A stretch of 63,434 nucleotides of DNA, the filler included, from Folioceros fuciformis (taxonomy: Eukaryota): the NCBI GenBank assembly GCA_049999805.1. It is 22 parts of 22 records of this genome, joined end to end, with 100 filler letters (N's around TTAATTAATTAA, not from the genome) between each part and the next. Parts side by side here need not be neighbours in the genome. Positions count along the whole stretch, not along the records: positions 21,010 to 24,214 come from JBNGIO010000655.1; 21 more parts are not named here. One strand, 5' to 3'. The position numbers were made by a program, and so were the translations under genes. Positions 1-63,434 of the stretch are shown here, one piece after another. The notes beneath the pieces were generated by a model. That model ran no database searches, was not told where the DNA came from, and worked only from the letters and a program-made list of their open reading frames with translations. Position 1 is the first letter of the stretch; each line of letters opens with the position of its first letter.

Positions 1-188
1 GGAACGACCACTTTATCTCTTGAGCCCTATGACTCTTATAGAGTTCCTGGCTACTGTCGGTTTGGATGGTTGGTCGGGTAGGCAGCCATCGATGGTCTTT
101 CACCTGCCACAGCGCTTAAGCGCATTAAACAGAGTCTTTAAACGCTTAAACTACCCCCTCTACCACGTCTGATCCTAACTACCCAACT

Positions 189-852
189 CTATTGGGGACG
201 CTTCGGTGGTTCGAATGGGCAGGTTAGAATGGCAATCTTCGCATCCTCTAGCCTACCACCAACTTTTCCTTCAACCTTAATCAAGTCAAGGTTGACATCA
301 CGTCTCTCCAAATCCGCCACAGCAAGCTTATCTTTCACTGCAATTTCCGCCAACATCCGTTTGCACCTACCCACTATCTTGGAAAATAGCGTCGTCATGC
401 ACGTCTGAATGAGAGGCTCAGCATTATCTGCACTGAAGTCAGACTTGTGCGCGATGTGATTCAAGTGCTCAGTGGCGACCTTAGACGCTATCTCATACCC
501 CTCAACGATCCGAATGGGGTGGATGCCCCGATCTAGTAGCTCTTCCGCCTGCTCCAAGAGTGTACTTGCTGTAACTACAACCCCAGTTGTGTCGTCACCA
601 ATCTCAAAATCTTGACTTTTCGAAAGCTCAACCATCAATTAGCTTCCCAATTTGATTCTCAACCTCCATCTGCTCAAGTATTGTAGCCCCATCGTTTGTC
701 ATAGTGACATCACCGTCCGGGCTCTGCAGCATCTTGTCCATGCCCTTGGGGCCGAGCGAGGTTCTCAGAATCTTGGCCACGGAACGAGCTGCCAAAATGT
801 TGGCCTTTTGGGCATCCAACCCTTGCAGGCGAGCCTTCTGCTCCTGCTCCCG
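189..852 (-). pseudogene. CCT5: CCT5 (T-complex protein 1 epsilon) fragment, intronless, frameshifted and internally deleted
   Basis: Translates as [41 protein letters not shown]..(frameshift near 635)..[48 protein letters not shown]. The GDGTT motif has decayed to GDDTT. About 24 aa between two ED dipeptides are missing, and the fragment stops at PFEPPK. Confidence 0.9.
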
Positions 853-1540
853 AATTAGCTCGTACCGCTTCATCACCTCCTGTCGTTTCGTAGAGAAGGA
901 GCTTGGGAAAAATCCAGGGAAGTAGCGTGGCCCACTGGGGTGAGCGGAGCAATGAGGATGATGGTGAAAGGAACCATGGTGAGAACATCTCTTGCTGTGC
1001 ATCGAACAGTTTGCACTTCTCTAGGCTTCAGAGTAGTTCTTGTCACAGCTGCCCAGAAAAGGCGGCCAGCATACGATAGGTCTCCACCAAGAAGCCGAAG
1101 TCCTCGCCTGTAGAAGGATGCCCCTTCGCTGAACTTCAATCGAGCCTCCGCTATGGAGAGCTGCATACGCTGAGCAAAGGGTATGGATGGTTCCTCCACA
1201 ATGCCCAGCCTATTCTTAAGGTCCAATATGTCAGCCACTAGATCCTCCAGCTCTTCATCCTGAATCATTCCAGCCTAGCTGCTGTCGATAGCAAGCCGAA
1301 GCTTGGACAGATCCGCATCCAGGAGACCAAACTCTGCCACCAGAGGCTCTCCTCCTCGTTAGTCCGCACGTCATCCGAAATCTGCATGACGTCTTCCGCG
1401 AGATACATGTATATGAGCAGCATCTCCAGTTGCAGAGTCCTGACAGCCAGTATCTTCCTCAGCTCATTCACCTCGTCATCTAAGCCCCAAATCTCCATAG
1501 CAACCCGAGTGCGCTGCAACACATTCTTCTGCCTCAACCT
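845..1540 (-). pseudogene. LETM1-like domain protein fragment, fused in frame to the CCT5 fragment
   Basis: [56 protein letters not shown] / [16 protein letters not shown] resembles the C-terminal LETM1-like domain of plant/algal proteins. Frameshifts and a small deletion are present; no introns are visible. Confidence 0.7.
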
Positions 1541-1692
1541 AGATTCCCTGCCCCTGCTGGCATCTCCAAGCTTCTTGTCCAGCGCCTCTAGAGACCACCC
1601 CGGTCCCTGGCTCCCTCCTCCGCCATCCGACCCTGGAGGTTGAATGTCAGGTTCACCTCCACCTTCCGACCGGTCAACGTCTGCCTCCTCCC

Positions 1693-1792
1693 NNNNNNNN
1701 NNNNNNNNNNNNNNNNNNNNNNNNNNNNNNNNNNNNTTAATTAATTAANNNNNNNNNNNNNNNNNNNNNNNNNNNNNNNNNNNNNNNNNNNN
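1693..1792. other. Artificial scaffold spacer N44-TTAATTAATTAA-N44 (first of 21)
   Basis: Identical 100-bp spacers start at 1693, 5549, 10796, 12175, 13750, 18557, 20910, 24215, 28152, 29390, 31245, 35322, 37955, 42913, 44967, 46982, 50348, 53490, 54979, 57072 and 61384. The core gives stop codons in all six frames. Confidence 0.98.
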
Positions 1793-2849
1793 AGATCCTT
1801 GTGGTGGTAGGGCCAGAAGCTCATTGGTGGCAGGTTGTGCTAGAAGTCTAAATAAGTGGCTGGTGACAGCCGGATAGGCTATTAAAATAATATTTCTCAA
1901 GTTAGAGAGAGGTGAAGTCAGAGAGAGAGAGAGGCTCCTATAAGATCAGGTGAGCCTGTAAGAAGAAGGAGTCATTCACTTTTGGGAGTCACTCTATCTC
2001 TTTGTGAGCTCTTGGAGGTCCTCTCTTCATAAGCTCTTGTGGTCTGTCCCTGCTTGGTCTAGGACCTGCAGTGTGTTGCCGGCTGTGCAACGTCTGGTAG
2101 GATCGCAAGCCGTGTGTTGCCGGCTGTACAGTGTCTGGTAGGATCGCAGGCAGCGTGTTGCCGGCTGTACAGTGTCTGGTAGGATCGCGGGCAGCGTGTT
2201 GCCGGTTGTATAGTGTCTGGTAGGATCACAAGGTGTAATGACCAGGGTGAAGGGGCTTGCCCCTAGCTCTTGATTGTAAAGGGTGTGTCTTTCTCTCGAC
2301 CTGTCCACTCTTGTTCCTTGCTTGGTCAAGTGCTGTAGGCCGGCCATGTCTCATGGCGTCTGGTAAGGTTGTGGGGAGGAGATACCCAAGAGGGGAGTGT
2401 GTTCCCTTCTTCCTTTTGTTTGGGGTTAGTCTAGTGACTCTTGCCGGGTAGGAGGAGTCCGTAGGGAAGTATACAAGGTAGTGGTGTCCTTGCTGGTTGC
2501 TAGTAGTTGCTGGTGTTGGTGCTGGAGCGAGAGAGTGAGTGAAGTGAGTGAAGGAAGACGTAGATCTGAGAGGTTAGAGTCGTTGTAGTAACAAGAGTGA
2601 GTTTGTGGGCACCGAGAGAGGTGCAGCTGACCGCCAGACAGCGAGGCCTGTCCTACGCCTGATCGGAGCTGGAGGGGAGCCCTCGAATCCATCATCGAGT
2701 TGATCAAGTCCGACCCTCCATCCACAGCAGCAAGGAACCCCATCGCTCCTTCGTGGGAACGAAACCCAATGTCTCAACGACAGTGGGATAAGTGTGGCCA
2801 CTAAAGGTGGAACCCATTGGCAATCAGTGCCCGGGGTTTTGCCTCCACA
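1793..2849 (+). mobile_element. LTR family A (Athila-like), 3' part, inserted into a Ty3 RT
   Basis: Near-identical to reverse-strand copies at 20363, 27229 and 34556 and to a diverged copy at 43804 that abuts a tRNA-Asp PBS. Ends ...GCCTCCACA, has CCTATAAG (TATA-like) near 1937, and about four 40-42 bp tandem units at 2072-2230. Confidence 0.85.
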
Positions 2850-5500
2850 TACCAGATACGGGTTAAGGAAGGGGATGAGCACAAGACAGCATTCAAAACC
2901 CGCCATGGCCACTATGAGTGGGTGGTGATGCCCAGGGGGCTCACCAACGCACCAACAACCTTCCAGTGCCTGATGCAGGACATCCTCCGGCCGTTGTTGG
3001 GGCAGGGCGTAGAAGTGTTCCTCGACGACATCCTAATCCGTTCTGTAGATGTAGAGACCCACATAAACCTGGTTAGAGCTGTTCTATTACTCCTACAAAA
3101 GCACCACATGTTAGCCAAGAGGAGCAAGTGCACCTTCATGTGCAAGGAAGTGGACTACCTAGGACACATCGTCACGAGGGATGGCATCAGGATGGACCCC
3201 CGCAAGGTCCAGGCAGTCACAGCATGGCCATTACCCACAGACATCACCCAGCTCAGAGGGTTCCTGGGACTTGCAGGATTCTACGGCCAGTTTATCCAGG
3301 GGTTCAGTAAGATTGCTTTACCCCTGACCGACGCCTTGAAACAGCCCCCCAGCAAATCTTTCAATTTGGATGCAGCAGCACAACTAGCCTTCACCCAATT
3401 GAAACAGGCTCTGAGCTCAAGGCCGGTTTTGGAGGTGGCAGATCCCAAGGGGATCTATCATGTGCACACAGATGCACCAGATCTCGCCCTTGGGGCTGTT
3501 CCGTCCCAGGAGGGACGGGCGATTGCCTACGAGTCCCACAAGCTCCAGGGAGCACAAGTTAATTACCCAATTCATGACAAAGAAATGCTTGGCATCATCC
3601 ATGCACTCAAGGTTTGGAGACATTACCTACTAGGACAGAGGTTCACAATGCACACGGATCACCATTCCCTCCATCACTTCTTCACCCAACCCAACTTGAA
3701 TGCACAACAGCGGAGGTGGTCAGAATACTCAGCTGATTTTAACTTTGAGATTAAGTACATCACTAGAGCCTCTAACTTGGTAGCAAATGCCCTCAGCAGG
3801 CAAGCTCTCACTCTGATGACCTCTCAACTAGATACCATCAGGCTCGTCCGAACAGCCATCCCAGGAGATCCACACTTGCAACACATCAACCAGCAGTTAG
3901 TACAAGACACAGCAGAAGGCATTCCCACAGCTTTCATGCAGACTTACCAACTCAAAGACGCTTGTGTTTACAAGAAGGGTCAACTAGTGATTCCTCAACA
4001 GCTGAAGGAGACCCAGAGAGGGATCCTGCATGATCTACACGACTCTCCCATCTATGGACACCTAGGTATCGACAAAACCTATGATCGGGTGAAAACCCAT
4101 TTCCACTGGGAGGGCCTGCGAAATGATTGCATATAGTGGGTCAGAAGTTGCACCTCCTGTCAACAGACAAAACCAGAGCATCAGAAAACACTAGGGTTGT
4201 TGTTACCTTTACAAGTACCTGACGGAAGATTCCAGTCCACCTCCATGGACTTTGTGACTACCCTTCCCCGCACTCGTACAGGAAAGGACAGCATATGGGT
4301 GGTTATGGACAGAATGTCTAAGTGCTGCCATTTCATTCCAGTAAATTCCAACGTTACAGCTCCACGAGTGGCCAACATATTCACAAAGGAGATCTTTAGG
4401 CTTCACGGGTGCCCCCAGAATATTGTCTTAGACCGGGACCCCAAGTTTATAGCAGGGTTCTGGCGATCCTTCACCGAAACCCTGGGCATCCAATAGAGCT
4501 TGTCCTCCACATGCCACCTCGAGTCAGATGGTCAGACAGAGCATCAAATCCAAGTGCTTGAAGACATGCTGCGGCATTACACACAAGACAAGCAAGGCAA
4601 GTGGGAGGAACTCTTACCCCTCCTCAAGTTTGCCTACAATAGCTCCAAGCACGCTGCCACAGGAGTATCCCCCTTCAAATTGCTATATGGCGAGAATCCA
4701 CCACCACCCGGACTCTGGCCAGCTAGCGAAGCCAAGTGGAGAAGTGCAGCCGAGGTTGCAGAGGTCATATGGCATGAGGTCCACAAGGCCAAGCAGAATC
4801 TCCTGTCAGCTCAAGACCGGGCCAAGAAATCGAGCAACAAGCACAGGCGGGAAATCTCCTACAGCATCGGACAACTGGTGTGGTTGTGAATCCACCCTCA
4901 CAGGTATCCATCACTTCTCCAGCAAAAACACAAGTTGGCGTATCGATTTGCAGGACCCTTCAAGATCTTGTGCAAGGTCAATGAAGTTGCCTACACACTA
5001 GAGCTAGAGCTGCCTACCGAACGGCGCATGTGTCACACCTTCCATGTGAGTATGATGAAGGTAGTGATCTAGAGACCTGCCCAACTCAACCCGCCGCCAC
5101 CTGCAGACCCCGCCACTCAAGACAGTCTGGAAGCCCTAGCCGCCACAGACAGTCTTGCTACTCCACCAGCGCAGGACGTCTCTCCAAGCTCTCCCACGAC
5201 AACCAACCCGACCACTAGACCCCCGGTATCAGTTACACCCCCTCACCTAGAAAGCACGACACGGAAGCGGAACAGATCAGCCCGCCATCCCTAGCTCGAC
5301 GACCTTGTCCAGCCCGACAGAATCCTGGAGGTACGCACCTGTCACCTCAGAAACCGATCTGTCCGTGATTACCTAGTTGGATGGAGCCAGGAACCAGACT
5401 CTTCTGCCACTTGGGAGCCAGAAGATGTCTGCAGACGAATTCCCCACCTTAGCCAGCAGCTGGAGGCCCTGGAGGACCAGGCCTCTTGCAGTGGGGGAGA
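2850..5500 (+). mobile_element. Ty3/gypsy chromovirus pol (RT-RNaseH-integrase-chromodomain), decayed
   Basis: KTAFKTRHGHYEWVVMP, VFLDDILI, RNase H HTDA..AYESHKL, integrase HDSPIYGH..C..C, SMDFVT, DRDPKF, DGQTE, GPF motif, then chromodomain-like PDRILEVR..YLVGW..ATWEPE (about 5310-5425). Contains in-frame stops. PPT GTGGGGGAGAA precedes TGTTAC at 5502. Confidence 0.93.
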
Positions 5501-5501
5501 A

Positions 5502-5548
5502 TGTTACGATCGCCAGGAGCAGGAGCGCCCGTGACGATCACCAGCAAG
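5502..5548 (+). mobile_element. Start of the 3' LTR of the chromovirus
   Basis: TGTTACG directly follows the polypurine tract; cut by the spacer. Confidence 0.75.
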
Positions 5549-5648
5549 NNNNNNNNNNNNNNNNNNNNNNNNNNNNNNNNNNNNNNNNNNNNTTAATTAA
5601 TTAANNNNNNNNNNNNNNNNNNNNNNNNNNNNNNNNNNNNNNNNNNNN

Positions 5649-5991
5649 TCTGAAACCAGGCACCATTCACACGTCACAAACCCTCCGCAACACATGCAGC
5701 CCTTGCCGCCATTGCCATTGCCATTGCGCTCTTGTCTTGCCTGCTGATGCGCAGGAGCAGATTGGAGGTTGCCGAGGCCTCCCCGAACGTAGGATGCGCG
5801 CAAGGATCCTCCGGGCGGAAGCGCAGCTCCAGAAAGTTGCCCTCAGACTCTCTAGCCTTTGCAAGAGCTTCGCGTCCCCCGAGCGTCTCCACAGCCCGCG
5901 CCACCGAGCTCGGGTAGCCAGGGTAGTGCACCGCGAACAGCTTCTGCGCCGGCAACACACCGCTCACGCAGCCGTCCTCCACCACGCCCAT
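5649..5991 (-). pseudogene. GTF3C5: TFIIIC subunit 5 (Tau95/GTF3C5) N-terminal fragment, gene 5' end or pseudogene
   Basis: MGVVEDGCVSGVLP..FAVHYPGYPSSVARAVETLGG..LELRFRPEDPCAHPTFGE..LLLRIS matches the plant Tau95 N-terminus. Similarity seems to continue past an in-frame TGA (AEGL*RVNGAWF); the contig then ends. Confidence 0.8.
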
Positions 5992-7210
5992 GGTGAACAC
6001 CTTCCCGCACGCTCCACGTACACGCCGGCTCCTTTCCCCGCCTCCTGGATTCACCTCTACGCAATCCACATGCAGGGACACCATTACACACAACGTCAGC
6101 GTCTCCACTTCTCATTGCTCCCAGCTGCCCGCCTCAATTCATGCATATCCATAGCCCATCCAGCCTCGAGCTAGCGCGTATCAGCCGGGAGGTGCTATCG
6201 ATCCTCCGGGCTTTGTCCACGGGCGGAACCATGAAAGCATTCATCTTCTTACCAGATTGATCATATTTCCCGTACGTGCGAGGACCCTGACTGCAAAGAC
6301 AAGGCACAAGCCAGGTCCCGCCTCACCCTCGACGGCGCGCGTGTCATTTAGGTGCCTACATAAGCTTCCCCAAGTGCCATGACGTCTCGACTACAAAAGT
6401 CCGTCCCATTCGACTCTTCCATGGGTTTCTTCTTACCATGCCCAGTGGATTCTAATAGTAAAGATGGCCACGTCATTATCAGAGATGATAAAAACTGTTT
6501 ACCCCTTAAAATAAAGATGATTATAGTAGAGTTTTATTTTTCTCATAAAATTATCTGAATAAACAAAGAGATTTTATTATTAAAAAATAAATCCTTATCC
6601 TATATTTAAAAATAATATTATCTAGATCAAGTAAGAGCAATCCATATTATGAATACCAATATAAACAACCTCCACTGTTTTTCTAAATGCTAAGGCATAG
6701 TTATGTATCACATGTCAAAGAGATTGGACAAAGGAGGATTCCTCTTTGTAGGGTTTTAACCTAGGGTCTCTTCAAGCATATACCCTTAACGACTGCTTTA
6801 GTGAGTTGTTGACTTTGAGGCCTACCCCAAAGCAATCAATGTTGTCATAGATACCACTAACATCTTACAAGTTCATAGAGTTTGCAAAATCCTCTTCACT
6901 TTTCCTCCATCCTTGAAGCACAAAATAATGCACTCACAATGCACTAAAGACATGAAGTTGAAGGGTACCGAGGGACCTCACCCCCCTAGTAGGATTGGGG
7001 CCCTTTCATTTAAGAAGGACCTCAGCTCTTTGCATTTAGTTTAGCAACTAAGGCCTTGCATGGCAAACCCCTTGCATTCAACAAGGGCCTCAACCCTGCA
7101 ACAAGGCAAAGCATAAACAAAGAGTGTACTTTGGAAGGATTTAGGGTTCACCAAAATTGCAACCATAATAAAAGTGTTGTCTTCCTTCTTTAGCTACATC
7201 AATTCAACTT

Positions 7211-7300
7211 ACCCTAGCCCTCACTAGCATAGCCTTGCCTACACTAGCCCTCCATATCATAGCCCAGCCTACACTAGCCCTCCCTAGCATAGCATATCCT
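7211..7300 (+). repeat. About 30-bp tandem repeat x3 (CACTAGCCCTC..CATAGC..GCCTA)
   Basis: Direct repetition visible in the sequence. Confidence 0.6.
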
Positions 7301-9065
7301 AGTCTAGCAGTTCCAAAGTATACTTTAATCATTAATCTTAATTATAAACTGCCCCATTCTATCCTTCAATGTATTTAGGCTACATTGCATGCTTGCCTTC
7401 ACTGTATCCAACCATCCTTACAAGCTTCTCAACAACGTCTTCAGTACACCCTCCATGAACTGAGCGAACTTTATGTTGCGCCTCATCTCCCCTTCCGATA
7501 ACACCTCTTGTACTTATACATCGATTGCAAGCTTCTAAACAAGTCCTACACCCCTTTATCCCCCTCCTCCTCTTGTTGTCATGCTTTGCCGCTAAACATT
7601 ACACTCATACATAGTTCATTAGTTAAGAACTATTCACATGATACCACATTCCACACACATTAAGCACTACATGATCGTGCTGCATCTTTATGAAAGTGAA
7701 CCATTTGCTTCCTTCAAACACCACAAAATCTCCTCCATCTATATCCACACTTCTCATAGCTGTAGCTTGGCTTCTCAAATCCTCAAATTGGATCACATGA
7801 GCTTGCACATTACGCACACGCACACCTCTACCATATTTCCAACAAGAGAATGCACTTCCAAGACGATGCACTCAAGAGAATACCCTTTCAAGAAGAAGCT
7901 TATTCCACAGAATGCAAGAGAATACAAGCTTACAGCTGCAGCAGACACCGCTGAGCTAGGCCTTTATGCCCGCTACTTAGGGCCTTCTACAATCACGTCC
8001 ACACACACAACAAGGCAATCGCCTATTTTTCACAAATGATTAATGGCAAAGGCCGACAAACCTCGACCGTTCAGCCCCGCCCGTGCGGCTCTCTCTCTCT
8101 TACACACATCAAATCAGATCGAGGCCATCCTCCACACCAAACGCGCGCCCGGACAAGAACACGGCCGAGTTATCTCCCCGCCCACGTCGATTGCCACTAT
8201 AGCCGATCTAATTCCAGCAAGGAATGTTGGGGATGAGCTACAATTTGTTAGAGCAACGGTTGTGGTAGTATCATACAACAGTGATGACTTCGTGCTATAC
8301 GAGGGTTGTGCAAAATTGTCACAGAAAGCTCCGTAGTGGCAGATGCAACCGTTGTGGTTTGCAATCTACAACAAGGAAGCTGTTATTTCGTTTTCGGTTG
8401 ATAGTGGCGAATGGCATGGTAGTGACACTGGTGGTTGCTCTTGATTTTATATAGTGGCAGAGAGTTAATTTCAATAGCTACACAAGTGAAGAATTTGAAC
8501 ATGTTTGCACTTAGATTCACATTGGGATTTATGCTGGATGAAGTAACAGTCGCTGCCCCTTTAGTTTTAAACAGATATATCAAGCTAGTGAACTAAGGTG
8601 CACCCCACTTGTGTACAAGTTTAAACTTACTGTAATTTGTCTCTACCTAAGGCCTTCTCAGTTAAGGTCTTTTCCTTCTTCTATTCAAGTCGTGTCCATT
8701 GCATGTTCGAGGTACATTCTCCTAAGACAACCTGACCTTCCAGCATCTTTTTTCTTGATCTCATTTCGAAGAATGAATGTTTTCTCCTCAATGATGTATC
8801 AGCCCCCTTCTACATAACAAGGTGAGGTGTAGAGGACAAGCCAAGGCTTGCTCTGTTAGCCTCCTCTCCCTCCAAGTTCCGAACTAGCAATCCCACGACC
8901 CCACATGCGTGCTCACACAAGAGTGATTTTGTTTCACGATCACAATCAGTTTAAGCTACAACATGTGTAGAGTGCCTTCTGAACTCTTTTATGAGTCGAC
9001 CATGGTTCGTGGCATTAACTCCACCGCAAATGCATCCTATTCAAGCTCTTCACCTCCTACATGAT

Positions 9066-10334
9066 TGTGGAGTGGAACTTGCACCCAAGAACCACCAAGG
9101 GCCACACTTGTCGTAGTACCAGGATTCGCTCCCAAGGGAGTGAACTAGTGTCAAGGTTTTCTACAATCTTCCCCACTCTACCCTAATCTAATCCTATCTA
9201 TCAGCCAGCTTCTAGACCTAACCACACTACATCAAAAAGATCAGAACTTTGTCTTTAATACCAGATACAATCCCAGTTGAATGAGGACTCAGCATCATCT
9301 TCAGCTCCCACTCCTAGCTCCGGGTATTAGCCACCTGAGAGGAGGTTCCGGCCCTGGCCTCAACCTCCACTCTCAGCCCTAAATGCCAGCGTCTTCAGCA
9401 GCTGATTGAGAACTTCAGCACCTAAGCTTCTCACCCCAGCACAACAGCTCTCTACTCCAGCTCTTCTCCAGCACTTCAAACCTATACTTCAGCACTCCAA
9501 CTCTTCAATCCTTCACCATCACGTTTCACTCCTGTATTTTGAAACACAGCAGCCCCTCACTTGCAGTCCTTGAGGCAGGGATGTGCAGACCCAGGCTAGA
9601 TAGCCTCCTCGGCTCACAGCCCTGCAATCCGTCGCCTTGGAAACCCCTTAGGGACGTCAAGGTACCCCAACCACCCAACCAGCCTGCAAGAAAGGTCAGC
9701 CCCTGGGGATCTGGCCACCCAGATCTCAGCAATTTTGGGAGCCGCCACGTTCCCCTAGTGGCATGGGGAATCAAGGCCGAGGTGCATCTGCACACTGGAT
9801 TAATCCCTCTAACCCAGTAGCCTGCACACAAGGTCAAGGGCACTCTTCACCAAAAAAAGCCTCCCCCTCAATGATAGGCCTGGCCTCTTATACTCCTTGG
9901 CCAGGAACCCCCTGTCACTACCTAACCCGGTCAGTATGCCTCAGACATAACTCCACTTGTCAAAACCCTAAACCTAACTCCAACCTAATCCTAACCCTAA
10001 CTCTCACCTAACCTTAATCCGACCTAATCCTAACCCCAACCTAAGAGGGGTTGTGCCCCCTTTGACACCACTAGTTGACCCTATAAAAAATAACCAGCCT
10101 CTCAAAACTACCAAAATTTGTGAGTGCCTCTCAACACTCCCCTCTCCCTCAGATCATCCTTCAACCCTTCAGAACCTCCACCTTCTTCTAGTCCTCTAGT
10201 CCCCATCCTGTTGGCCAAGGAGGCTCCATGGTCCAGCCTAGCTACCCATTTGATGCCCTTGGGAGGTGACCTTGTAACCATGGCACCTGAAAACATGGCA
10301 CCTGAAAGTGACATCCCACCATCTCCTGCCAACA
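9066..10334 (-). mobile_element. LTR family B, probable solo LTR
   Basis: Left end TGTGGAGTGGAACTTGCACCCAAGAACC matches the PBS-flanked copy at 28626. The right boundary ...CTGCCAACA is inferred; the flanks TGAT/TAAT are only an imperfect TSD. Confidence 0.65.
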
Positions 10335-10731
10335 TAATTATCACTAGGCTTCCCACTCGCAAGCAACACGTCTGTATTGGGCTTTCCGCCTGCGAGCAGC
10401 CAGACGTGCTGCTCGTGGACGAAAAGCCAATTGCTAATTATGCCCTCTGGTTGTCCTTATGAGAGGTGCATCGCTCCTAGCTCCAATTCAGTTGGAGGGG
10501 TTGCGACGCAGGGCTTACGAGTGCATTCGGAGTTGCCCCTAGGTTGACTGTTCCAAAGCTCCACAACAACATTGATCCTTCTCACAACCCTTCCCCCAAC
10601 TACCCTGCTTCGCTCAACTCGTTGAGAAACACCCTCCTAATAGCCGCTTGGATCCAACCCATGTCTATCACCCATCGTTTGGAGCCCAGAGCGGGTCCGC
10701 CACAATCCAACCACCAATCCTGAGGGGGTGC

Positions 10732-10795
10732 TGTGGGGTTAAAATATGGTACCCGGGGGTACCGCGAGGTCCACACAAGCCCTCTATGTCGTTGT
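10732..10795 (-). mobile_element. LTR family D 3' terminus
   Basis: Reverse complement is almost identical to 33083-33146 (...GGTACCCCCGGGTAC.ATATTTTAACCCCACA). Confidence 0.8.
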
Positions 10796-10895
10796 NNNNN
10801 NNNNNNNNNNNNNNNNNNNNNNNNNNNNNNNNNNNNNNNTTAATTAATTAANNNNNNNNNNNNNNNNNNNNNNNNNNNNNNNNNNNNNNNNNNNN

Positions 10896-12174
10896 TCCTC
10901 CAAGTGTTCCAAATGTGACTCAAAGTCCACACTGTGCACAAGGACGTCATCTATGTTGCACAATAGGTTGACTGACCCAGCCAAAACTATGTTCATAACC
11001 CTCTGGAAGGTGACTGGAGCATTCTTGAAGCCAAACAACATCACGAGCCACTCCCACAGTTGCTGTGATCCGTAAAAGGCTGTCTTTTTTATGTCCTCCG
11101 GTGCCACTGGCACTTGGTTGAACCCTTGCCTTAGATCCAGTATGGAGAAGTAGACAGATCTGCTGATGTTGTCAAAGATCTCCTCCGGTGTAGGCATAGG
11201 GTACCTGTCCTAGGGTGTCATGGTGCTGATAGGGCGATAATCGCCACACATTCTCTTCTCCGTCCATAAGCCATGGCTATCCTTCTTGGGTGGCATGATA
11301 GTCGCAGCAACGTAATCAAAACTGGAAGGTCTGATTAGCCCTACCTCACATAATTCCTTGCACCTCGCATCCACCATCTCCCACTCAGATTGACTCAGCC
11401 AATACCTTCTACAATATATGGGCTCCGGGCTTGTGAGGTTAATCCTAAAGATTGTGACGTTGCAGCGTTTCAACTCCTTCATGGAGAACGCGAAGCAATC
11501 ACTGTACTTGAGAATCAATGCCCGAATCTGCCTCTGTTGTTCATCAGTGAGCTGTGGTCCCATGTGCCAGTTGAACGTTTCAGCAATGAGTGGCACCTTG
11601 GTTGATGGCTCTTGCCTCACATCCACCTTGAAGGTCGATGCAGAAAAAACAGAGTGGTGCCAAGCAGCATACTCCCCCCCTCTTGCATCGAGCCTGAAAG
11701 GTAGGCAAGGATAGCCAAGGAAAGGTAGGTGCACTGCATCTGCTGGACAAGCCATGGCTACAAGGCCTGCAAGGGTGCCTCTGGTTAGCAGTTGGAAAGC
11801 CAAGCATAAACTCGCAAGCTAAGTGATGGCGTGCAAGTCCATAGCTCGACCGATAGCAACACAGCGCTGAGAGACTGTAACCTGCAGTGCTGCCGTGGCA
11901 TGTGCTGGAAAGCCCATGATCTGCTCACGCTCCTCAACGTGGGGCTCTTCCCATTCCTTTGTGGTGGTGTTGTATAGCAATCCGTGATAGGCAAAGGAGC
12001 CAGGAAAGCTCACCAGGGCAGGCAATGTTTTGCGAGGCTGACTAGGTGTGTTGATTGGATGCTAGGGTGGTCGCTCACTAACAACCACAGGCCTGGGTTC
12101 ATGATCTGCATCCAACACATCTTGCAGCTGCAAGGTGGGATCCCGCTTCGTATTGCGAAGCACGAGTGCCAAGA
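10896..12174 (-). mobile_element. Ty3 pol fragment: C-terminal half of a C5 DNA methyltransferase in frame with RT
   Basis: One frame (ORFs starting 12025, 11803, 11197) broken only by stops: ..EEPHVEEREQIMGFP..QRCVAIGRAMD (motifs IX/X-like), linker, then RT KKD..WTEKRMCGDYRP..DRYPMPTPEEIFD..LDLRQGFNQ..KTAF..FGFKNAP..NIDDVLV. Confidence 0.85.
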
Positions 12175-12274
12175 NNNNNNNNNNNNNNNNNNNNNNNNNN
12201 NNNNNNNNNNNNNNNNNNTTAATTAATTAANNNNNNNNNNNNNNNNNNNNNNNNNNNNNNNNNNNNNNNNNNNN

Positions 12275-12600
12275 GTGGGAATGTTCCCTCCGTAGGTAGG
12301 GTACCTATTGCTCCCTTCGTAGGTAGGGTCCCTACCATTCCTTCCCCTCCTCTCGTAGGTAGGTTGCCTACCCCTCCTCTAGTAGGTAGGTTCCCTACCC
12401 CTCCTCTCGTAGGTAGGTTGCCTACCATTCCCACCCATTGTCGTAGATAGACAACCTACCCCATTGCTATAGGTGGGGTGTCTACTGTATAAGTACCTTC
12501 CCTACCTACATAGGTATCTTCCATTTTCCCACGTAGGTACTCTCTCTACGTATGTAGGTAGACATCCTACTATGTAGGTATCTTCTTATTCTAACCTACC
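12275..12600. repeat. Degenerate tandem repeat of about 27-36 bp built from CCTACC / GTAGGTAGG
   Basis: Units such as CCTACCCCTCCTCTCGTAGGTAGGTTG; lies 3' of the diverged ORF-X copy. Confidence 0.75.
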
Positions 12601-12649
12601 AGAATAGAACTAAAAAGAACTCCATAAAAACCTTCACTAGCCACTCACT

Positions 12650-13749
12650 ACCTACCATGGGCACTTGCCCAGAAACTTACCTTCCACATGCCTCCCTTCG
12701 AACTATTCTGAACAAGAAGAAACCAAGTTAGACTTTCCTAGACCGATTACCAAACTTTTCCTTTCCACACCTTGTCCCTCCTATTTCCACATGCATATGG
12801 ATAGTCAGGTTAAGCACACGGTCCCCATTCACATAGAAGCCGAGAACATGAGTTTCCTCATCCAGATGCTGTAATACAATCTGGCCTCCTGCTGCAGATG
12901 AGGTACTTACCCCCTCCTCCGGTGGGCTACCTCGAACTGCCCGTCTTCTGCTCTCCAGGGGTACTGGGGAATCTTCTACCCCTCCGCCCGCCGCTGTTGT
13001 CAGTCCTGTCCTCCTAGCACGAGTCGCCATCTCCGCTCTTCCGGTTGCGGGCTCCATGATCGTCGTTGCTTCCTCTACCCAGTAGGGCTGTCCTCTATTG
13101 GCATGGGTTCCATCTGACCGGTAGCAGCTTCGGCTACCTCAATCACAGATCGGTTGTTCCGTCTAGCCTTCCCTTTCCCTTTTACCCGGCTTCGGGCCTC
13201 ATCCTATTCCTGTTTATATCGGTCTGCCAGCTTATGGACCTTCTCCACTGCAGCCGCCTCCTGCTCATGTGCCCTCAACAATTCCTGTTGCATTTCCTGG
13301 TTAGCCTCATGGACTGCCTTGACCTGGGTCAGAAGTAGCTCTTGCTAATCCTTCATGGCCTGTATTTCTTCCCAAGCCCGGCGTATTTCCTCCTACGCCT
13401 ATTCCTTCGCTTCACACAAGGCTTGCTGAGCTTCCTCCAGTTGCCTCTGCCTCGCTTCTGCTTTCGTCAGCTTGGCCTGCACCTCCTCCTCTTTCTTCCC
13501 TTGCATGCTCAGCCAAGTCACCGCCCGTGCAGCTTGGTCCAGCATGTCTGCCTGTGCCCAGACCATGGCCGCTGTCAGGCTTGGTAAATCCACCTATTGG
13601 GGTGTGTCTCTAGTAGCCATTCCTCTATCCAAGATTCCCCTTCCCAGCAGTGTGCGCACCCTAGCCAGATCCTCCTCCTGCAATCTCGCCACCAAGGGAG
13701 TGGCCCTGAAAAGCTCCTCCCACCCCGGGAAGTGTTCTTCCCCTGGGGT
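12650..13749 (-). mobile_element. Diverged copy of the retrotransposon accessory ORF-X (C-terminal half), decayed
   Basis: DLPSLTAAMVWAQADMLDQAARAVTWLSMQ and GSPPEEGVSTS..GQIVLQ..VLGFYVNGDRVLNL..GGTR align with the copies at 25421-27228, 38281-40844, 47754-49885 and 50689-52262. Confidence 0.8.
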
Positions 13750-13849
13750 NNNNNNNNNNNNNNNNNNNNNNNNNNNNNNNNNNNNNNNNNNNNTTAATTA
13801 ATTAANNNNNNNNNNNNNNNNNNNNNNNNNNNNNNNNNNNNNNNNNNNN

Positions 13850-14620
13850 CACACCATCCCCTCCTAGCCTGAAGGCATAAGATTGCGGTGTGCTCATTAG
13901 AGTTGGCCATGCCCTTCTGGCTTCTCCTACTCAATTCACAAGATAAAATGGCAACTTGTCCATCCGCTTCACCTGTTGTGAGCACCTGTCCAACTCAAGG
14001 ATGTCGTCCACGACCTTCTCCTACGAAATCATCAAATTCCTATGTTGCCTAAGCACCTCTAATCTAGCCACATTTGTCCAATAACTGCGAAGCTTGTGTG
14101 CATATGAGCCACACTACACTGCGTTCATGATTAACTCGTTGCCGAACCATGACCGAATCTCCTCATACAGAGACCTGACAGCTGGACGTTTGTCCATGGC
14201 TGCACACACATTCACCAAAATGTACCAGCATCGTGGATTCGCAATCTCGACTTCTCGCACAATTTGTGCAAGCTCAGCAGCCAACAAAATGCCTTCACCT
14301 TTGTCTTTGCTTGTTGTCGAAAATGTCTTGCATTCCCATCCTAGGACCAATATATCCACCGGACTCAACAAGGCTTCTAGCTGCTGCTTGCCCACCAGGT
14401 TCATGTCTGTGGGCAGCCTGCTATGGCAACCTCAAACTACTTCCTCGCTCAACAGCATTGGGTACTGCTTACAAGACCTAAGAATTTGGCTGCTAGCCAC
14501 AGCCCGAGCCTTCTCGTCCTTCTCCACGTAGGTACATTTGCGTACCTTGACGCCACACTACAACACCGCTTCCAGGCCACTACCGATTCCTAAGTAGAGC
14601 TCCAACAGATGGATGCCTTC
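13850..14620 (-). mobile_element. C5 cytosine methyltransferase domain (motifs I-VIII plus variable region) inside a Ty3 polyprotein, decayed
   Basis: Single frame with stops: GIHLLELYLGIGSGLEAVL (I), YVEKD (II), VDILVLGWECKTFS (IV), WYILVNV (VI, ENV with one substitution), NAV*CGSYAHKLRSYWTN (VIII). Same frame as the upstream protease. Confidence 0.85.
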
Positions 14621-17162
14621 AGCACCCACCTTCCATCATACTAGAGCATCATTGATGCGTTGATCTTCTGCCTTGGCAGGCCTCACATTTGGGATCAACC
14701 TCTCAAGACATGTGTCTATAAGATTCCACAGTCAATTCTCCTTCCTTCCCTGGTTTTTTCGAACCCTAGCTTCATCCAAATACTCTGAACGCACAACCTT
14801 CAGCACACACTTCTGCTCTCTTGGCTTCAGCATGTCCAGAGAGGATAACTCTTGCGTTTCCTCCCACACCTCATGTTGATGCTCACTCTGAGCATTGTGG
14901 GCAATCACGGCGCTACCTGTCATTCTTATCCTGCTCTTCCCACCACTCCTGTTCATCCTTAGGGGAATTCATGCAACATGCGTGAAATCTCCTCTCCACC
15001 AGAAGGGTCTGTAGAAGGCTTCTGCGTGCAAGGGATCAACTCCCATAGCAGGACAATGAGTTCCAGCCGACCCTAGCAAGACATCATATGTCTTTGCACT
15101 GGTGACCAAACATCTCACTTTAACAATGCTGGCGTCCTTCGTGCCAGGCTTCAACTCAATCTTCACGGGCTTCCTCGTCATTCCCAGCACCTGTTCCTTG
15201 GTGCTTGTAGAGGTGGTGATGTTCACATCGCTCAGAACGAGCTTGTGCGCTTCAGTGCTTCCTGCCCTCGTGCTCCCTATATCTACTAGGACGTTTACTG
15301 GAGCATAACCATCAAAGTTATGTGCCTCCTAGTGTTATCAATGATGGCAACACCTCCTTCACCTCGCTCCTCTAGCATTAGGTGATCTCCACACAACTTG
15401 GCCATGCGAGGAACAGATCCTACGGATTCAAGCTCCTTCCTCAACCATTCTCACATGATGTTCTTGAAGTTGTTGCCCTTCACACCCGGATCCATGATAC
15501 TTACTGTAGGCACCTCCATGGCCTTGTCCAGCAACACCTCAATGTCTCGACCTGGTCTTGACACCTTCTGTGTTGTGGAGTCCTCTTCGGCCTGGCAGAA
15601 ACTCTCCGGCATCTTGGTCAATTCCCGCTCTAGCACTTCCTTCGTAGTGACGCCTTCACGAAAGTCCACAACAACCTTTTTCTTCTTCTTTTGCACTACC
15701 ATCATGCCAAATGCCCCATCTTCATCAGAGTCAGAGAACAAAATTTTTTTGCCCTGCATTCGGGTGATGAGGAGCACTCCCCGAGCAAAGTCCAGAGGGC
15801 TAGACTCAGGGCCGGTCTTTTTCTCTCCCGAGTGCGGTACACATGCTTTGTAAGTACGTAGGCAGGGGTCCCCTTAGTATTGTAAGAGACCATCACTATT
15901 AATCAGAATCCTTTTCTTCACGAAAAAAATAAAATAAAAAATTTGCCCTGTCCTGCTGGCCATGTTGGCCATCTCCTTCTTGAGCTACTCCACCTGCTCG
16001 AGAAGAGCCTTGCGACTTGGGCGCTTGCTCTTCTCCTTCTCAGCAGATGCAAGCTTGGGCTTCAGCTCTGGGTGAGCTTCCCAACACGCTGCCTCCATGT
16101 GACCCCATCCGCCACAAGACTTATAAGCTTCCTTGCTCTTCGGACTACCTGGCTTGTAGTCGCACTCAAACACCTTGTGCACTCCACGGCATTTGCCACA
16201 CTTCACAGCTGCTTGGCCTGCATTATTAGCTGGCCTCTCCTTCGGCACATGTGGCTGCTTGCCATGTCCTGAGGACTGTGCCTACTCTCGATACTGGTGT
16301 CTTGGGACAAACCTAGAATTCCCGTGTCCTCCAGACCCGTGGTGCAAAGGGGTCTTCACGACTCCGTGATCCTCCAAGTAAGCCTGGCTTACTGCATCAC
16401 CTTTGAGCATCTTCTCAACAATCTGGTAAGCTTCTATCAACTAGTACTTCTCTCCCATCACTCCATGTAGCGAGTCCATCACCTTCCTTCTCTCTGCCTA
16501 GCAGGCAATGCTCCCTTGAAGATCTCGGTGGCCTCCCTCATTGTCTTGACACCCGTGTCTTCTACCGGAACCTTCAATATGAGGTAAGACGCATGCGATG
16601 TCTGGTTAGGCTGAAAGAAAAGCTCGATAGTTCTTGGACCTTTTCCAGCGAAGCTATAGGAAACATGATGGTTAGCTTGGTGAACATCAAGTCCATTAGA
16701 TGCTTGAGCTTTTCTTCGTCAGTGGGGGTGTTCTCAAACCAGCCTTCTTGGCTGCCTCGTGCACTGCCTTTCTTCTCTCGGCCACCTTTAGGATCTCAGC
16801 CTTCTCATCTCTGTAATACATCAAAGCCTCATCATCATGAATGCCATCCTCTGAGTGAACTCATCCTTGTATTTCATCTTGCTTTCTGTCATTGCCCAAC
16901 GGAACTTCTCCTCGAAATCTGCAAGAGATATGCTTCCATGTTTTCCTATGAAGACATCGTTCTTACTTGGTGTGAACTCAAGCTCCATTTTTGTGGACTC
17001 TCTGCTCCAATCCCTGAATTGTCTCCTTGTGACTTGTGCGTCGTCTCTGTGTTGTTCCGGTGTCCTCTTGAATGGTGAGTAGTAGACGTCGTGCACTTCT
17101 GCGACTGAGGACGGTGCAGGTGTCCTCTCGTTAGTCCACCTTGACCTCAGGAATACCATCAA
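14621..17162 (-). mobile_element. gag (two zinc knuckles), aspartic protease and linker of the DNMT-bearing Ty3 element
   Basis: CGKCRGVHKVFEC and (C>Y)KSCGGWGHMEAAC near 16085-16200. Protease VLVDIGS (DTG with ACA>ATA) near 15280 and YDVLLG near 15080. Confidence 0.75.
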
Positions 17163-18056
17163 TGGTTACCTCTCTTATGAATGACAACTAAGTTGCTTGT
17201 AATCAATGGCAGAATTCCTATCCATTAGAAAATATCAGCCTATGACTTAGCACTGTCTTCTGCAACACCCAACCTTCTTGGGTCGCAGCTGTCTCTTGGG
17301 TTTGATGGTGGACGACTTTCACCTCTTCCTCCAATCTCCAGCGCGCCACAGTCTGCTCCAGTACCGTATCCTTGTTCCCAACAAGGTGGATTGCTGATGT
17401 GGTGAAATCAAGATGGAAAATTCTCCCAACTTGGCAATGCAACAGACCACAAGAACCTCCAGGAGACAAAGACACAGCAGGGACGAAGTATGGCTATCTA
17501 TTAGAATAAGATAAACATCAACAATCTGAGAATCCATGGCTGGGTAGCCCACATATATAGGCAAAATCCCTAAGAACTCTCCATGAAGTGCCTCCTCGCA
17601 CGGATGGTGGGCACTTTATAATCTTACTTCTCCTTGGTTGGCCTTTGGTCTATTACCAAATAATAAACAACTAAACAGCCTACTTTGTCCTTTTCTTATT
17701 TTATCATTTTTATATTTGTTTTAGAATATCTCCGCAATGGTTCACATGTGCCTTGGCGTTGCTCCTCACATGCATCCAACACACATGGTTCACATCCACC
17801 ATGACACATACATTCTCTCTCTAAGCATGTCACATGCATCCTTCATCTTCACATGCACACATGCATACATGGCACACACCCATGCATACATGTCATGTGT
17901 AGGCCATCCATGGGCCATTTACATGGCATCATCAAGCACTTTAACATCAAGCTTGTGCCCAAGATGCTCTAGTCCGTATCCAATCATAGAGTCTCAGGTG
18001 CTCTATTCTTCATATAGCAACACCATGACATATCCCCTTTAAAGTGAGGGTAACCA
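17163..18056 (-). mobile_element. Putative 5' LTR (894 bp) of the DNMT-bearing element
   Basis: Bounded by the inverted termini TGGTTACC...GGTAACCA. CCTATATATG TATA-like box on the minus strand near 17555. No TSD; the gag-like ORF starts immediately downstream. Confidence 0.65.
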
Positions 18057-18187
18057 TTTGGTGCTTTTTCGAAACTTGCTTGCTTACTGCCGATCGTTGG
18101 GACGGCCCTGTTGGTGGCTACAGGGGAGGAGTGGTGAAGACAAATGCAACGTTGGCGCCCCCCACAAAAGCCAACATATATTCTTTC

Positions 18188-18401
18188 AGTGCGATTATGC
18201 GCAAGGTGTGTGGAGTGAAATTGGCAAGTAGATTTAAATGCTCCTCCCCGAGCGTAATCTCATGGTCACAGAGCAAACAGCCCTATTCGGGCTAGTGCGA
18301 TTATGCACAAGGTGTCTGGAGTGAAGTTGGCAGTTAGATTTAGAGGCTCCTCCCTAAACGCAACCTCATGGTCACAGAGCAAATAGCCCTATTCGGGCTA
18401 G
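18188..18401 (+). repeat. About 106-bp tandem duplication
   Basis: AGTGCGATTATGC.CAAGGTGT..TCATGGTCACAGAGCAAA.AGCCCTATTCGGGCTAG occurs twice. Confidence 0.85.
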
Positions 18402-19157
18402 ACAATGCTTGGAGAGGGCCATTGCTCTAGAGTCAATGGTGGAGGGTGGTGTGGTCCTTCTCACTCTTTTCCCTTTGGCTGAACGAGATGTCGATGGTTT
18501 ATGGAGAGAGAGACCAGGTGTCAAGTAAGCTCTGCTATGGCATATCTGGGAACAGGNNNNNNNNNNNNNNNNNNNNNNNNNNNNNNNNNNNNNNNNNNNN
18601 TTAATTAATTAANNNNNNNNNNNNNNNNNNNNNNNNNNNNNNNNNNNNNNNNNNNNCGGGCTGGCGCACTAGAGCCCCTGAGCGGGGCGCCCTGGCTGGC
18701 CTGGCCGGCAGCGGAACAGCATGGCGTCCCTGGCCAGACTGGTGCCCCGACGGGTGCCCTCGCAAGCACCTTGGCAGGTGCCTCCCCCTGGCCGGGGCAT
18801 GGCATGCACCCCCTGGGGGGTTGGCGGGATGGCCGCCTGAGCCCACCTGCGCCCTACAGTCTCGGCGTCCCCCGGCACCTTGCCCCGGGGCCTGGCGGCG
18901 CCCTCCTAGTGCCCTGGCGGCCTGTCCGCTGCAGCTACCCACGCCCTCCGACACCCTTCTGCGCCCGTTCTCGGGTAGCACCCCGAGCTGCGGGGTGGCA
19001 CAGCGGCACCCTCCTCAATGCTCATCAGTGTTCCTCGTTGTTAGGCTGTGCACACCGCCATGTGCGCGAACAAGGTAACAGCGCCCTGACCAGGCTTCGC
19101 AGCCCACTCCTGCATACCACACGCCTTGTTGCTCCACAAACCAAGCTCCACAACCTA

Positions 19158-19443
19158 GCTCTGATACCACTTGAAGGATCGCTAGAAGGAGCTACATGGT
19201 GAAGGAGGAGAGGAGGAGAAAGAGAGGTCACACTTTCACAATAGAGTCTCAATACCAAGGGAGCTCAAGGGGGTATTTATACCCTCTAGAAGAGCTCCCT
19301 AGGAAGCTTCACAAGAAGTGCACAGGAAGCTGCGCAAGAAGCTTCCTACAGATTAGCTTAAGCTAATCTAAACTAATGATACTTAACTAGACACTAATCT
19401 TAAACTAAATAGTCTAATCACATTGGGCTTTAATAACCCTACA
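19158..19443 (-). mobile_element. 5' LTR (family E, 272 bp, 19172-19443) plus tRNA-iMet PBS of a copia-type element
   Basis: On the minus strand TGTAGGG...CCTTCA, then AG, then TGGTATCAGAGC. The same LTR family occurs at 46160-46499 next to a copia RNase H. Confidence 0.88.
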
Positions 19444-19449
19444 CATGAG

Positions 19450-20310
19450 ATGTTGGGATCATGTACATCCATCAAAGCAAGTACATCAATGAGATCCTAC
19501 TGAAGTTTCATCTCGATCAAGCCAGACCTGCCACCACTCCATATGCGGTGGGCACCAAGCTGACCCGCAAACAGAGCCCACATATACTTGATGAGTTGAA
19601 AGACATGGAATGCGTACCTTACAGGCATTCCGTCGGCAACCTGATCTTCGTCGCCAATTGGACCAGGCCTGATATATAGTACTCAGTCAGTACTACGCCA
19701 CAATTCTTGGACTACCCAAGGAGAGCGCATTGGATAGCAGTAAAAAGGATCTTCCGCTACCTCAAGGGTACAGCACACTACGGCCTAATGTACCAAAGAA
19801 GCGGAAAACAACAGCTCAACTTATCTGGCTACTCAGACGCAGACTAGGCGTTCGACTCCAACTCTAGACGTAGCATCTCATCCTACTGCTTCTTGCTTGC
19901 ATCCGCAGCTGTCACCTAGAGTAGCAAGAAATAGGTTACCATTGCTCTCAGCTCCACGGAAGCCGAATACAAGTCACTAACGGAAGCAGCTAAAGAGGCA
20001 GAATGGGAGAGAGGGTTTTTATCTGACCTTGGGCACCCGTAGATCAACCTGACTCCTATCCTGTGCAACAATACCTCAGCCCTAGAGCTAGTAGCAAGGT
20101 CGACTTTTCACGCCAGAACAAAACACATAGAGATACAACACCACTAGATACGAGATGTGGTGTCCAGAGGTATCATCAAGGTTAGGTACACTAGCACACA
20201 GGCAAAGATGGCGGACATATTCACTAAAGGCTTGCCAAAGCACGCCCACTATCTGCACATGAGAGAGCTAGGCCTAGGAGACTTCTTCGCCTATCTTGAA
20301 CCATAATAAG
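19450..20310 (+). mobile_element. Ty1/copia RT C-terminus and RNase H, decayed
   Basis: HQSKYINEIL, PYRHSVGNL, TRPDI, AVKRIFRYLKG, GYSDAD*A, LSSTEAEY, RTKHIE, ADIFTKGL; several TAG stops. Confidence 0.92.
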
Positions 20311-20362
20311 ACATGGCCGTTGAGAAGGGGAAGCTCAGGATACCGCCGGCTGTTCAGCTCCC

Positions 20363-20909
20363 TGTGGAGGCAAAACCCCGGGCACTGATTGCCGACAAGT
20401 TCCACCTTTAGTGGCCACACTTATCCCACTGTCGTTGAGACATTGGGTTTCGTTCCCACCAAGGAGCGATGGGGTTCCTTGCTGCTGTGGATGGAGGGTC
20501 CGACTTGATCGACTCGATGATGGATTCGAGGGCTCCCCTCCAGCTCTGATTAGGCGTAGGACAGGCCTCGCTGTCCGGTGGTCAGCTGCACCTCTCTCGG
20601 TGCCCACAAACTCACTCCAGTCACTACAACGACTCTAACCTCTCAGATCTGCGACTTCCTTCACACACTTCACTCACTCTCTCACTCCAGCACCAACACC
20701 AACAACTACCAGCAACCAGCAACAACACCACTACCTTCTACACTTCCCTACAGACTCCTCCTACCCGGCAAGAGTCACTAGACTAACCCCAAACAAAAGG
20801 AAGAAGGGAACACACTCCCCTCTTGGGTATCTCCTCCCCACAACCTTACCAGACGCCATGAGACATGGCCGGCCTACAGCACTTGACCAAGCAAGGAACA
20901 AGAGTGGAC
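20363..20909 (-). mobile_element. LTR family A copy
   Basis: Starts TGTGGAGGCAAAACCCCGGG; near-identical to the other copies. Confidence 0.9.
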
Positions 20910-21868
20910 NNNNNNNNNNNNNNNNNNNNNNNNNNNNNNNNNNNNNNNNNNNNTTAATTAATTAANNNNNNNNNNNNNNNNNNNNNNNNNNNNNNNNNNN
21001 NNNNNNNNNGGGGGCGCGAGATGCAGCGCGTCGGTTCACATCTGGATTGCCTCACCTGCCTGCTCTCGATTGTTGCTACTCCCTTGCAGCGGAAGGATCT
21101 AGTAAAGGCTGTCCAATCCTGATGAAGTAGGTAAGCCCTCCAAAACTTGGCTGAGAAGTTTTGCAATCTGATGGGCGCTGGTGCAGGTTTTATCAATTTT
21201 TGTAAAGTAATGCAGAGCTCGCGATGCACACACAAAGCATAGTTTTTATTAAGCAAGTAATGCCTACATATATGTCCAACCGCTGTGAAACGGTTATAAC
21301 TGAAATTAAACCTATTAAGTAATCTACTTGGTATAACCTAATGTTACATAATATATATCGTATTATTTAACAATTTTTGGGGATTCACCACTTCGAGGAT
21401 TCGGAGCACGGCCTTGGGTGTTGATCCTAGAGGAAGCTTGAAAAGACAACAAGCTGGACATTAATCTTTCCACACGGCTGAGGGTGTTTTGTGACCTGTC
21501 CAGAATCTTCCTCAGCCCCTTCAAAGAATTGATGTCAAATTTGTACTTGCGCCTTGCAGGTGCTTCGCGCACTGTGGGATGTTGCACCACGTTACATACG
21601 TGGCTCACAGGGGCGCAATGACCGCAGACGTAGTGCGCGTCGGAGGGGCCTCCACGCTGCGTAGGTAGAGACCAACGCAAATTGGGGAGGGTTTGCCATC
21701 GGGCGCCTACGCTTCTCGGGGTGCGCGCAGCCTCAAAGGAGAGATGCGCTGTATGACCAGATAGTTGACCTTCAGCAAAGGGTTCCCTGAAGGGCCTACA
21801 TCCGTATCTGCCCCTAGAAGATGCGCGTCTCGGCATGATTCCAGAATTCCTCTAGGTGCATCAGCATG

Positions 21869-22102
21869 GCTTTGATACCATGTGAGAGATGTGATCTAGG
21901 GAGTAGAATACAAATTAAATACTTTTGTTCACATGAGAATGTCTTGCAATAATGATAAATGCCATCAACCACCCTTATTAAATAACTGCCTACTTGTCAT
22001 GCGAAACGGTCTACCATCCACGCCGTTCCGACGGCCGCATCGTTTCAGCTGGGTTTAATTAACATATTATTTTTATGCCTAAATGCATTATATATCCTGA
22101 CA
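21869..22102 (-). mobile_element. Short LTR (about 21881-22102) with tRNA-iMet PBS
   Basis: GCTTTGATACCA (reverse complement TGGTATCAAAGC) abuts TGTGAG; candidate other end ...CCTGACA. Confidence 0.55.
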
Positions 22103-22199
22103 ATTGAGACCCATCCTAATCCCCTTCAAAGAATATTATATAGAAAACCTCATTCATGTATATAAACACCCTTGCAAATTTATCGTGTGGTTAAGTGGA

Positions 22200-22370
22200 C
22201 TTATGGTACGAGAGAATGGATTCTTATCTCAAGAAGTTGGGGTTCATCCAAGGTGAAGCAAATACTAACATCTATGTACTTCGTTAGGATAGCTCACTTG
22301 TACTTGTTGCCCTATATGTCGATGACTTAGTCATTCCAGGCAATAATGTTGATTTGGTCAACAAGATAAA
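22200..22370 (+). mobile_element. Ty1/copia RT fragment
   Basis: WYERMDSYLKKLGF..IYV..ALYVDDLVI. Confidence 0.8.
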
Positions 22371-23232
22371 ATGGTGCACACACATAAGAGAGCTCTGAGA
22401 AAATATTGCTTGGTAATTGATAAAATGAGTGGGATAGAATGTTACCTTTCCTTACAATGGTTTATAGGATGAGTAGACAAGTGTCTTTGGGGAAAGTTTT
22501 CACCTTACATGTTATTGTTTGGATGAAGGCCACATTTGTCTAGGATGGCAGCAAACAAGGTGGACACTGTTGTGAAGTTGGATGACCCCAATCAATGGTT
22601 AAAGATAATCAGGCATAGAGCAGAGTTGTTTAAGAGGGTTATGCCTATGGCGATGGATAACTTGTTGATAGCTCAACATAGGGATGAGTTGAGATATAGG
22701 AAAACAAGGAGTGGTCATTTCAAACCTAAAATGAAATTTGAAATAGGGGATTATGTGTACTTGCAGAGAAAGACGTTGACAACTATTGACACAAGTGCTA
22801 GTTGGATAATATTGAGGGTGAGGAGTGTGAAGCCAAATGGAGTCTTGGAGCTTGAAGGGAGGGATGGTACAACTTGTTTGGAACACATGAAAAACTGTGC
22901 ACTGTGTCATTTGCCTCACTTGAACCGGGCGATTAATGTTCAAGCTTTCATACCAAGGGATTTGCTTATACGGGATGTGGAGATCCGAGTAGTAATCAAT
23001 GCATGTTGTTATGTGATAGATGCAATGATGGATGGCACATCCTCTATTTGGAACCGCCATTAGAGGCGATGCTTGATGGACAGTGGTTTTGTCCAATGTG
23101 TGTGACAATTGATACATTGTAAGAAGAACATTATATTTTGATTGAGGTAGATTGAGGATGATGTGTGTAATACATTTTATGAGCATTTTTGTTTTGCCAA
23201 CAAAAGTTGGGCAGTAAATTAAGGGGGGGAGG
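22371..23232 (+). mobile_element. Ty3 integrase C-terminus with a PHD finger, followed by a PPT
   Basis: KRALRKYCL, FSPY.LLFG, NLLIAQHRDELRY..FEIGDYVYL..LRV..GVLELEGRDG..NCALCHLP. An alternative frame at 23003-23105 gives MLLCDRCNDGWHILYLEPPLEAMLDGQWFCPMC (PHD). PPT AAGGGGGGGAGG precedes TGGTGACCCT at 23233. Confidence 0.85.
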
Positions 23233-23425
23233 TGGTGACCCTAAGATGTATTATGTTTCACTCATCGAGGGAGAGGGAGCAGAGAAGCTGCTCCTTGAAG
23301 TGAATCGATCTCGTGTGAAGTGAGCCACCAAAGAGTGGAATGATGACCAGTAGCCTTGGTGTGCACGACGGGGAAGAAGCACTCAAGGGGAGGCATCTAC
23401 GTATTGCTAGTTATGATCACCCACT

Positions 23426-24130
23426 CACATATCCAGCAGCCAACACAGCCTCTAAACTAGATGCAATCCCAGCAAACAGCTCAACCATGACCAATCCATA
23501 CACAGATGAACTCAAAGTTACAAGTCTATTACAAATAGGTTAAAGTTTACAAATTGCTTCCATTGTACAAGGTTGAATCTTATGATCTAGCTAAAACTCA
23601 GTCTGTCATTTTTCAAGCTCTCTAAGAATTTCAGCTAATGCTCTACCAATACTTGCTCTCATTGAATCCTCCTCCAGTTTGATGTTACTACACTCTTTAA
23701 AGCACAACTTACACATATGACTCATAATCCACAATCTATCCTCTTCATCTTGTCCTTCTAGGGAAGTCGCCATATTTACTATGCATGCATCTTGCCCATC
23801 CTCTTGCAACTGCAACTTGAGCGGAATTGTTGTAAAGTTCATCCCATCTCATTGTCGCCAACTTGCACGATATTAAAACTCCTTTGTCCACAAATCCACC
23901 CCTCCTTCTGGCATAAGCAAGCTTCTGTTCCTAAGATAACATCAAAGTTTCCAGATTTAACAATTAAACACTTTATACCAATTGTAGTCTCTTCCTTTGT
24001 GCAAGGCTGAAGACATACTTGCAGTTTTCCTTAGTCTCCCCCATCATTGCCTTCAGACCCCCATTGGCCATTCTAATTTTCCATCTTGTTTCTTGTATAT
24101 CTCCTCTTCTCAGCCCTAGGAATGACTATG
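23426..24130 (-). mobile_element. Third DNMT-bearing Ty3 fragment: protease C-terminus, linker and DNMT motif I
   Basis: LQPCTKEETTIGIKCLIVKSGNFDVILG..GVDLWTKEF*YRASW aligns with the protease at 14969-15226. GLVMVELFAGIASSLEAVLAAG (23497-23432) is in frame with ORF 23606..23842. Confidence 0.78.
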
Positions 24131-24314
24131 ACGTTTAAGGAACAAACCCAGTAAGTCTCACTGCAACGACTAATCAGGAGTGGTACCTCGAGGTATGCAC
24201 CTAGACCACAGCATNNNNNNNNNNNNNNNNNNNNNNNNNNNNNNNNNNNNNNNNNNNNTTAATTAATTAANNNNNNNNNNNNNNNNNNNNNNNNNNNNNN
24301 NNNNNNNNNNNNNN

Positions 24315-27228
24315 GGCGACGGTCGCCTGACGGTCTACCGCTCGTGGGTCCCACTCTCTCTCTCTCTCTCTCTCATTCCCCTCTCTCTAGGGTTTTCTCT
24401 CCCACCGGGTCGTTCCTACCCGACTGATTACCTCCTGCCCGCGCATCCCCTTTGGCACTTCCCTTCCTTGGTTCACCACAAAACTGCCTCACTCACCTCA
24501 GAAACAAGCGCACGCACACATGAACAGCAGCAATCTATTAAACGCCTTCCACCCGCATGATCTCACACCTTAGATACACCCCTGCGGTCTCAATTCAGCT
24601 TCTTCACAGCCTCTCCAGTCTCATCGCGACCAGTCACACATACACACCACGTCTCGTTGCACCCCACACACATTACCCACCTCGCCTCCGGGATTTCCCC
24701 GGCTTTGTTCTCTCTTACCCCACTCACTAGTTCGCTGTATACATTCTGCCCGTCTTAATAGTCGTCGAATCACTTCCACTCCACTTCACTCCCTGCTCCA
24801 CTCCTTCTGGCTTCCTTTTCGCATTCGCTCTTACCCACTACTCGGCCACTTGCTCCTCCCCCTTCTCACATACGCGCACTCTCACGCTCTCCTTTCTCCG
24901 GTTCTTTAGTCTTCTTTCTCAGCGATGCCCCTCCTGGGCTCCTATTAACGTTGAGGAATGGTGAGGTACCGGGGCTAAGGGAAGAGGAGTCCCTTCCACT
25001 CCGCACTCGCGGATTCGGCTCTGACACCCGCACCACCCCACGTGACCACCTCGAGGATAGTTGGGGAGCTTCTCTCCCACTCGGCAAGGCTCCTCCTCCC
25101 GATTCGTCCTCGGGCTTGATCACGGAGTGCCCACCACCTACACCCGCACCCCAGGTTGCTACATGTGCTCGCTTGCCTAGACCTCCTGTCCAGCAACGGC
25201 CATCGCTAGGTCCCTGCAAGGTCGACTGTTCGGCTGGTTCTTGCTGATTTCTTAGGCCTTCAAATCGGCCTCTTGTACACGGTGATGGCGGTTTTTTTCC
25301 GCCATAAAGTCTGTCAGGCGGGGGAGCTGCGCTCTTAAATTCTGAGCGACTTAGGTCCAAATAAAGCACGCTAAAAAATCCTATTCTAGCCTGCATTTAC
25401 TATTGCCCTTTCCCACGCCGCTAGCGGCTTCCTCCTGGCCTTCGCGTGTCACCCCTTGCTGCCCCTCCTCTCGCTCTTCTGCCCCTCCGTTGGTCCGGCA
25501 GATCCTCCCAGAGGATCTCCACATCACTGCTGCTGCTGCTGGACCTAGAAGGAGGCGCAGGTGGGTCCCGCCGCTGTGGTCCACCACTCCTCCTCCTTCT
25601 CTGGTTGTTCAGGACAGCCACAAGCCCCCGTTCTACCCAGCGCTGGACCTCCTCTTCCGTCAGTTCCTCCAGAACTGCCTCCGCATAGCAGTGGGGTAGT
25701 CCTGTCACCCACCAGCTGTAGTGGTAGAGTCCCAGGCGCGTCCTCAACTGTAGGACGTAGCCCCGCGTTCCTCCTGTTGTTATATGTACATACAGAAACA
25801 GCTTCAGAACTCTGGCCCCTTCTACATACAGGCCTGGCACATAGGACGCCTCCTCCTCATACTGCAGCACAATCCGACCTTCTGTCATAACAGAGGTGCT
25901 TACCCCGTCCTCCCTTGGGCTACCTTGGGTTGCCTGCTCCCCCTCCTGCTGGGGTACCTGAAGGTTCTATGCCTGCCCAGCTGTTGCCTCCTCCGGCTCT
26001 ATCCTCCTGGTACGGGTCACCCTCCTGGAGCGCCTAGGGGCAGGCGCCCCTACTGCTTCCTCCTTTGTTTCCAGGGTTGGTTCTTCAGCTATCCAGGGCC
26101 TTGCTGGGCCACCAGTAGCCCCGTTGGCTACCCGACTATCGATAGTCCCGTGGACTACCGGACTACCGGTAGTCCCCTCGACTACCGTTCCTCTAGTTCG
26201 GCTACCGGTAACCCCTTCTGCTACCGGGGTCGCTGACTGACTCGGACGCCCAGCCTTGCTCTTCCCCTTCACTCTCTCTTTGGCCTCATCCCGCTCCCGC
26301 TTGTATCTGTCAGCCAACTTCTGAGCCTGCTCCACAGCGGCTATCTCCATCTCCTGTGCCCTTGCCATTTCCTGTTTCATCTCCAAGTTAGTCTCGTGAT
26401 CCTCCCTCACCTGAGCTAGGAGGGTCCCCTGTTGCCAGCACTTCAGCCCTCGCCTTGCGCGCCTCTTCCTCGGCTTGAGCCTTCTCCCTGTCCAGGACCC
26501 GCTGCTTCTCCTCCAGCAGTTGCCGCGCCATCTCCGACTCCGCTAGTTGCCTCCTTGCTTCAGCCTCTCGCTCACGAGCCTTCTCCTCCTTTCCCCAAGC
26601 CTCGGCCTCTCGCTCCGCTTGTACACTTAACCAGGTCAGGGCCCTAGCAGCCTGATCCAGGAGGATTGCTTGGGCCTGCACCATCGCAGCAATCAGCCCA
26701 GGTAGGTCCACTTCCTGCACCTCTCTAGTGTCCATTCCTCTCGCCGTGATTTGTCTGCCCAGGAATTCTCGCAACTTGTCCAGGTCCCCCACCTGCAACC
26801 TGTCTCTCTAAGGCCTGCACCTGAAAATGTCCTTCCACCTTGAGGAACCCTCATGTGCTGAAACGTGCCCTAACTTATCCTCCTGTCTGGAGGAAACTGT
26901 GTCGGCTGCCATCACCTGATCCGGTGGCTCCTCAGGTCTTGTCCCACCCTGACCTTGCTCCTCCAACCTTCGATCCTTGATTCCCTGGATAGCTAGTTCT
27001 CGTTCTGCCTCCTGCTGACCTATCTGCTCCAGGGTTGTCCCCCCTTCCTCCTGATCAGCCCCCATGCTCACACTTTGTCCTCTAGTCCTCTTCCTCCTGG
27101 CAGGAGTCTTCTTTTGTCGCACCATCCTCTTCATGGGCTTGACTGGGGTTTCCTCCTGCGAGCTATTCCCACTGTCAGCTTCCCAACTGCTAGAGGCAGC
27201 CCTTGCTGGCTCAGCGGGCTTCCACTTC
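24315..27228 (-). mobile_element. Athila-like element 3' region: ORF-X (25421-27228) and 3' UTR
   Basis: Coiled-coil, repeat and C-terminal domain match the other copies; interrupted at 27229 by LTR-A. Confidence 0.8.
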
Positions 27229-28151
27229 TGTGGAGGCAAAACCCCGGGCACTGATTGCCAACGGGTTCCACCTTTAGTGGCCACACTTATCCCACTGTCG
27301 TTGAGACATTGGGTTTCGTTCCCACGAAGGAGCGATGGGGTTCCTTGCTGCTGTGGATGGAGGGTCGGACTTGATCAACTCGATGATGGATTCGAGGGCT
27401 CCCCTCCAGCTCTGATCAGGCGTAGGACAGGCCTTGCTGTCCGGCGGTCAGCTGCACCTCTCTCGGTGCCCACCAACTCACTCTTGTCACTACAACGACC
27501 CTAACCTCTCAGATCTGTGACTTCCCTCACTCACTTCACTCACTCTCTTACTCCAGCACCAACACCAACAACTACCAGCAACCAGCAACGACACCACTAC
27601 CTTCTACACTTCCCTACGGACTCCTCCTACCCGGCAAGAGTCACTAGACTAACTCCAAACAAAAGGACGAAGGGAACACACTCCCCTCTTGGGTATCTCC
27701 TCCCCACAACCTTACCAGACGCCATGAGACATGGCCGGCCTACAACACTTGACCAAGCAAGGAACAAGAGTGGACAGGTCGAGAGGAAGACACACCCTTT
27801 ATAATCAAGAGCTAGGGGCAAGCCCCTTCACCCTGGTCATTACACCTTGTGATCCTACCAGACACTATACAACTGGCAACACGCTGCCCGCGATCCTACC
27901 AGACACTGTACAGCCGGCAACACGCTGCCTGCGATCCTACCAGACACTGCACAGCCGGCAACACACGGCTTGCGATCCTACCAGACGTTGCACAGCCGGC
28001 AACACACTGCAGGTCCTAAACCAAGCAGGGACAGACCACAAGAGCTCAAGAAGCGAGGACCTCCAAGAGCTCACAAAGAGATAGACTGACTCCCAAAAGT
28101 GAATGACTCCCTCCTCCTACAGGCTCACCTGATCTTATAGGAGCCTCTCTC
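27229..28151 (-). mobile_element. LTR family A copy inserted in ORF-X
   Basis: The insertion splits the (V)KWKP codons that are intact at 39006 and 51542. Confidence 0.9.
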
Positions 28152-28604
28152 NNNNNNNNNNNNNNNNNNNNNNNNNNNNNNNNNNNNNNNNNNNNTTAAT
28201 TAATTAANNNNNNNNNNNNNNNNNNNNNNNNNNNNNNNNNNNNNNNNNNNNAAGACCAAGGAGCAGACTTGGATTAGGTTGCCCTGGATTAGGCCTTCCC
28301 CTAATAGCTGAAAGTTAAGGGTCTTGTTCCAACGTGATTGATTCCCCCAAGATCTGCTGATTGCTTGCCCCTCTCCTCCTCCTCTCTAGTGTATGCCCTG
28401 GCTGTGCCCTCCTTAGCTCCCTCTCCACTGCTCTTTGCTCACGCTCCAATACTTGCTGCTGCCTCCTTACTTGAGCTTGAGCTCCCCTTCAAAGCTAGAG
28501 TTGAAATCTTTAGCTCCTATGCGGGGCATCCATCAACCCTGCACATTCCCTTGTACAGTCCCCTATCTAGGTCAGTCCTCTCCAAACCTTGACAGCAATG
28601 TCAC

Positions 28605-28622
28605 TCCCCGGCAACGGCGCCA
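28605..28622 (-). promoter_or_regulatory. Primer-binding site complementary to the tRNA-Asp 3' end
   Basis: TGGCGCCGTTGCCGGGGA, 3 nt after the LTR end; the canonical Athila-type PBS. Confidence 0.92.
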
Positions 28623-28625
28623 AAA

Positions 28626-29389
28626 TGTGGAGTGAAACTTGCACCCAAGAACCACCAAGGGGCCACACTTCCCCTTATTATCGTTGCAGTCTTATGATTC
28701 GCTCCCAAGGGAGTGAACTAATGTCAAGGTTACCTACATCTCCCTAATCTCACCCTATCTATCAGCATATACCAAGTGCTACAGCAATAGGTCAGAAGTC
28801 TCGGTCCTGTCTTCGGCTCCTACCACAACACCAACCCCAGCCTCAACAAAATGAGAACTCCAGCATTGTCTTCAGCCTTCATTTCCAGCTCCAAGTATCA
28901 ATCACTTCAGTGCTAAGAGGAGGCTCCAGCTCCAAGTCTGGCCTCCAACCCTCAGCACCTAGTGCTAGCTACCTCCGCAGCTGAACGAGAACCTCTACTT
29001 CAGCTAGCTCCTCACTCCGGCTCCAACACTTCATTCCACCACTTGAGCACTTCACTTGAGCACTTCAGTCCTTCACTTGAGCACTTCAGTCCTTCACTTC
29101 ACCTTCCAGCCCCTCACTTCAGCTCAACTCCTCACTTCAACGCTTCCACTTCCAAAATCTACAACTCAACCCTTCTCTCCTGCAATTTGGAACACAACAG
29201 CCTTCCCTCTTGCAGCCTTCAAGGCAAAGGCGAGGCCTAGGGCTGGGTAGCCTCCTTGGCTCACGGCCCTGCAACCTCACCTCAGCCAGCATGCAAGGTG
29301 GTCAGCCATTGCGGATCCGGCCACACGAATCTTGGCAGTCTAGGGATCCTCCACGTTCCCCTAGTGGCAAGGGAAATCAAGACCTTGGT
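28626..29389 (-). mobile_element. 5' LTR of family B
   Basis: Ends ...CACTCCACA followed by the PBS; homologous to 9066-9790; internal 21-bp duplication CACTTGAGCACTTCAGTCCTT. Confidence 0.88.
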
Positions 29390-29489
29390 NNNNNNNNNNN
29401 NNNNNNNNNNNNNNNNNNNNNNNNNNNNNNNNNTTAATTAATTAANNNNNNNNNNNNNNNNNNNNNNNNNNNNNNNNNNNNNNNNNNNN

Positions 29490-29627
29490 CACAAAGAAAA
29501 ATAGGAAAAATGACCAGAAAATCAAGGAAAATTAGGGAAAATAAGTTGAAAAAGAAAACCAAACCATACCACTATTAACCCTTTTTCAACCAAAACAAAC
29601 TACTACCCCAAACTTTGGAGGTTCACA
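29490..29627. mobile_element. Terminus of repeat family G (probable LTR end ...GGAGGTTCACA)
   Basis: Near-identical at 35422-35472 and 45067-45202, each followed by an unrelated target sequence. Confidence 0.8.
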
Positions 29628-29859
29628 GGGTGGTACGCCGACTATTGAGCTGTAAGTACTGGTTTGGCCTAGACCCTGAGTGAGCGGAACTTCAGGCTTG
29701 TGGACACTTGGCTATCAATAGCGTAGCCTTGATGATGGTCTAGCAAGGAGTTAGAGTTAGTCAATAGGCACAAGTTGCTGTGCACTTTTACATTCTCATT
29801 TTTCTTAAATCACTGCTAATTACCGACCTTGCTTGGTTTCTGCATGGACTATATATGCC

Positions 29860-30535
29860 ATCTGATGGGAGTGATGATGAGCCAGCTTACCATCTGAGAA
29901 GTAGGACCGTTCCACGGCGACCTTGGGTACCTCGGCAGAGGGCACAACGTCAATGGACTGCCAAGCCTACTTCACCACAGCAGAGACCAAGTGAGGAGTG
30001 GAGTGATCGCCACCCTAGCTAGAGTGTCACATACCAGAGTAGCATTGGGGAAGTGCTTGGACCTGCTAGGGCAATAGGAGTAAGCTGGTCGCCGCTGTCG
30101 AACATTGTTTAGGCTGTAGGTGGAGACACAAGTTCGGAGGAAAAGGAGTCCGAGGAGTTTGACACTATGGAGGGATCGGGAGCACCTGTTCACAAGTCTG
30201 AAAAGTTCTATGGCAGGCTAGGGACGCAGACCCTCAGGGATTTCAAGTTGTTCTCTGGCTTCTTAACCAGTCACGTTAAGTTTAAGCATGGAGCTAGCTG
30301 CTTATACCCATAGGTATATGTTTGAACAGCTACCTGGGTATCTAGCTGATGAAGCTCTAGACCCGTTTGAGATTCATGCACCAGAAATGTTGGCAATGGT
30401 AGAAATGCTCAACCCTGCTTACACGGCAGCCCTTCAAGTGGCATACAATAGTTTGTTGGCCACTGCGATGGCCACTCACCAAGCAGGGATTGCAGCTAGC
30501 ACTATTGCCACATCAGTCCCACCACCTACGGTAGT
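29860..30535 (+). mobile_element. Degenerate gag-like N-terminal region
   Basis: YHLRSR motif, KFYGRLGTQTLRDFK, FEQLPGYLADEALD; frameshifted. Confidence 0.4.
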
Positions 30536-30539
30536 AAAC

Positions 30540-31244
30540 ATGACTCACAGGAGATGGTTTTCGACGGCTCTAGGAAGGAAAGAAGCTCTCACTTTACCTA
30601 CACTCATTGTTGTTATGCAGAATGCTTATACACCAACGCCAGCAGTGCACAAAGTGAAGGAGGTGCCAGACTTCCGACGATTTGTGTGGCCTATACCTTA
30701 CGGGAAAGCTGGTTATCAGAATGTATCAGCTGTTCACCTGCTGCACAATATTTCGTTCCAACACCAGTTCAAGATCACAAGGGAGAGCCGAGGAGAACGG
30801 GGCTTTAAAACAGTAATGCGAGGGAAGTAGTATTGTACAGATAAATATTGGTCGCCAGATAAGGGTATCAAGTTTCTAAAGCATATTCCGGACACAGATA
30901 TCAAAGTTACTCCATTTATACATCAGGACAGTTTCAGACAATGTGCTTGAACATCATGTAGCACAAATAAGATCAAAATTGGAGCTGAGATTAGGACAAC
31001 ACTTAGGAGCAAGCGAGAACTTCTGGTGGGATGGGTTTTGGGCAGAGCAAGAGGCTATCGTGCATTCACTCAACTCTGGTGTAGACAGAGACCTTGATTC
31101 TCCTTGGAGGTGGTATAATCGAGAAGCGGCAGAATTATTGAACACACCCGTAACTGTTCCGGACGAAATCGTTGTTCACAATCCACGAATCCGCAAGATT
31201 CCCAGAAGAAACATGTTTGTGGGTGCATACTGTAGGGAGGCGGA
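30540..31244 (+). mobile_element. DNA-transposase-like fragment (C-terminal region of DUF7869-type proteins)
   Basis: FSTALGRKEALTLPTL..YTPTPAVHKVKEVPDF..LHNISFQHQFKI..K*YCTDKYWSP; pattern recognition only. Confidence 0.45.
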
Positions 31245-32589
31245 NNNNNNNNNNNNNNNNNNNNNNNNNNNNNNNNNNNNNNNNNNNNTTAATTAATTAA
31301 NNNNNNNNNNNNNNNNNNNNNNNNNNNNNNNNNNNNNNNNNNNNTCCTCCCTTGGGCGCCGATTGGGTCTGCAGGTGCAGTGGTGAGGGGCGCGCCAGGG
31401 TTCACATGGCCAAGGAGCTCGCCTTTGCAACCTTGAAAGGCAGAGCACCGTGGAAGAGCACCTGCAATTCCCTTTGGAATTGCTCGTCCTCACTGATCTT
31501 GCGCCTATAGCGATGGTGTGTGGTAGCCACAGATTGAAGGTAAGAACGGGCGCGCGCCGACCTAGGCATGCAAGCCTTCAGGCGCCGGGAGAGCCAAGAG
31601 CTGGGTTTAGACGCCCGCACCATGGATTGCTACAGGATTGCAGGATGCCGCGGGTCCGCAGGAGGGAGAGGCGCCTGGCCTCTTCCGTTTTGGTTTTAAA
31701 TGTCATTTGAAGTTTTAACTGTTTATATCTACAAGAGTGCAGATATTATACGACCTGGAGACATAATGGGGCTAGTGGTTGGCCCACTTCATGAGATGCT
31801 GAACCACTAGCCCCATTCTGGTTGGCTAGTGGCTAGATGAGGTGTCCATCAGGGCCCGGATGAGGTGCTTGCCTGTGTGATAGTCAAATTTTTGATCGGA
31901 TGAGGTGCTTGCCCGTGTGCATAGTAAAATTTAAGATTGATATATTTGTGCTCTCATACCATATAAGATTGAAGAGATTATCAAAGGTAAAGAATAATTA
32001 AATTATGAACGTGTATGTGTCTTATAGGTCCCGGAGTGAGGGGGTGCGTCCCTTCACCCATCCATTCCGGATATCTAGGATGTTTATTCTAATAGAGTCC
32101 TATCTATTGAAGCTTTGTGCGATGAAAGCGCACTTGGGTGGGTGCCTCGTGCATCCGTTGGCTCACCTCGTGCTCCTGCCAGCCATGTCTGCCTGGATGA
32201 TATCATCTCTTCTTGCTCTTAAGAGACTTGGCTCAGGTGACCGCAAGGAGCCAGCTCTTGGGAGGCAATGAAGCCGGCAGTTGCAGCATGTTTGCAAGAA
32301 ATCCAATTTGCTCAATGTGTCCTGGTGGACCTTCCAGAGGAGGGCATCACCAGGACGTGTTGCGGCTGCTTGTTTTTCTGCTTGGATCACAATGACGATG
32401 ACAATGGCTCCACATCGCCTGACTTCCGTGATGAGGAGCTCCAGGAGGTCCTCTAGATCAAGCAACGTGCGTAAGCCAGACTGGGGGGACGAGCAGCAAG
32501 ATATGCAGAGAGTGCGGCTCGATGGTAGCCCTTGGATGCCTGCAGGATGCCGGAGGAGAGTAAGGTTGAAAGCGTGAGCACACGCTTCC

Positions 32590-32919
32590 GACACGAAGCA
32601 TAGATTTAGCATGCTAGAGGAAAAAGGAAAGCCAGTTGTTAGGACTAATCAAGGTCATTCGATTACGGCGGTCAAGACAAAGCACATCCTGGCGCTAGTT
32701 CTGTCTGCTTAAGATGTTCCAGTTTGTGTCCATGGTACGTACCTCCCATACTTGGATGAAATAAGGAGGGTGGGATTGAGCAAAATGGGGCGCTTGCATA
32801 TTCACTTCGCCACAGGCTTGCCAAATGAATGCGGAGTTATGAGCGGAATGCGCCAGTCCTGTGAAGTTTTCATTCACTTGGATGTGGAGAGAGCTGTCAA
32901 GGATGGGATGAAACTTTTG
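32590..32919 (+). pseudogene. TPT1: tRNA 2'-phosphotransferase (Tpt1/KptA) intronless fragment
   Basis: DTKHRFSML..VRTNQGHSI..VPVCVHGTY..GLSKMGRLHIHFATGLP..SGMRQSCEVFIHLDVERAVKDGM; one TAA stop; both ends missing. Confidence 0.9.
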
Positions 32920-33029
32920 AAGTTTGACAACAGCGTCTGGTGGGAGAAGTAAGGGGGCTTGGTAAGGTCCGAGCACTGGACGTGTGTGTGTTGGTCAGTC
33001 GAGCTTTAGGTGTTAATTAACTTTAGAAG

Positions 33030-33146
33030 CTAACCTGTGTAGTTTAACACAAATCATTCCCTTGGGATTGAATCCCAGAGCTACAACGACATAGAGGGCT
33101 TGTGTGGACCTCGCGGTACCCCCGGGTACTATATTTTAACCCCACA
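33030..33146 (+). mobile_element. LTR family D 3' terminus
   Basis: Homologous to 42685-42796, 52781-52895 and 10732-10795. Confidence 0.8.
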
Positions 33147-34474
33147 ATACAGATAGGCTGTTTGCACGTCAAGTTGGTGGGTATGGAGATTATGTTTGGC
33201 TGCTAAAGCCAGCATAACACGTAGGGAGGTCAATTTGACAACTGGGGTATAGATCCTGTCACTTGAATAATCGAACCCATCACGCTGAGTGAAACCTCTT
33301 GCAACAAAACGGACCTTCAGTCTGGAAACCTGACCATCCACATTGTATTTCTTTCTGAGTACCCATTTACTTCCCACAACGTGAGGTCCTGGTGGTAATG
33401 GTACAAGGGTCCAGGTTTTGTTGTCCATAAGCGATTGATACTCGTTGTCCATGGCCTTTCTCTATTCTTTTGCTTTAGGGCCAGCCAGGGCCTCCTGTGT
33501 TGGAACTATGTCGGGTCGATCAGCAGTGTAAGCAGCTAGACCACGAGCATTGGAAAAATCTAAGTCATGGAATTTAATCCCAGGAATGCCTTTAGTGGTT
33601 CTCCGGGAGGTGTGTGTTGGAGGATCAAGGTTGTGCCGATTACTCGTTTCCGTTGTGTTCTGATTGCTGGTTTCTATTGCTGGTCGCGAGTGAATTTGCA
33701 GGTCATCGATTCCAGTTGCCATGCCCTCTCCTGCTGTGAGCTGCAAGGGAGGAAGCGGTCCCTGGATACCCGGTGGAGGAGGAGCTGGTGTGACCGGTGT
33801 ACCTAGAATTGAGGGAGCTCTAACTAGTGCAGTGAGAGTAGTGGCGGGCTGTGGAGGTGAGGCCGGGAGAGTAACTAGAATGGGTGCCACAGGGCTGGGG
33901 GGCTGGCCATGAGTGGCAGGTGGTATAAGTGCGGCGGGACCTGCCATAGGTCCAGGCTGCCAATCTAGGCCAAGCTCCTCATAATCAGGTTCGGCATGAT
34001 CTTGCGGTGTCGACGAAGGCACACCCTCTGGAGGCTAGAGGAGGGAATTCTCATCGAACACAATAGAGATTCCGACCGACAGAGATTCACCAGGTGGCTC
34101 GGTCTAGAAGTCGATAGCCTTTGATGCCTTCGCTTTCCCCGTAGCCGATGAAGGTAAGTTTAACGGATCTTGAATCCAATTTCCGGCATCCTTCGGCTGG
34201 GACATGTTTGTAGGCAGGACATCCGAAAATTCTTAAATGGCTTACCTGTGGTTTGTGACCTGTCCAGATCTCAAAGGGTATTTTATCCCGGATCGTAGAG
34301 GTGCCGCATCGGTTTTTGACATAGCACACAGCAGCAGCAGCATCAGCCCACAAAACATTTGGTAGACCAGCTGTGGCTAGGGAGCTCCTTGTGGCATCCA
34401 TAAGGGAACGATTTCTGCGTTCCGCTTTCCTTAGTTGTTCATGTGCATAGGGTAGAATTTTCTGGTGTATTATG
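33147..34474 (-). mobile_element. Ty1/copia integrase core end to RT N-terminus
   Basis: AERRNRSLMDATRS, PFEIWTGHKP..HLRIFGCPAY, FIGY..KGYRL, WTLVPLP, KWV, RFVARGFTQ, HQLDVQTAYL. Confidence 0.93.
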
Positions 34475-34555
34475 TGTCAATAGGATCGACTCCAGTCTAC
34501 GTGCAAGTGTAGGAGAGGAGAGGAGAGAAGAGAGGGTGGTATTGGTGATCACAAC
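34475..34555. mobile_element. Terminus of LTR family C, interrupted by LTR-A
   Basis: TGTCAATAGGATCGACTCC..GATCACAAC also occurs at 43113-43193, where it is uninterrupted. Confidence 0.75.
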
Positions 34556-35321
34556 TGTGGAGGCAAAACCCGGGCACCGATCGCCAACGGGTTCCACCTT
34601 TAGCGGCCACACTTATCCCACTGTCGTTGAGACATTGGGTTTCGTTCCCACGAAGGAGCGATGGGGTTCCTTGCTGCTGTGGATGGAGGGTCGGACTTGA
34701 TCGACTCGATGACGGATTCGAGGGCTCCCCTCCAGCTCCGATCAGGCGTAGGACAGGCCTCGCTGTCCGGCGGTCAGCTGCACCTCTCTCGGTGCCCACA
34801 AACTCACTCCAGTCACTACAACGACTCTAACCTCTCAGATTTGCGTCTTCCCTCACACACCTCACTCACTCTCTCACTCTAGCACCAACACCAGCAACTA
34901 CCAGCAACCAGCAACGACACCACTACCTTCTACACTTCCCTACGGACTCCTCCTACCCGGCAAGAGTCACTAGACTAACCCCAAACAAAAGGAAGAAGGG
35001 AACACACTCCCCTCTTGGGTATCTCCTCCCCACAACCTTACCAGACGCCATGAGACATGGTCGGCCTACAGCACTTGACCAAGCAAGGAACAAGAGTGGA
35101 TAGGTTGAGAGAAAGACACACCCTTTACAATCAAGAGCTAGGGGCAAGCCCCTACACCCTGGTCATTACACCTTGTGATCCTATCAGACACTATATAACC
35201 GGCAACACGCTGCCCGCGATCCTACCAGACACTGTACAGCCGGCAACACGCTGCCCGCGATCCTACCAGACACTGTACAGCCGGCAACACACGGCTTGCG
35301 ATCCTACCAGACGTTGCACAG
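34556..35321 (-). mobile_element. LTR family A copy
   Basis: Near-identical to the other copies. Confidence 0.9.
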
Positions 35322-35472
35322 NNNNNNNNNNNNNNNNNNNNNNNNNNNNNNNNNNNNNNNNNNNNTTAATTAATTAANNNNNNNNNNNNNNNNNNNNNNN
35401 NNNNNNNNNNNNNNNNNNNNNAACCCTTTTTCAACCAAAACAAACTACTACCCCAAACTTTGGAGGTTCACA

Positions 35473-36298
35473 CTGAGCTTGACCTCGAGCTCCACCAAAT
35501 GGACGTGAAGACTGCTTTCTTTACGGCAATCTAGACGAGGAGGTCTACATGAATCTGCCTAAAGGCTATGTCAGCAAGCAACACCCATGCAAAGTCCTAA
35601 GGCTGAGAAAGTGTATCTATGGCCTTAAGCAAAGTGGCTGTGTTTGGTACACCACCATGCACGCCTACCTCCTGAGTGTCTCTTTCACCCAGAGCACAAC
35701 CGACGGCAACGTATACAAGTTGTCTCAAGGCCCCCATTTTGTGATCCTTGCTCTCTATGTTGACGACCTTACTCTTGCAGCAAACAACTCCGAAATGCTA
35801 GCAGAGGTCAAGCAACTCCCGAGCGCTCACTTCAAAATGAAGGACATAGGTGAACTCCAATTTTGCCTTGGCATACAAATCCTTTGGAACATGACAGAAG
35901 GAAGATTGGTCATCCACCAGCTGAAGTACATCAACGAGATACTACAAAAGTTCAAGTTGGATCAAGCCAGGTCGGTATCCACTCCCTATGCCGTGGGCAC
36001 TAAGCTCACAGCCAACCAGTGCCCACAGACAGAGGAGGAAGCCAAAGAAATGCAAGGGATCCCCTACCGTCATGCCATAGGTAGCCTCCTCTTTGTCAGT
36101 GGATGGACAAGGCCAGACATCCAATACTCTATCTCCATGGTATCCCAATTCCTAGAGTCGCCAGGCAAGGCACACTAGGCTGCCGTCAAGAGGGTGTTCC
36201 GCTACTTGAAGGAAACCCTAACATATGGGCTTATATACCAAAGTGGAGGAACAGGCAAGCTCTCACTCACTAGTTATACGAATGCCGATTGGGCATAT
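35473..36298 (+). mobile_element. Ty1/copia RT, decayed
   Basis: HQMDVKTAF, IYGLKQS, LYVDDL, FKMKDIG, TRPDI. Confidence 0.93.
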
Positions 36299-37954
36299 TG
36301 TAAACATAAGAGTATTCTAGGAAGAATATTATGCACAAAAGATGTTTAATTATGATCAACAAAAGTGTTTATATACAGGACTCTCGAAGAGTCATGACCT
36401 TTGGCAATAGCTCAAACCTAAAGTATATATTCATAACCTAGCAGCTGCTATGTTTAAGTAAAGCTAACCCTAACGGGGTTACTTCCAAACACGCCCCCGT
36501 AAACACAGCAGACTATTAGCTGCGAGCGTCGAACCACGAGCAATGGCGGGAGCACTATCACAATGCCTTAGTCTCTGCGCCTTCGTCATAGTTGTGTTCC
36601 TGCTGTACCAGCATCGCTGCGAGGATGCCAGGAAGCAGAGAAAAAGGGCGCAAGGCAGAGCTGAGCTGGCACACCGCCATGCCTGGAAAGAATTCGCGAC
36701 GGATCAGCGTTGGCAGATCGCGAGCTTGGAGTGTCGGCTGCTAGTCTTCTTTGCAGTGAAGAAGCTGGATAGCAGTTGGAAAATCTTGTGTGCTGTAGGA
36801 TGCGACTGAATTTGAAGGAAAAGTTTCATCCACCATGCCTGCAGTTGAGGTAACCAGAAGAACTAGGTTTGAGTACAGGCCTTGATGCCCAAAGCCTCCA
36901 TATGTATCAGGTGCTTGTGACCAGGCACGTACTTGGTGAGCAGATCAGCTTCGTTCAGATCTGTAGTCACATGCTGAATTCGCACTTCTTTCTGCTCCAC
37001 AGAGTGTCTAATAAAATGGTGATGCACCTCAATGTGCTTAGTGCGGGCATGAAATTGCGGATTAATTGTCATGGCAATTGTCGACATATTGTCACAATAA
37101 ATGGGCGCTGGCTGGAACTGCGGAAACCCAAGATCATTCAGAAAGGAACACTCCCAGATAGCTTCCTTGGAGGCTTCCGTCAAGGCCTTATACTCTGCCT
37201 CGATAGAGGAGAGTGCCACGGAAACCTGCTTCTTGGAACTCCAATGAATTGTAGCACCAGAAAGGGTAAAGCAATATGCGGATATGCTTCGTCGTGCATC
37301 CGGATCTATGGCCCAGTCGGCATCAGCCCATCCAGAAACGGTAAGCTTGTCATTTGCTTGCCCCCGAAAGCATAGCCCATGATGCAGAGCACCCTTCAGA
37401 TACCAAAGAATACGTTTAACCGCGCCCCAATGTTCCATGCCGGGGTTATCCAGAAACTGAGAAACAGCACTCACCGAAAATTGAATGTCAAGGCGAGTCT
37501 AGCAACTGATATAGTTGAGGCACCCAACAGCATGACGGTAAGGAATACTGGCCATAGCCTCTTTCTCAGAAACAATTTGTGGGCAATGTGCAGATGACAG
37601 CTTAGCACCAGCCCAACCAGGGGTAGAAACAGGCTTGGCAAACGCAAGATGAAAACCCTGAAGAGTCTCCATAATATACTTAGCCTGGAGTAGAACAATA
37701 GTATGGGAAGAAAGGTCTTGAACCAATTGTACGCCAAGTACAAAGGTCAGAGGCCCTATATCCTTCATGTCAAACTTTTGATGAAGCATCTGTTTAACCT
37801 AGCTCAGTAATGTAGGATCATTGGATGCTAAAATCGCATCGTCAACGTGAAGGGCAAGCACCACTTTACAGCCATCTTTGGAGTAGAGGTAAACATTTGC
37901 ATCACTCGGATTCTGCAAGAAACCAATGGACTTGAGGTAAGCATCTATGGTTTT
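36299..37954 (-). mobile_element. Ty1/copia RT-RNase H, 3' UTR, PPT and 193-bp 3' LTR (36299-36491)
   Basis: FDMKDIG, WADADWA, SSIEAEY, RTKHIEVHHHFIR; on the minus strand GGGGGCG precedes TGTTTGG...TTTACA. Confidence 0.88.
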
Positions 37955-38054
37955 NNNNNNNNNNNNNNNNNNNNNNNNNNNNNNNNNNNNNNNNNNNNTT
38001 AATTAATTAANNNNNNNNNNNNNNNNNNNNNNNNNNNNNNNNNNNNNNNNNNNN

Positions 38055-41000
38055 CCAACTTGCGGTAGTGGAATGGGAATGACCAGTATAAAACCCTGGA
38101 GAAAGTCAGGGGGACTTAGGCAGTACTCGAAACAGGAGTGCCCGCGAGTTGGAGCGAGAGTAGCTGTGGAGCGCGACAACGGCCAAGAGCATAGCGGGCA
38201 CTGAGGCAACGGAGCGGAGCGGGCAGAGGACGCCGGGCGACCACAGGTGCAGGAGGCCAGCGGGGTTCGGAGCACGAGAGGTGATCAGGCAGAATGAGGT
38301 CTCTTCCAGAGCTGCTGCCTGGAGTAATGGCGACCGGGGAGGAGGAAGGACCTCCAGTCCCGAAGATCGATGTGTTCCTGTGGCCCAACATGGAGCACTG
38401 GAGGGTCAGAACCGGAGGGTTGGTCGAAGAACTAGGCCTCGGGTTCATGACCTAAAGGTGGAACCATGTAGCGCCGCTACTGATCAGGGAATGCTCCCTG
38501 AGATTGAGGGAGCCAAGAAGAAGGGATCAGAGGCAGACCCCAGGACTGGAACCTGGAGCTGGTGAGGCGGCTGTATGGCCATGACCAAGGGGAGGAGGGA
38601 GGACTCGTGCTGAAGTCCCTAAAGAAGCGTAGCAGCACAGCGGACGCCGAGGCGCTGTTCAAGCTAGGCACCAAACGGGAAGCCAACGGATGGCTGATCC
38701 ACGACTTAGCCAATCCCCAGCTGATGGGCTTGGCCAGATGGTTCCTTAGCTTCCTGCAGATTCGCAAGCAGGATTAATTGTCGAATCAAATGCTCTTGTT
38801 CGTGCAGGAGGTCGTCAAGGGGAGTAAGGTGGATTGGGGGAAAATCCTGTACGCCAAGATGGACGAGGAGAGGCAGAATTTGACCCTGCCTTCTCCTCGA
38901 CCTTCGATGATCTCCCCCTTCCTGGTACATATTTATTGCTATGCTAACCTTGTGTCTGAACTGGAGGTGCTTGCCTCGCTACACATGTGGAGGCCAATAA
39001 GGGACGTGAAGTGGAAGCCCGCCGAGCCAGAGGGAGCGACTCTAGCAGCTGGGAGTCAGCAGGCGCGAACAGCTCAGAAGAGGAGATGGCCACTAGGCAG
39101 AAGAGGAAGGCGAGGCTGGGGAAGAAGACTCCTGCCAAAAGGAGAAGAGGTAGTGGGCAGATCACCATGAGAGGAAGCGGGTCAGCGCCACAGGAGGCAG
39201 CCCCAGAGCGGAGCCCACAGGAGACAGGGACCAGCGGCTGGCTAGGAGCTAGCAGAGCAGGAACATAACGAGGAAGAGCCAGAGGCACCCCAGGAACAGG
39301 TGCCAAAAATGGAGGTGGCCCCTTCTGAGGTGATGAGCGAATTAGGGCACGTTCCGGATCAGGAAGCCTTCTCAGGATGGGAAGAGGTTTTTAGGAGAAT
39401 TCCTCAGGTGGATAGGCTACAGGTAGGGGAGCTGGAAAGGCTGCGGGCGCTGCTAGGGAGGCAGATAACTAAGAGGGGAATGGCCCCTGTGGAGTCATAG
39501 GAGGTGGATCTGCCGGGACTAACCTCAGCAATGGTGTAGGCACAAGCGGACCTACTAGACCAGGCGGCCAAGGCGCTGACCTGGCTGAGCATGCAAGCAG
39601 AGAGGGAGGCTGAGGCCCGGAGCAAGGAGGCAGAGGCGAAAGGGAAGGAGGCCAAAGCTTGGAGGCAGTTGGCGGAGTCCGAGACGGCACGGCGGCTCCT
39701 GGAAGAGAAGCAACGGGTCTTGAGTGAGGACAAGGCACAGGTGGAGGAAGAGGCGCGCTAGGCGAAGGCAGAGATACAAGTGTTGAAAGAGCAGCAGGGG
39801 ACACTCCTAGCTTAGGTGAGGGAAGCCCATGAGACTAATTTGGAAATGCAGCGGGAGATGGCTCGGGCTCAGGAGCAGGAGATGGCTGCGGTGGGACAAG
39901 TCTAGAAGCTGGCCGACAGGTACAAGCGGGAGCAGGATGAGGCCAGGGAGCAAGTGAAGGGGAAGGGCAAGGCTGGGTGAAGTAGTCGAACGGCAATGCC
40001 GGTAGCCCCTTCGCCGAGCAATAGTGCCGGTAGCCAACGGGGCTACCGGTAGTCGAGTGGTCACGTTGGTAGCTGAAGGGGCTACCGATAGTCATGCGAC
40101 GCCAGAGGTAGCCGAAGGGGCTACCGGTAGAGGAAGGACAACGTCGGTAGCCGAAGCCCCGACCCCGGTAGCCGAAGAGGTGCTGGTGGAGGCGCTTGTG
40201 CCCAAGCGCTCCAGAAGAGCGACTCGTGCCAGGAGGACTGAGCAAGGGGAAGCAGCAGCTGGAGGGATGGAGGACCCTCCGGCACCCTAGGAGAGCAGGG
40301 GGAAGTAGCAGCTAGAGGGATGGAGGACCCTCCGGCACCCCAGGAGAGCAGGAGGCAGGCAGGCCGACGTAGCCCAAGGGAGGAAGGGGTAAGCACCTCC
40401 TTTATGAAAGAGGGTCGGGTTGTGCTGCAGTATGAGGAGGAAGCCACGTATGTGCCGGGCCTCTATGTGGAAGGAGCCCAAGTTCTGAAGTTGTTTTTGT
40501 ATGTATGCATGGGCACAGGAGGGACGCGGGGCTACAGCTTGCAACTGAGGACCCGGAGGGGCCTCTACTACTACCGCTGGCGGGTATGGGGACTGCCCCA
40601 CTGCTATTCTGAGGTAGTCCTGGAGGAATTGACGGAGGAGGAGGCACAGCAGTGGGTTGATCGGGAACCCGTCCTCGTCCTCAGTAATCGGCGAAGGAGG
40701 GAGGAGAGGGATTCCCTGCGACGAGACCCACTTGCGCCGCCGGCGGGCCAGCGAGGTCTAGCAATGGCAGCAGCGAGGTGGAGGTCCTTTGGGAGGACCT
40801 GCCCGACCAACGACGGGGTAGGAGGGCCAGAGGTGGGCGAGTGAGGGGAGGAGTGCGACGGCCGGGAGGAAGGCGCCAGCGGCAAGGAGAGAGGCAATAG
40901 TAATTGCAGTTTAGGCTAGTTTTTTTTAGATTGCTTTTGCTTGGACCTAAGCCGCTCAGAAATTAAGAGCGCTGACTGACCCTTGGCAGACTTTATGGCG

Positions 41001-42796
41001 AAAGGGACCACCACTAGCATGTACAAGAGGCCGATTTGCGGCCTCGGAAAAAGCAGCAAAAAACCAGCCCAACATTCCAACCTTGCGGAAGCCTAGCGAT
41101 GGCCGTTGCTAGACAGGGAGGTCTAGGCAAGCGAGCGCACGTAGTGTTCTGAGGGTGTGGGTGTAGGTGGTGGTTGCTCCTTAACTAGAGTTTCGGGGAC
41201 GAATTAGGAGGAGGAGCCTCGCTGAGTGGGAGATACGATCCCTAGCTATCCCCGTGACCGTCGTGTGGAGTAGTGAAAGCGAAAGGGGCCAAATCCGCCA
41301 GTTCAGAGTGGAAGTGAAAAACCTTCCCTTAGCCTCTGGAGTTTTTGCCATTTCTTCAATTTCTGAGAGAAGGAGAAGGACCGAGGTGGTTGTGTTAGAG
41401 AAAGAAAGCCGGGGGACGATAGAAGAGAGTGTCGATTGAGAAAAGGAGGCCGGGGTGGCCAATACTGAGAGTGAGAAAAGTTGAGATGTGTTGAGCCGTG
41501 AATGCGATAGTGAGAAGGAACTAAGGCGAGTCGAGTGCGAGTGGAGGGGGATGAAGAGCCGGTGTAGTCGGGCTCTGGGGTTGCAGCCTGGAAGTAAAAG
41601 GTGTGTCTGGACGCGTGAGGGAGCTGTGAACGTGTGACCAAGTAGCGAAGGTTTTGGAAAGTGAATGTGAGAAAGAGAAGTCGGCGTGACTAAGGGTGTG
41701 GAAATGAGTTCGAGAATCGGTGGAAGGATTGACTGTATGAGTGTCTGATGCGTGTCAGGGCGAGTTGCGGGTGTTCTATGGTGACGTGTGGCGTAAGGGA
41801 GTCCCTGGGTAAGGTGTGTGAGTGAGAGCAGATCTGGGGACCTGGGCCAAGTGGCTGGGTGCCGTTGGTGCGATTCAGGCGAGAATGGGTACCGAGCGGA
41901 GTGTTGTGTGAGGATGTCGTGACATTGGTAGAACGGAGGTCGCTGAAGTGAATGAAGGGAGCAAGTGTGATGGATGAGTGACCCAAGTGCGGCGGAGTAG
42001 TGGGTCAGATCCTGGTAAGTGTTTGGCCAGGACGTCGCTGCACAGATGAGTGCGGGTTCTTTGTGGTTGAGAAATGTGGTGTTGGTTGTGTGTGCGCGGC
42101 TGATGAGAGGGTGTCCGGAGCGCGGAGGGTGGTGAGAAATGGAGGTGGCTATGTGCTCTGGAGAAATGCCTAAGGACCGACGGCAGAACTGCGTATATGT
42201 GTGACTGAAGTGTGCGAAGAGGTGTGAGCCTGTGAAAGAGGGAGGAAACCTATGTGTAGGGGTGTGTATGCCTGAGGAGCCGTAATAAAGGTGAAAGACC
42301 CCGATACGACGGTTAAGAGTGGGGAAAAATTGGAAGGGAGGTAAGTTCCTAGGGTTAGAGAGAGAATAGAAGAGGGGAGAGCGAGAGAGGAGAGAGAAAG
42401 AGTGGACCCCATTGAGGTAGCCGAGGCCGCGACCGTCGTAGGGAGACAACGGGGGGTAGCCAAGTGTGGAGGTAATCGTAGGGGCGACGAGGTAGTTGAG
42501 AGACGGTAGTTGAAGTGAGTCCACCCTGGTAGCCGAATAGTTATGTCAGGTAGTCCAGGGTCAAGGTAGTTGAGGGGTGACAACGGTAGCCGAGTCGCAA
42601 CGTGGTAGAGGTAGTTGAATAGTAGGTAGACGAGTAGTAGGCGAGTAAGACCGACCTTGGGTAGTAACTGACTTTGTGAGAAAACCTGTGTTATTTAACA
42701 CAACTCATTCCCTTGGGATTGAATCCCTGTGCTATAACGACAAAGAGGGTTTGTGTAGACCTCGCAGCACCCCCGGGTGTAATATTTTCCCCCATA
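38055..42796 (+). mobile_element. Athila-like element 3' half: ORF-X (about 38281-40844), long GT/GA-rich 3' UTR and LTR-D end
   Basis: Most complete copy; ORF broken by frameshifts and TAG stops. Ends ...TATTTTCCCCCATA (CA>TA) with no PBS after it, so this is a 3' LTR. Confidence 0.8.
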
Positions 42797-43112
42797 GGTT
42801 TTGTAGAGGAAAAAATGTTTGAGCCCCCCCCTTTCCAAGTGTCAGACTTGGTGGTTTTTGATTTTTTTTGTGAAGTAAAGGAGAAAGCGGCTTAAGTTGA
42901 GAATAAGCAGGGNNNNNNNNNNNNNNNNNNNNNNNNNNNNNNNNNNNNNNNNNNNNTTAATTAATTAANNNNNNNNNNNNNNNNNNNNNNNNNNNNNNNN
43001 NNNNNNNNNNNNCACTACGGGGGCTGACAATGGAACAATGGCCGGGGAGGGGACTGGCTGACCACCAACAAGTGACTGCAAGCTGTCCAGCAATGATACC
43101 ATGACTGAAGTA

Positions 43113-43200
43113 TGTCAATAGGATCGACTCCAATCTACGTGCAAGTGTAGGAGAGGAGAGGAGAGAAGAGAGGGTGGTATTGGTGATCACAACCATGAAA
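43113..43200. mobile_element. LTR family C terminus
   Basis: Matches 34475-34555; full extent uncertain. Confidence 0.65.
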
Positions 43201-43781
43201 ACAATACACATCACCACTGTCTTACTATGGAGGTCCGAGGTCTCCATTTAAGTAGTACATTTAGGGCTACACAACTTCCAGGTTCAATATGGGATAATCT
43301 ACACTATCCTAAGTTCACTAATAACTAGAACTAGTCTACTATGAACCCAACTGGGATAACTAACACCACATGAGTTTAGCTCATATAGAGCTCGATAACT
43401 CAACAAAGTATCACTTGGAGTTGACTGCAAAACACTTGGCTATAAAACAGACTCCCTCTCAACACGACCCACTGGCTGTAAGACTCCTTCCTACAAACAG
43501 ATGTAATACCAACCTCCTGGATGTCACGCTCTCCAGCAATCAACTCTTCAGACTCAGACTCTCCACTTGACCAAGGCAGCTCCTCCTCCACAAGGGTGCT
43601 AGCCTTAGGGGTCAAGCTACTCTCACCTCTCAACAAATTCCTCCTTGTTGCACGCAGATCCCTTGGTGAAGGGGTTATAGCTGCTCTCCCTCTACCAGTT
43701 CTGCAATCGCCTCTTCCATCAGACATCTACTGGACCACTTAGACTCTCCATCCAAACAGCAAAAGAAACTCCCAATTTGGC

Positions 43782-44700
43782 TCCCCGGCAACGACGCCAA
43801 AAATGTGGTGGCAAAACCCGGGCAATGTTTGCCAACGAGTTCAACCTTTAGCGGCCACACTTATCCTACTATCGTTGAGACGTTGGGTTTCATTCCCACG
43901 AAGGAGCAATGGGGTTCCTAGCTGCTTTGGATGGAGGGTCGGACTCAATCGTTGCGATGACGGATTCGAGGGCTCCCCTCCAGCTCCGATCAAGCGCGGG
44001 ACAGTCCTCGCTGTCCAGCGGTCAACTGCACCCCTCTCAGTGCCCACAAACTCACTCCAGTCACTACAACGACCCTAACCTCTCAAATCTGCGACTTCTC
44101 TCACTCACTCACTCACTCCAACACCAGCATCCAGTAACCAGCAACGACACCACTACCTTCTACACTTCCCTATGGACTCTTCCTACCCGGCAAGAGTCAC
44201 TAGACTAACCCCAAAGAAGAACATGCCACCACCCACGATCCTACCAGACACCATGCAAGCATGGTCGGCAGTCACTCCTGCCCTGCGAGGAAATGAAAAT
44301 GATAGATCATGGGGACACGACACAGAGAGCACAATCAAAACTAAAAGGAACCTCGCCCTTAACCCTGGCCACCACTTCTCAAAGCTTTACCAGACACTAC
44401 ACACATGCACAGCCAGCATACACACTGCTGTACCCAAGCAGGGACAGCCTGAGAGAGCTCGCAAAGTGATAACCTGCCTCCTACAGCCTCACCTGATCTT
44501 TATACGAGCCTCTCTCTCTATGACTTCACCTCTCTCTATCTTGACAAATATTATTTTAATAGGACCACTAGCCTAGCCGGCTGTCTCCAGCCACTTATGT
44601 AGACTTTCCTAGCACATCCTGCCACCAATGAGCTGGCCCTATGACTTGCTGACCCTACCACCACAAGTATCTACCACCTCTTAAACTACCTTGAGACTTT
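43782..44700 (-). mobile_element. Diverged family A 5' LTR (from 43804) with tRNA-Asp PBS (43782-43799)
   Basis: ...GCCACCACA TTTT TGGCGTCGTTGCCGGGGA on the minus strand; followed by a possible gag start (ORF 43400..43726). Confidence 0.85.
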
Positions 44701-45769
44701 GAAGGATGCCTAATCTTCAAGTTCTTGCAGACGCCGCCTCTTCTTTGCTGGATGGCCGCCCGCAAAGCCTTCCCATGCAACTATTCCCCCTTGGCAGCGA
44801 TCAGGCAGCACGGGCAGAGCGGGCAAACGCGGGGCAGCACAGAGCAGGACAAGGTAGCGCGGGCAGGCGGGCAGATTGGGCAGCGCGGGGTAGCGCCGCG
44901 GGCATGCGGTCAGACTCGAGCCAGTGCGGGCAGCTGCGCCGGGCAGCGCCGCGGGCAAGCAGGCAGNNNNNNNNNNNNNNNNNNNNNNNNNNNNNNNNNN
45001 NNNNNNNNNNTTAATTAATTAANNNNNNNNNNNNNNNNNNNNNNNNNNNNNNNNNNNNNNNNNNNNCAAAGAAAAATAGGAAAAATGACCAAAAAATCAA
45101 GGAAAATTAGGGAAAATAAGTTGAAAAAGAAAACCAAACCATACCACTATTAACCCTTTTTCAACCAAAACAAACTACTACCCCAAACTTTGGAGGTTCA
45201 CACTCGTAAATCAGGCTTCAGGGATGCATGGTTTGACTGTGCCAAATTTGGCAAGTCAAGGGTGTGGGATCCTCGTGATCTGTTGAATTTGCAAGAGGAA
45301 TTCGAGCATTTGTATTTCAAGGAAATAGTTACTCCAATCGAACAGCGAGAGCGCATTCGGTTCTTGAAATCTTTTATTGACTCCTACAATCCAGATCCTC
45401 CTGGCCTTGATTCTTCCACGTCTGTCAACAGATCAGATAGAATAGATAGAGTCAGTTGTTCAGCAGGCTGTATCCCTGAATCTATAAATTGTACTCTTCA
45501 ACACTTACCTCAAGATTTCAAAAATCTGGTGCAATCCTCCTCAATTCCCTCTTTATTATCAAATCTTCTATTCTCGAGTCTTCTAGAAGATTAGACAGTC
45601 TCTCATCCTGTATGGATGGTTTAGAGAATCAAAAGGGGTCAGATTCTTCGTCATTGATAAGAATAGAATTAGAGGTAAAGAAACACTTCAAAGAGATCAC
45701 ACGCATCAAGGAGTAGATTGCTACCTTAAGTGTACAATCCTCCTAGTTTCCTAACACATTGCAGGCACC

Positions 45770-46159
45770 ATGGCAAAAGGAGCGGTTGATTCATCTATGG
45801 ATCGGCTACAAGAGAAAGGCTGACTTACCTCTACGAATTTTGATGCTTGAAGTGTTAGGGTTAGGACAATTCTGGAGGAGAAGCTCTTGATGGATGTGAC
45901 GGATGGAAGTGTTCCCCAACAAGTTGCTGGACAGCCCTCAGGCAGGGTGTCCCCTGGTGGCAGCTCTATACCTTGGACAATTAAAGAAGAATCAGATTGG
46001 AATCATAAAGACAGAACAGCGAAGACAATTTTAGTCTCTTCTATGTCACATGAAATGATCCCACACATCAAGCTAACAAAACATGCACATGAAGTGTGGT
46101 CATTATTTTCAGACACCTACGAAGCTAAGCACGTGATGACAGAGGTTGCAGCAACACTT
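45770..46159 (+). mobile_element. Ty1/copia gag N-terminus (UBN2-like), decayed
   Basis: LTSTNFDA*SVRVRTILEEKLL.DVTDG..WNHKDRTAKTILVSSM..AHEVWSLFSDTYE. Confidence 0.75.
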
Positions 46160-46981
46160 TGTAGGGTTATTAAAGCCCAATGTTCTTAGACTAATGTGTT
46201 TAGTCTAAGATTAGTATCTAGTTAAGTACTATTAGTTTATATTAGCTTAAGCTAATGTAAACTAAGAGGAGAAAAAGAGGTCACACTCTCACATAGAGTC
46301 TCATTGCAAGGGAGCTCAAAGGGGTTTATATACCCTCTAGAAGAGCTCCCTAGGAAGCTTCGCAAGAAGCGCACACGAAGTTGTGCAAGAAGCTTCCTAT
46401 AGATTAGCTTAAGCTAATCTAAACTAACGATACTTAACTAGATACTAATCTTAGACTAAACACATTAGTCTAAGCACATTGGGCTTTAATAACCCTACAA
46501 CCTCCCACTTAAAGGCCAATTTACCTTCATATGAGAGTGGTCTACCTCATGCCCATGAGTGTCCGAGCCTGTGCGAATTGCTCTGTAGAGAGCCCCTTGG
46601 TGAAAACATCTGCAGGGTTCTAACTAGTGTGAACTTTGACAAGCTGTACCCTCTTGTCTTCCAAACACCTCTCGAATGAAGTGATACTTCACTTCCACAT
46701 GTTTGGTCTTCGTATGAAACACTGGATTCTTCGTAAAATGGATAGCACTTTAACTATCAGAATGCAACACTGGCAACTCAACCTTGATCCCCAAATCTCC
46801 CACTAAACGAGCAAGCCACATGGCTTCCTGGCAAGTCTCAGTCGCTGCAACATACTCGGCCTTTGTGGTAGATGGCATTATGCAAGATTGCAAATGAGAC
46901 AACCATGAGAGTGCCCCTCCAATGCACATGAAGACATAACCTGATATGGACCTCCTTTTGTCCATATCCCCTGCATAATCA
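46160..46981 (-). mobile_element. Copia RNase H, PPT and rearranged family E 3' LTR (46160-46499)
   Basis: KRRSISGYVF, STTKAEYVA, TKHVEVKYHFIRE; PPT AAGTGGGAGGT precedes TGTAGGG. Confidence 0.88.
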
Positions 46982-47081
46982 NNNNNNNNNNNNNNNNNNN
47001 NNNNNNNNNNNNNNNNNNNNNNNNNTTAATTAATTAANNNNNNNNNNNNNNNNNNNNNNNNNNNNNNNNNNNNNNNNNNNN

Positions 47082-49885
47082 GCTCTCCCATTTCACGCTC
47101 TTACGGTCCCGTTCCCTCTCAGTTCACACACACTTCCTTCTCTCGGCATTTCTTCTCACTCACACCCTCAGTTCCCAATCAACTCACATCATTCGGCTTC
47201 CTTTCTCCCACTCCCCTGCCCAAGGCCTTCTCCTCTTCTCTGTACTTTGGGGATGGTTAGTAAGAACACTAGGGCTAAGGGAAGGGTTTCCTGCTTCCAC
47301 TCCGGACTGGCGGATTCGGCCCTCTTCTGCTCCTACCTCCCTACACGACCGTCACAGGGATAGCTAGGAAGCCTGGCTTCCACTCGGCGAGGCTCCTCCT
47401 CTCGATTCGTCCCCGAAACTCCCGTCACGGAGCATCCACCACCTGCACACCACACCTTCAGAACACTACGTGCGCTCGCCTGCCTGGACCTCCCTGTCCA
47501 GCAGCGGCCATCACTAGGCTTTCACAAGGTTGGAATGTCGGGCTGGTTTTTGCTGAATTTTCTAAGGCCTAACTCGGCCTCTTGTACACGCTAGTGGCGA
47601 GTTCTTTCCGCCATAAAGTCTGTCAAGGGTCAGTCAGCACTCTTAATTTATGAGCGGCTTGGGTCCAAGCAAAAGCAACCTAAAATAAACTAGAATAGGA
47701 TGCATTTACTATTGCCTTTCTCCTCGCGGTTGCCTTCCTCCTAGCCGTCACGCTCAACCCCTCACTGGCCCGCCCCTGGCCCTCCTACCCCGCCGTTGGT
47801 CAGGCAGATCCTCCCAAAGGACCTCCACCTCACTACTGTTGTTGCTAGATACCATTGGCGGCGGCACAGGTGGGTCCCGTCGCATGGGACTCCTCTCCTT
47901 TGTCCATCGCCGATTGCTGAGGATGAGGACAAGCTCCCGCTCAACCCACTGCTGCGCCTCCTCATCAGTCAGCTCCACTAGGACTGCCTCGGAATAGCAA
48001 TGAGGCAGTCCCCACACCCTCCAGCGGTAGTAGTAGGACCCCCTACGGATCCTCAGTTGCAGGCTGTAGCCCCGCGTCCCTCCTAAGCCCATACGCACAT
48101 ATAAAAACACTTTCAGTACTCGGGCTCCTTCCACATAGAGGCCTGGCACATAAGAGGCCTCCTCCTCATACTGCAGCACAACCTGACCCTCTGTTGCAAA
48201 GGAAGTGCTTACCCCTTCCTCCCTTGGGCTACCTCGAGCTGCCTGCCCTTTGTTCTCCTGGGGTGCTGGAGGTTCCTCCATTCCCCCAGCTGCCGCTCCA
48301 CCCTGCTCAGTCCTTCTGGTGCGAGTCGCCCTTCCAGAACGTCGGGTCACAGGCGCCTCCACTATCCCCTCTTTGGCTACTGAGGTTGGGGCTTCCGCTA
48401 CCGAGGTTGTCTCTCCTCTACCGGTAGCCTCTTCGACTACCTCCGTTGTCGCTCGGCTACCTCGCCGGGTCTTGCCCTTCCCCTTCACCCATTCTCTGGC
48501 CTCGTACCGTTCTCGCTTGTACCTGTCAGCCAGCTTCTGAGCCTGCTCCACCGAGGTCGCTTCCTGCTCCTATGCCCTGGCTACCTCCTATTGCATCTCC
48601 AAGTTAGTTCCATGGGCTTCCCTCACCTGAGCTAGGAGCTACTCTTGCTGCTCCTTCAGCGCCTGAATCTCTACCCTTGCCTGGCGTGCCTCTTCCTCCA
48701 CTTGTGCCTGGGTTGTGCTCAGAGACTGTTGCTTCTCTTCCAGAAGCCGCCGTGCCGTCTCGGACTCCGCCACTTGCCTCCAGGGTTCGGCCTCCTTCTC
48801 TTCGCGCTCCTTGCTCCAGGCCTTAGCCTCCCTCTCCGCCTGCATACACAGCCAGGTCAGCGCTTTGGCTGCCTGGTCCAGCAAATCCGTGTGAGCCTGC
48901 ATTATCGCTGTGGTCAGTCCCGGCAAATCCACCTCTTGTGACTCCCCCACAGGGGCCATTCCCCTGTTCGTAATCTGCCTCCCCAGCAACGCTCACAACC
49001 TCTCCAAGTCCCCTGCTTGCAACGTGTCCACCAGAGGAATCCTCCTAAAAACTTCTTCCCATCCCGGGAAGGGTTTTTGTTCCAGAGCGTGCCCTAATGC
49101 GCTCATCACCTCAGGCGGGGCCACCCCCATTTCTGGCACCTGCTCCTGAGGTGCCTCTGGCTCTTCCTCGGCCTGTCCCTGTTCTGCCGACTCCTGGACA
49201 ACCTCCTGTTCTTGTTCAACCTGTTCCGAGGCTGCCTCCTGTGGTGCTGACCCACTTCCCCTCCTGGCGACCTGTCCACTAGTCCGTCTCCTTTTGGCAG
49301 GAGTCCTCTTCCCTGTCCCCGCCTTCCTCTTCTGCTTGGTGGGGGTCTCCTCTTCTGAGCTGTCCGCGCCTCTTGACTCCTAGCTGCTGGAGTCGGCTTC
49401 CTCTGGCTCTGTGGGTTTCCACTTAACCTTCCTCAACGGCCTCCACATGTGCAGAGAGGCAACTACCTCAAGTTCAGGCAGAAGGTTAGCATAGCAATAA
49501 ATGTGCACAAGAAATGGGGAAATCATCGAAGGTCGAGGAGAAGGCATGGTCAAATTCTGCCTCTCCTCCTTCATCCTCTCATACAGGATTTTTCCTCAGT
49601 CCACCTTACTGCCCTTGACGACCTCGTGCACGAATAGGACATCTGGTCGAAGAGGTAGTCCAGCTTGTGAACTTGCAGGAAGCTCAAAATCCATCTCGCC
49701 AGGCCCATCAGCTGAGGATTGGCCATGTCATGGATCAACCATCCGTTGGCCTCTCGCCCTGTGCTGGACTTGAACAGTGCCACAACAGCTGCTGCGGTGC
49801 TGCGCTTCTTCAGGGACTCCAGCACGAGTCCACCTTCTTCCTCCTGGTTGCGCCCATACACACTCCTGATCAGCTCCACGTTCTA
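47082..49885 (-). mobile_element. Athila-like element 3' region: ORF-X (47754-49885) and 3' UTR
   Basis: ELIRSVYG..EANGWLIHD..MISPFLVHIY, coiled coil, VVLQYEEEASYVPGLYVEG domain. Confidence 0.82.
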
Positions 49886-50447
49886 GTTGTCATGACTTAG
49901 AAAATCTGTTAGAGTTTTGCATCTGTGAGAACTTTCTGTGCAGGTCACAAATGCGAAGGCTATTTGCTTGAGACAAACACGTTGGCATAGAGGGTAAATC
50001 CCTTACGTTTTGACTAAAGAGATAGTTGGCAAGCAAAAGTTCTCGTGAAGGAACGGTTGAAGAGTAGGGTTTTTTATGGATAACCTTTCAGACAGTTGAT
50101 AATGGTTTAGCAATGACCATTCAAGTGGTTAGTAACGGTATGTTGTAGGCATATAGGGACAAAGGAAGAATGATCGAACATTCTTTTGATAGTTCGCTTA
50201 GAACTAGGAGGAGAAGAAAGCAGGTGAGATAGAGTTGAATTGGAATTTTGGGAATTAAATCCAGAAAATTAGGGGTAAAAATAGAAAAGGGGAAATTAGG
50301 AAAATAAAAAGAAAAGAAATACGGGGATACATATATGGTATACGTATNNNNNNNNNNNNNNNNNNNNNNNNNNNNNNNNNNNNNNNNNNNNTTAATTAAT
50401 TAANNNNNNNNNNNNNNNNNNNNNNNNNNNNNNNNNNNNNNNNNNNN

Positions 50448-52780
50448 CTTAGGCAAAAGTAAGGGCCCGAGGTGATGGGGCGACGGTGGCCGGCAGGGCA
50501 ACCGTCGCCGAAGGGACGACTGGTAGTAGCCCGACGGGCGGTAAGGAGAGAAAGAAGGCAGGGCATAAAAACCCTAGAGAAAGGGGAGCTCTATCGAGCA
50601 TCCGAAAGCGCGGGGAGCGGGAGTAACTTGAAGCGTGAAGGAGGAGAAAGCGCCAGGACGACGGGGAAAACGGCGCAGGGCATGAGGGTTGACCAGGCAT
50701 AGGGGAGTGGGAGACCTCCAAGGCGTGAGCGGTGGAGAGAGCTGGGCGAACAGAGGAAGAGCCAGAGCGCGACCAGGACAGAAGAGTTCCGAGCCCGAGC
50801 GTGAGGGGAGGAGGACAGGCAGGATGAGGCCACGGCCTGAACTGATCCCTGGAGCAGCAGCCTCTAGACAACAGGGGGGACCCCCTGTCCCTCGAATCGA
50901 CCTACTCCTGTGGCCCAATATGGAGCACTGGAGGGTCAGGGCAGGAAAGTTGGTGGCAGAGCTAGGTCTGAACTTTATGACCCAAGAAGTGGAACCATGC
51001 AGCACCCCAGCTGGTCAGGGAGTGCGCCCTGAGGCTGATAGAGCCTGTACGCGAGCAGGGGATCAGAGGCAGACCCCAGGAATGGAACCTGGAGTTGATC
51101 AGGAGGGTCTACGGGTGCGACCAACAGGAGGAAGGGGGACTGGTGCTGGAGTCCCTGAAGAAGTGTGGCGGAATGGGAGCTGCGGAAACGCTGCTCAAGG
51201 CAGGCACGAGAAAGGAAGCAAACGGGTGGCTGGTGCGCGACATGGCAAGTCCCCAGTTGTTGGGATTGGCCAGGTGGTTCCTGAGCTTCTTCCAGGTACA
51301 CAAACAGGATTATTGGTCCGACCAGATGCTCCTGTTTGTGCATGAAGTAGTGAAGGGCACCAAGATCGACTGGGGGAGGATTTTATACACCCGGATGGAT
51401 GAGGAGAGGCAGAACCTGATCCAACCCACCCCTGAACGTTCTATGATTTCCCCGTTTCTAATCCATGTGTACAGTTACGCTAACCTGGTCACTGAGCTAG
51501 AAATGCTGGCCTCGCTACACCTGTGGAAGCCAGTTCGCGATGTGGAGTGGAAGCCCGCTGAGCCAGCAAGGGCTGCCTCCAACAGCTGGGAAGCTGACAG
51601 TGGGAATAGCTCGCAGGAGGAAACCCCAGTCAAGCCCAGGAAGAGGATGGCGCCACAAAAGAAGACTCCTGCCAAGAGGAAAAGGACCATAGGACAAAGT
51701 GTGAGCATGGGGGCTGATCAGGAGGAAGGGGGGACATCCTTGGAGCAGACGGGCCAGCAGGAGGCAGAACGAGAACCAGTTGTCCCGGGAATCAAGGACC
51801 GAAGGTTGGAGGAGCAAGGCCAGGGTTCTGAAGCTGTTTCTGTATGTACGTATGGGCACAGGAGGGACGCGGGGCTACGGCCTGCAGTTGAGGATGCGCC
51901 TGGGACTCTACCACTATAGTTGGTGGGTGACAGGATTGCCCCACTGCTATGCGAAGGCAGTTTTGGAGGAGCTGATGGAAGAGGAGGCCCAGCGTTGGGT
52001 AGAACGGGGGCTTGTGGCTGTCCTCAGCATCGAGAGAAGGAGGAGGAGTGGTGGTTCACAGCAGCGGGACCCACCTACGCCGCCAGCCAGGTCCAGCAAT
52101 AGCAGCAGTGATGTGGAGATCCTCTGGGAGGATCTGCCGGACCAACGGAGGGGCAGAAGAGCGAGAGGAGGAGCAGCAAGGGGTGACGCGCGAAGGGCTA
52201 GGAGGAAGCCGCCAGCGGCGTGGGAAAGGGCGATAGTAAATGCGTGCTTTATTTGGACCTAAGTCACTCAGAATTTAAGAGCGCAGCTCCCTTGCCTGGC
52301 AAACTTTATGCAGAAAAAACCGCCATCACCGTGTACAAGAGGCCGGTTTGAAGGCCTAAGAAATCAGCAAGAACCAGCCGAACAGTCGACCTTGCAGGGA
52401 CCTAGCGATGGCCGTTGCTGGACAGGAGGTCCGGGCAAGCGAGCGCACGTAGCAACCTGGGGTGCGGGTGGTGGTGGGCGCTCCGTGATCAGGTCCGGAG
52501 ACGAATCGGGAGGAGGAGCCTCGCCGAGTGGGAGAGAAGCTCCCCAGCTATCCTCGAGGTGGTCACGTAGGGTGGTGCGGGTGTCGGAGCCGAATCCGCG
52601 AGTTTGGAGTGGAAGGGACTCCTCTTCCCTTAGCCCCGGTACCTCACCATTCCTCAACGTTAATAGGAGCCCAGGAGGGGCATCGCTGAGAAAGAAGACT
52701 GAAGAACTGGAGAAAGGAGAGCGCGAGAGTGCGCGTGTGTGAGAAGGAGGAGGAGCAAGTGGCCGAGTAGTGGGTAAGAG
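50448..52780 (+). mobile_element. Athila-like element 3' region: ORF-X with an internal deletion of about 1.1 kb
   Basis: The junction near 51820 joins EEQGQG to VLKLFLYV. Confidence 0.82.
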
Positions 52781-53235
52781 TGTGGGGGAAAATATTGCAC
52801 CCGGGGGTGCTGCGAGGTCCACACAAACCCTCTTTGTCGTTATAGCACTGGGATTCGATCCCAAAGGATTGATTTGTGTCAAATAAGACAGGTTTCTTCT
52901 AAAAGTCAGTTACTACCTAGGTTGGACTTCAACTACCCTAGCTCCACTACCTACAGGTTCAACTACCCCTACCTCCGTCCTTGGACTACCTGACAGACCT
53001 ACTCGGCTACTGGGGTGGGGGTCTCTACAACTACCGACCCTTCAACTACCGAGGTAGGGTCTCAACTACCGGTAGCCGCTTCGGCTACGTCCGTCGTCTT
53101 TCAACTACCGGTAGCCGCTTCGGCTACCTTCGTTGTCCTTCAACTACTGGTAGCCGCTTCCGCTACCTCCGTGGTCTTTCAACTATCGGTAGCCGCTTCG
53201 GCTACCTCCGTGGTGGGACCCACCCCAAACCCTAA
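52781..53235 (-). mobile_element. LTR family D inserted in reverse orientation, containing a 39-bp tandem array
   Basis: Starts TGTGGGGGAAAATATT; interrupts sequence that is continuous at 24820-24850; array at 53062-53214. Confidence 0.8.
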
Positions 53236-53589
53236 CTAATTATCTCCGGCGCAAGCGCCGCCACGGGTTTCTAGCCACGGGTTTCTGCCCTAGACCTTCC
53301 AGACTCATAGAGCTGGGTTATTCCATGCTCCCCACACATGCAAGGGCTGATCCTTGGGGAACAAAGCCTTGCGGATCAGCCACACCTCCCCACTCACTCA
53401 TGCAACACTCCACACACATACAAAACACACATAAGAGCTCTAGATCACAATTATTCTCACAGGCCTGCCCCCAAGGGCTTCAATCTTCANNNNNNNNNNN
53501 NNNNNNNNNNNNNNNNNNNNNNNNNNNNNNNNNTTAATTAATTAANNNNNNNNNNNNNNNNNNNNNNNNNNNNNNNNNNNNNNNNNNNN

Positions 53590-54978
53590 ACATACCAATA
53601 ATCTCCAGGCGCATATGCGCCCACCTGGTTGACCACATGTCTTGGTGCCTTGGGGCACTCACGGTTGGTGTGTCCTGCATGATGACATATGGAACAGTAC
53701 ACCGACTGCCTAGCCGGAGAGGGGGATCGTCGTGGAGCCTAATTTTTCACCGCCTTGACCTCCAACTCCGTCAACCGCCTGGTCAGGGCCTCCAACTGAT
53801 CCGTGAGGACAACGCTGCCCACGAAGGGACCTCCGCACTCCATCCTATTAGAACTCTTGTTCTTCCTCTCCTTCTCGGCTGCTCTCTCAGAATCCTCCTA
53901 ACGCTTCCTTTCTGCGCGTTTGAGATCCTTCCTCAACCGGCATTGGTAAACGCGGTCGGACTCCTCGTCCGTTGAGTTGCCTGAGATGGTGCTTCCCTGT
54001 TCCGTGTCTAACCTGGAAGAAGACGTAGAGGGACGCGATGGCGAAGAAGAACTGGAGTACCTCGCTTCCTTGACCTTCCCCTGCTCCTTCCTCTTCTTCC
54101 GCTTCCCATACTCAGCCAACTCATAATCTTCTGCCGCCTTCAGACCTTCTTGCAGAGTGATGGTCCCTAGCCGGCACTGGGTGTCCATAGCATCGGGGAG
54201 TCCACTTGCAAACCAATCCAACGCTTGCTCGTCGGAAAAGCCAGGGGTGGATGGACCACCGGGAACGGCTGGCCTGCACCTTGGGACACGCTCCAAGTAT
54301 CCGTAGAACCTTTCTACGTAATCGCGCAGGGACTCCTTCCTTCCTCGGTGTAGGTTCTTCAAATGAGAGAGCGCATGGCTCCCGGAGTTCAAACCCATGA
54401 ATCGCATGAGGAATGTTGCCTTCAAAGCATTCCAATCAGCAGGTGGCACACTTCCGTGGGTCCTGCTGTACCACTGCTGAGCACGTCCTCTCACAGGCCT
54501 GGGAAAATCCTAAGCCTATCAGCCACCGCGTCCTCCAAATTTGCATGGGACACATGCTGAAAGGTGCGAGCAAAAGCTTCTGCATCATCGCTCCTCTTCT
54601 TGTCCCCAAATTTGGTGTACTGCTGACGGCTGTGGAGGTGAACTGCCCCTCCCCTAGCCATGACTGCAGGCGTGCCTCCACTCATGCTGGAAATTCCGGC
54701 TGGATGCAAAATCGGGGTTTCCCGCCCACGACCTGCCGTGGCGGGCTATGCCACTATGGTTGGTGCGACTGGAGTAGGTGGCGTCCTTGCGGATGGAGAC
54801 TCGGGCGCTGGAATAAAGAGGGCCTCTGCGCGGTTCTCTCTCAGTTCTGTAGTGAGTTCTTCCAAAACGTCCCAAAACCGTGTTTCACCTTGCCTTCCTG
54901 GCGTCTCCCGTTCTTCTTCGTTGGAAACAGCAAAGTCTTCCTCCTCCTCGAGGGTATCAGGGCTGGGCGTGAAGGCAA
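53590..54978 (-). mobile_element. Ty3 gag (retrotransposon gag domain and CCHC knuckle), frameshifted
   Basis: RLRIFPGL/RGRAQQWY..DWNALKATFL.RF..ESLRDYVERF; YCSICHHAGHTNREC near 53655-53700. Confidence 0.85.
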
Positions 54979-55304
54979 NNNNNNNNNNNNNNNNNNNNNN
55001 NNNNNNNNNNNNNNNNNNNNNNTTAATTAATTAANNNNNNNNNNNNNNNNNNNNNNNNNNNNNNNNNNNNNNNNNNNNTCTTCATTAACTGTAAGCACCT
55101 GTTGTTGGATAGCTTCCAAAAGATTGGCCTCCCCTGTTAGTGACTCCACCGCGTTCTCCAAGGCCAGCTTCGCCTCGTTTTTCTTGCCTTTAGCAAGAGG
55201 ATTAGAGTTTGCAGCCAAAATTCCTATAACCTTTTGAATGAGGCAGCTGAGATTATAAACAATACCAAAGAAGCAAGAGCAGAAAGGCAATAGCGATCAT
55301 TATG

Positions 55305-57071
55305 TGTAAGAAGACCTACAAATATGTCAAGGGGCATAAGTAGTTATAACTGCTAGTCTATCCCTAACTACCTAAGATGTAACCCTAAGTACATACTAAC
55401 AATGTATATAATAAGTAATTATTATTTTTCCTAACACTCCCACTCATTGTGTACGTATGTCTTAGCGATACGCCCACCGAACCTGTCCAGAATAGAATAA
55501 CCCAAAATCGTCCACTCAAGTGTACCAGCAGAACGGGTTCTCTGCACGCGTACAGCAGTGACAGTCCCGTGCGACATAAAATTCACAGCGCCCAGCCGCA
55601 ATTCGCATCCCTAATCTCGGCATCGGCTGGACAGAGTTGGAGCATCCACAGCTGGTGAAGATGGCAAACGATGGCGCGTCCAGGACTTCTGCTCGTCAAC
55701 AAGACACCACAATCTTCAAAGAGGAGATCACAGAGAAACGCCAGCTGCCACACACCGCTACGTCGACTCCAGCACCACCTCGAAACATAGTCCAGGGGTT
55801 TGCATCAGCTGCAGAAGAGAGACTGCCCGCTCGAGTGGTAGAGTTCCTTGCACCACGTCCAGTTTAGCCAAAAGCTCCAGAGTGCATCTGTGAGGCCGAA
55901 GCTCTCTTGTGCCCTCGACACGGCAAAATTCCAAAATGGCTGCGACAGTCAGGCTTCGAAGGCAACTCAGCGCTGCTAGTGGCCAGTCTGCAGAATTCCA
56001 GGAGTCTGCACCTGAGGAACCTGTTGACGCTCCCACTTTTGCTCACAAGCGCTTCTCACCGCGTGGTCCTTTGAATGCAGTGAAAGCTCCACCACAGGAG
56101 GAGGACGAATACATCATGCTGCCTACGCCTCACAACCCAAGACCCTTCACACTGCCTAGAGGAAACCGGACCAGGACTGTGAGGTTGATAACAGACGGCA
56201 ACGGGATCAATGACCCTCTCACTCCTGAGACATACACCTGTACTGTGACTGGAATTACAATGATCAGAGAGGACTGGTTCAAGTGGGGTGGAGAGCACGG
56301 AAACCTCATATTATTTTACAGTAAGTCACTCGCTCACCTCTGAATTGGTTTGCACACTATTGCTGTGCCTTAAGCATAAGCTGTGAACTTACAACCTAAC
56401 TAAAGTGTCTGAACAGAGAATGCATGAGGAGGCTGGAGTGGAATATCCTATGGAAGACGAGGACACAGATGAAGAACCAACAGACCACAATTTTGACTCC
56501 AACTTTCAGGAACTCCTTAGAAGGAATCAAAATGAGGACAGACCTAATCTGTTCTTTGGTGAGCCAGATAACAGTGGCTCAAACTCCGATGACAATTCTG
56601 TGTCTGATTTCTAAGTTATGAAATGCCAACATCTGTGTGTGACTCTGTGACACTTGCTGCAGTCAGGTGCTGCAGAGCACTCTATCTTACAAGGTAAGAG
56701 GAGTCAAGGACTCCTATGGCTTCTTTGAACTGCACATGTTTCCCCTTAGGTAGAGCCTTCGTTAAAACATCTGCAGCATTCGAAGCTGTAGGGATATATT
56801 CGAGATGCACCTGTCCAGAAGATACTGCTTCACGAATGAAATGATGGTGCACTTCAATATGTTTTGTCCTCGCATGGAAGACTGGAAGTCCCTAAACCCT
56901 TGGTGACTGTTTTAGACTGTAGATAGTTTTCAATAGTCTGCAGACCCAATCCTCACGTCCCTTAGCTTCATAACCTTCTGGCTGCTACATATAGATCTCT
57001 TCTTCCAGCTTACCATGCAAAAACGCAGTCTTCACATCCATTTGATGGATGAACAAGCTGAAAAATGCAGA
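55305..57071 (-). mobile_element. Ty1/copia remnant: RT piece, RNase H end, 1.2-kb 3' region, PPT and about 132-bp 3' LTR (55305-55436)
   Basis: HQMDVKTAFLHG, FHARTKHIEVHHHFIRE, AADVLTKALP; on the minus strand TGAGTGGGAG precedes TGTTAGG...CTTACA. Confidence 0.82.
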
Positions 57072-57576
57072 NNNNNNNNNNNNNNNNNNNNNNNNNNNNN
57101 NNNNNNNNNNNNNNNTTAATTAATTAANNNNNNNNNNNNNNNNNNNNNNNNNNNNNNNNNNNNNNNNNNNNGGGGTGCACCAGGCAATGGAAACAGTGCG
57201 ATACCAAAGCGACGCGCGCAGAGCCACGCTGGGAAGCTATCCCATAAGGCTTGCCCCCCAAAAGAAATTAGATTAATAACATGTGGATCGATTCACGTCT
57301 CAGATATTGGCCTGACGAGAACAGATACCACACTTGATCTCGGCCAACAGGCCGAGGAAGGGATGATGCTCTGAGACGAGGGGTTCAGCTGTTATACCAA
57401 AGGCTGGACGGCGGTCGTTTGTTAAGCCATATGGGGTAAATAACTGTTCCGACAAACGCAGATCTCCCCTCTCGCGGTTGTCACATCTCAGATCGAACCT
57501 TGGAAAGCCGTGAGTACTTCTCGCATGGACCACGAGTTACTCCTCAATTTGGAACAGGAACGAAGGAAAGTCTAGG

Positions 57577-59546
57577 CTACTCCCCGGGGAACCTTACCGA
57601 GGCAGAGTAGTTCTTTATCCTACGAGCTTCCTCCTGCCTTGCGGCGATCAACCTTACTTTAGAGACCAACTGCTGAAGAGACTCTGCTTTACCGTCACCA
57701 TCAAAGCCCCTGTAGTCTTCCTCTGCGAAGTCCTCCTGCAGCCCGTCTGGAGGGACGTCTGCCTTTGGGTTTGCCGCGAGCTCTACGGCAGTCACGGTTC
57801 CAGGGTCTCCCTCCCTCTCAAAAAACTTCTCTATTTCCTCTAACGTCTTCCCTTTGGTTTCTGGTACACGGTAGTAGATGAATAAAATGGACAAGCCTGA
57901 AATCACTGCAAATAAGAAGAAGATCCCAGCTGGAGTTATGGCATCTGACAAACTTAGAAAGGAAAGGGCGACCACTCCGCTGACAACCCTGTTAGTTGCC
58001 GTTCCAAGGCCCACAGCTTGTGATCTGAGCCTCAGGGGAAAAATTTCGGATGTCAGCACCCAACAGATGGGTCCCAACCCGATGGAGAAGAAAGACACAT
58101 AAGTGCAAGTGGCCACAATGGCCAGCACAACAGGGAGTCCAATCCCACTCCCAGGTCCTTCAAGCTGCCCTGGCAGCTGAGATCCAGGACCTTGAGACTT
58201 GACGTTGAGAAGCACAAACCCGACAGCTAGGACAGCTACAGAGATAGTCATTCCTGTGGCACTAACAAATAAAAGGGGCCGTCGGCCGACCCGGTCAAGC
58301 CAGATAGTGGCGACCAAAATAAAAGCGGTCTTAAAAAACCCAACAGCAACAGTTGCCCCTAGAATTCCTGACTTGCTGGTGATGCCAGCTTCGTTGAAGA
58401 TAGTCGGACTATAATATACCGTTGCATCGATACCAGAGGCCTGCTGGAAAAACTGAATGCCTAAAGCTACTATGAGCATCCTCCGTACAGCCGGCGTTGG
58501 AAAGAGCAGTTCACGCCAAACACCCTCACCTTGACCTTTCTCTTGCATGCCTGGAGTCACCTGCCACATTTTCCCAGTGACATCCCCCTGGTTGGAACCA
58601 TCCTCCAATTGTACTGACGCATCCAGTCCAGCAGCCGACACTATCTCCTGCAATCGCATGTCTGCCTCTGCTTTACTTGAAGAGGTCTTTACAAGGACCT
58701 CCTCGGCTTCTGCCAATCTGTTTTGAGTTACTAACCAACGTGGGGATTCTGGCATAACCAGCACCCCAGCACCAAGCACAACCGCAGGAATAACCCCCGC
58801 ACCAAGCATCAACCGCCAGCCGAGATGAGTGGGCAACCCTGCAAGTAAGAAACTTGAAATGTACCCCATCAGAATTCCAACGTTGATGAAGATCTCTTGA
58901 AGCGAAACTAGCGAACCCCGAGTTCCAGCAGGAGAAACCTCTGCAGTGTAAACTGGTGCAATCATAAGAGCAAAACCGACCCCAATGCCCGCAATGATGC
59001 GGCCGAGCATCAAAATGGAAAATGAGGGAGCCAATCCCATCAGAGCAGCTCCCACAAAGAAGATGACTGAAGCAACAGCCATCGTCATTCTCCTACCTAC
59101 AACATCCGAAAGCTTCCCAGCCACTCCTGCTCCCACAAGGGATACCAGATTCAAAGAGCCCACAAGCAACTCCACCTGCAGTTTTTTAATATTCAGATCG
59201 TCCTTTATGAAAAGCACAGCACCACTCATTACCCCGATATCTGCACAATACGTTCAGCCAACCAGCTGAATCAATCAACTCTGCTTGCGTTGCCGGTAAC
59301 AAAGTTCTGCATTGAAGGAGGGTTGTCATCAATTCGTATTCAGCGAAGGAACGTACCATAGCCTAGTAGGCTGGAATTGAAGGAGGCCAGCAACGCGCAC
59401 CCCAAGGCATATTTGTTCAATCCCGGAGGTCTGGGACTGGAATTGTGGTGATCTTCAGTCAAACGCTCGTACCCGTTTGTCTGCTTCAGTATGCCGGTGA
59501 CAGAATCCAAAGTACTCGTCGGGCTTCCCACTCCGGCTTCAGCCAT
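57577..59546 (-). CDS. Polyol/monosaccharide transporter (MFS sugar porter, PLT/PMT clade); join of 59357-59546 and 57577-59240, 617 aa
   Basis: NKYALGCALLASFNSSLLGY|DIGVMSGA across a 116-bp GT..AG intron (59241-59356). Motifs SDVVGRR, APVYTAEVSP..RG, MPESPRWL, FFQQASGIDATVYY, DRVGRRPL, SEIFPLRLR, PETKGKTLEEIE. Frame is intact. Confidence 0.95.
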
Positions 59547-60943
59547 TGCTTAAAATGCCTACGGGTCATGCCCAGGCGAGAAATATTGCAGCAATCCTCA
59601 AAAGCTACCACCCCCTCCTCCTCGTCATTAAAAAGACCGGCCCCTGCCACCCGATTTGTGAGGCCAAAACAGCAGCAGTAACACTGCAGATCTGGATCCG
59701 GGCATCAGGATTGAGGACACCCCAGTCGAGATCCAAAAGAGCGCGGTTCTCAGAGGGCTTTCTCCCAAGAAGGATCACCAATGGAACGTGGCCAAGAAAC
59801 CTAAAACTGCGAAATCTCTGAGAAGCAGGGCCTGGTCACGTCCGATTCTGGCTCGGACTGAGAAGCTACCCCACCACATTCACTGGCTCTTGCCCCTTCC
59901 CACCCATCAGTCAGGTCAAATAGGAGACTTAATCAGGCGCATCTGCAAGAAGTGAATGGACGACAGAAGTAGTGTCGCCAAACTCCCGAGCACTTCCTGG
60001 TCTTGATTTAGAGCACTTGTCACTGGAGAAGTCTGCCTTCCTCCTGCAACACCATATGCAAATGCAGCATAAATCTCGTGCGGAACCTAGTGCACTAAAC
60101 TGGAAATCACAGGCAGTTGAACCCACGTGCAACACTCCGGGAAGGGGCGACAACAAATGGCCTCACTAATGTCGCTTCTGTATATGTAGAAAAGTTTACC
60201 GCTACCGGCCAAGCGGGGGCCAAAACAGTCTCTCCCTCGTGCCACACCCAACTGTGCCTAAATGTCAAGCTGCTGGAGGATGATGCCTGTTGGGGCGCCC
60301 TGACAACCGCCGTCGTGAGCCAGTGTCAGAAGGGCTTCCATGCGGTGCACACAGTGGACTGTTGAGCCAAAGATGGCGGTTGCTCCAACATCCAGAAGAT
60401 GCACAAACATGCAGCTGCTACAAAGATTCTTCAAGACAGGGCCGTTTCCCCTCCTTCCTTTGGTTCTTTCGTCTGGAACGTCGTCGTTTTTTTATACTAA
60501 CAGATGGCCCTCCTTCCTTACACAGATCCGTAGGCACCTCTCCTGTGCACCCCGCAATTCTCCAATCCCTAGCTAGCAATTCTTTCAATTCTTGCAGTGC
60601 TGGTCTGAGCGTCACGAACGTAAGCAACCAGCATGTGACGGCAGCATGTAAGAACATGACTGCGCTGAAGTGATGAGCCAATGTTTTGCTTATTGTCCGG
60701 TGCTCTGTCGTTCATGCTGGCCCGGGAGTGTTAGTACGGACTTCAACGGTCCGCAAGATCCCAGAGGTTCTCAAGCGGGAAGCATCCTCAATGCATTGGG
60801 ATACTTGTGAAGGCCCGTAGCCTGTCCTTCCCTACATGGACCAAAGTTTTCCAAGATCATTGCTTCTCTAAATATCTCCACCCCATGGACAGCGTCTTTA
60901 TACTTTTTTATAAAGTGTAAAAGGTTCTCTTTTGTTATCGATA

Positions 60944-61016
60944 GCTCCCGTGGCCTAATGGATAAGGCATCTGACTTCTAATCAGGGGATTGCGGGTTCG
61001 AGTCCCGCCGGGGGTG
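60944..61016 (+). tRNA. tRNA-Arg (anticodon TCT)
   Basis: 73-nt cloverleaf: GCTCCCG/CGGGGGT acceptor, GCCT/AGGC D stem, TCTGA-CTTCTAA-TCAGG anticodon arm, GCGGG-TTCGAGT-CCCGC T arm. No strong T-run immediately downstream. Confidence 0.93.
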
Positions 61017-61074
61017 TTCTTCTTATGGAAAATTTTGGGGCGTTCTTGGTAATATTTTCCTAAGTTCCCGGTGT

Positions 61075-61335
61075 TAGCAGCCTTGAGATTTCTCGCTCCA
61101 AAATGGGTTTCGTGCCGTCTCTGACCCATTTCCACTGGCTCCCACTGTAGGACAACATATTCTCGTTCATAATCTTGAGGGTGTCTGCAAGCAACATCCT
61201 GGATCGCAGATGCAAAGACAAGACAAGAAGTCCCTAACCGACCTGTGACAATGGCAGTTTGCCCTGTGATGTCAATGCTTGCTATCACTTCCTCGGCTAT
61301 GGAGTCAGATCCAAACCTGTTTCCGTTTCTACCCT
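61075..61335 (-). pseudogene. TIC32-like short-chain dehydrogenase fragment with a retained intron
   Basis: FGSDSIAEEVIASIDITGQTAIVTG, GT..AG intron (about 61145-61242), then GASGNGSETAR / FGARNLKAA with a deletion. Confidence 0.7.
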
Positions 61336-62115
61336 TCTTCTCTAAAATCAATCTTGGCGTCGGCCTTTGCCGTGTACTGCAGGNNNNNNNNNNNNNNNNN
61401 NNNNNNNNNNNNNNNNNNNNNNNNNNNTTAATTAATTAANNNNNNNNNNNNNNNNNNNNNNNNNNNNNNNNNNNNNNNNNNNNCTTCATAGAAGAAATCA
61501 CTCTAGCCTAACATTTTAGACTTTTCTCCAACCACACCATAATGCCCCGCCAATTGCGACCTAATGCCTGGTGATCAAAGGCTAAGGCGCCTTGCAAAGA
61601 AGGCAAAAAAAAGCCAAATACCTTGAATGGCAAAGGTCCAACATAGAGATTTGATACCTCAAAGAGGCACAAGAAAACCTTTGTCATTATGGCTGGTTCA
61701 GGACCTGCAGTGTCCTACTTTTAATTGGTGACGAACTACTCCTCAGAGGTCACCTAGAACATAATGATTATGACTTCTCATACATCCAAGTATAATACCT
61801 CTTCCATCAACAATGAAAAGGGAATTTACGACATGTCTGGACATCATCGCTCCCATCTCACTCATATATGTCAAGGAGAAAGTAATCTCTCACCTCAGTT
61901 TTCTATGTAGACAGCACAACCTCTTCATGCTCCCATCTGCAAAGGAAATTCAAGAAACACAAACCTCAATAATAAAGAAAATCAACAGCCTAGACGAATC
62001 ACATTACCACATCAAATTCCCTCAACAAACTTACAGAGTTGTCCTGACCATGCAATAAGATGTATCCAGTATAATTAGAAACACTGCCTTCAGTGTTTAG
62101 AATGCCACCAACACC

Positions 62116-63434
62116 ATGTCCTCCCACACTAGCCTGTCCAAAGAAGACAAGTTCGATGGTCAGCAGCAAAACTTTCCAACATAGAAATTCAGGATTACAA
62201 ATATCCTAAAGGAGAGAAAATTATGGGGCTACGTAGAAGGCGTAGGCAACCCCCCTGTTCCCATAGCCTACCCAACCAAGGGAATAGCAAAAGAAAAGGA
62301 GGACTGGGAAGACGCCAATCAACAAGCACACAATGTGATCATCCAGGCTATGCGTCATGGGAATGTCCAACAGATGGAAAACACAGACACTGCAGCAGCT
62401 GCCTGGCAGCAATTGCACGATATCATATTATGCACATTGTACACACTTCTTCGGCCTGCGCACGCAAGAGGGAGATCTCGTCGACCAACATACTATGCAC
62501 TTTCGCAGCTAGTCAACAAAATTCAAGGCCACTGGATTCGCCCTTACCGAAGATCTTTCTGCAGCCCTACTCCTTTCCACGCTGCCTGAGTCCTGGGTTA
62601 GTGTTGTGTAGTCCCTTCAAGGAGTAACTCCCATGACAGTCAACAAAGTTATTAGCTCTATGCTAACAGAAGAAGCAAGACACAAATTATCCAACACTTT
62701 TTACGTTGGAGAAGCTTCCTCCAGCGCCTATTTTACAGGCAAAAGATTCAGGGGTAGGGGCTGCGGCATGCGAGGACAACCACATCCCTATGGACTGGGC
62801 AATTATCAGGGTACTTACCCTAGTAGAGGAAGAGGATACTACAATCCCTCTTGGAAACCTGTCTGCGGGTACTGTAAAATTCCAGGACATACCTATGAGG
62901 AATGTCGAAAACGACAAGCTGCAAACAACCCTCAACGTTGACGTGAGCAGACAGGACAACTCGCCCTCACAATGGAAAGACACACAAGAGCATATTTAAC
63001 ACACACACCTCAATCATCCCAAGATCAGCTAGATCAACCAAGTTCCTCTAATCCAACAGCTTATGTGGCATCCTACCTTACAGCTCAGGGACATCACACA
63101 TGGTACATTGATTCAGGTGCCTCCCAGCACATGACACCGAACCTAGAATACTTCACAAAGATCAACCCTACACAGCCACCTCAATATGTTAGTCTAGGAG
63201 ATGACTCCAGACACAAAATACAGGGTCATGGGTCCGTCAAAATTAACCTTAAAACAACATCTACCTTGCACATATTAGACGTTCTTCATGTACCAGGGCT
63301 TACAAATAACCTCTTCTCAGTTAGAAAGGTAGATGAATCAGGCTGTTACGTATGCTTCGGGGATGGTCACTGCATCATTGAAACCCCGCAAGGGGAACTC
63401 CTTGCTACAGGAGCCTTACAAAACAACGACTTGT
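62116..63434 (+). mobile_element. Ty1/copia gag-protease, decayed
   Basis: DKFDG..NF.T*KFRITNILKE, CGYCKIPGHTYEEC, WYIDSGASQHMT, VLHVPGLTNNLFSV. Confidence 0.92.

Follow-up and report, generated by a model that had tools for sequence, protein, structure and literature searches.

The window analysed here is a stretch of 63,434 nucleotides in which 22 short contigs are joined via N/TTAATTAATTAA spacers, and the finding described below corresponds to exactly one of these contigs, at 10896-12174 (contig A). On its minus strand, a single 425-codon frame runs from position 12172 through the entire contig and encodes, in this order, the C-terminus of a putative DNA methyltransferase (DNMT), a linker and the N-terminal half of a reverse transcriptase (RT). 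The earlier note had placed the peptides EEREQIMGFP and RCVAIGRAMD in the same frame as a Ty3 RT, and all three were indeed found within the 425-codon frame. The claim of one frame therefore stands, but the frame is not open: it is interrupted by three in-frame stops, TAG each time, and the corresponding frame of a second contig (contig B, 13850-18556) is broken by 12 stops (TGA, TAG and TAA) among 517 codons read from position 15400. No LTRs, primer-binding site or integrase were found on contig A, which is 1279 bases long and ends inside the RT, and for this reason the label "LTR retrotransposon" is given to it by homology. The features of both contigs, together with those of a third contig of the window, are collected in Table 1.

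Table 1. Features of the DNMT-bearing retrotransposon fragments in the window (positions count along the whole window)
Feature	Position	Strand	Basis or remark
Contig A, whole (1279 bases)	10896..12174	-	Ty3/gypsy Pol frame fragment; pseudogene copy
Putative Dnmt3-like C5 cytosine methyltransferase, C-terminal third	11789..12172	-	Homologue alignment and homologue domain model
TAG stop, residue 37	12062..12064	-	In-frame
Overlap stretch LQDVL...SFAY, 47 residues	11987..12127	-	Contig A
Motif IX-like EEREQIMGFP	11906..11935	-	Translation
Motif X-like RCVAIGRAMD	11837..11866	-	Translation
TAG stop, residue 118, directly past motif X	11819..11821	-	In-frame
DNMT-RT linker, residues 129-199, poorly conserved	11576..11788	-	Gappy, variable alignment columns
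Ty3/gypsy RT, N-terminal half, truncated by contig end	10898..11575	-	Pfam and homologues
TAG stop, residue 321, within RT	11210..11212	-	In-frame
Protease plus the initial two thirds of another DNMT, more decayed (contig B)	13850..15316	-	Translation, homologue comparison
Motif I, contig B	14576-14599	-	
Motif IV (GWECK), contig B	14318-14344	-	
Motif VI (VNV replacing ENV), contig B	14207-14221	-	
Motif VIII, contig B	14072-14101	-	
Overlap stretch VDDIL...SYAF	13871-14011	-	Contig B
Probable Gag nucleocapsid, Cys/His knuckle-like spacing, upstream of protease on contig B	15985..16281	-	ORF, by eye
Integrase C-terminal piece, then, past a frame change, PHD finger	22356..23101	+	Another contig

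The RT was recognized directly by Pfam, which matched RVT_1 to residues 295-424 of the contig A frame (10901-11290; E 9e-15; score 55.4 bits, cut-off 29.6). The nearest RTs are Ty3-type Pols of plants and algae, with 68% identity to P0006 and 61% to a Pol of the liverwort Calypogeia fissa, and the YxDD box, which is YIDD in the relatives, reads NIDD in contig A. When the contig A translation was searched with X at the stops, 17 proteins matched among 3910 candidates. Three of these, P0002 (47% identity, E 1e-115), P0003 (39%) and P0005 (36%), carry both PF00145 and PF00078 and align over 98-100% of the length of the contig A translation, while the remaining 14 matches cover the RT part only and include the Calypogeia Pol, a Pol of the moss Sphagnum fallax and a protein from Coleochaete scutata.

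The stretch of contig A that precedes the linker spans the end of the target-recognition region, the motif IX-like and motif X-like sequences and the last helix of the putative methyltransferase. Pfam did not detect DNA_methylase in contig A even when matches up to E 1 were admitted; in the homologues, the Pfam DNA_methylase match covers the motif I-VI part only. In a 35-row alignment, the columns E1135, R1136, E1137 and G1141 of motif IX and R1157, L1161, G1162 and D1166 of motif X (P0005 numbering) are at least 90% conserved, and residues 1-128 of contig A align with the last third of the P0005 DNMT domain model. The motif IX/X stretch of the family is also collinear with the C-terminal end of DNMT3A, without gaps over 31 residues; since this match scores only 2.9 bits alone (HMMER), the assignment to motifs IX and X rests on the collinearity, on the homologue alignment and on the predicted structure of a homologue, namely the domain of P0005 and not contig A's own damaged sequence. 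The alignment to motifs IX/X, which the earlier note had named as a test of its reading, is thus borne out by the homologue columns and by a homologue model that matches DNMT3, and these comparisons point to the contig A stretch being the C-terminal end of a Dnmt3-like catalytic domain.

The class of the methyltransferase was assessed by profile searches against the PDB and by structure prediction. A 35-member family profile had its best PDB match in the Ty3 Gag-Pol (E 9.7e-55), and among methyltransferases it returned DNMT3A first (E 1.6e-24), then DNMT3C and DNMT3B, followed by plant DRM (3.4e-12). With a 17-member profile from which the RT was left out, DNMT3A (1.2e-17), DNMT3C (3.4e-17) and DNMT3B (1.1e-16) again ranked above DRM (2.8e-7), HaeIII (5.7e-7) and HhaI (1.9e-5), which gives the DNMT3 enzymes a lead of 5 to 12 orders of magnitude over DRM, HaeIII and HhaI in these searches. 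An AlphaFold model of the P0005 DNMT domain, built on a 26-row alignment (25 homologues), reached a pLDDT of 90 and a pTM of 0.91. Foldseek placed DNMT3B and DNMT3A at the top of the matches to this model (E 2e-20), and VIA-align gave a Z of 29.3 and an rmsd of 2.6 A with about 275-278 residues aligned, compared with a Z of 23-25 for bacterial enzymes (HhaI, Z 23.6). Residues 6-336 of the model align to residues 563-849 of DNMT3B and 629-909 of DNMT3A, the C-terminal part included. In the homologues, motifs I, IV (Cys), VI (ENV), VIII, IX and X follow one another in the canonical order and not in the rearranged order of DRM. By profile and by predicted fold, the DNMT of the element is therefore Dnmt3-like.

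Contig B is the next-but-one contig after contig A. Its minus strand encodes, in one frame, a protease-like stretch followed by DNMT motifs I, IV, VI and VIII, and the DNMT frame ends at the contig edge; with motifs IX and X on contig A, the canonical order is kept across the two fragments. The motif VI glutamate is lost in contig B and further substitutions are present in motifs IV and VIII, and Pfam found nothing in its translation at E up to 0.01. Pfam likewise gave no match at E 0.01 for the Gag candidate recognized by eye upstream of the protease.

The two contigs share a short stretch of the DNMT domain, which the earlier note had described as a gapless alignment with about a quarter of residues identical. 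BLASTP of contig A against contig B returned this alignment, with 13/47 identities and 26/47 positives, no gaps, 30.4 bits and an E of 1e-4. Its significance after shuffling, a further test named in the earlier note, was confirmed: when one overlap string was shuffled 100,000 times, the ungapped BLOSUM62 score of 66 was never reached, and 13 identities were reached once. In multiple alignments, the overlap strings of contigs A and B occupy identical columns of the full-length homologues. Within these columns, the two contigs have 13/45 residues in common, compared with up to 22/46 between contig A and a database protein and up to 27/46 between contig B and a database protein. Their placements in trees also differ: contig A groups with P0002 (SH-aLRT 98, 50% identity), and contig B sits on a long branch (1.4), weakly near P0041, P0027, P0028 and P0029 (SH-aLRT 81-82). 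P0002 and P0003 were excluded from the tree used to place contig B, having less than 60% of the columns filled, and contig B is only 33% identical to P0002. As the earlier note had proposed in terms of different families, contigs A and B are, judged by sequence, members of different sub-lineages. Contig B is very probably a distantly related, more decayed second member of the same kind, which retains a probable Gag, a protease and a DNMT without its last third.

A difference in the catalytic loop was found within the family. Motif IV has Glu-Cys replacing Pro-Cys in 9 of 33 homologues, and the same dipeptide occurs in contig B and in all four of the closest relatives of contig A, so that both contigs seem, from these comparisons, to belong to the Glu-Cys branch.

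The order of the domains missing from the two fragments can be read from the full-length homologues, in which the Pfam matches run from a zinc knuckle through aspartic protease, DNA_methylase, RVT_1, RNase H and Integrase_H2C2 to rve. Three of the polyproteins scanned with Pfam (P0005, P0027 and P0029) contain the aspartic protease, DNA_methylase and RVT_1 in this order, followed by RNase H and integrase, in agreement with the order protease-DNMT-RT that the earlier note had pieced together from the two contigs. The order protease-RT-RNase H-integrase with a DDE (rve) integrase is present in P0003, P0027 and P0029, and in P0029 the integrase is followed by a C-terminal PHD finger. A search with the DNMT region of P0005 alone, with scoring confined to the 8000 candidates that had most words in common with it, identified at least 79 polyproteins of 801-2552 residues, and by our own count in this table the PHD finger is present in 39 of the 79, about half. 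The named sources of DNMT polyproteins are Marchantia polymorpha (2) and Closterium sp. NIES-53 and NIES-54 (2), and EukProt identifiers add the chlorophycean algae Hariotina reticulata and Tetradesmus deserticola, the name of the Tetradesmus record resembling a transcript-assembly identifier. Many environmental contigs also carry DNMT-bearing Gypsy polyproteins, and in the protein atlas the clusters returned were all either unnamed or generic for DNA_methylase and listed no taxa. Another contig of the window shows the layout of integrase and then PHD finger that is seen in the full-length relatives (Table 1), with 45% identity to P0029 by tblastn and a Pfam PHD match of E 1.5e-7 (31.8 bits, cut-off 24).

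Contig A was compared with contig pieces from one DNA sample, that of the source, two runs of which contain the words of contig A at shares of 0.58 and 0.34. Pieces matching contig A at 85% identity or more numbered 151 in X1, 88 in X2 and 79 in X3, and the 151 pieces of X1 were spread over the identity classes from at least 99% down to below 90% as 37/54/45/15 (54 being the class of 95-99%); the family of contig A is therefore multi-copy and divergent. One further run, presumed to be RNA, yielded a single contig, which touches only positions 11171-11205 of contig A. At the places where X1 pieces differ from contig A, 74 differences are transitions and 13 are transversions. Among the 40 best-supported differences listed (of 120 in total), contig A has A/T against G/C in the other copies at 28, and these fall in CG (9), CHG (12, all CAG or CTG) and CHH (7) contexts, for which the background is 24%, 19% and 58%, respectively. 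Where such A/T differences change a residue (n=20), the homologues prefer the residue of the other copies in 17 cases and that of contig A in 2, with one tie. The stops behave in the same way. At residue 37, most covering contigs have a sense codon (depth 120.5/136.6 in X1; 52/52 in X2); at residue 118, all covering contigs of X1 and X2 have a sense codon, while those of X3 retain the letter of contig A; and at residue 321, all covering contigs (3 in X1, 2 in X2) have a sense codon or another variant. The residues that the other copies encode at the three TAG sites are also found in homologues at those columns. These data indicate that contig A is a C-to-T hypermutated pseudogene and that better-kept copies are present in the same DNA. 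All 22 contigs of the window are depleted in CpG (observed/expected 0.29-0.71), which fits a heavily methylated genome.

The earlier note had also suggested long-term selection on the DNMT domain. Among the same 40 of 120 copy differences, synonymous changes were not in excess (11, next to 25 non-synonymous ones and 4 that involve stops, where 35% synonymous is expected for random transitions), because the differences between copies are mainly private damage of the contig A copy, and this test is thus not evidence for selection on the domain. Selection is not shown by two dead copies; it is the conservation of the motifs across 33 homologues and the published Ka/Ks of a related element (see below) that speak for it.

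Overall, these results support, with high confidence, the reading that contig A is a dead, hypermutated copy from a multi-copy family of Ty3/gypsy LTR retrotransposons of the Gypsy-DNMT3 kind, in which a Dnmt3-type DNMT lies between the protease and the RT. The alternative that comes closest in weight concerns the state of the family rather than its identity, namely that it is a fossil in which every copy in the genome is dead and the DNMT is now irrelevant to the plant. The contig A and contig B copies are both pseudogenes, as this would have it. On the other hand, 37 of the 151 X1 pieces are at least 99% like the contig A copy and another 54 are at 95-99%, and other copies retain the conserved residues and sense codons that contig A has lost. 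This fits the presence of younger, better-kept copies in this DNA, short contigs being of a kind that cannot show an intact element, and we regard a wholly dead family as somewhat less probable than one with better preserved members.

The arrangement itself could have arisen through the assembly, if a short-read assembler had joined a fragment of a host DNMT3 to the RT of an unrelated retrotransposon. Contig A is only 1279 bases long and comes from a repeat family, and no single contig of the runs spans it, all of which would suit such a chimera. However, the collinear succession of DNMT, linker and RT over 98-100% of the contig is found in three independent database proteins and the arrangement recurs in dozens of longer polyproteins, and the junction region (11719-11963) is tiled by overlapping X1 pieces; a chimera was rejected on these grounds and is highly improbable. 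If contig A came instead from a gene that serves the plant itself, with a cellular or domesticated DNMT3 joined to an RT-like domain, this would account for a DNMT of the eukaryotic Dnmt3 type, but a host gene is hard to reconcile with three stops in contig A and 12 in the contig B fragment, with the dozens of divergent copies that the DNA sample contains, or with relatives that have Gag, protease, RNase H and integrase, and we give it just as little credence. Finally, the fact that all three stops of contig A are TAG might suggest that TAG is decoded as an amino acid and that the frame is intact, but this was rejected as scarcely conceivable, given that contig B is also broken by TGA and TAA and that other copies have ordinary sense codons at the three sites, and it is further opposed by the departure of the contig A copy from its family at many conserved residues and by relatives and a transporter gene that indicate a green plant, green plants using the standard nuclear code.

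The transporter gene lies on another contig of the window, where a 558-codon ORF for a polyol/sugar transporter was found at 57577-59253 on the minus strand. Apart from one further record that matches it at 71% identity, its product shows 58-64% identity with proteins from Sphagnum, Marchantia, Calypogeia, Diphasiastrum and Ginkgo. Since these are bryophyte, lycophyte and Ginkgo proteins, the host is most likely a land plant.

If contig A is a dead copy of a Gypsy-DNMT3 element, the intact members would translate the DNMT as part of Gag-Pol, adjoining the RT. A protease cleavage site may lie inside the DNMT-RT linker, and the DNMT could then either be released from the polyprotein or remain attached beside the RT. 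In either form, the putative enzyme might methylate the newly made cDNA of the element, or nearby DNA, de novo, an idea that follows the discussion in the accessible text of PMC5890265. Such methylation could shape how a new copy is treated by the methylation-based silencing and the chromatin readers of the host: it might disguise the new copy as host DNA, shield it against editing, or restrain the element's own activity. By analogy with the chromodomains of chromoviruses, the PHD finger behind the integrase may steer integration via histone tails.

A bolder extension of this reading would see in these elements one old Ty3 lineage of green plants, with members in Chlorophyceae, Zygnematophyceae and liverworts and with the present fragments at its land-plant end, that combines a writer, the DNMT, with a reader, the PHD finger. 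In it, the exchange of a near-universal Pro-Cys for Glu-Cys in one branch, with the rest of the domain conserved, would point to a changed but selected activity, for example the methylation of the element's own cDNA before integration, and the better-kept copies might still be active in this plant. We consider this extension unlikely as a whole.

Retrotransposons that carry the silencing enzyme of their hosts have been a recognized puzzle since 2018, and the role of the DNMT in them is a proposal. What the present comparison brings to it is that Gypsy-DNMT3 is not an oddity of Klebsormidium, as its range takes in liverworts, desmids and chlorophycean algae along with many environmental contigs, often with a PHD finger and in two versions of the catalytic loop. 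The points that stand out are the PHD finger, the Glu-Cys loop and the occurrence in chlorophytes as well as bryophytes, and together these elements provide a wider and more tractable natural set of sequences with which the role of a transposon-borne DNMT can be tested. For DNMT-bearing Gypsy elements, we found no literature on a PHD finger behind the integrase, nor on an occurrence in bryophytes, in the sources searched, from which subscription journals and the supplements of PMC5890265 may differ.

Among known systems, the closest are those described by de Mendoza et al. (2018; PMC5890265), whose accessible text covers SymbioLINE-Dnmt and SymbioDIRS-Dnmt3 of Symbiodinium and KnitGypsy-Dnmt3 of Klebsormidium nitens. 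KnitGypsy-Dnmt3 is described there as having a Dnmt3-related domain in the Gypsy Pol ORF, with key residues conserved and a Ka/Ks below 0.2; in a yeast assay, SymbioDIRS domains showed de novo CG methylation and KnitGypsy-Dnmt3 showed none, a result that the authors call "inconclusive". The later literature, as far as its accessible text goes, treats "streptophytes (Gypsy-DNMT3)" as known (preprint 10.64898/2026.05.21.726589) and reports DNMT3 members embedded in retrotransposons, naming Copia and DIRS (PMC12344493, 2025). Like KnitGypsy-Dnmt3, the elements described here have a Dnmt3-type domain in the Gypsy Pol frame, belong to a streptophyte, are intronless and multi-copy, and conserve the DNMT motifs in intact members. 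They differ in that their host seems to be a land plant rather than a charophyte alga, and the Glu-Cys branch of motif IV, which includes contig B, and the PHD finger of about half of the relatives are absent from the accessible text of PMC5890265.

SymbioDIRS-Dnmt3 also has a Dnmt3-type domain beside the RT in a Pol polyprotein, but according to the accessible part of the same paper it is a DIRS element of a dinoflagellate host with a tyrosine recombinase, without aspartic protease or DDE integrase, and its authors regard the capture as independent. The EpiLTRs of Cymbomonas and Euglena, as presented in the accessible text of 10.64898/2026.05.21.726589, are Ty3/gypsy-like and likewise bring together a cytosine DNMT and a chromatin-reader domain; their DNMT, however, is sister to DNMT4, in Cymbomonas forms an addition to the 3' end of pol, and shares the element with a DAM adenine methylase and a chromodomain, whereas the DNMT here is Dnmt3-like, lies between protease and RT, and has a PHD finger as its reader. 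A small chromatin-reader module at the C-terminus of the integrase is also found in chromoviruses, in which it is a chromodomain and not a PHD finger (PF00628), and chromodomains guide integration, as stated in the introduction of the same preprint. The catalytic domains of animal DNMT3A, DNMT3B and DNMT3C (PDB 6f57, 6u91, 8tci and others) are the best match in sequence and predicted fold (28-30% identity, Z about 29), but these enzymes are cellular and carry PWWP and ADD domains, whereas the domain of the element stands alone within a polyprotein, and unlike them, part of the element family has Glu for the Pro of the Pro-Cys catalytic dipeptide. By every feature tested, the fragments fit the Gypsy-DNMT3 kind as described for Klebsormidium, with whose elements they may share descent, and they are a further example of the kind described in 2018 rather than a new kind or a new principle.

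The methyltransferase (DNMT) domain of the more decayed element, contig B (13850-18556, minus strand), carries Gly-Trp-Glu-Cys-Gln in the catalytic loop, motif IV, in place of the usual Pro-Cys, which to our knowledge is near-universal in C5 methyltransferases. The same replacement was found in 9 of 33 database homologues (P0002, P0003, P0027, P0028, P0029, P0041, P0044, P0058 and P0059), and outside motif IV the DNMT domain of these Glu-Cys members is still conserved. When the Glu-Cys or Pro-Cys state was placed as a label on the trees, at least two changes were required. The positions of this motif and of the other features are collected in the table.

Features in the window, with positions, strand and remarks
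Feature	Position	Strand	Remark
Ty3/gypsy Pol piece	2805-4886	+	RVT_1, RNase H, Integrase_H2C2; 443-codon open frame
Repeated open-frame family	12728-13138 (-), 25421-25966 (-), 40242-40844 (+), 47754-48569 (-), 51705-52262 (+)		one copy per contig
Motif IV, Gly-Trp-Glu-Cys-Gln type	14318-14344	-	contig B
Integrase C-terminus followed by PHD finger, PF00628	22356-23101	+	Pfam E 1.5e-7 for the PHD finger
Ty1/copia-type reverse transcriptase, RVT_2	35483-36178	+	E 9e-38
Frame resembling further Copia Pol piece	36863-37498	-	judged by eye only
Polyol/sugar transporter (Sugar_tr, MFS)	57577-59253	-	558-codon frame without interruption

When contig A (10896-12174, minus strand), the decayed copy in which the DNMT C-terminus leads into reverse transcriptase (RT), was compared with other copies of its family in three runs of one DNA sample (X1-X3), contig A differed mainly by C-to-T and G-to-A changes. 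Such changes were enriched in CG context (9/28, against a background of 24%) and in CAG/CTG context (12/28, against 19%), these counts being a small sample drawn from the 40 best-supported of 120 differences. Deamination of CG- and CHG-methylated cytosines would be expected to give this pattern. Since CpG observed/expected was 0.29-0.71 across all 22 contigs, with TpG+CpA above 1, heavy CG methylation throughout the genome is suggested.

Compared with the DNMT-bearing relatives, the Ty3/gypsy Pol piece showed about 30% identity; its contig begins within RT, and any DNMT would fall beyond the contig edge. The two Copia-like frames lie on opposite strands of one contig. The five repeated frames, which share the stretch ...EEGVSTS...VLQYEEEA.YVPGLYVEGA.VLK.FLYV...GGTRGY.LQLR...GLPHCY..., are a repeated protein-coding family and probably represent a further mobile element; a Pfam search at E 0.01 with the longest copy gave no match. 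Repeated, partly palindromic units with GTAGGTAGG...CCTACC occupy 12275-12600, at the start of the contig after contig A. The transporter, which served solely for placing the host, showed 58-64% identity to bryophyte, lycophyte and Ginkgo proteins.

Two chlorophycean algae, Hariotina reticulata and Tetradesmus deserticola, also have DNMT-RT-integrase-PHD polyproteins of this DNMT-bearing family (P0048, P0056, P0061, P0071 and P0095); the name of the Tetradesmus record resembles a transcript-assembly identifier. Both algae fall outside the streptophytes, the group named for such elements in the literature consulted. The PHD finger is also listed in P0029, P0044 and other homologues, and by our own count in 39 of 79 DNMT-bearing relatives (retrieved with the DNMT region of P0005, scoring the 8000 candidates that shared most words). 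In the literature searched, no description of a PHD finger behind the integrase of DNMT-bearing Gypsy elements was found. Chromoviruses carry a chromodomain at the integrase C-terminus, whereas the integrase piece at 22356-23101 and the relatives that list the PHD finger have that module at this place.

What the first reader, a model, noticed from the sequence alone, without database searches (positions are those of the whole stretch)
13850..18056. Ty3 LTR retrotransposon with a C5 cytosine methyltransferase in its polyprotein (LTR-gag-PR-DNMT)
Seen: on the minus strand a putative 894-bp LTR, gag with two zinc knuckles, and a protease. About 150 codons later, in the same frame, come DNMT motifs in canonical order: LLELYLGIG (I), YVEKD (II), DILVLGWEC (IV), YIL[E>V]NV (VI), GSYAHKLRSYWTN (VIII). 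Stops split the domain, so the ORF track shows only a 96-aa piece. Known: retrotransposon-borne DNMTs have been reported in dinoflagellates and charophyte algae such as Klebsormidium; they are not a standard part of land-plant Ty3 lineages. Inference: the element methylated its own cDNA or its insertion site. If the host is an embryophyte, this would extend the known range.
Basis: partly seen in the sequence, partly recalled or inferred. Interest (0 to 1): 0.92.

Follow-up and report, generated by a model that had tools for sequence, protein, structure and literature searches.

The report
Dead Gypsy retrotransposon carrying a Dnmt3 domain
This is a broken copy of a jumping gene that carries its own DNA-methylating enzyme domain, a kind already described in freshwater green algae related to land plants; here it is abundant in an unidentified plant-lineage host.

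Summary
On the minus strand of contig 13850-18556 lie a candidate 894-bp LTR, a frameshifted gag, an aspartic protease and, in the same frame, a Dnmt3-like C5 methyltransferase domain cut by 6 stops.

Pfam does not recognise the window copy. HMMER links it to 564 cluster representatives, best E 9.9e-36. 17 of the 20 aligned rows, the window copy being one of the three misses, pass PF00145. A family profile hits DNMT3A at 2.6e-23.

An intact relative, P0012, reads gag-PR-DNMT-RT-RNaseH-INT. A second, diverged fragment in contig 10896-12174 supplies the DNMT C-terminus joined to RT.

All named relatives come from Klebsormidium nitens, host of the published KnitGypsy-Dnmt3 (PMC5890265), and from Closterium. 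So this is a new member of a known kind.

The copy is dead: 13 stops in PR-DNMT, ENV changed to VNV, gag in three frames. The family is high-copy in the host's runs.

The host is an unnamed streptophyte. Whether it is a land plant could not be settled, and that decides the residual novelty. Function in this lineage is untested.

The parts
17163..18056 (-). Candidate 5' LTR, 894 bp, TG...CA with 8-bp terminal inverted repeat TGGTTACC/GGTAACCA
   Evidence: Inverted-repeat ends found at exactly these places. Summed contig depth in bins 17304-17931 is 495-1638 (X1), over 1000 in three of the four bins, against about 420-650 in most bins of the body and 17-43 in the flank 18246-18556 (the tool warns that depth is not a copy number). 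No second LTR lies in the contig, so LTR status is inferred.
17145..17158 (-). Primer-binding-site-like stretch TGGTATTCCTGAGG, 4 nt after the LTR end
   Evidence: Read. Only the first 6 nt match my recalled tRNA-iMet-type PBS. Not tested against any tRNA.
15985..17165 (-). gag remnant spread over three frames (frameshifts and stops), with two degenerate CCHC-like knuckles at 16200-16162 and 16116-16084
   Evidence: ORFs and translations. No Pfam family at E<=1 in any of the three frames. No tblastn match to the gag of ten relatives.
15745..15952 (-). 208-bp A/T-rich segment between gag and PR that is specific to this copy
   Evidence: High-depth contigs in X1, X2 and X4 join 15744 to 15953 with 13 other letters in between (tables 5 and 5c).
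14969..15328 (-). Aspartic protease domain; active site reads D-I-G-S (15283-15272) instead of D-T/S-G
   Evidence: tblastn with P0010 residues 1021-1156, E 4.8e-11, and with Closterium P0014 residues 498-590, E 1.7e-7. BLASTP alignment to the P0012 protease from residue 797.
13850..14635 (-). Dnmt3-like C5-MTase domain, motifs I to VIII plus the start of the target-recognition region; 6 in-frame stops; cut off by the contig end
   Evidence: phmmer best E 9.9e-36. tblastn with P0012 residues 968-1223, E 4.9e-31. Profile A1 against DNMT3A, 2.6e-23. Motif coordinates. No direct Pfam hit.
11777..12172 (-). Second, diverged copy (contig 4): C-terminal part of the DNMT domain (LPALVSFPGSFAY, EEREQIMGFP, RCVAIGRAMD)
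   Evidence: BLASTP to P0012 residues 1166-1542, E 3e-64. tblastn with Closterium P0379 residues 728-1112, E 1.1e-67. Only 27% identical to contig 6 over the 48 overlapping residues.
10896..11620 (-). Reverse transcriptase following that DNMT C-terminus in the same frame (contig 4)
   Evidence: Pfam RVT_1, 9e-15, 55.4 bits. Alignment to the P0012 reverse transcriptase.

Best explanation
Contig 13850-18556 holds, on the minus strand, a decayed copy of a Ty3/gypsy LTR retrotransposon, cut off at the contig end. Its Pol polyprotein carries a Dnmt3-type C5 cytosine methyltransferase domain between the protease and the reverse transcriptase. It belongs to the same kind as the Gypsy-DNMT3 elements of Klebsormidium nitens and to unnamed polyproteins of Closterium.

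Shown here: homology, domain order, Dnmt3 affinity, the decay of this copy, and high contig depth of the family in the host's runs.

Inferred from the published family, not shown here: in intact elements the domain is translated as part of Gag-Pol, sits next to RT in the particle, and methylates the newly made cDNA or the insertion site.

This copy is inactive. It appears to be a target of host CG/CHG methylation and to be decaying by C-to-T deamination.
For: - **One reading frame** runs from PR through the DNMT motifs, with 13 stops and no frameshift.
- **Homologues.** 564 representatives at E<=1e-3. 17 of the 20 rows of alignment A1 (the window copy plus 19 relatives) pass PF00145; the window copy is one of the three that do not.
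- **Intact architecture.** P0012 has zf-CCHC 530-547, Asp_protease 796-888, DNA_methylase 978-1226, RVT_1 1421-1575, then RNase H and integrase.
- **Same order in named algae.** K. nitens P0064 (zf-CCHC 297, PR 598-691, DNMT 833-971) and Closterium P0014.
- **Second copy.** Contig 4 gives the DNMT C-terminus followed by RT.
- **Dnmt3 affinity.** The family profile hits DNMT3A/3B/3C at 2.6e-23 to about 1e-20, DRM at 9e-18 to 4e-14, and M.HhaI at 4e-10. No chain named DNMT1 or chromomethylase is among the 55 listed.
- **Independent bridge.** A high-depth contig (X2, 1377 bp, depth 611.9) spans gag, PR and the DNMT start, 16102 to 14561. Contigs identical to the window copy have depth 8-11.
- **Decay signature.** CpG o/e 0.46, TpG 1.36, CpA 1.35. 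Against sibling contigs in X1, the window has T or A where they have C or G at 261 places, and the reverse at 149. Transitions are 410 of 529 changes.
Against: - The window copy itself gives no PF00145 hit and no PDB hit.
- Best identity to any relative is only 34-37%. In the tree it sits on a long branch (1.38) with weak support (73) for its nearest clade.
- The LTR is not proven, because there is no second copy. gag has no detectable homology to relatives.
- RT, RNase H and integrase of this very copy are not in the contig. The full order is inferred from contig 4, a different lineage, and from relatives.
- No enzymatic activity has been shown for any Gypsy-DNMT3. The K. nitens domain was negative or inconclusive in yeast (PMC5890265, section 10).
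Confidence: 0.9

Rival explanations
1. In this lineage the domain is not a working methyltransferase. It would be a DNA- or chromatin-binding pseudo-enzyme kept for targeting. The Pro-Cys catalytic dipeptide is replaced by Glu-Cys in many members.
For: Motif IV reads ECQ in 71 of the 150 best representatives, PCQ in 45, no match in 16 and other letters in 18. The window has ECK and Closterium ECQ. The K. nitens domain showed no activity in yeast.
Against: The catalytic Cys, ENV (124 of 150) and the HRxR motif (73 HRLR and 18 HRVR of 150) are kept in most relatives, as expected for an enzyme under selection. The yeast result is called inconclusive by its authors, because human DNMT3B also failed. 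SymbioDIRS-Dnmt3 domains do methylate CG.
Confidence: 0.2
2. The arrangement is a one-off capture or nested insertion of a host DNMT3 pseudogene into a Ty3 element, or an assembly chimera of two unrelated repeats.
For: The contig comes from a fragmented assembly of short contigs. The window copy has no direct Pfam hit.
Against: The same PR-DNMT-RT order is seen in P0012, in Closterium P0379 and in K. nitens P0064/P0295. PR and DNMT share one frame. Independent contigs of X1, X2 and X4 bridge gag-PR-DNMT. A second diverged copy joins DNMT to RT.
Confidence: 0.03
3. The motifs resemble a DNMT by chance and there is no methyltransferase homology.
For: No direct PF00145 hit and no PDB hit for the window sequence.
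Against: phmmer E 9.9e-36 to P0005, which scores 63.7 bits on PF00145 against a cut-off of 22. Profile A1 against DNMT3A, 2.6e-23.
Confidence: 0.01

Closest known systems
KnitGypsy-Dnmt3 of Klebsormidium nitens (de Mendoza et al. 2018, PMC5890265; I read sections 6, 9, 10 and 11)
   Same: A Ty3/gypsy element with a non-rearranged Dnmt3-type domain inside Pol. K. nitens proteins are direct homologues: P0064 (KFL_013780020) at E 9.7e-22 to the window, and P0295, P0319 and P0321. The order is the same, zf-CCHC, protease, DNA_methylase.
   Different: Only 29-31% identity. K. nitens copies read PCQ in motif IV where the window reads ECK. P0064 falls in another clade of the domain tree. The paper's figure legend describes a DIRS-like repeat arrangement; the window shows one candidate LTR with inverted-repeat ends, so the two cannot be compared. 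I could not see whether the paper's own copies are exactly these proteins, because figures and supplements were not available.
Unnamed polyproteins of Closterium spp. (GJP34393.1 of NIES-68; CAI5973665.1 of NIES-65; CAI7855100.1 of NIES-53; CAI7850249.1 of NIES-54)
   Same: These are the best-scoring named relatives, ranks 7, 10 and 11 (names). They have the ECQ motif IV and PR-DNMT-RT order. P0379 matches contig 6 at 6.9e-29 and contig 4 at 1.1e-67. The window groups weakly (73) with their clade.
   Different: 32-34% identity. The Closterium copies are open reading frames and the window copy is dead. I found no paper describing them: a search for 'Closterium, DNMT3, retrotransposon' returned 0 papers.
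SymbioDIRS-Dnmt3 and SymbioLINE-Dnmt of Symbiodinium (PMC5890265)
   Same: Retrotransposon-encoded C5-MTases. SymbioDIRS carries a Dnmt3-type domain in Pol and methylates CG de novo in yeast.
   Different: These are DIRS (tyrosine recombinase) and LINE backbones in dinoflagellates, from an independent acquisition according to the paper.
Cellular DNMT3A/3B/3C and plant DRM2
   Same: Same catalytic fold family. The profile hits them at 2.6e-23 and 4e-14. They share the AHR.R.(Y/F)W.N form of motif VIII and the (L/I)GR... form of motif X (alignment).
   Different: The window and its aligned relatives show no PWWP, ADD or UBA companion domains. Motifs run in the collinear order I-IV-VI-VIII-IX-X, not rearranged as in DRM. 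The domain is embedded in a retroelement polyprotein.
RT-RNaseH-DNMT-integrase-PHD gypsy polyproteins from metagenomes (P0008, P0020, P0288, L004)
   Same: The DNMT domain is homologous.
   Different: The domain sits between RNase H and integrase, and a C-terminal PHD finger is present. This second architecture is not the window's.

Membership tests
Ty3/gypsy LTR retrotransposon | Two long terminal repeats flanking the body | tested here: inconclusive
   One candidate LTR with an 8-bp inverted-repeat end and 2-3 fold higher summed depth than the body. No second copy in the contig or the window.
Ty3/gypsy LTR retrotransposon | gag with a CCHC zinc knuckle | tested here: inconclusive
   Two non-canonical remnants (translation). 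zf-CCHC does not hit at E<=1. Relatives P0012, P0064 and P0014 do hit it.
Ty3/gypsy LTR retrotransposon | Retropepsin-type aspartic protease | tested here: met
   tblastn to the protease regions of P0010 (4.8e-11) and P0014 (1.7e-7). The active site has degenerated to D-I-G-S.
Ty3/gypsy LTR retrotransposon | RT-RNase H before integrase, with a Ty3-type RT | tested here: inconclusive
   Not present in this contig. Contig 4, another lineage, has RVT_1 at 9e-15 directly after the DNMT C-terminus. Relatives have RT, RNase H and integrase in that order.
C-5 cytosine DNA methyltransferase (PF00145) | Significant match to the family model | tested here: not met
   No family at E<=10 for P0001 and none at E<=0.01 for P0004. 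The test is met only transitively: 17 of the 20 aligned rows (19 of them relatives) pass it, and profile A1 hits solved DNMTs.
C-5 cytosine DNA methyltransferase (PF00145) | Motif I (FxGxG) AdoMet site | tested here: met
   Y-L-G-I-G at 14608-14576 aligns with LFGGxxAG of the relatives.
C-5 cytosine DNA methyltransferase (PF00145) | Motif IV Pro-Cys catalytic dipeptide | tested here: inconclusive
   The Cys is present, but the motif reads ECK. The family is split between ECQ (71 of 150) and PCQ (45 of 150).
C-5 cytosine DNA methyltransferase (PF00145) | Motif VI ENV glutamate | tested here: not met
   The window reads VNV. 124 of 150 relatives have an ENx match. This copy is therefore catalytically dead even apart from its stops.
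C-5 cytosine DNA methyltransferase (PF00145) | Motifs IX and X | tested here: inconclusive
   They lie beyond the contig end in this copy. They are present in the contig-4 copy (EEREQIMGFP, IGRAMD), aligned to P0012.
Dnmt3 class | Closer to DNMT3 than to other DNMT classes, with motifs not rearranged | tested here: met
   Ranking of PDB profile hits: DNMT3A/B/C first, then DRM, then bacterial enzymes; DNMT2 at 1e-3; no DNMT1. Motif order is collinear. No tree with cellular DNMT classes was built, because no such sequences were at hand.
Gypsy-DNMT3 of streptophytes (KnitGypsy-Dnmt3 kind) | Dnmt3 domain inside the Pol of a gypsy element, homologous to the K. nitens copies | tested here: met
   K. 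nitens P0064 at E 9.7e-22. Same domain order. It falls in a different clade of the domain tree, so this is the same kind but not the same family in the narrow sense.

The most novel reading that the evidence does not exclude
The host is a land plant rather than a charophyte alga. Gypsy-DNMT3 elements would then have persisted into embryophytes as a high-copy, diversified family (at least two lineages only 27% identical in the overlap). They would belong to a large unexplored clade whose catalytic loop reads Glu-Cys-Gln instead of Pro-Cys-Gln.

Evidence bearing on the host:
- The intronless polyol-transporter ORF (57577-59253, minus strand) has only embryophytes among its named best hits, at 52-64% identity. 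No Klebsormidium, Chara or Closterium protein appears among the 120 listed.
- In an unrooted tree it sits beside lycophyte and fern sequences with 87-89 support, at distances like those among land plants.
- On the other side, every named host of the DNMT family is a streptophyte alga, and no algal transporter was available as an outgroup.
Probability: 0.4. Interest if true: 0.55.

Novelty: new member of a known kind. Interest (0 to 1): 0.35.

Why it matters
Retrotransposons that carry the very enzyme class their hosts use to silence them are a rare, recently recognised twist in the conflict between transposons and hosts. This finding does not establish a new kind.

It does show that the Gypsy-DNMT3 kind is far larger than the single K. 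nitens family in print:
- 564 cluster representatives at 50% identity;
- two domain architectures;
- several Closterium species as hosts;
- a widespread Glu-Cys variant of the catalytic loop.

It also shows that an unidentified streptophyte host carries the family at high copy. If that host is a land plant, the kind would cross the alga-to-land boundary.

The same sample seems to include a conversion-type (bisulfite-like) library. Host methylation of a DNMT-bearing element family could therefore be read directly.

Tried and rejected
- **Direct Pfam and PDB searches.** Pfam found no family in the window translation and the PDB search gave no hit.
- **Whole genome.** None is held for this window.
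- **Copies inside the window.** blastn found no nucleotide-level copies of contig 6. tblastx found only one weak PR-like match, in contig 8.
- **Earlier scan notes.** None for this genome or for P0012; one loosely related diatom note.
- **Naming the host.**
  - Sequencing-run names are coded.
  - Rfam and ARAGORN gave only a U2 snRNA and tRNA-Arg.
  - A plant snRNA upstream element recalled from memory is absent near the U2 gene.
  - The transporter tree is unrooted and lacks algal sequences.
- **ESM Atlas.** For relative P0005 it returned DNA_methylase clusters, with phage and Streptophyta taxa only.
- **Metagenome loci.** L001-L005 gave no LTR pair; L002 and L004 have no direct repeat of 80 nt or more.
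- **Expression.** No RNA holder is listed. X4 is only guessed to be RNA. Its contigs match at 80-90% likeness and one of 1669 bp runs from the DNMT region beyond the contig end, but this does not show transcription.
- **Structure prediction.** Not run, because the sequence evidence was already decisive.
- **Intact sibling copies in the host.** Could not be read, because the variant table is truncated (818 rows not shown).
- **Paper supplements.** Those of PMC5890265 (motif alignment, Ka/Ks, element structures) were closed. They may bear on how close the window is to the published copies.
Full report
**What the window is.** The 63,434-base window is not one stretch of genome. It is 22 contigs of 1.1-5.1 kb joined by N44-TTAATTAATTAA-N44 linkers. 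The finding lies wholly in contig 6 (13850-18556, 4707 bp). No whole genome is held for it. Neighbouring contigs therefore say nothing about genomic context.

**Checking the observation.**
- On the minus strand, the frame that ends at 13850 has 13 stops in 534 codons. The other two minus-strand frames have 41 and 31.
- That frame contains the protease (VLVDIGSTRAG, 15292-15260).
  - LLELYLGIGSG at 14608-14576
  - YVEKD at 14530-14516
  - DILVLGWECKTFS at 14356-14318
  - YILVNV at 14224-14207
  - GSYAHKLRSYWTN at 14110-14072
- Six stops fall inside the 294-codon DNMT-like part.
- gag lies upstream in three different frames. Its two knuckle-like remnants are not canonical and are not recognised by Pfam.
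- The proposed LTR (18056-17163) does begin and end with an 8-bp inverted repeat, TGGTTACC/GGTAACCA, and is followed after 4 nt by TGGTAT.... There is no second LTR in the contig or the window.

**Is it a methyltransferase?**
- Directly, no model sees it. Pfam gives nothing at E<=10 and the PDB search gives no hit.
- An exhaustive phmmer search of the 294 residues against 1.84 billion cluster representatives found 564 proteins at E<=1e-3, 244 at E<=1e-10 and 6 at E<=1e-30. The best is P0005 at 9.9e-36 and 35% identity.
- These relatives are methyltransferases by Pfam's own threshold of 22 bits: P0005 scores 63.7, P0064 58.4, P0012 46.1 and P0010 45.5. In alignment A1, 17 of the 20 rows pass; the window copy is one of the three that do not.
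- A profile of that alignment hits DNMT3A at 2.6e-23. DNMT3B and 3C follow, then plant DRM (9e-18 to 4e-14), then M.HhaI (4e-10). No DNMT1 or chromomethylase chain is among the 55 listed.
- The family consensus has LFGG..AG, GW(E/P)CQDLS, ENV, GS.AHRLRNYWTN and, further on, ERE.A.G and R....G...D. Motif VIII and motif X have the DNMT3A form (alignment).
- The domain is therefore a Dnmt3-type C5-MTase with its motifs in the normal, non-rearranged order.

**Is it part of the retroelement?** Yes.
- P0012, a 2188-aa metagenomic protein, reads zf-CCHC 530-547, Asp_protease 796-888, DNA_methylase 978-1226, RVT_1 1421-1575, RNase H, then integrase.
- The window's PR-DNMT translation aligns to P0012 residues 797-1223 in one piece (E 5e-37).
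- Contig 4 (10896-12174, minus strand) carries the missing end. It has a DNMT C-terminus (LPALVSFPGSFAY, EEREQIMGFP, RCVAIGRAMD) running in frame into a reverse transcriptase (RVT_1 9e-15). It aligns to P0012 residues 1166-1542 (E 3e-64) and to Closterium P0379 residues 728-1112 (E 1.1e-67).
- Where contigs 4 and 6 overlap, they are only 27% identical over 48 residues. The host therefore holds at least two old lineages of such elements.

**Who else has it?**
- Most relatives are unnamed metagenome proteins.
- The named ones are Closterium sp. NIES-65, -68, -54 and -53, at ranks 7, 10 and 11 (names), and Klebsormidium nitens (KFL_013780020, KFL_014710010, KFL_017580010, KFL_000540020).
- No embryophyte name appears among the 97 proteins listed. 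Annotated plant proteomes usually mask transposons, so this absence is weak evidence.
- K. nitens P0064 and Closterium P0014 have the same zf-CCHC, protease, DNA_methylase order.
- K. nitens is the host of the published KnitGypsy-Dnmt3 (PMC5890265, section 9). Later papers cite 'streptophytes (Gypsy-DNMT3)' as a known class; I read passages of a 2025 MBE paper and a 2026 preprint.
- In a quick tree of 80 domain segments, the window copy sits on a long branch (1.38). It joins the P0012 plus Closterium clade weakly (73), away from K. nitens P0064.
- A second architecture also exists among relatives: RT, RNase H, DNMT, integrase, PHD (P0008, P0020, P0288, L004).

**State of this copy and of the family in the host.**
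- The copy is dead. It has 13 stops from PR to DNMT, ENV changed to VNV, ECQ changed to ECK, HRLR changed to HKLR, the protease D-T/S-G changed to D-I-G, and gag frameshifted.
- Its composition shows methylation-type decay: CpG o/e 0.46, TpG 1.36 and CpA 1.35.
- I laid the contigs of four coded runs on it:
  - Pieces identical to the window have depth 8-11.
  - Pieces about 88-90% alike have depth 411-640. They bridge gag, PR and the start of the DNMT domain (X2 record 9, 16102 to 14561).
  - The candidate LTR reaches 1000-2100 in several bins. The upstream flank falls to 17-53.
  - The tool warns that summed depth is not a copy number. I read this only as showing that the family is highly repeated and that the LTR is more repeated than the body.
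  - Against those siblings (X1), the window has T or A where they have C or G at 261 places, and the reverse at 149. Transitions make up 410 of 529 differences.
  - A run of another study with the same species label (X4) also holds family contigs. The family therefore belongs to the organism and not to one sample.

**An incidental lead.**
- Run X3, from the same sample as X1 and X2, shows a one-sided excess of G>A (295, against 41 C>T). At those places X1 and X2 mostly show none.
- All 17 listed X3-only positions are CHH cytosines of the minus strand. None of the 9 CG and 11 CHG cytosines in the same intervals is listed. The hypergeometric chance is 5e-4, but the list is truncated and selected.
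- This looks like a bisulfite or enzymatic conversion library in which CG and CHG sites of the family are protected, that is, methylated. This is an inference; the library type is not on record.

**Mechanism.**
- *Shown:* the domain is encoded in frame between PR and RT in a large family. Most members keep the catalytic Cys, ENV and HRxR.
- *Inferred from the literature:* it is made as part of Gag-Pol, and it methylates cDNA or the integration site. The published proposals are avoiding recognition as foreign DNA, protecting cDNA from editing, or self-limiting transposition (PMC5890265, Discussion).
- *Not shown for any Gypsy-DNMT3:* activity. The K. nitens domain gave no methylation in yeast. 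The authors call this inconclusive because human DNMT3B also failed there.
- Motif IV reads Glu-Cys-Gln in 71 of the 150 best representatives and Pro-Cys-Gln in 45. This leaves room for a variant or non-catalytic role. I give that rival 0.2.

**The host.**
- The 558-codon polyol-transporter ORF (57577-59253, minus strand) has embryophytes as all its named best hits, at 52-64% identity. The closest are Ginkgo 64%, Sphagnum and Marchantia 61%, Diphasiastrum 58% and Selaginella 57%. One unnamed protein reaches 71%.
- In an unrooted tree it pairs with that unnamed protein next to a lycophyte and fern clade, with support 87-89.
- No algal transporter was at hand to root the tree. All named hosts of the DNMT family are streptophyte algae.
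- I put the chance of a land-plant host at about 0.4.

**Verdict.** The thing is a dead member of a kind known since 2018, so it is a new member of a known kind. Residual interest lies in the undescribed breadth of the family, the ECQ variant, the apparent high copy number, and the open question of the host.

Noticed in passing
whole window: The window is 22 contigs (1.1-5.1 kb) joined by N44-TTAATTAATTAA-N44 linkers, so adjacency between contigs is not genomic.
   Followed up: yes
window 13850-18556, run X3: Run X3, from the same sample as X1 and X2, shows 295 G>A against 41 C>T. All 17 listed X3-only positions are CHH cytosines, and none of the 9 CG or 11 CHG sites in the same intervals is listed. 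It looks like a bisulfite-type library, with CG and CHG methylation of this element family.
   Followed up: partly
relatives P0005-P0154: Motif IV of the retroelement Dnmt3 domains reads Glu-Cys-Gln in 71 of 150 representatives and Pro-Cys-Gln in 45. A Pro-to-Glu change in the catalytic loop is unusual for C5-MTases (this judgement is from my recall).
   Followed up: partly
P0008, P0020, P0288; L004 1400-7483: A second architecture occurs among homologues: RT, RNase H, DNMT, integrase, PHD finger. It resembles the earlier scan note e1-2850094 on a diatom element.
   Followed up: partly
window 22356-22898 (+) and 23899-24024 (-): Contig 8 matches the post-integrase C-terminus of the DNMT-bearing polyproteins P0012 and P0159 (E 4.6e-19). 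It also has a weak PR-like match on the other strand. It may be a third fragment of related elements.
   Followed up: no
window 189-1274 (-): TCP-1/CCT chaperonin coding sequence (Cpn60_TCP1, 1.4e-27) runs for about 280 codons without introns but with a frameshift near 630. It is preceded by an unrelated ORF with no Pfam family. It looks like a processed pseudogene or a captured fragment.
   Followed up: no
window 12728-13138, 25421-25966, 40242-40844, 47754-48569, 51705-52262: A repeated protein family (…FLYV..GGTRGY.LQLR.R.G.Y.Y.W.V.GLPHCY…) occurs in at least five contigs that are mostly G+C-rich. The two members I scanned have no Pfam family. It is probably an unclassified transposon protein.
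   Followed up: no
window 2574-3032, 20324-20638, 26808-27504: A repeat of roughly 300 bp, translating as …GGKTPGTDC..VPPLVATLIPLSLRHWVSFP…, recurs in contigs 2, 7 and 9, inserted in or beside other elements.
   Followed up: no
window 57170-57364 (-), 60944-61016 (+), 5674-6111 (-): Host genes: a U2 snRNA (86 bits) about 200 bp downstream of the intronless polyol-transporter ORF, tRNA-Arg(TCT), and a Tau95_N (TFIIIC subunit 5) exon.
   Followed up: no
window 18188-18399: Two tandem 106-bp units, 88% alike, lie just outside the candidate LTR. Each ends in a small hairpin followed by a T-rich tail. Other contigs match from 18144 rightwards, so this is a separate repeat.
   Followed up: no

Follow-up and report, generated by a model that had tools for sequence, protein, structure and literature searches.

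A PHD-bearing integrase end in Folioceros fuciformis belongs to a green-plant Ty3/Gypsy lineage with a DNMT3-type domain and split terminal repeats

We found that positions 22,370 to 23,425 of the window (the whole stretch of Folioceros fuciformis DNA analyzed here, 63,434 nucleotides long) are the decayed 3' end of a Ty3/Gypsy retrotransposon from a green-plant lineage whose sister copies encode a single polyprotein with the order gag-protease (PR)-DNMT3-type methyltransferase (DNMT)-reverse transcriptase (RT)-RNase H (RH)-integrase (INT)-PHD, an identity and architecture that we regard as nearly certain. The fragment is real but dead, and the lineage is large and partly young. Taken as a whole, the material is probably best explained by a Ty3/Gypsy element that combines a PHD-bearing integrase, a DNMT3, split repeats, and a proposed integration by way of a circle.

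The window consists of short contigs with N44-TTAATTAATTAA-N44 linkers between them, so that sequences on either side of a linker are possibly unlinked. The studied copy lies on contig JBNGIO010000655.1 (C655; positions 21,010 to 24,214). Homology to its family, designated A, begins at about 22,370 in blastn comparisons with sister copies, downstream of the integrase catalytic core. On the plus strand there follow a broken remnant of the end of the integrase core, past the catalytic residues (22,370 to 22,526; tblastn match of the core at 22,356 to 22,489), the integrase C-terminal region of family A (INT-C, 22,527 to 22,951; open reading frame 22,527 to 23,063), a decayed C4HC3 PHD finger and a stop (22,952 to 23,122), a polypurine tract (PPT; 23,221 to 23,232) with the same place and sequence type as in the other family A copies, and a truncated terminal repeat B, called the LTR in the initial annotation, of whose 467 bp the first ~190 are present (23,233 to 23,425) and match the 3' tails seen in family A. 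Directly 3' of the PPT the sequence reads TGGTGACCCT. The INT-C is mostly 71 to 81% identical in amino acids to family A copies and 57% to family D. Translation of positions 22,952 to 23,119 (plus strand) gives ...AYTGCGDPSSNQCMLLCDRCNDGWHILYLEPPLEAMLDGQWFCPMC, which scored 32.2 bits against PF00628 (E 1.1e-7; cut-off, 24) and matched none of the Pfam chromodomain families, bearing out the initial annotation, which had placed a PHD finger and not a chromodomain at the end of this integrase; its best PDB matches were ATXR5, Lid, KDM5A PHD1, and BAZ2A. The further reading that the integrase C terminus itself runs into a partly decayed finger held for the finger but not for the frame: the PHD frame differs from that of the INT-C, so a frameshift separates the two, and zinc ligands 1 and 6 are Tyr, leaving six of eight. 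With its PHD out of frame and short of two ligands, the window copy is dead; all eight ligands are retained in 10 of 18 sister copies. Pfam returned nothing for the short or decayed window pieces at 22,527 to 23,060, 13,850 to 14,641 (a DNMT half), 23,429 to 23,512, and 22,230 to 22,379, with one frame, and probably that of 22,230 to 22,379, being wrong.

The same contig continues with an inverted piece of family A (23,426 to 24,112, minus strand), which contains the end of the protease, a linker, and DNMT motif I. At the DNA level it is 77 to 84% identical to family A loci L024, L025, L026, L030, and L040 and has no match in families B and D, and its motif I part agrees with the L040 DNMT at 30 of 36 amino acids (E 4e-19). 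The earlier view that the window holds no physical linkage between DNMT and PHD sequences must be amended to this extent; the remaining window DNMT pieces do lie on other contigs. Immediately upstream of the family A fragment, a Copia-like RT fragment (YVDDL) was recognized by eye at 21,860 to 22,369, where Pfam in one frame found nothing, as was a tRNA-Met-type primer site near 21,870 to 21,881 on the minus strand. Elsewhere, the window contains copies of another element, 87 to 96% alike and with 41-bp tandem units (1,927 to 2,849, 20,363 to 20,909, 27,229 to 28,151, 34,565 to 35,321, and 43,813 to 44,218), and another Ty3-type RT-RNase H fragment (2,853 to 3,800).

The full architecture was read from sister copies. 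A DNA search of the Folioceros genome yielded 46 matches, and among the 20 PHD-anchored loci fetched, five (the family A loci named above) carry PR or DNMT, RT, INT, and PHD in this order on a single contig. The first screen saw no DNMT in the other 15, of which L022 later gave a short DNMT piece; L033 has lost gag-PR-DNMT through an internal deletion. Family D supplies an unbroken frame of 2,299 amino acids that holds all the domains, gag-PR-DNMT-RT-RH-INT-PHD, and one 9,251-nt contig of run X3, which comes from a different study than X1 and X2 and is only guessed to be RNA, spans the element. The order proposed in the initial annotation is thus found on single contigs, and these contigs, carrying both domains, contradict the notion that PHD integrases occur only in elements without a DNMT.

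The pieces within the window itself could not be assembled into one element and were assigned to three families. The PHD end belongs to A. A decayed 5' part with repeat A, gag, protease, and the N-terminal half of a DNMT (13,850 to 18,030, minus strand, on a separate contig, 85 to 87% identical to L060 and L067) belongs to B. A piece with the C-terminal half of a DNMT and an RT (10,896 to 12,174, minus strand, also on a separate contig; RVT_1, E 4.5e-15) belongs to C, which is 68% identical to family D in DNA and its sister in the RT tree (support, 97). The suggestion that the PHD end and the DNMT element of the window share a lineage was correct insofar as family B copies also end in INT-PHD, but the two are separate families, with DNMTs that are 33 to 36% identical. 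The resemblance that had been cited for it, a 9-of-10 match between the starts of their terminal repeats, is due to chance: five matches with no more than one mismatch occur in the window, against 5.9 expected from shuffles. Moreover, the element with the DNMT ends at a TGTCATG terminus at 18,030, so that position 18,056, taken earlier as the start of its repeat, is 26 bp outside it, and the cited 10-mer (18,047 to 18,056, minus strand) is flanking DNA.

In the sister copies, the Pol order PR-RT-RH-INT with a DDE integrase (rve, H2C2), the PPT, TG...CA ends, and a 4-bp target site duplication (TSD) are all those of a Ty3/Gypsy element, of which the window copy retains INT-C, PHD, and PPT only. 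Two direct long terminal repeats (LTRs) around the internal region are not found; the repeats are instead split and permuted, in the order A...B.A/B. That both the domain linkage and this repeat order were produced by assembly of a fragmented short-read genome is highly improbable: joining of contigs by N linkers in the window, the 100% identity of the ends of C6226, and family B deletions joined at 8- to 20-bp repeats would fit such an origin, but it is contradicted by the unbroken family D frame, by P0004 and other unrelated public proteins with an identical order, and by the spanning contig from another study and the target duplications at both ends. The family B deletions concern six copies (L052, L059, L068, L044, L056, and L058) with differing internal losses, all without RT; five of them are ~99% identical to L067, and in L052 and L059 the reading frame stays open from the DNMT to the INT-PHD. 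All six may be genuine non-autonomous copies or may stem from assembly joins, and their pattern is biased, since the copies were found through DNMT or PHD searches.

The PHD finger of the lineage was then compared with solved fingers, the nearest of which in sequence are KDM5 PHD1, Lid, WSTF, BAZ2, UHRF1, and ATXR5. The full C4HC3 pattern was matched by 99 of 128 homologues. At the cage position, which we take to be Trp in H3K4me3 readers (ING2, BPTF), 87 of these 99 have Gly and none has Trp, and Asp, which would contact R2, follows Cys3 in 93. The combination of C4HC3, no aromatic cage, and Asp after Cys3 is that of a finger reading unmodified H3K4; KDM5A PHD1, according to passages of one report, prefers unmodified H3, and fingers of this kind lack the aromatic cage (10.1101/715474). 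In its residues the PHD is thus like fingers that read unmethylated H3K4, and a role as a tether to unmodified H3 is rather likely by this likeness. Riding on the integrase and binding the unmethylated H3 tail, it would tether integration to chromatin or nucleosomes without H3K4me3.

The methyltransferase is of the DNMT3 type, since all 29 PDB sequence matches were DNMT3A, -B, or -C, and its structural model (pLDDT, 96) has DNMT3 within the top ten at TM scores of 0.67 to 0.72. The catalytic Cys, the Glu of EN (ENV), and both Arg of RxR are present in all 62 DNMT rows compared. The residue before the catalytic Cys in motif IV is Glu in 39 of the 62 and Pro in 21, and all three families read have Glu-Cys in place of the Pro-Cys dipeptide of DNMT3; motif I has Cys for Phe in 19 rows, and Pfam scores straddle the cut-off (19.5 to 33 bits versus 22). 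On the strength of fold and catalytic residues, the enzyme is predicted, with fair confidence, to be active, in which case it would methylate the element's own cDNA or the new insertion. A catalytically dead or merely DNA-binding passenger would agree with the change of PC to EC in most rows, with the altered motif I, and with the inactivity of KnitGypsy-Dnmt3 in yeast, as given in passages of PMC5890265, and CpG loss in the elements is not special; nevertheless, such a passenger seems unlikely, given that no row departs from the catalytic Cys and Glu or from the two Arg, although families are only 32 to 41% identical to one another in this domain. Depletion of CpG as a trace of self-methylation was discarded, as the values for the elements (0.35 to 0.54) overlap those of other stretches of the window (0.44 to 0.67) and do not discriminate.

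Both extra domains were, by their codon positions, formerly under purifying selection in family A. Changes shared by at least two copies fell at codon positions 1, 2, and 3 in the numbers 36, 26, and 90 for INT-C, 15, 15, and 32 for the PHD, and 3, 4, and 16 for the DNMT (counted in five family A copies only). Changes private to one copy were much more even (66, 60, and 63; 25, 24, and 28; and 36, 22, and 44, respectively). The concentration of shared changes at third positions indicates that both domains were important during the family's active period.

A protein search with INT-C plus PHD gave 152 matches from 150 scored candidates, and of the 28 long proteins retrieved by a search with only the DNMT, 24 contain PF00628. 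Named relatives come from Monoraphidium, Pleodorina, Volvox, Tetrabaena, Astrephomene, Haematococcus, Hariotina, Tetraselmis, Coleochaete, Closterium, and Marchantia (Mp7g09570), the nearest being those of Coleochaete, Closterium, and Marchantia; these database proteins confirm that PHD-bearing Ty3 elements exist in green algae, as had been stated. The Marchantia polymorpha gene, annotated as "PHD-type domain" (P0067), is a remnant of the lineage with a DNMT part, an integrase part, and a PHD. Among the relatives, the DNMT stands either before the RT, as in the Folioceros families, or between RNase H and integrase. In an RT tree of 150 rows built by a quick method, from which 45 proteins with short or multiple RT matches were excluded (one family A row and P0065 among them), the RNase H-DNMT-integrase form occurs solely within a clade of 82 rows (support, 99), and the form with the DNMT before the RT lies outside it and is largely unresolved. 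A single relocation of the DNMT would be the simplest reading of the two positions. Rows bearing a chromodomain and animal Ty3 rows make up a separate clade of 27 (support, 98). P0065, a public protein, has the order RT-RH-DNMT-INT-PHD plus a chromodomain.

It had been proposed that the PHD finger is a chromatin reader paired with the methyltransferase as writer. Both domains do occur in one element, and in such a pair the PHD would guide or activate the DNMT, so that new insertions would be methylated where H3K4 is unmethylated. In animal DNMT3 the ADD domain guides or activates the enzyme. The co-occurrence of the two domains across streptophyte and chlorophyte relatives, the position of the DNMT nearer the PHD in the 82-row clade, and the purifying selection on both would favor a functional pair, which we nonetheless regard as doubtful. 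In the Folioceros families the RT, RNase H, and integrase core separate the two domains, and in Ty3 Pol the protease should part such domains by cleavage. Furthermore, a nine-row clade with Closterium (support, 99) has kept the DNMT motif GWEC, and six of its seven tails read are complete and without a PHD; conversely, the two volvocine proteins P0096 and P0099 have kept the PHD, and no DNMT was detected in the predicted proteins. (Some tree rows labeled as lacking a PHD, namely P0172, P0227, and P0255, have degenerate PHDs.) A working reader-writer pair is therefore unsupported by the distribution, which makes coupling possible and not required, and PHD and DNMT, as far as sequences tell, are best seen as separate modules and not as an obligate pair.

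The order of the terminal repeats was read from sites other than 13 junctions that were listed without DNA. Family D contig C6246 has the order A1 (470 bp)-internal region-PPT-B1 (111 bp)-GC-A2-B2, with ends TGTC...GACA and the TSD ATCT. Family B likewise has the order A-internal-B-A-B, with a TACT duplication across a gap, and its repeat after the PPT begins TGTTGACGGG; the same split order was read at the 3' ends of two further families. For family A, B1-GC-A2 is present in C6341, and C5954, which contains one B and a long run of N's, has AAGT on both sides. Solo A/B units with an exact 4-bp TSD numbered 14 of 16 in family B, two of two true solos in family D, and four of seven complete units in family A, the other three being one mismatch off. 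Two of four presumed family D solos proved to be 3' ends with an AC spacer, and the short family A matches L163 and L190 were rejected as A/B units. The flanks of family B (sites L102 to L130) show a target preference, AGG-N4-CCT, around the 4-bp duplication (A in 27, G in 25, and G in 35 of 45). Beside one family B insertion, L053 has at 8,982 to 9,765 a frame with QxxDGSWG, presumably the motif of terpene cyclases, and possibly a host gene.

Minus-strand synthesis in these elements is probably self-primed. Whereas tRNA primer sites start with TGG, the site that follows A1 has no TGG start and is complementary to the element's own 5' repeat A, over 21 nt in family D and 14 nt in family B, compared with no more than 12 nt in controls at 1,000 positions per family. 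A complement of at least 13 nt was found in 8 of 14 family A copies, and that of family B is located ~25 nt below a TATA box.

The attachment ends, GACA-2 bp-TGTC, are situated inside the terminal repeat, between B and A. With a self-primed minus strand and a PPT-primed plus strand, the cDNA would be linear, B.A-internal-B.A, and its ends would not be attachment sites. Joining of these ends would give a circle and create the A/B joint, and the DDE integrase would open the circle at the internal GACA-NN-TGTC junction, yielding the insertion A-internal-B.A/B flanked by a 4-bp target duplication. In every copy in which it was read, the B.A spacer measures 2 bp. The A/B joint, on the other hand, is ragged, with zero, one, and two extra PPT guanines in four, two, and three close copies of family D and one extra base in 2 of 19 in family B. 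Variation of the joint by bases derived from the PPT and the primer, together with a fixed spacer, supports an end-joined circle, even though the raggedness could be inherited by subfamilies. The 5' end of C5845 reads A-gap-B.A-primer site, which corresponds to the alternative opening of a two-repeat circle and also supports the circle route, although this is a single contig with an assembly gap. Pairs of ends with matching flanks were observed as well: CGTT flanks both the 5' end of C5845 and the 3' end of C1477 (L127 and L069), and in family D C5050 and C5615 share GGGG and C5882 and C2388 share TCGT, on different contigs. Such pairs may be the two ends of one insertion in reciprocal order.

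Split repeats could also arise by a linear route, in which RNA running through A2 into B2 is copied, or an extra strand transfer takes place, to give an ordinary linear end with no circle. The TG...CA termini with 4-bp TSDs are those of ordinary linear substrates, no circular DNA was observed, and the looping contig of the X3 study is expected from repeats alone. Against this, B directly adjoins the PPT and the end of A adjoins the primer site, an arrangement in which standard synthesis places the attachment ends inside the cDNA; in addition, the joint varies by PPT- and primer-derived bases, and C5845 has the reciprocal order. We consider the linear route a substantial alternative but the less probable one. 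The end-joined circle opened at the internal junction is the simplest route, to which we would give about even odds. Family A tempers it: among 16 3' tails examined, a true B end was resolved in 12, of which 11 have a single B and no A2 and run into unique flank. Such ends require recombination at a later stage, a collapse in the assembly, or a different route.

Judged by its published description, the closest known system is KnitGypsy-Dnmt3 of Klebsormidium nitens (de Mendoza et al. 2018, PMC5890265), which passages of that paper portray as a Gypsy Pol with an unrearranged Dnmt3-type domain under purifying selection, with Gypsy domains and repeats "the same as that of a DIRS retrotransposon" and with no methylation in yeast, a result that its authors call inconclusive. 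The Folioceros families share with it the unrearranged Dnmt3-type domain inside a Gypsy Pol and, as far as a figure legend tells, the split direct repeats (families A, B, and D and two more). Our protein-search matches for the lineage included no protein named from Klebsormidium. The text of PMC5890265 and three of its supplements do not mention a PHD, although its Fig. 4c may draw one, and its passages give no TSD, self-priming, or integration model for KnitGypsy-Dnmt3; nor did our literature search find an element with both PHD and DNMT3 or any description of TSDs or of a circle route in this group. The EpiLTRs/DAM-LTRs (Fernandez-Moreno et al., 10.64898/2026.05.21.726589) combine a chromodomain, DAM, and DNMT in LTR elements, and passages of that report leave a PHD finger unmentioned. 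They too join a histone reader to a DNA methyltransferase, but DAM and chromodomain are absent from the 2,299-amino-acid frame of family D. Chromoviruses, according to passages of Neumann et al. (2019, PMC6317226) in which "PHD" does not appear, carry a chromatin reader at the integrase C terminus, and self-priming is predicted for Tcn1. In the Folioceros elements, unlike in chromoviruses, a PHD replaces the chromodomain (PF00385 was not found), and the chromodomain-bearing matches fall into their own RT clade, with the chromodomain- and PHD-bearing P0065 being outside the tree. REM1 of Chlamydomonas has a PHD and a chromodomain in a separate frame. Fusions of PHD and retrotransposon are, in passages of Grau-Bove (10.1101/2021.11.30.470311), mainly cnidarian and of another lineage, and the supplements of that work may list the present one.

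The split order A-B-A-B is that of DIRS-order elements. In the Ngaro/PAT type the ends are A1-internal-B1-A2-B2 and are thought to derive from a circular intermediate. DIRS-order elements integrate by a tyrosine recombinase, whereas the Folioceros families have a DDE integrase (rve, H2C2), TG...CA ends, and a 4-bp TSD, the recombinase being judged from the Pol frame with rve and H2C2. Two other candidates were set aside by their published descriptions in part: Troyka (PMC12440569) has CG...CG ends and a 3-bp TSD and is restricted to animals, versus TGTC...GACA and 4 bp here, and Phygy (PMC6317226) has the target preference NCGN, versus family B TSD columns without a CG core and AGG-N4-CCT flanks. 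For retroelements with a DDE integrase, circles are usually taken as dead ends. An exception has been argued for foamy virus, in passages reporting that its DDE integrase cuts the palindromic att-att junction of the 2-LTR circle (Delelis et al. 2005, PMC1180852). That junction, as described there, is a joint of cDNA ends; the Folioceros one would be a built-in site inside the repeat, on which every full insertion depends. For the whole green-plant Ty3/Gypsy clade, we put forward tentatively, and with somewhat less assurance than for the circle by itself, that an end-joined circular cDNA would be opened by the DDE integrase at a built-in GACA-NN-TGTC, with an integrase carrying a PHD for unmodified H3 and a DNMT3 methylating the element's own new copy.

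The main weight of the finding lies in the ends of the family and in the circle model rather than in the window copy. Programs that search for LTRs probably miss such elements because of the split repeats, though a protein search found more than 150 matches. A natural family whose insertions resemble opened circles makes the circle question testable with short DNA substrates. The replacement of the chromodomain by a PHD points to a second, independent choice of chromatin by plant retrotransposons, and host genomes may gain methylation from a mobile DNMT3.

What the first reader, a model, noticed from the sequence alone, without database searches (positions are those of the whole stretch)
23426..24130. 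Third DNMT-bearing family, with canonical motif I (ELFAGI), missed by the ORF track
Seen: a protease C-terminus homologous to the one at 14969-15226 (LQPCTKE..KCLIVKSGNFDVILG vs LKPGTKD..RCLVTSAKTYDVLLG), a linker of similar length, then GLVMVELFAGIASSLEAVLAAG vs GIHLLELYLGIGSGLEAVL*CG. The DNA is much more AT-rich than the other copy. Inference: three divergent fragments among 22 contigs imply an abundant, diversified DNMT-Ty3 clade in this genome.
Basis: partly seen in the sequence, partly recalled or inferred. Interest (0 to 1): 0.75.

Follow-up and report, generated by a model that had tools for sequence, protein, structure and literature searches.

The report
Decayed stub of DNMT3-carrying Ty3 retrotransposon
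This is a dead, broken-off piece of a jumping gene of a kind that carries its own DNA-methylating enzyme; only the first 31 residues of that enzyme survive here, so the locus is a fossil that shows such elements once lived in this genome.

Summary
On the minus strand of contig 8 (21010-24214), a retropepsin C-terminus (24024-23917), a 132-residue spacer and the first 31 profile positions of a DNMT domain (23521-23429, VELFAGIASSLEAVLAAGY) lie in line. They match profiles built from public relatives at E 8.6e-7 and 3e-6. Twenty shuffles never exceeded 8.9 bits, against 26.0 and 23.8 observed. Relatives of the better copy at 13850-15328 number 564 cluster representatives. The best carry Pfam PF00145 inside Ty3 polyproteins in the order CCHC-PR-DNMT-RT-RH-INT, and their methylase is closest to DNMT3A/3B. 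In 184 near-complete domains, the motif IV Cys, motif VI Glu and the first motif VIII Arg are invariant (second Arg 183 of 184).

This copy itself stops after motif I, near 23420. It abuts a high-copy 92-bp repeat and the 3' end of an opposite-strand integrase-PHD element. It has at least two frameshifts, six in-frame stops and CpG o/e 0.24, so it is a non-functional relic.

"Third family" is only partly supported. The copy is far from the 13850 copy (33 of 92 residues identical) but does not overlap the third fragment (11822-12175). Genome-wide abundance could not be tested. The kind is already known as Gypsy-DNMT3 of Klebsormidium.

The parts
23976..24125 (-). Middle part of the retropepsin, in a third reading frame. 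The match is weak.
   Evidence: PR profile positions 39-79, E 0.45, collinear with the next part. Not significant on its own.
23917..24024 (-). Retropepsin C-terminal part (LQVCLQPCTKEETTIGIKCLIVKSGNFDVILGTEAC).
   Evidence: PR profile positions 69-104, 26.0 bits, E 8.6e-07. Best shuffle score 8.9 bits. tblastn with P0017 gave E 2.6e-04 and with P0010 E 2.6e-04.
23798..23911 (-). Conserved post-protease segment, reached after a frameshift near 23915. It carries two in-frame stops.
   Evidence: tblastn HSPs linked with the protease HSP: P0015 residues 510-547 (E 5.2e-04) and P0105 residues 61-93 (E 0.001). Read-through.
23522..23797 (-). Variable spacer between protease and DNMT, with three in-frame stops.
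   Evidence: Read-through translation. Spacer length is 132 aa against a median of 131 aa in 39 public PR-DNMT proteins.
23429..23521 (-). DNMT N-terminus: first strand, motif I and following helix (VTLSSSVYGLVMVELFAGIASSLEAVLAAGY). This is all that remains of the methylase.
   Evidence: Family DNMT profile positions 6-36 of 339, 23.8 bits, E 3e-06. Best shuffle score 8.7 bits. tblastn with P0004 gave 51% identity over 35 aa, E 4.6e-05, and dozens of the 70 HSPs found in 23300-24214 align at this same place.
23398..23428 (.). Junction zone where homology to the DNMT family ends.
   Evidence: Stops at 23417-23419 and nearby. GC skew changes sign near 23400. No listed Logan contig bridges 23334-23456.
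23306..23397 (.). Unexplained high-copy segment of about 92 bp lying against the truncation point.
   Evidence: Summed word depth is 1053/664 (bin 23257-23363) and 538/375 (bin 23364-23470), against about 10-30 in most other bins (a few reach 136-240). At 23341, 25 contigs in X1 carry variant letters. Loose ends fall at 23306 and 23397, and joints go back 48-68 bases. No Rfam hit, no tRNA, one copy in the window, no tandem array here.
22356..23122 (+). 3' end of an oppositely oriented Ty3 pol: integrase C-terminal domain plus PHD finger, with the stop at 23120-23122. It is 5'-truncated.
   Evidence: Family profile E 2.6e-44 (22530-22955) and 1.1e-16 (22970-23107). Pfam PHD PF00628, E 1.1e-07. 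tblastn with P0033 gave E 2e-40.
23221..23232 (+). Purine run AAGGGGGGGAGG about 100 bases after the pol stop. It is a candidate polypurine tract of the plus-strand element.
   Evidence: Read directly from the sequence. That it functions as a polypurine tract is inferred.
13850..15328 (-). The reference copy in contig 6: protease, spacer and DNMT profile positions 8-270, with 8 in-frame stops. GAG-CCHC lies upstream at 16057-16994.
   Evidence: phmmer found 564 hits at E up to 0.001.
10898..12175 (-). Contig 4: DNMT C-terminal part (profile positions 199-322, motifs IX and X) followed by reverse transcriptase.
   Evidence: DNMT profile E 4.3e-25. Pfam RVT_1, E 2e-15.

Best explanation
Window 23417-24214 (minus strand) is an old, inactive remnant of a Ty3/gypsy LTR retrotransposon. 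In this element's family the pol polyprotein carries a DNMT3-type cytosine-5 DNA methyltransferase between the protease and the reverse transcriptase (GAG-CCHC, PR, DNMT, RT, RNase H, INT).

Shown:
- The protease C-terminus, a spacer of family-typical length and the first 31 profile positions of the DNMT domain lie in line on one strand.
- The piece is broken by at least two frameshifts and six in-frame stops.
- It is strongly CpG-depleted.
- The DNMT part ends near 23420, against a high-copy repeat and the 3' end of a converging integrase-PHD element.

Inferred:
- In intact relatives the methylase is translated within Gag-Pol and released or kept fused by the protease. It may methylate the element's own reverse-transcribed DNA, or nearby host DNA, at CG sites. 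This is the proposal made for retrotransposon DNMT3s in print.
- The copy here lost everything after motif I, through a nested insertion or a deletion. It then decayed, largely by deamination of methylated CpG. It can no longer encode any enzyme.
For: - Profile matches in contig 8 and their controls.
- Collinear HSPs to public polyproteins.
- Spacer of 132 aa against a median of 131 aa in 39 public PR-DNMT proteins.
- The contig-6 relative found 564 cluster representatives at E up to 0.001, 248 of them at 1e-10 or better.
- Of the 7 best hits scanned, 6 carry PF00145 above Pfam's cut-off. P0012 reads CCHC, PR, DNMT, RT, RNase H, INT.
- The DNMT domain of P0009 is closest to DNMT3A (E 1.5e-08) and DNMT3B, then to plant DRM.
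- Catalytic residues are invariant or nearly so in 184 near-full domains.
- Decay: six X in the 165-residue read-through; frame changes; CpG o/e 0.24, TpG 1.30 and CpA 1.30.
- Published precedent: KnitGypsy-Dnmt3 in Klebsormidium nitens, and CG methylation by SymbioDIRS-Dnmt3 in yeast (PMC5890265, passages and section 9 read).
Against: - Pfam finds nothing in the contig-8 or contig-6 translations themselves at E up to 1.
- PDB sequences give nothing for the contig-6 domain.
- Only 31 of 339 profile positions are present, so DNMT ancestry rests on a short stretch plus its context.
- The protease active-site region is not recognisable.
- No LTR, RT, RNase H or integrase of the same element lies on the minus strand of the contig.
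- The junction at about 23400-23430 is not bridged by any listed independent contig, so the truncation could be an assembly join at a repeat.
- KnitGypsy-Dnmt3 itself gave no methylation in the yeast assay. The authors called that result inconclusive. The proposed activity is therefore unproven for the Ty3-borne enzymes.
Confidence: 0.85

Rival explanations
1. The DNMT is not truly truncated in the genome. Either the plus-strand integrase-PHD element with its terminal repeat is a nested insertion and the rest of the DNMT lies beyond it, or the contig was mis-joined at the high-copy 92-bp repeat.
For: The repeat at 23306-23397 draws at least 25 contigs in X1. No listed Logan contig spans 23334-23456: record 8 starts at 23456 and record 7 ends at 23334. 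A polypurine-like run at 23221-23232 follows the plus-strand pol stop. The GC skew flips sharply near 23400.
Against: No further DNMT piece (profile positions 37-339) lies on the minus strand to the left, within 21010-22356, at E up to 10. No direct repeat that could be a second LTR is present in the contig. The segment right of the break is itself full of stops, so the copy is dead either way.
Confidence: 0.3
2. The motif I stretch is a fragment of a host DNMT3 gene or pseudogene that merely lies next to an unrelated retrotransposon protease.
For: Motif I with Ala in the second glycine position is also the DNMT3A state.
Against: The residues flanking motif I (GLVMVELFAGIASSLEAVLAAGY) match the retrotransposon-borne family profile. 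Its members, for example P0004, P0127 and P0145, reach 39-68% identity. The distance to the protease equals the family median. No host-type DNMT3 exon follows.
Confidence: 0.03
3. The similarities are due to chance in AT-rich decayed DNA.
For: The individual BLAST HSPs are short, and 163 queries were tried. The read-through alone finds nothing in 5.8 billion proteins.
Against: Two independent profiles hit the same strand in the right order and at the right spacing, with 23.8 and 26.0 bits. The maxima were 8.7 and 8.9 bits in 20 shuffles, and 5.5 and 4.8 bits for reversed pieces.
Confidence: 0.01

Closest known systems
KnitGypsy-Dnmt3 of Klebsormidium nitens (de Mendoza et al. 2018, PMC5890265), cited as 'streptophytes (Gypsy-DNMT3)' in bioRxiv 10.64898/2026.05.21.726589
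   Same: A DNMT3-type C5 methyltransferase domain lies inside the pol polyprotein of a Ty3/gypsy element in a streptophyte. The DNMT domain order is not rearranged. Key catalytic residues are conserved in intact members (paper section 9; this family).
   Different: Whether the window's elements are the same lineage is untested, because no K. nitens sequence was at hand. The position of the DNMT within the K. nitens pol is shown only in Fig. 4c, which is not held, and the supplements are closed. The locus here is a dead stub. The named relatives found here are Closterium and Monoraphidium, not Klebsormidium.
Public PR-DNMT-RT Ty3 polyproteins (for example P0012; P0007 = GJP34393.1 of Closterium sp. 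NIES-68; P0004)
   Same: Same domain order as contigs 6, 4 and 8. P0004 is the nearest protein to both contig 8 (38 of 94 identical) and contig 6 (51 of 106) over the protease C-terminus, the post-protease segment and the DNMT N-terminus.
   Different: Those proteins are open reading frames with a full DNMT domain. Contig 8 keeps only profile positions 6-36 and is riddled with stops.
RT-RH-DNMT-INT-PHD Ty3 polyproteins (for example P0011, P0033; P0211 = MNEG_11595 of Monoraphidium neglectum)
   Same: The DNMT domain is homologous. The PHD-tailed integrase matches the plus-strand piece at 22356-23122 in the same contig.
   Different: Here the DNMT sits between RNase H and integrase, not between protease and RT. 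About 136 of 234 public proteins have this order, against about 46 with PR-DNMT. The minus-strand relic is of the PR-DNMT type.
Mammalian DNMT3A/3B catalytic domain (for example 2qrv_A)
   Same: It is the best solved-structure match to the family's domain (E 1.5e-08). It shares the motif I form LF-x-G-I-A.
   Different: Before the catalytic Cys, 119 of 184 family members have Glu and 58 have Pro. There are no PWWP or ADD domains. The family enzyme is embedded in a retrotransposon polyprotein.

Membership tests
C5 cytosine DNA methyltransferase (Pfam PF00145, DNMT3-like) | Motif I, the SAM-binding loop F-x-G-x-G, after the first beta strand | tested here: met
   VELFAGIAS lies at 23429-23521 and matches family profile positions 6-36 at E 3e-06. 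The second Gly is Ala, as in DNMT3A and in 39 of 184 family members.
C5 cytosine DNA methyltransferase (Pfam PF00145, DNMT3-like) | Motif IV with the catalytic Cys (P-C-Q or similar) | tested here: not met
   No match to profile positions 37-339 anywhere in contig 8 at E up to 10. The sequence ends in stops at 23417.
C5 cytosine DNA methyltransferase (Pfam PF00145, DNMT3-like) | Motifs VI (ENV), VIII (R-x-R), IX and X | tested here: not met
   Absent from contig 8. In 184 public relatives they are present in 174 to 184 members per key position. They are partly present in contig 6 (E to V in motif VI) and in contig 4 (motifs IX and X).
C5 cytosine DNA methyltransferase (Pfam PF00145, DNMT3-like) | A match to the curated Pfam model | tested here: not met
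   0 families for the contig-8 pieces and for the contig-6 read-through. 6 of the 7 best public relatives pass the cut-off.
Ty3/gypsy LTR retrotransposon | Retropepsin with a D-T/S-G active site | tested here: inconclusive
   The C-terminal half is matched at E 8.6e-07, and the middle part only at E 0.45. The active-site region near 24190-24214 is not recognisable and lies at the contig end.
Ty3/gypsy LTR retrotransposon | RT, RNase H and integrase in that order on the same strand | tested here: not met
   No minus-strand RT, RH or INT match in contig 8 at E up to 0.05. Weak RH-like bits are at chance level, E 26-36.
Ty3/gypsy LTR retrotransposon | Flanking long terminal repeats | tested here: not met
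   No direct repeat longer than 28 nt in the 3205-base contig. The contig is too short to hold a whole element.
Gypsy-DNMT3 (KnitGypsy-Dnmt3 type) | A DNMT3-type domain collinear with Ty3 pol domains in one reading direction | tested here: met
   Protease then DNMT N-terminus on one strand at the family spacing. Relatives with the same order carry PF00145 and are closest to DNMT3A/B.
Gypsy-DNMT3 (KnitGypsy-Dnmt3 type) | Common descent with the Klebsormidium nitens elements | not tested
   No K. nitens sequence was retrieved. Named relatives were Closterium and Monoraphidium only.

The most novel reading that the evidence does not exclude
The stub would be one trace of a large, old and barely described clade of Ty3 elements that carry a DNMT3-type methylase.
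- The clade spans chlorophytes (Monoraphidium), zygnematophytes (Closterium) and this streptophyte host.
- The host's polyol-transporter gene looks land-plant-like.
- The methylase has two different positions in pol: PR-DNMT-RT and RH-DNMT-INT-PHD.
- The catalytic Cys, Glu and first motif VIII Arg are invariant (second Arg 183 of 184).
- Most members have an unusual Glu-Cys in place of the canonical Pro-Cys.
- At least two lineages of this clade, deeply diverged from each other, once lived in this host.
Probability: 0.5. Interest if true: 0.55.

Novelty: new member of a known kind. Interest (0 to 1): 0.3.

Why it matters
The locus itself is a fossil and does nothing. Its value is as a marker.

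- Together with contigs 4 and 6, it shows that retrotransposons carrying their own DNMT3 lived in this streptophyte genome in more than one diverged lineage.
- The public hits show the kind is much wider than the single Klebsormidium family found in print. There are 564 cluster representatives, and named hosts include Closterium and Monoraphidium.
- Transposons that carry the enzyme normally used to silence them bear on how elements and host methylation systems co-evolve.
- The invariant catalytic residues argue that the enzyme is used. The Glu-Cys variant of motif IV is a concrete feature that could be tested at the bench.

Tried and rejected
- Pfam on the contig-8 and contig-6 translations found no DNMT or protease family.
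- PDB sequence search with the contig-6 DNMT read-through found nothing at E up to 1.
- The contig-8 read-through (165 aa, X at stops), searched against longer proteins in the 5.8-billion set, scored nothing at E up to 0.01 among 1193 word-sharing candidates. The tool itself rates this as weak evidence.
- A weak tblastn pair at 30130-30277 looked like a further DNMT piece. On translation it is not one, and the family profile does not hit it.
- RNase H-like strings at 23322-23444 (+) and 21014-21151 (-) were seen in BLAST at E 1.2-9.5. They score E 26 and 36 with the family RH profile and rank 12th and 22nd among window pieces, so they are chance. Pfam finds nothing there.
- No DNA-level repeat of contig 8 occurs elsewhere in the window. 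No tandem repeat lies at 23100-23600. There is no Rfam family and no tRNA at the junction.
- Sequencing runs: no RNA holder is listed.
- Laid contigs give no copy number.
- The gap in listed contigs over 23334-23456 is not evidence of a mis-join, only a lack of confirmation.
- The DNMT tree places contig 6 beside PR-DNMT proteins P0182 and P0021, but with supports of only 0.0 and 0.33. Contig 8 is too short to place: its identities to all PR-DNMT subgroups are 36-40%.
- The Atlas search of the plus-strand ORF showed only a generic integrase C-terminal domain.
- Earlier findings of this scan: nothing on record.
- Literature searches for other Gypsy-DNMT3 reports found only the two papers cited.
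- The supplements and figures of PMC5890265, which hold the domain order and residue alignment of KnitGypsy-Dnmt3, could not be seen.

Full report
**Setting.**
The window is 22 short contigs joined by N spacers. The finding lies in contig 8 (21010-24214, GC 0.427). No whole genome is held for the window, so all work used the window and public collections.

**Observation.**
- The comparison copy is in contig 6. There the minus strand reads GAG with a CCHC knuckle, a protease, a spacer and then a methylase-like domain up to the contig end at 13850. It has eight in-frame stops over 13850-15328.
- tblastn of that read-through against the window links the two loci in order (E 3.45e-07).

**What the domain is.**
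- Pfam and PDB sequence searches see nothing in the window's own decayed translations.
- phmmer of the contig-6 protease-plus-methylase read-through against 1.84 billion cluster representatives found 564 proteins at E up to 0.001, 248 at 1e-10 or better and 9 at 1e-30 or better.
- Of the seven best hits scanned, six carry PF00145 above Pfam's cut-off. The seventh, P0004, ends just after motif IV.
- P0012 reads CCHC, protease, DNMT, RT, RNase H, integrase. P0011 reads RT, RNase H, DNMT, integrase, PHD.
- The DNMT domain of P0009 is closest to DNMT3A (E 1.5e-08) and DNMT3B, then to plant DRM and the bacterial enzymes.
- Named members are from Closterium sp. NIES-68, -53 and -54, and from Monoraphidium neglectum.

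**Family conservation (184 near-full-length domains).**

| Position | Conservation |
|---|---|
| Motif IV Cys | 184 of 184 |
| Residue before that Cys | Glu 119, Pro 58 |
| Motif VI Glu | 184 of 184 |
| Motif VIII R-x-R | 184 and 183 of 184 |
| Motif IX E-R-E | 180, 174 and 182 of 184 |
| Motif X Gly | 180 of 184 |

At family level that condition is not met.

**The contig-8 copy.**
- I built profiles from the public proteins and searched all six-frame pieces of the window.
- Contig 8 is hit by the protease profile at 23917-24024 (positions 69-104, 26.0 bits, E 8.6e-07) and by the DNMT profile at 23429-23521 (positions 6-36 of 339, 23.8 bits, E 3e-06). Nothing matches positions 37-339.
- Twenty residue shuffles of all 2813 pieces gave best scores of 8.7 and 8.9 bits. 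Reversed pieces gave 5.5 and 4.8.
- Between the two hits lies a conserved post-protease segment, reached after a frameshift near 23915.
- The distance from protease profile position 104 to DNMT position 6 is 132 aa. It is about 139 aa in contig 6, and the median is 131 aa (range 65-664) in the 39 of 41 public PR-DNMT proteins that could be measured.
- The piece needs three reading frames. It has six stops in the 165-residue read-through of 23417-23911.
- It has CpG o/e 0.24 with excess TpG and CpA. The figure is 0.51 for the contig-6 copy and 0.29-0.71 for the 22 contigs.
- It is therefore an old, dead copy.
- Motif I reads F-A-G-I-A. The Ala is the DNMT3A state and occurs in 39 of 184 family members.

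**Where it ends.**
- Homology stops at about 23420-23429.
- To the left, on the other strand, lies the 3' end of another Ty3 pol: an integrase C-terminal domain and a PHD finger (22356-23122; E 2.6e-44 and 1.1e-16; PF00628). A purine run follows at 23221-23232.
- GC skew changes sign near 23400.
- Logan contigs of two runs of one sample show that 23306-23397 is a high-copy segment. Summed depth reaches 1053 and 664, against about 10-30 in most other bins. Twenty-five contigs in X1 carry variants at 23341, loose ends fall at 23306 and 23397, and joints go back 48-68 bases.
- No listed contig bridges 23334-23456. The truncation may therefore be a nested insertion, a deletion or a join made at the repeat.
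- The segment 23456-24214 is covered by one perfect contig in X1, and by two perfect contigs in X2.
- The repeat has no Rfam or tRNA match and is unexplained.

**How many families.**
- DNMT pieces occur in three of the 22 contigs:
  - contig 6, profile positions 8-270;
  - contig 4, positions 199-322, followed by RT (PF00078, E 2e-15);
  - contig 8, positions 6-36.
- Contig 8 against contig 6: 33 of 92 residues identical over the shared columns.
- Contig 4 against contig 6: 13 of 57 identical, with no DNA similarity.
- Contigs 8 and 4 share no columns, so they cannot be told apart. At least two lineages are shown; a third is possible.
- All three pieces are of the PR-DNMT-RT type. Among 234 public proteins, about 46 have that order and about 136 have RH-DNMT-INT, mostly with a PHD finger. 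In a DNMT tree the two types largely separate.

**Host.**
- One contig holds an intronless 558-residue polyol/monosaccharide transporter ORF (57580-59253, minus; Sugar_tr E 8.7e-102).
- It is 57-64% identical to bryophyte, lycophyte and gymnosperm proteins, and 71% identical to an unnamed one.
- In a quick tree it sits with that unnamed protein, near lycophyte and fern sequences.
- The host is therefore a streptophyte, probably a land plant or a close algal relative. I did not narrow this further.

**Comparison with what is known.**
- DNMT3 inside a Gypsy pol is in print for Klebsormidium nitens. The authors reported purifying selection on the DNMT domain, and the yeast assay was inconclusive. 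SymbioDIRS-Dnmt3 did methylate CG de novo, and the authors proposed self-methylation of the cDNA (PMC5890265; abstract, section 9 and passages read).
- A 2026 preprint refers to 'streptophytes (Gypsy-DNMT3)' (passages read).
- My three literature searches found no report for Closterium, Monoraphidium or land plants.
- Figures and supplements of the 2018 paper could not be seen, so the domain order of the Klebsormidium element is unknown to me.

**Verdict.**
- The locus is a truncated fossil of a known kind.
- The claims of a third family and of genome-wide abundance remain open.

Noticed in passing
window 23306-23397: A segment of about 92 bp that is highly repeated in the source organism's read contigs. 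Summed depth is roughly 50-100 times that of most flanking bins. At least 25 variant contigs carry it, and it is tandem-like in other loci. It has no Rfam or tRNA match and occurs once in the window. It lies exactly against the point where the DNMT relic ends.
   Followed up: partly
window 22356-23122 (+): 3' end of a second Ty3 pol, with an integrase C-terminal domain and a PHD finger. Its best matches are public polyproteins of the RT-RH-DNMT-INT-PHD type (E 2e-40). Whether this copy carried a DNMT cannot be seen, because it is cut off at about 22356.
   Followed up: partly
public relatives (P0004-P0237), DNMT motif IV: In 184 near-full domains the catalytic Cys is invariant, but the residue before it is Glu in 119 and Pro in only 58. 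This is a Glu-Cys variant of the canonical Pro-Cys dipeptide.
   Followed up: partly
window 57580-59253 (-): An intact, intronless 558-residue polyol/monosaccharide transporter ORF (Sugar_tr, E 8.7e-102). It is 57-64% identical to bryophyte, lycophyte and gymnosperm proteins. It is the only clear host gene I saw in the window.
   Followed up: partly
window 57170-57364 (-) and 60944-61016 (+): A U2 spliceosomal RNA gene (86 bits) whose 5' end appears to run two bases into the spacer at the start of contig 21 (57172), and a tRNA gene (65.3 bits) in the same contig as the transporter.
   Followed up: no
window 2805-4847 (+), contig 2: An RT-RNase H-integrase stretch related to the same Ty3 clade, including a 443-residue open frame. 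No DNMT or PHD match was found in that contig.
   Followed up: partly
window 35483-36175 (+) and 53901-54509 (-): A Copia-type reverse transcriptase fragment (RVT_2, E 9.3e-38) and a retrotransposon gag fragment (E 7.4e-11). Other repeat families share the window.
   Followed up: no
all 22 contigs: CpG o/e is 0.29-0.71 with TpG and CpA in excess throughout. This fits a genome that is methylated at CG.
   Followed up: no
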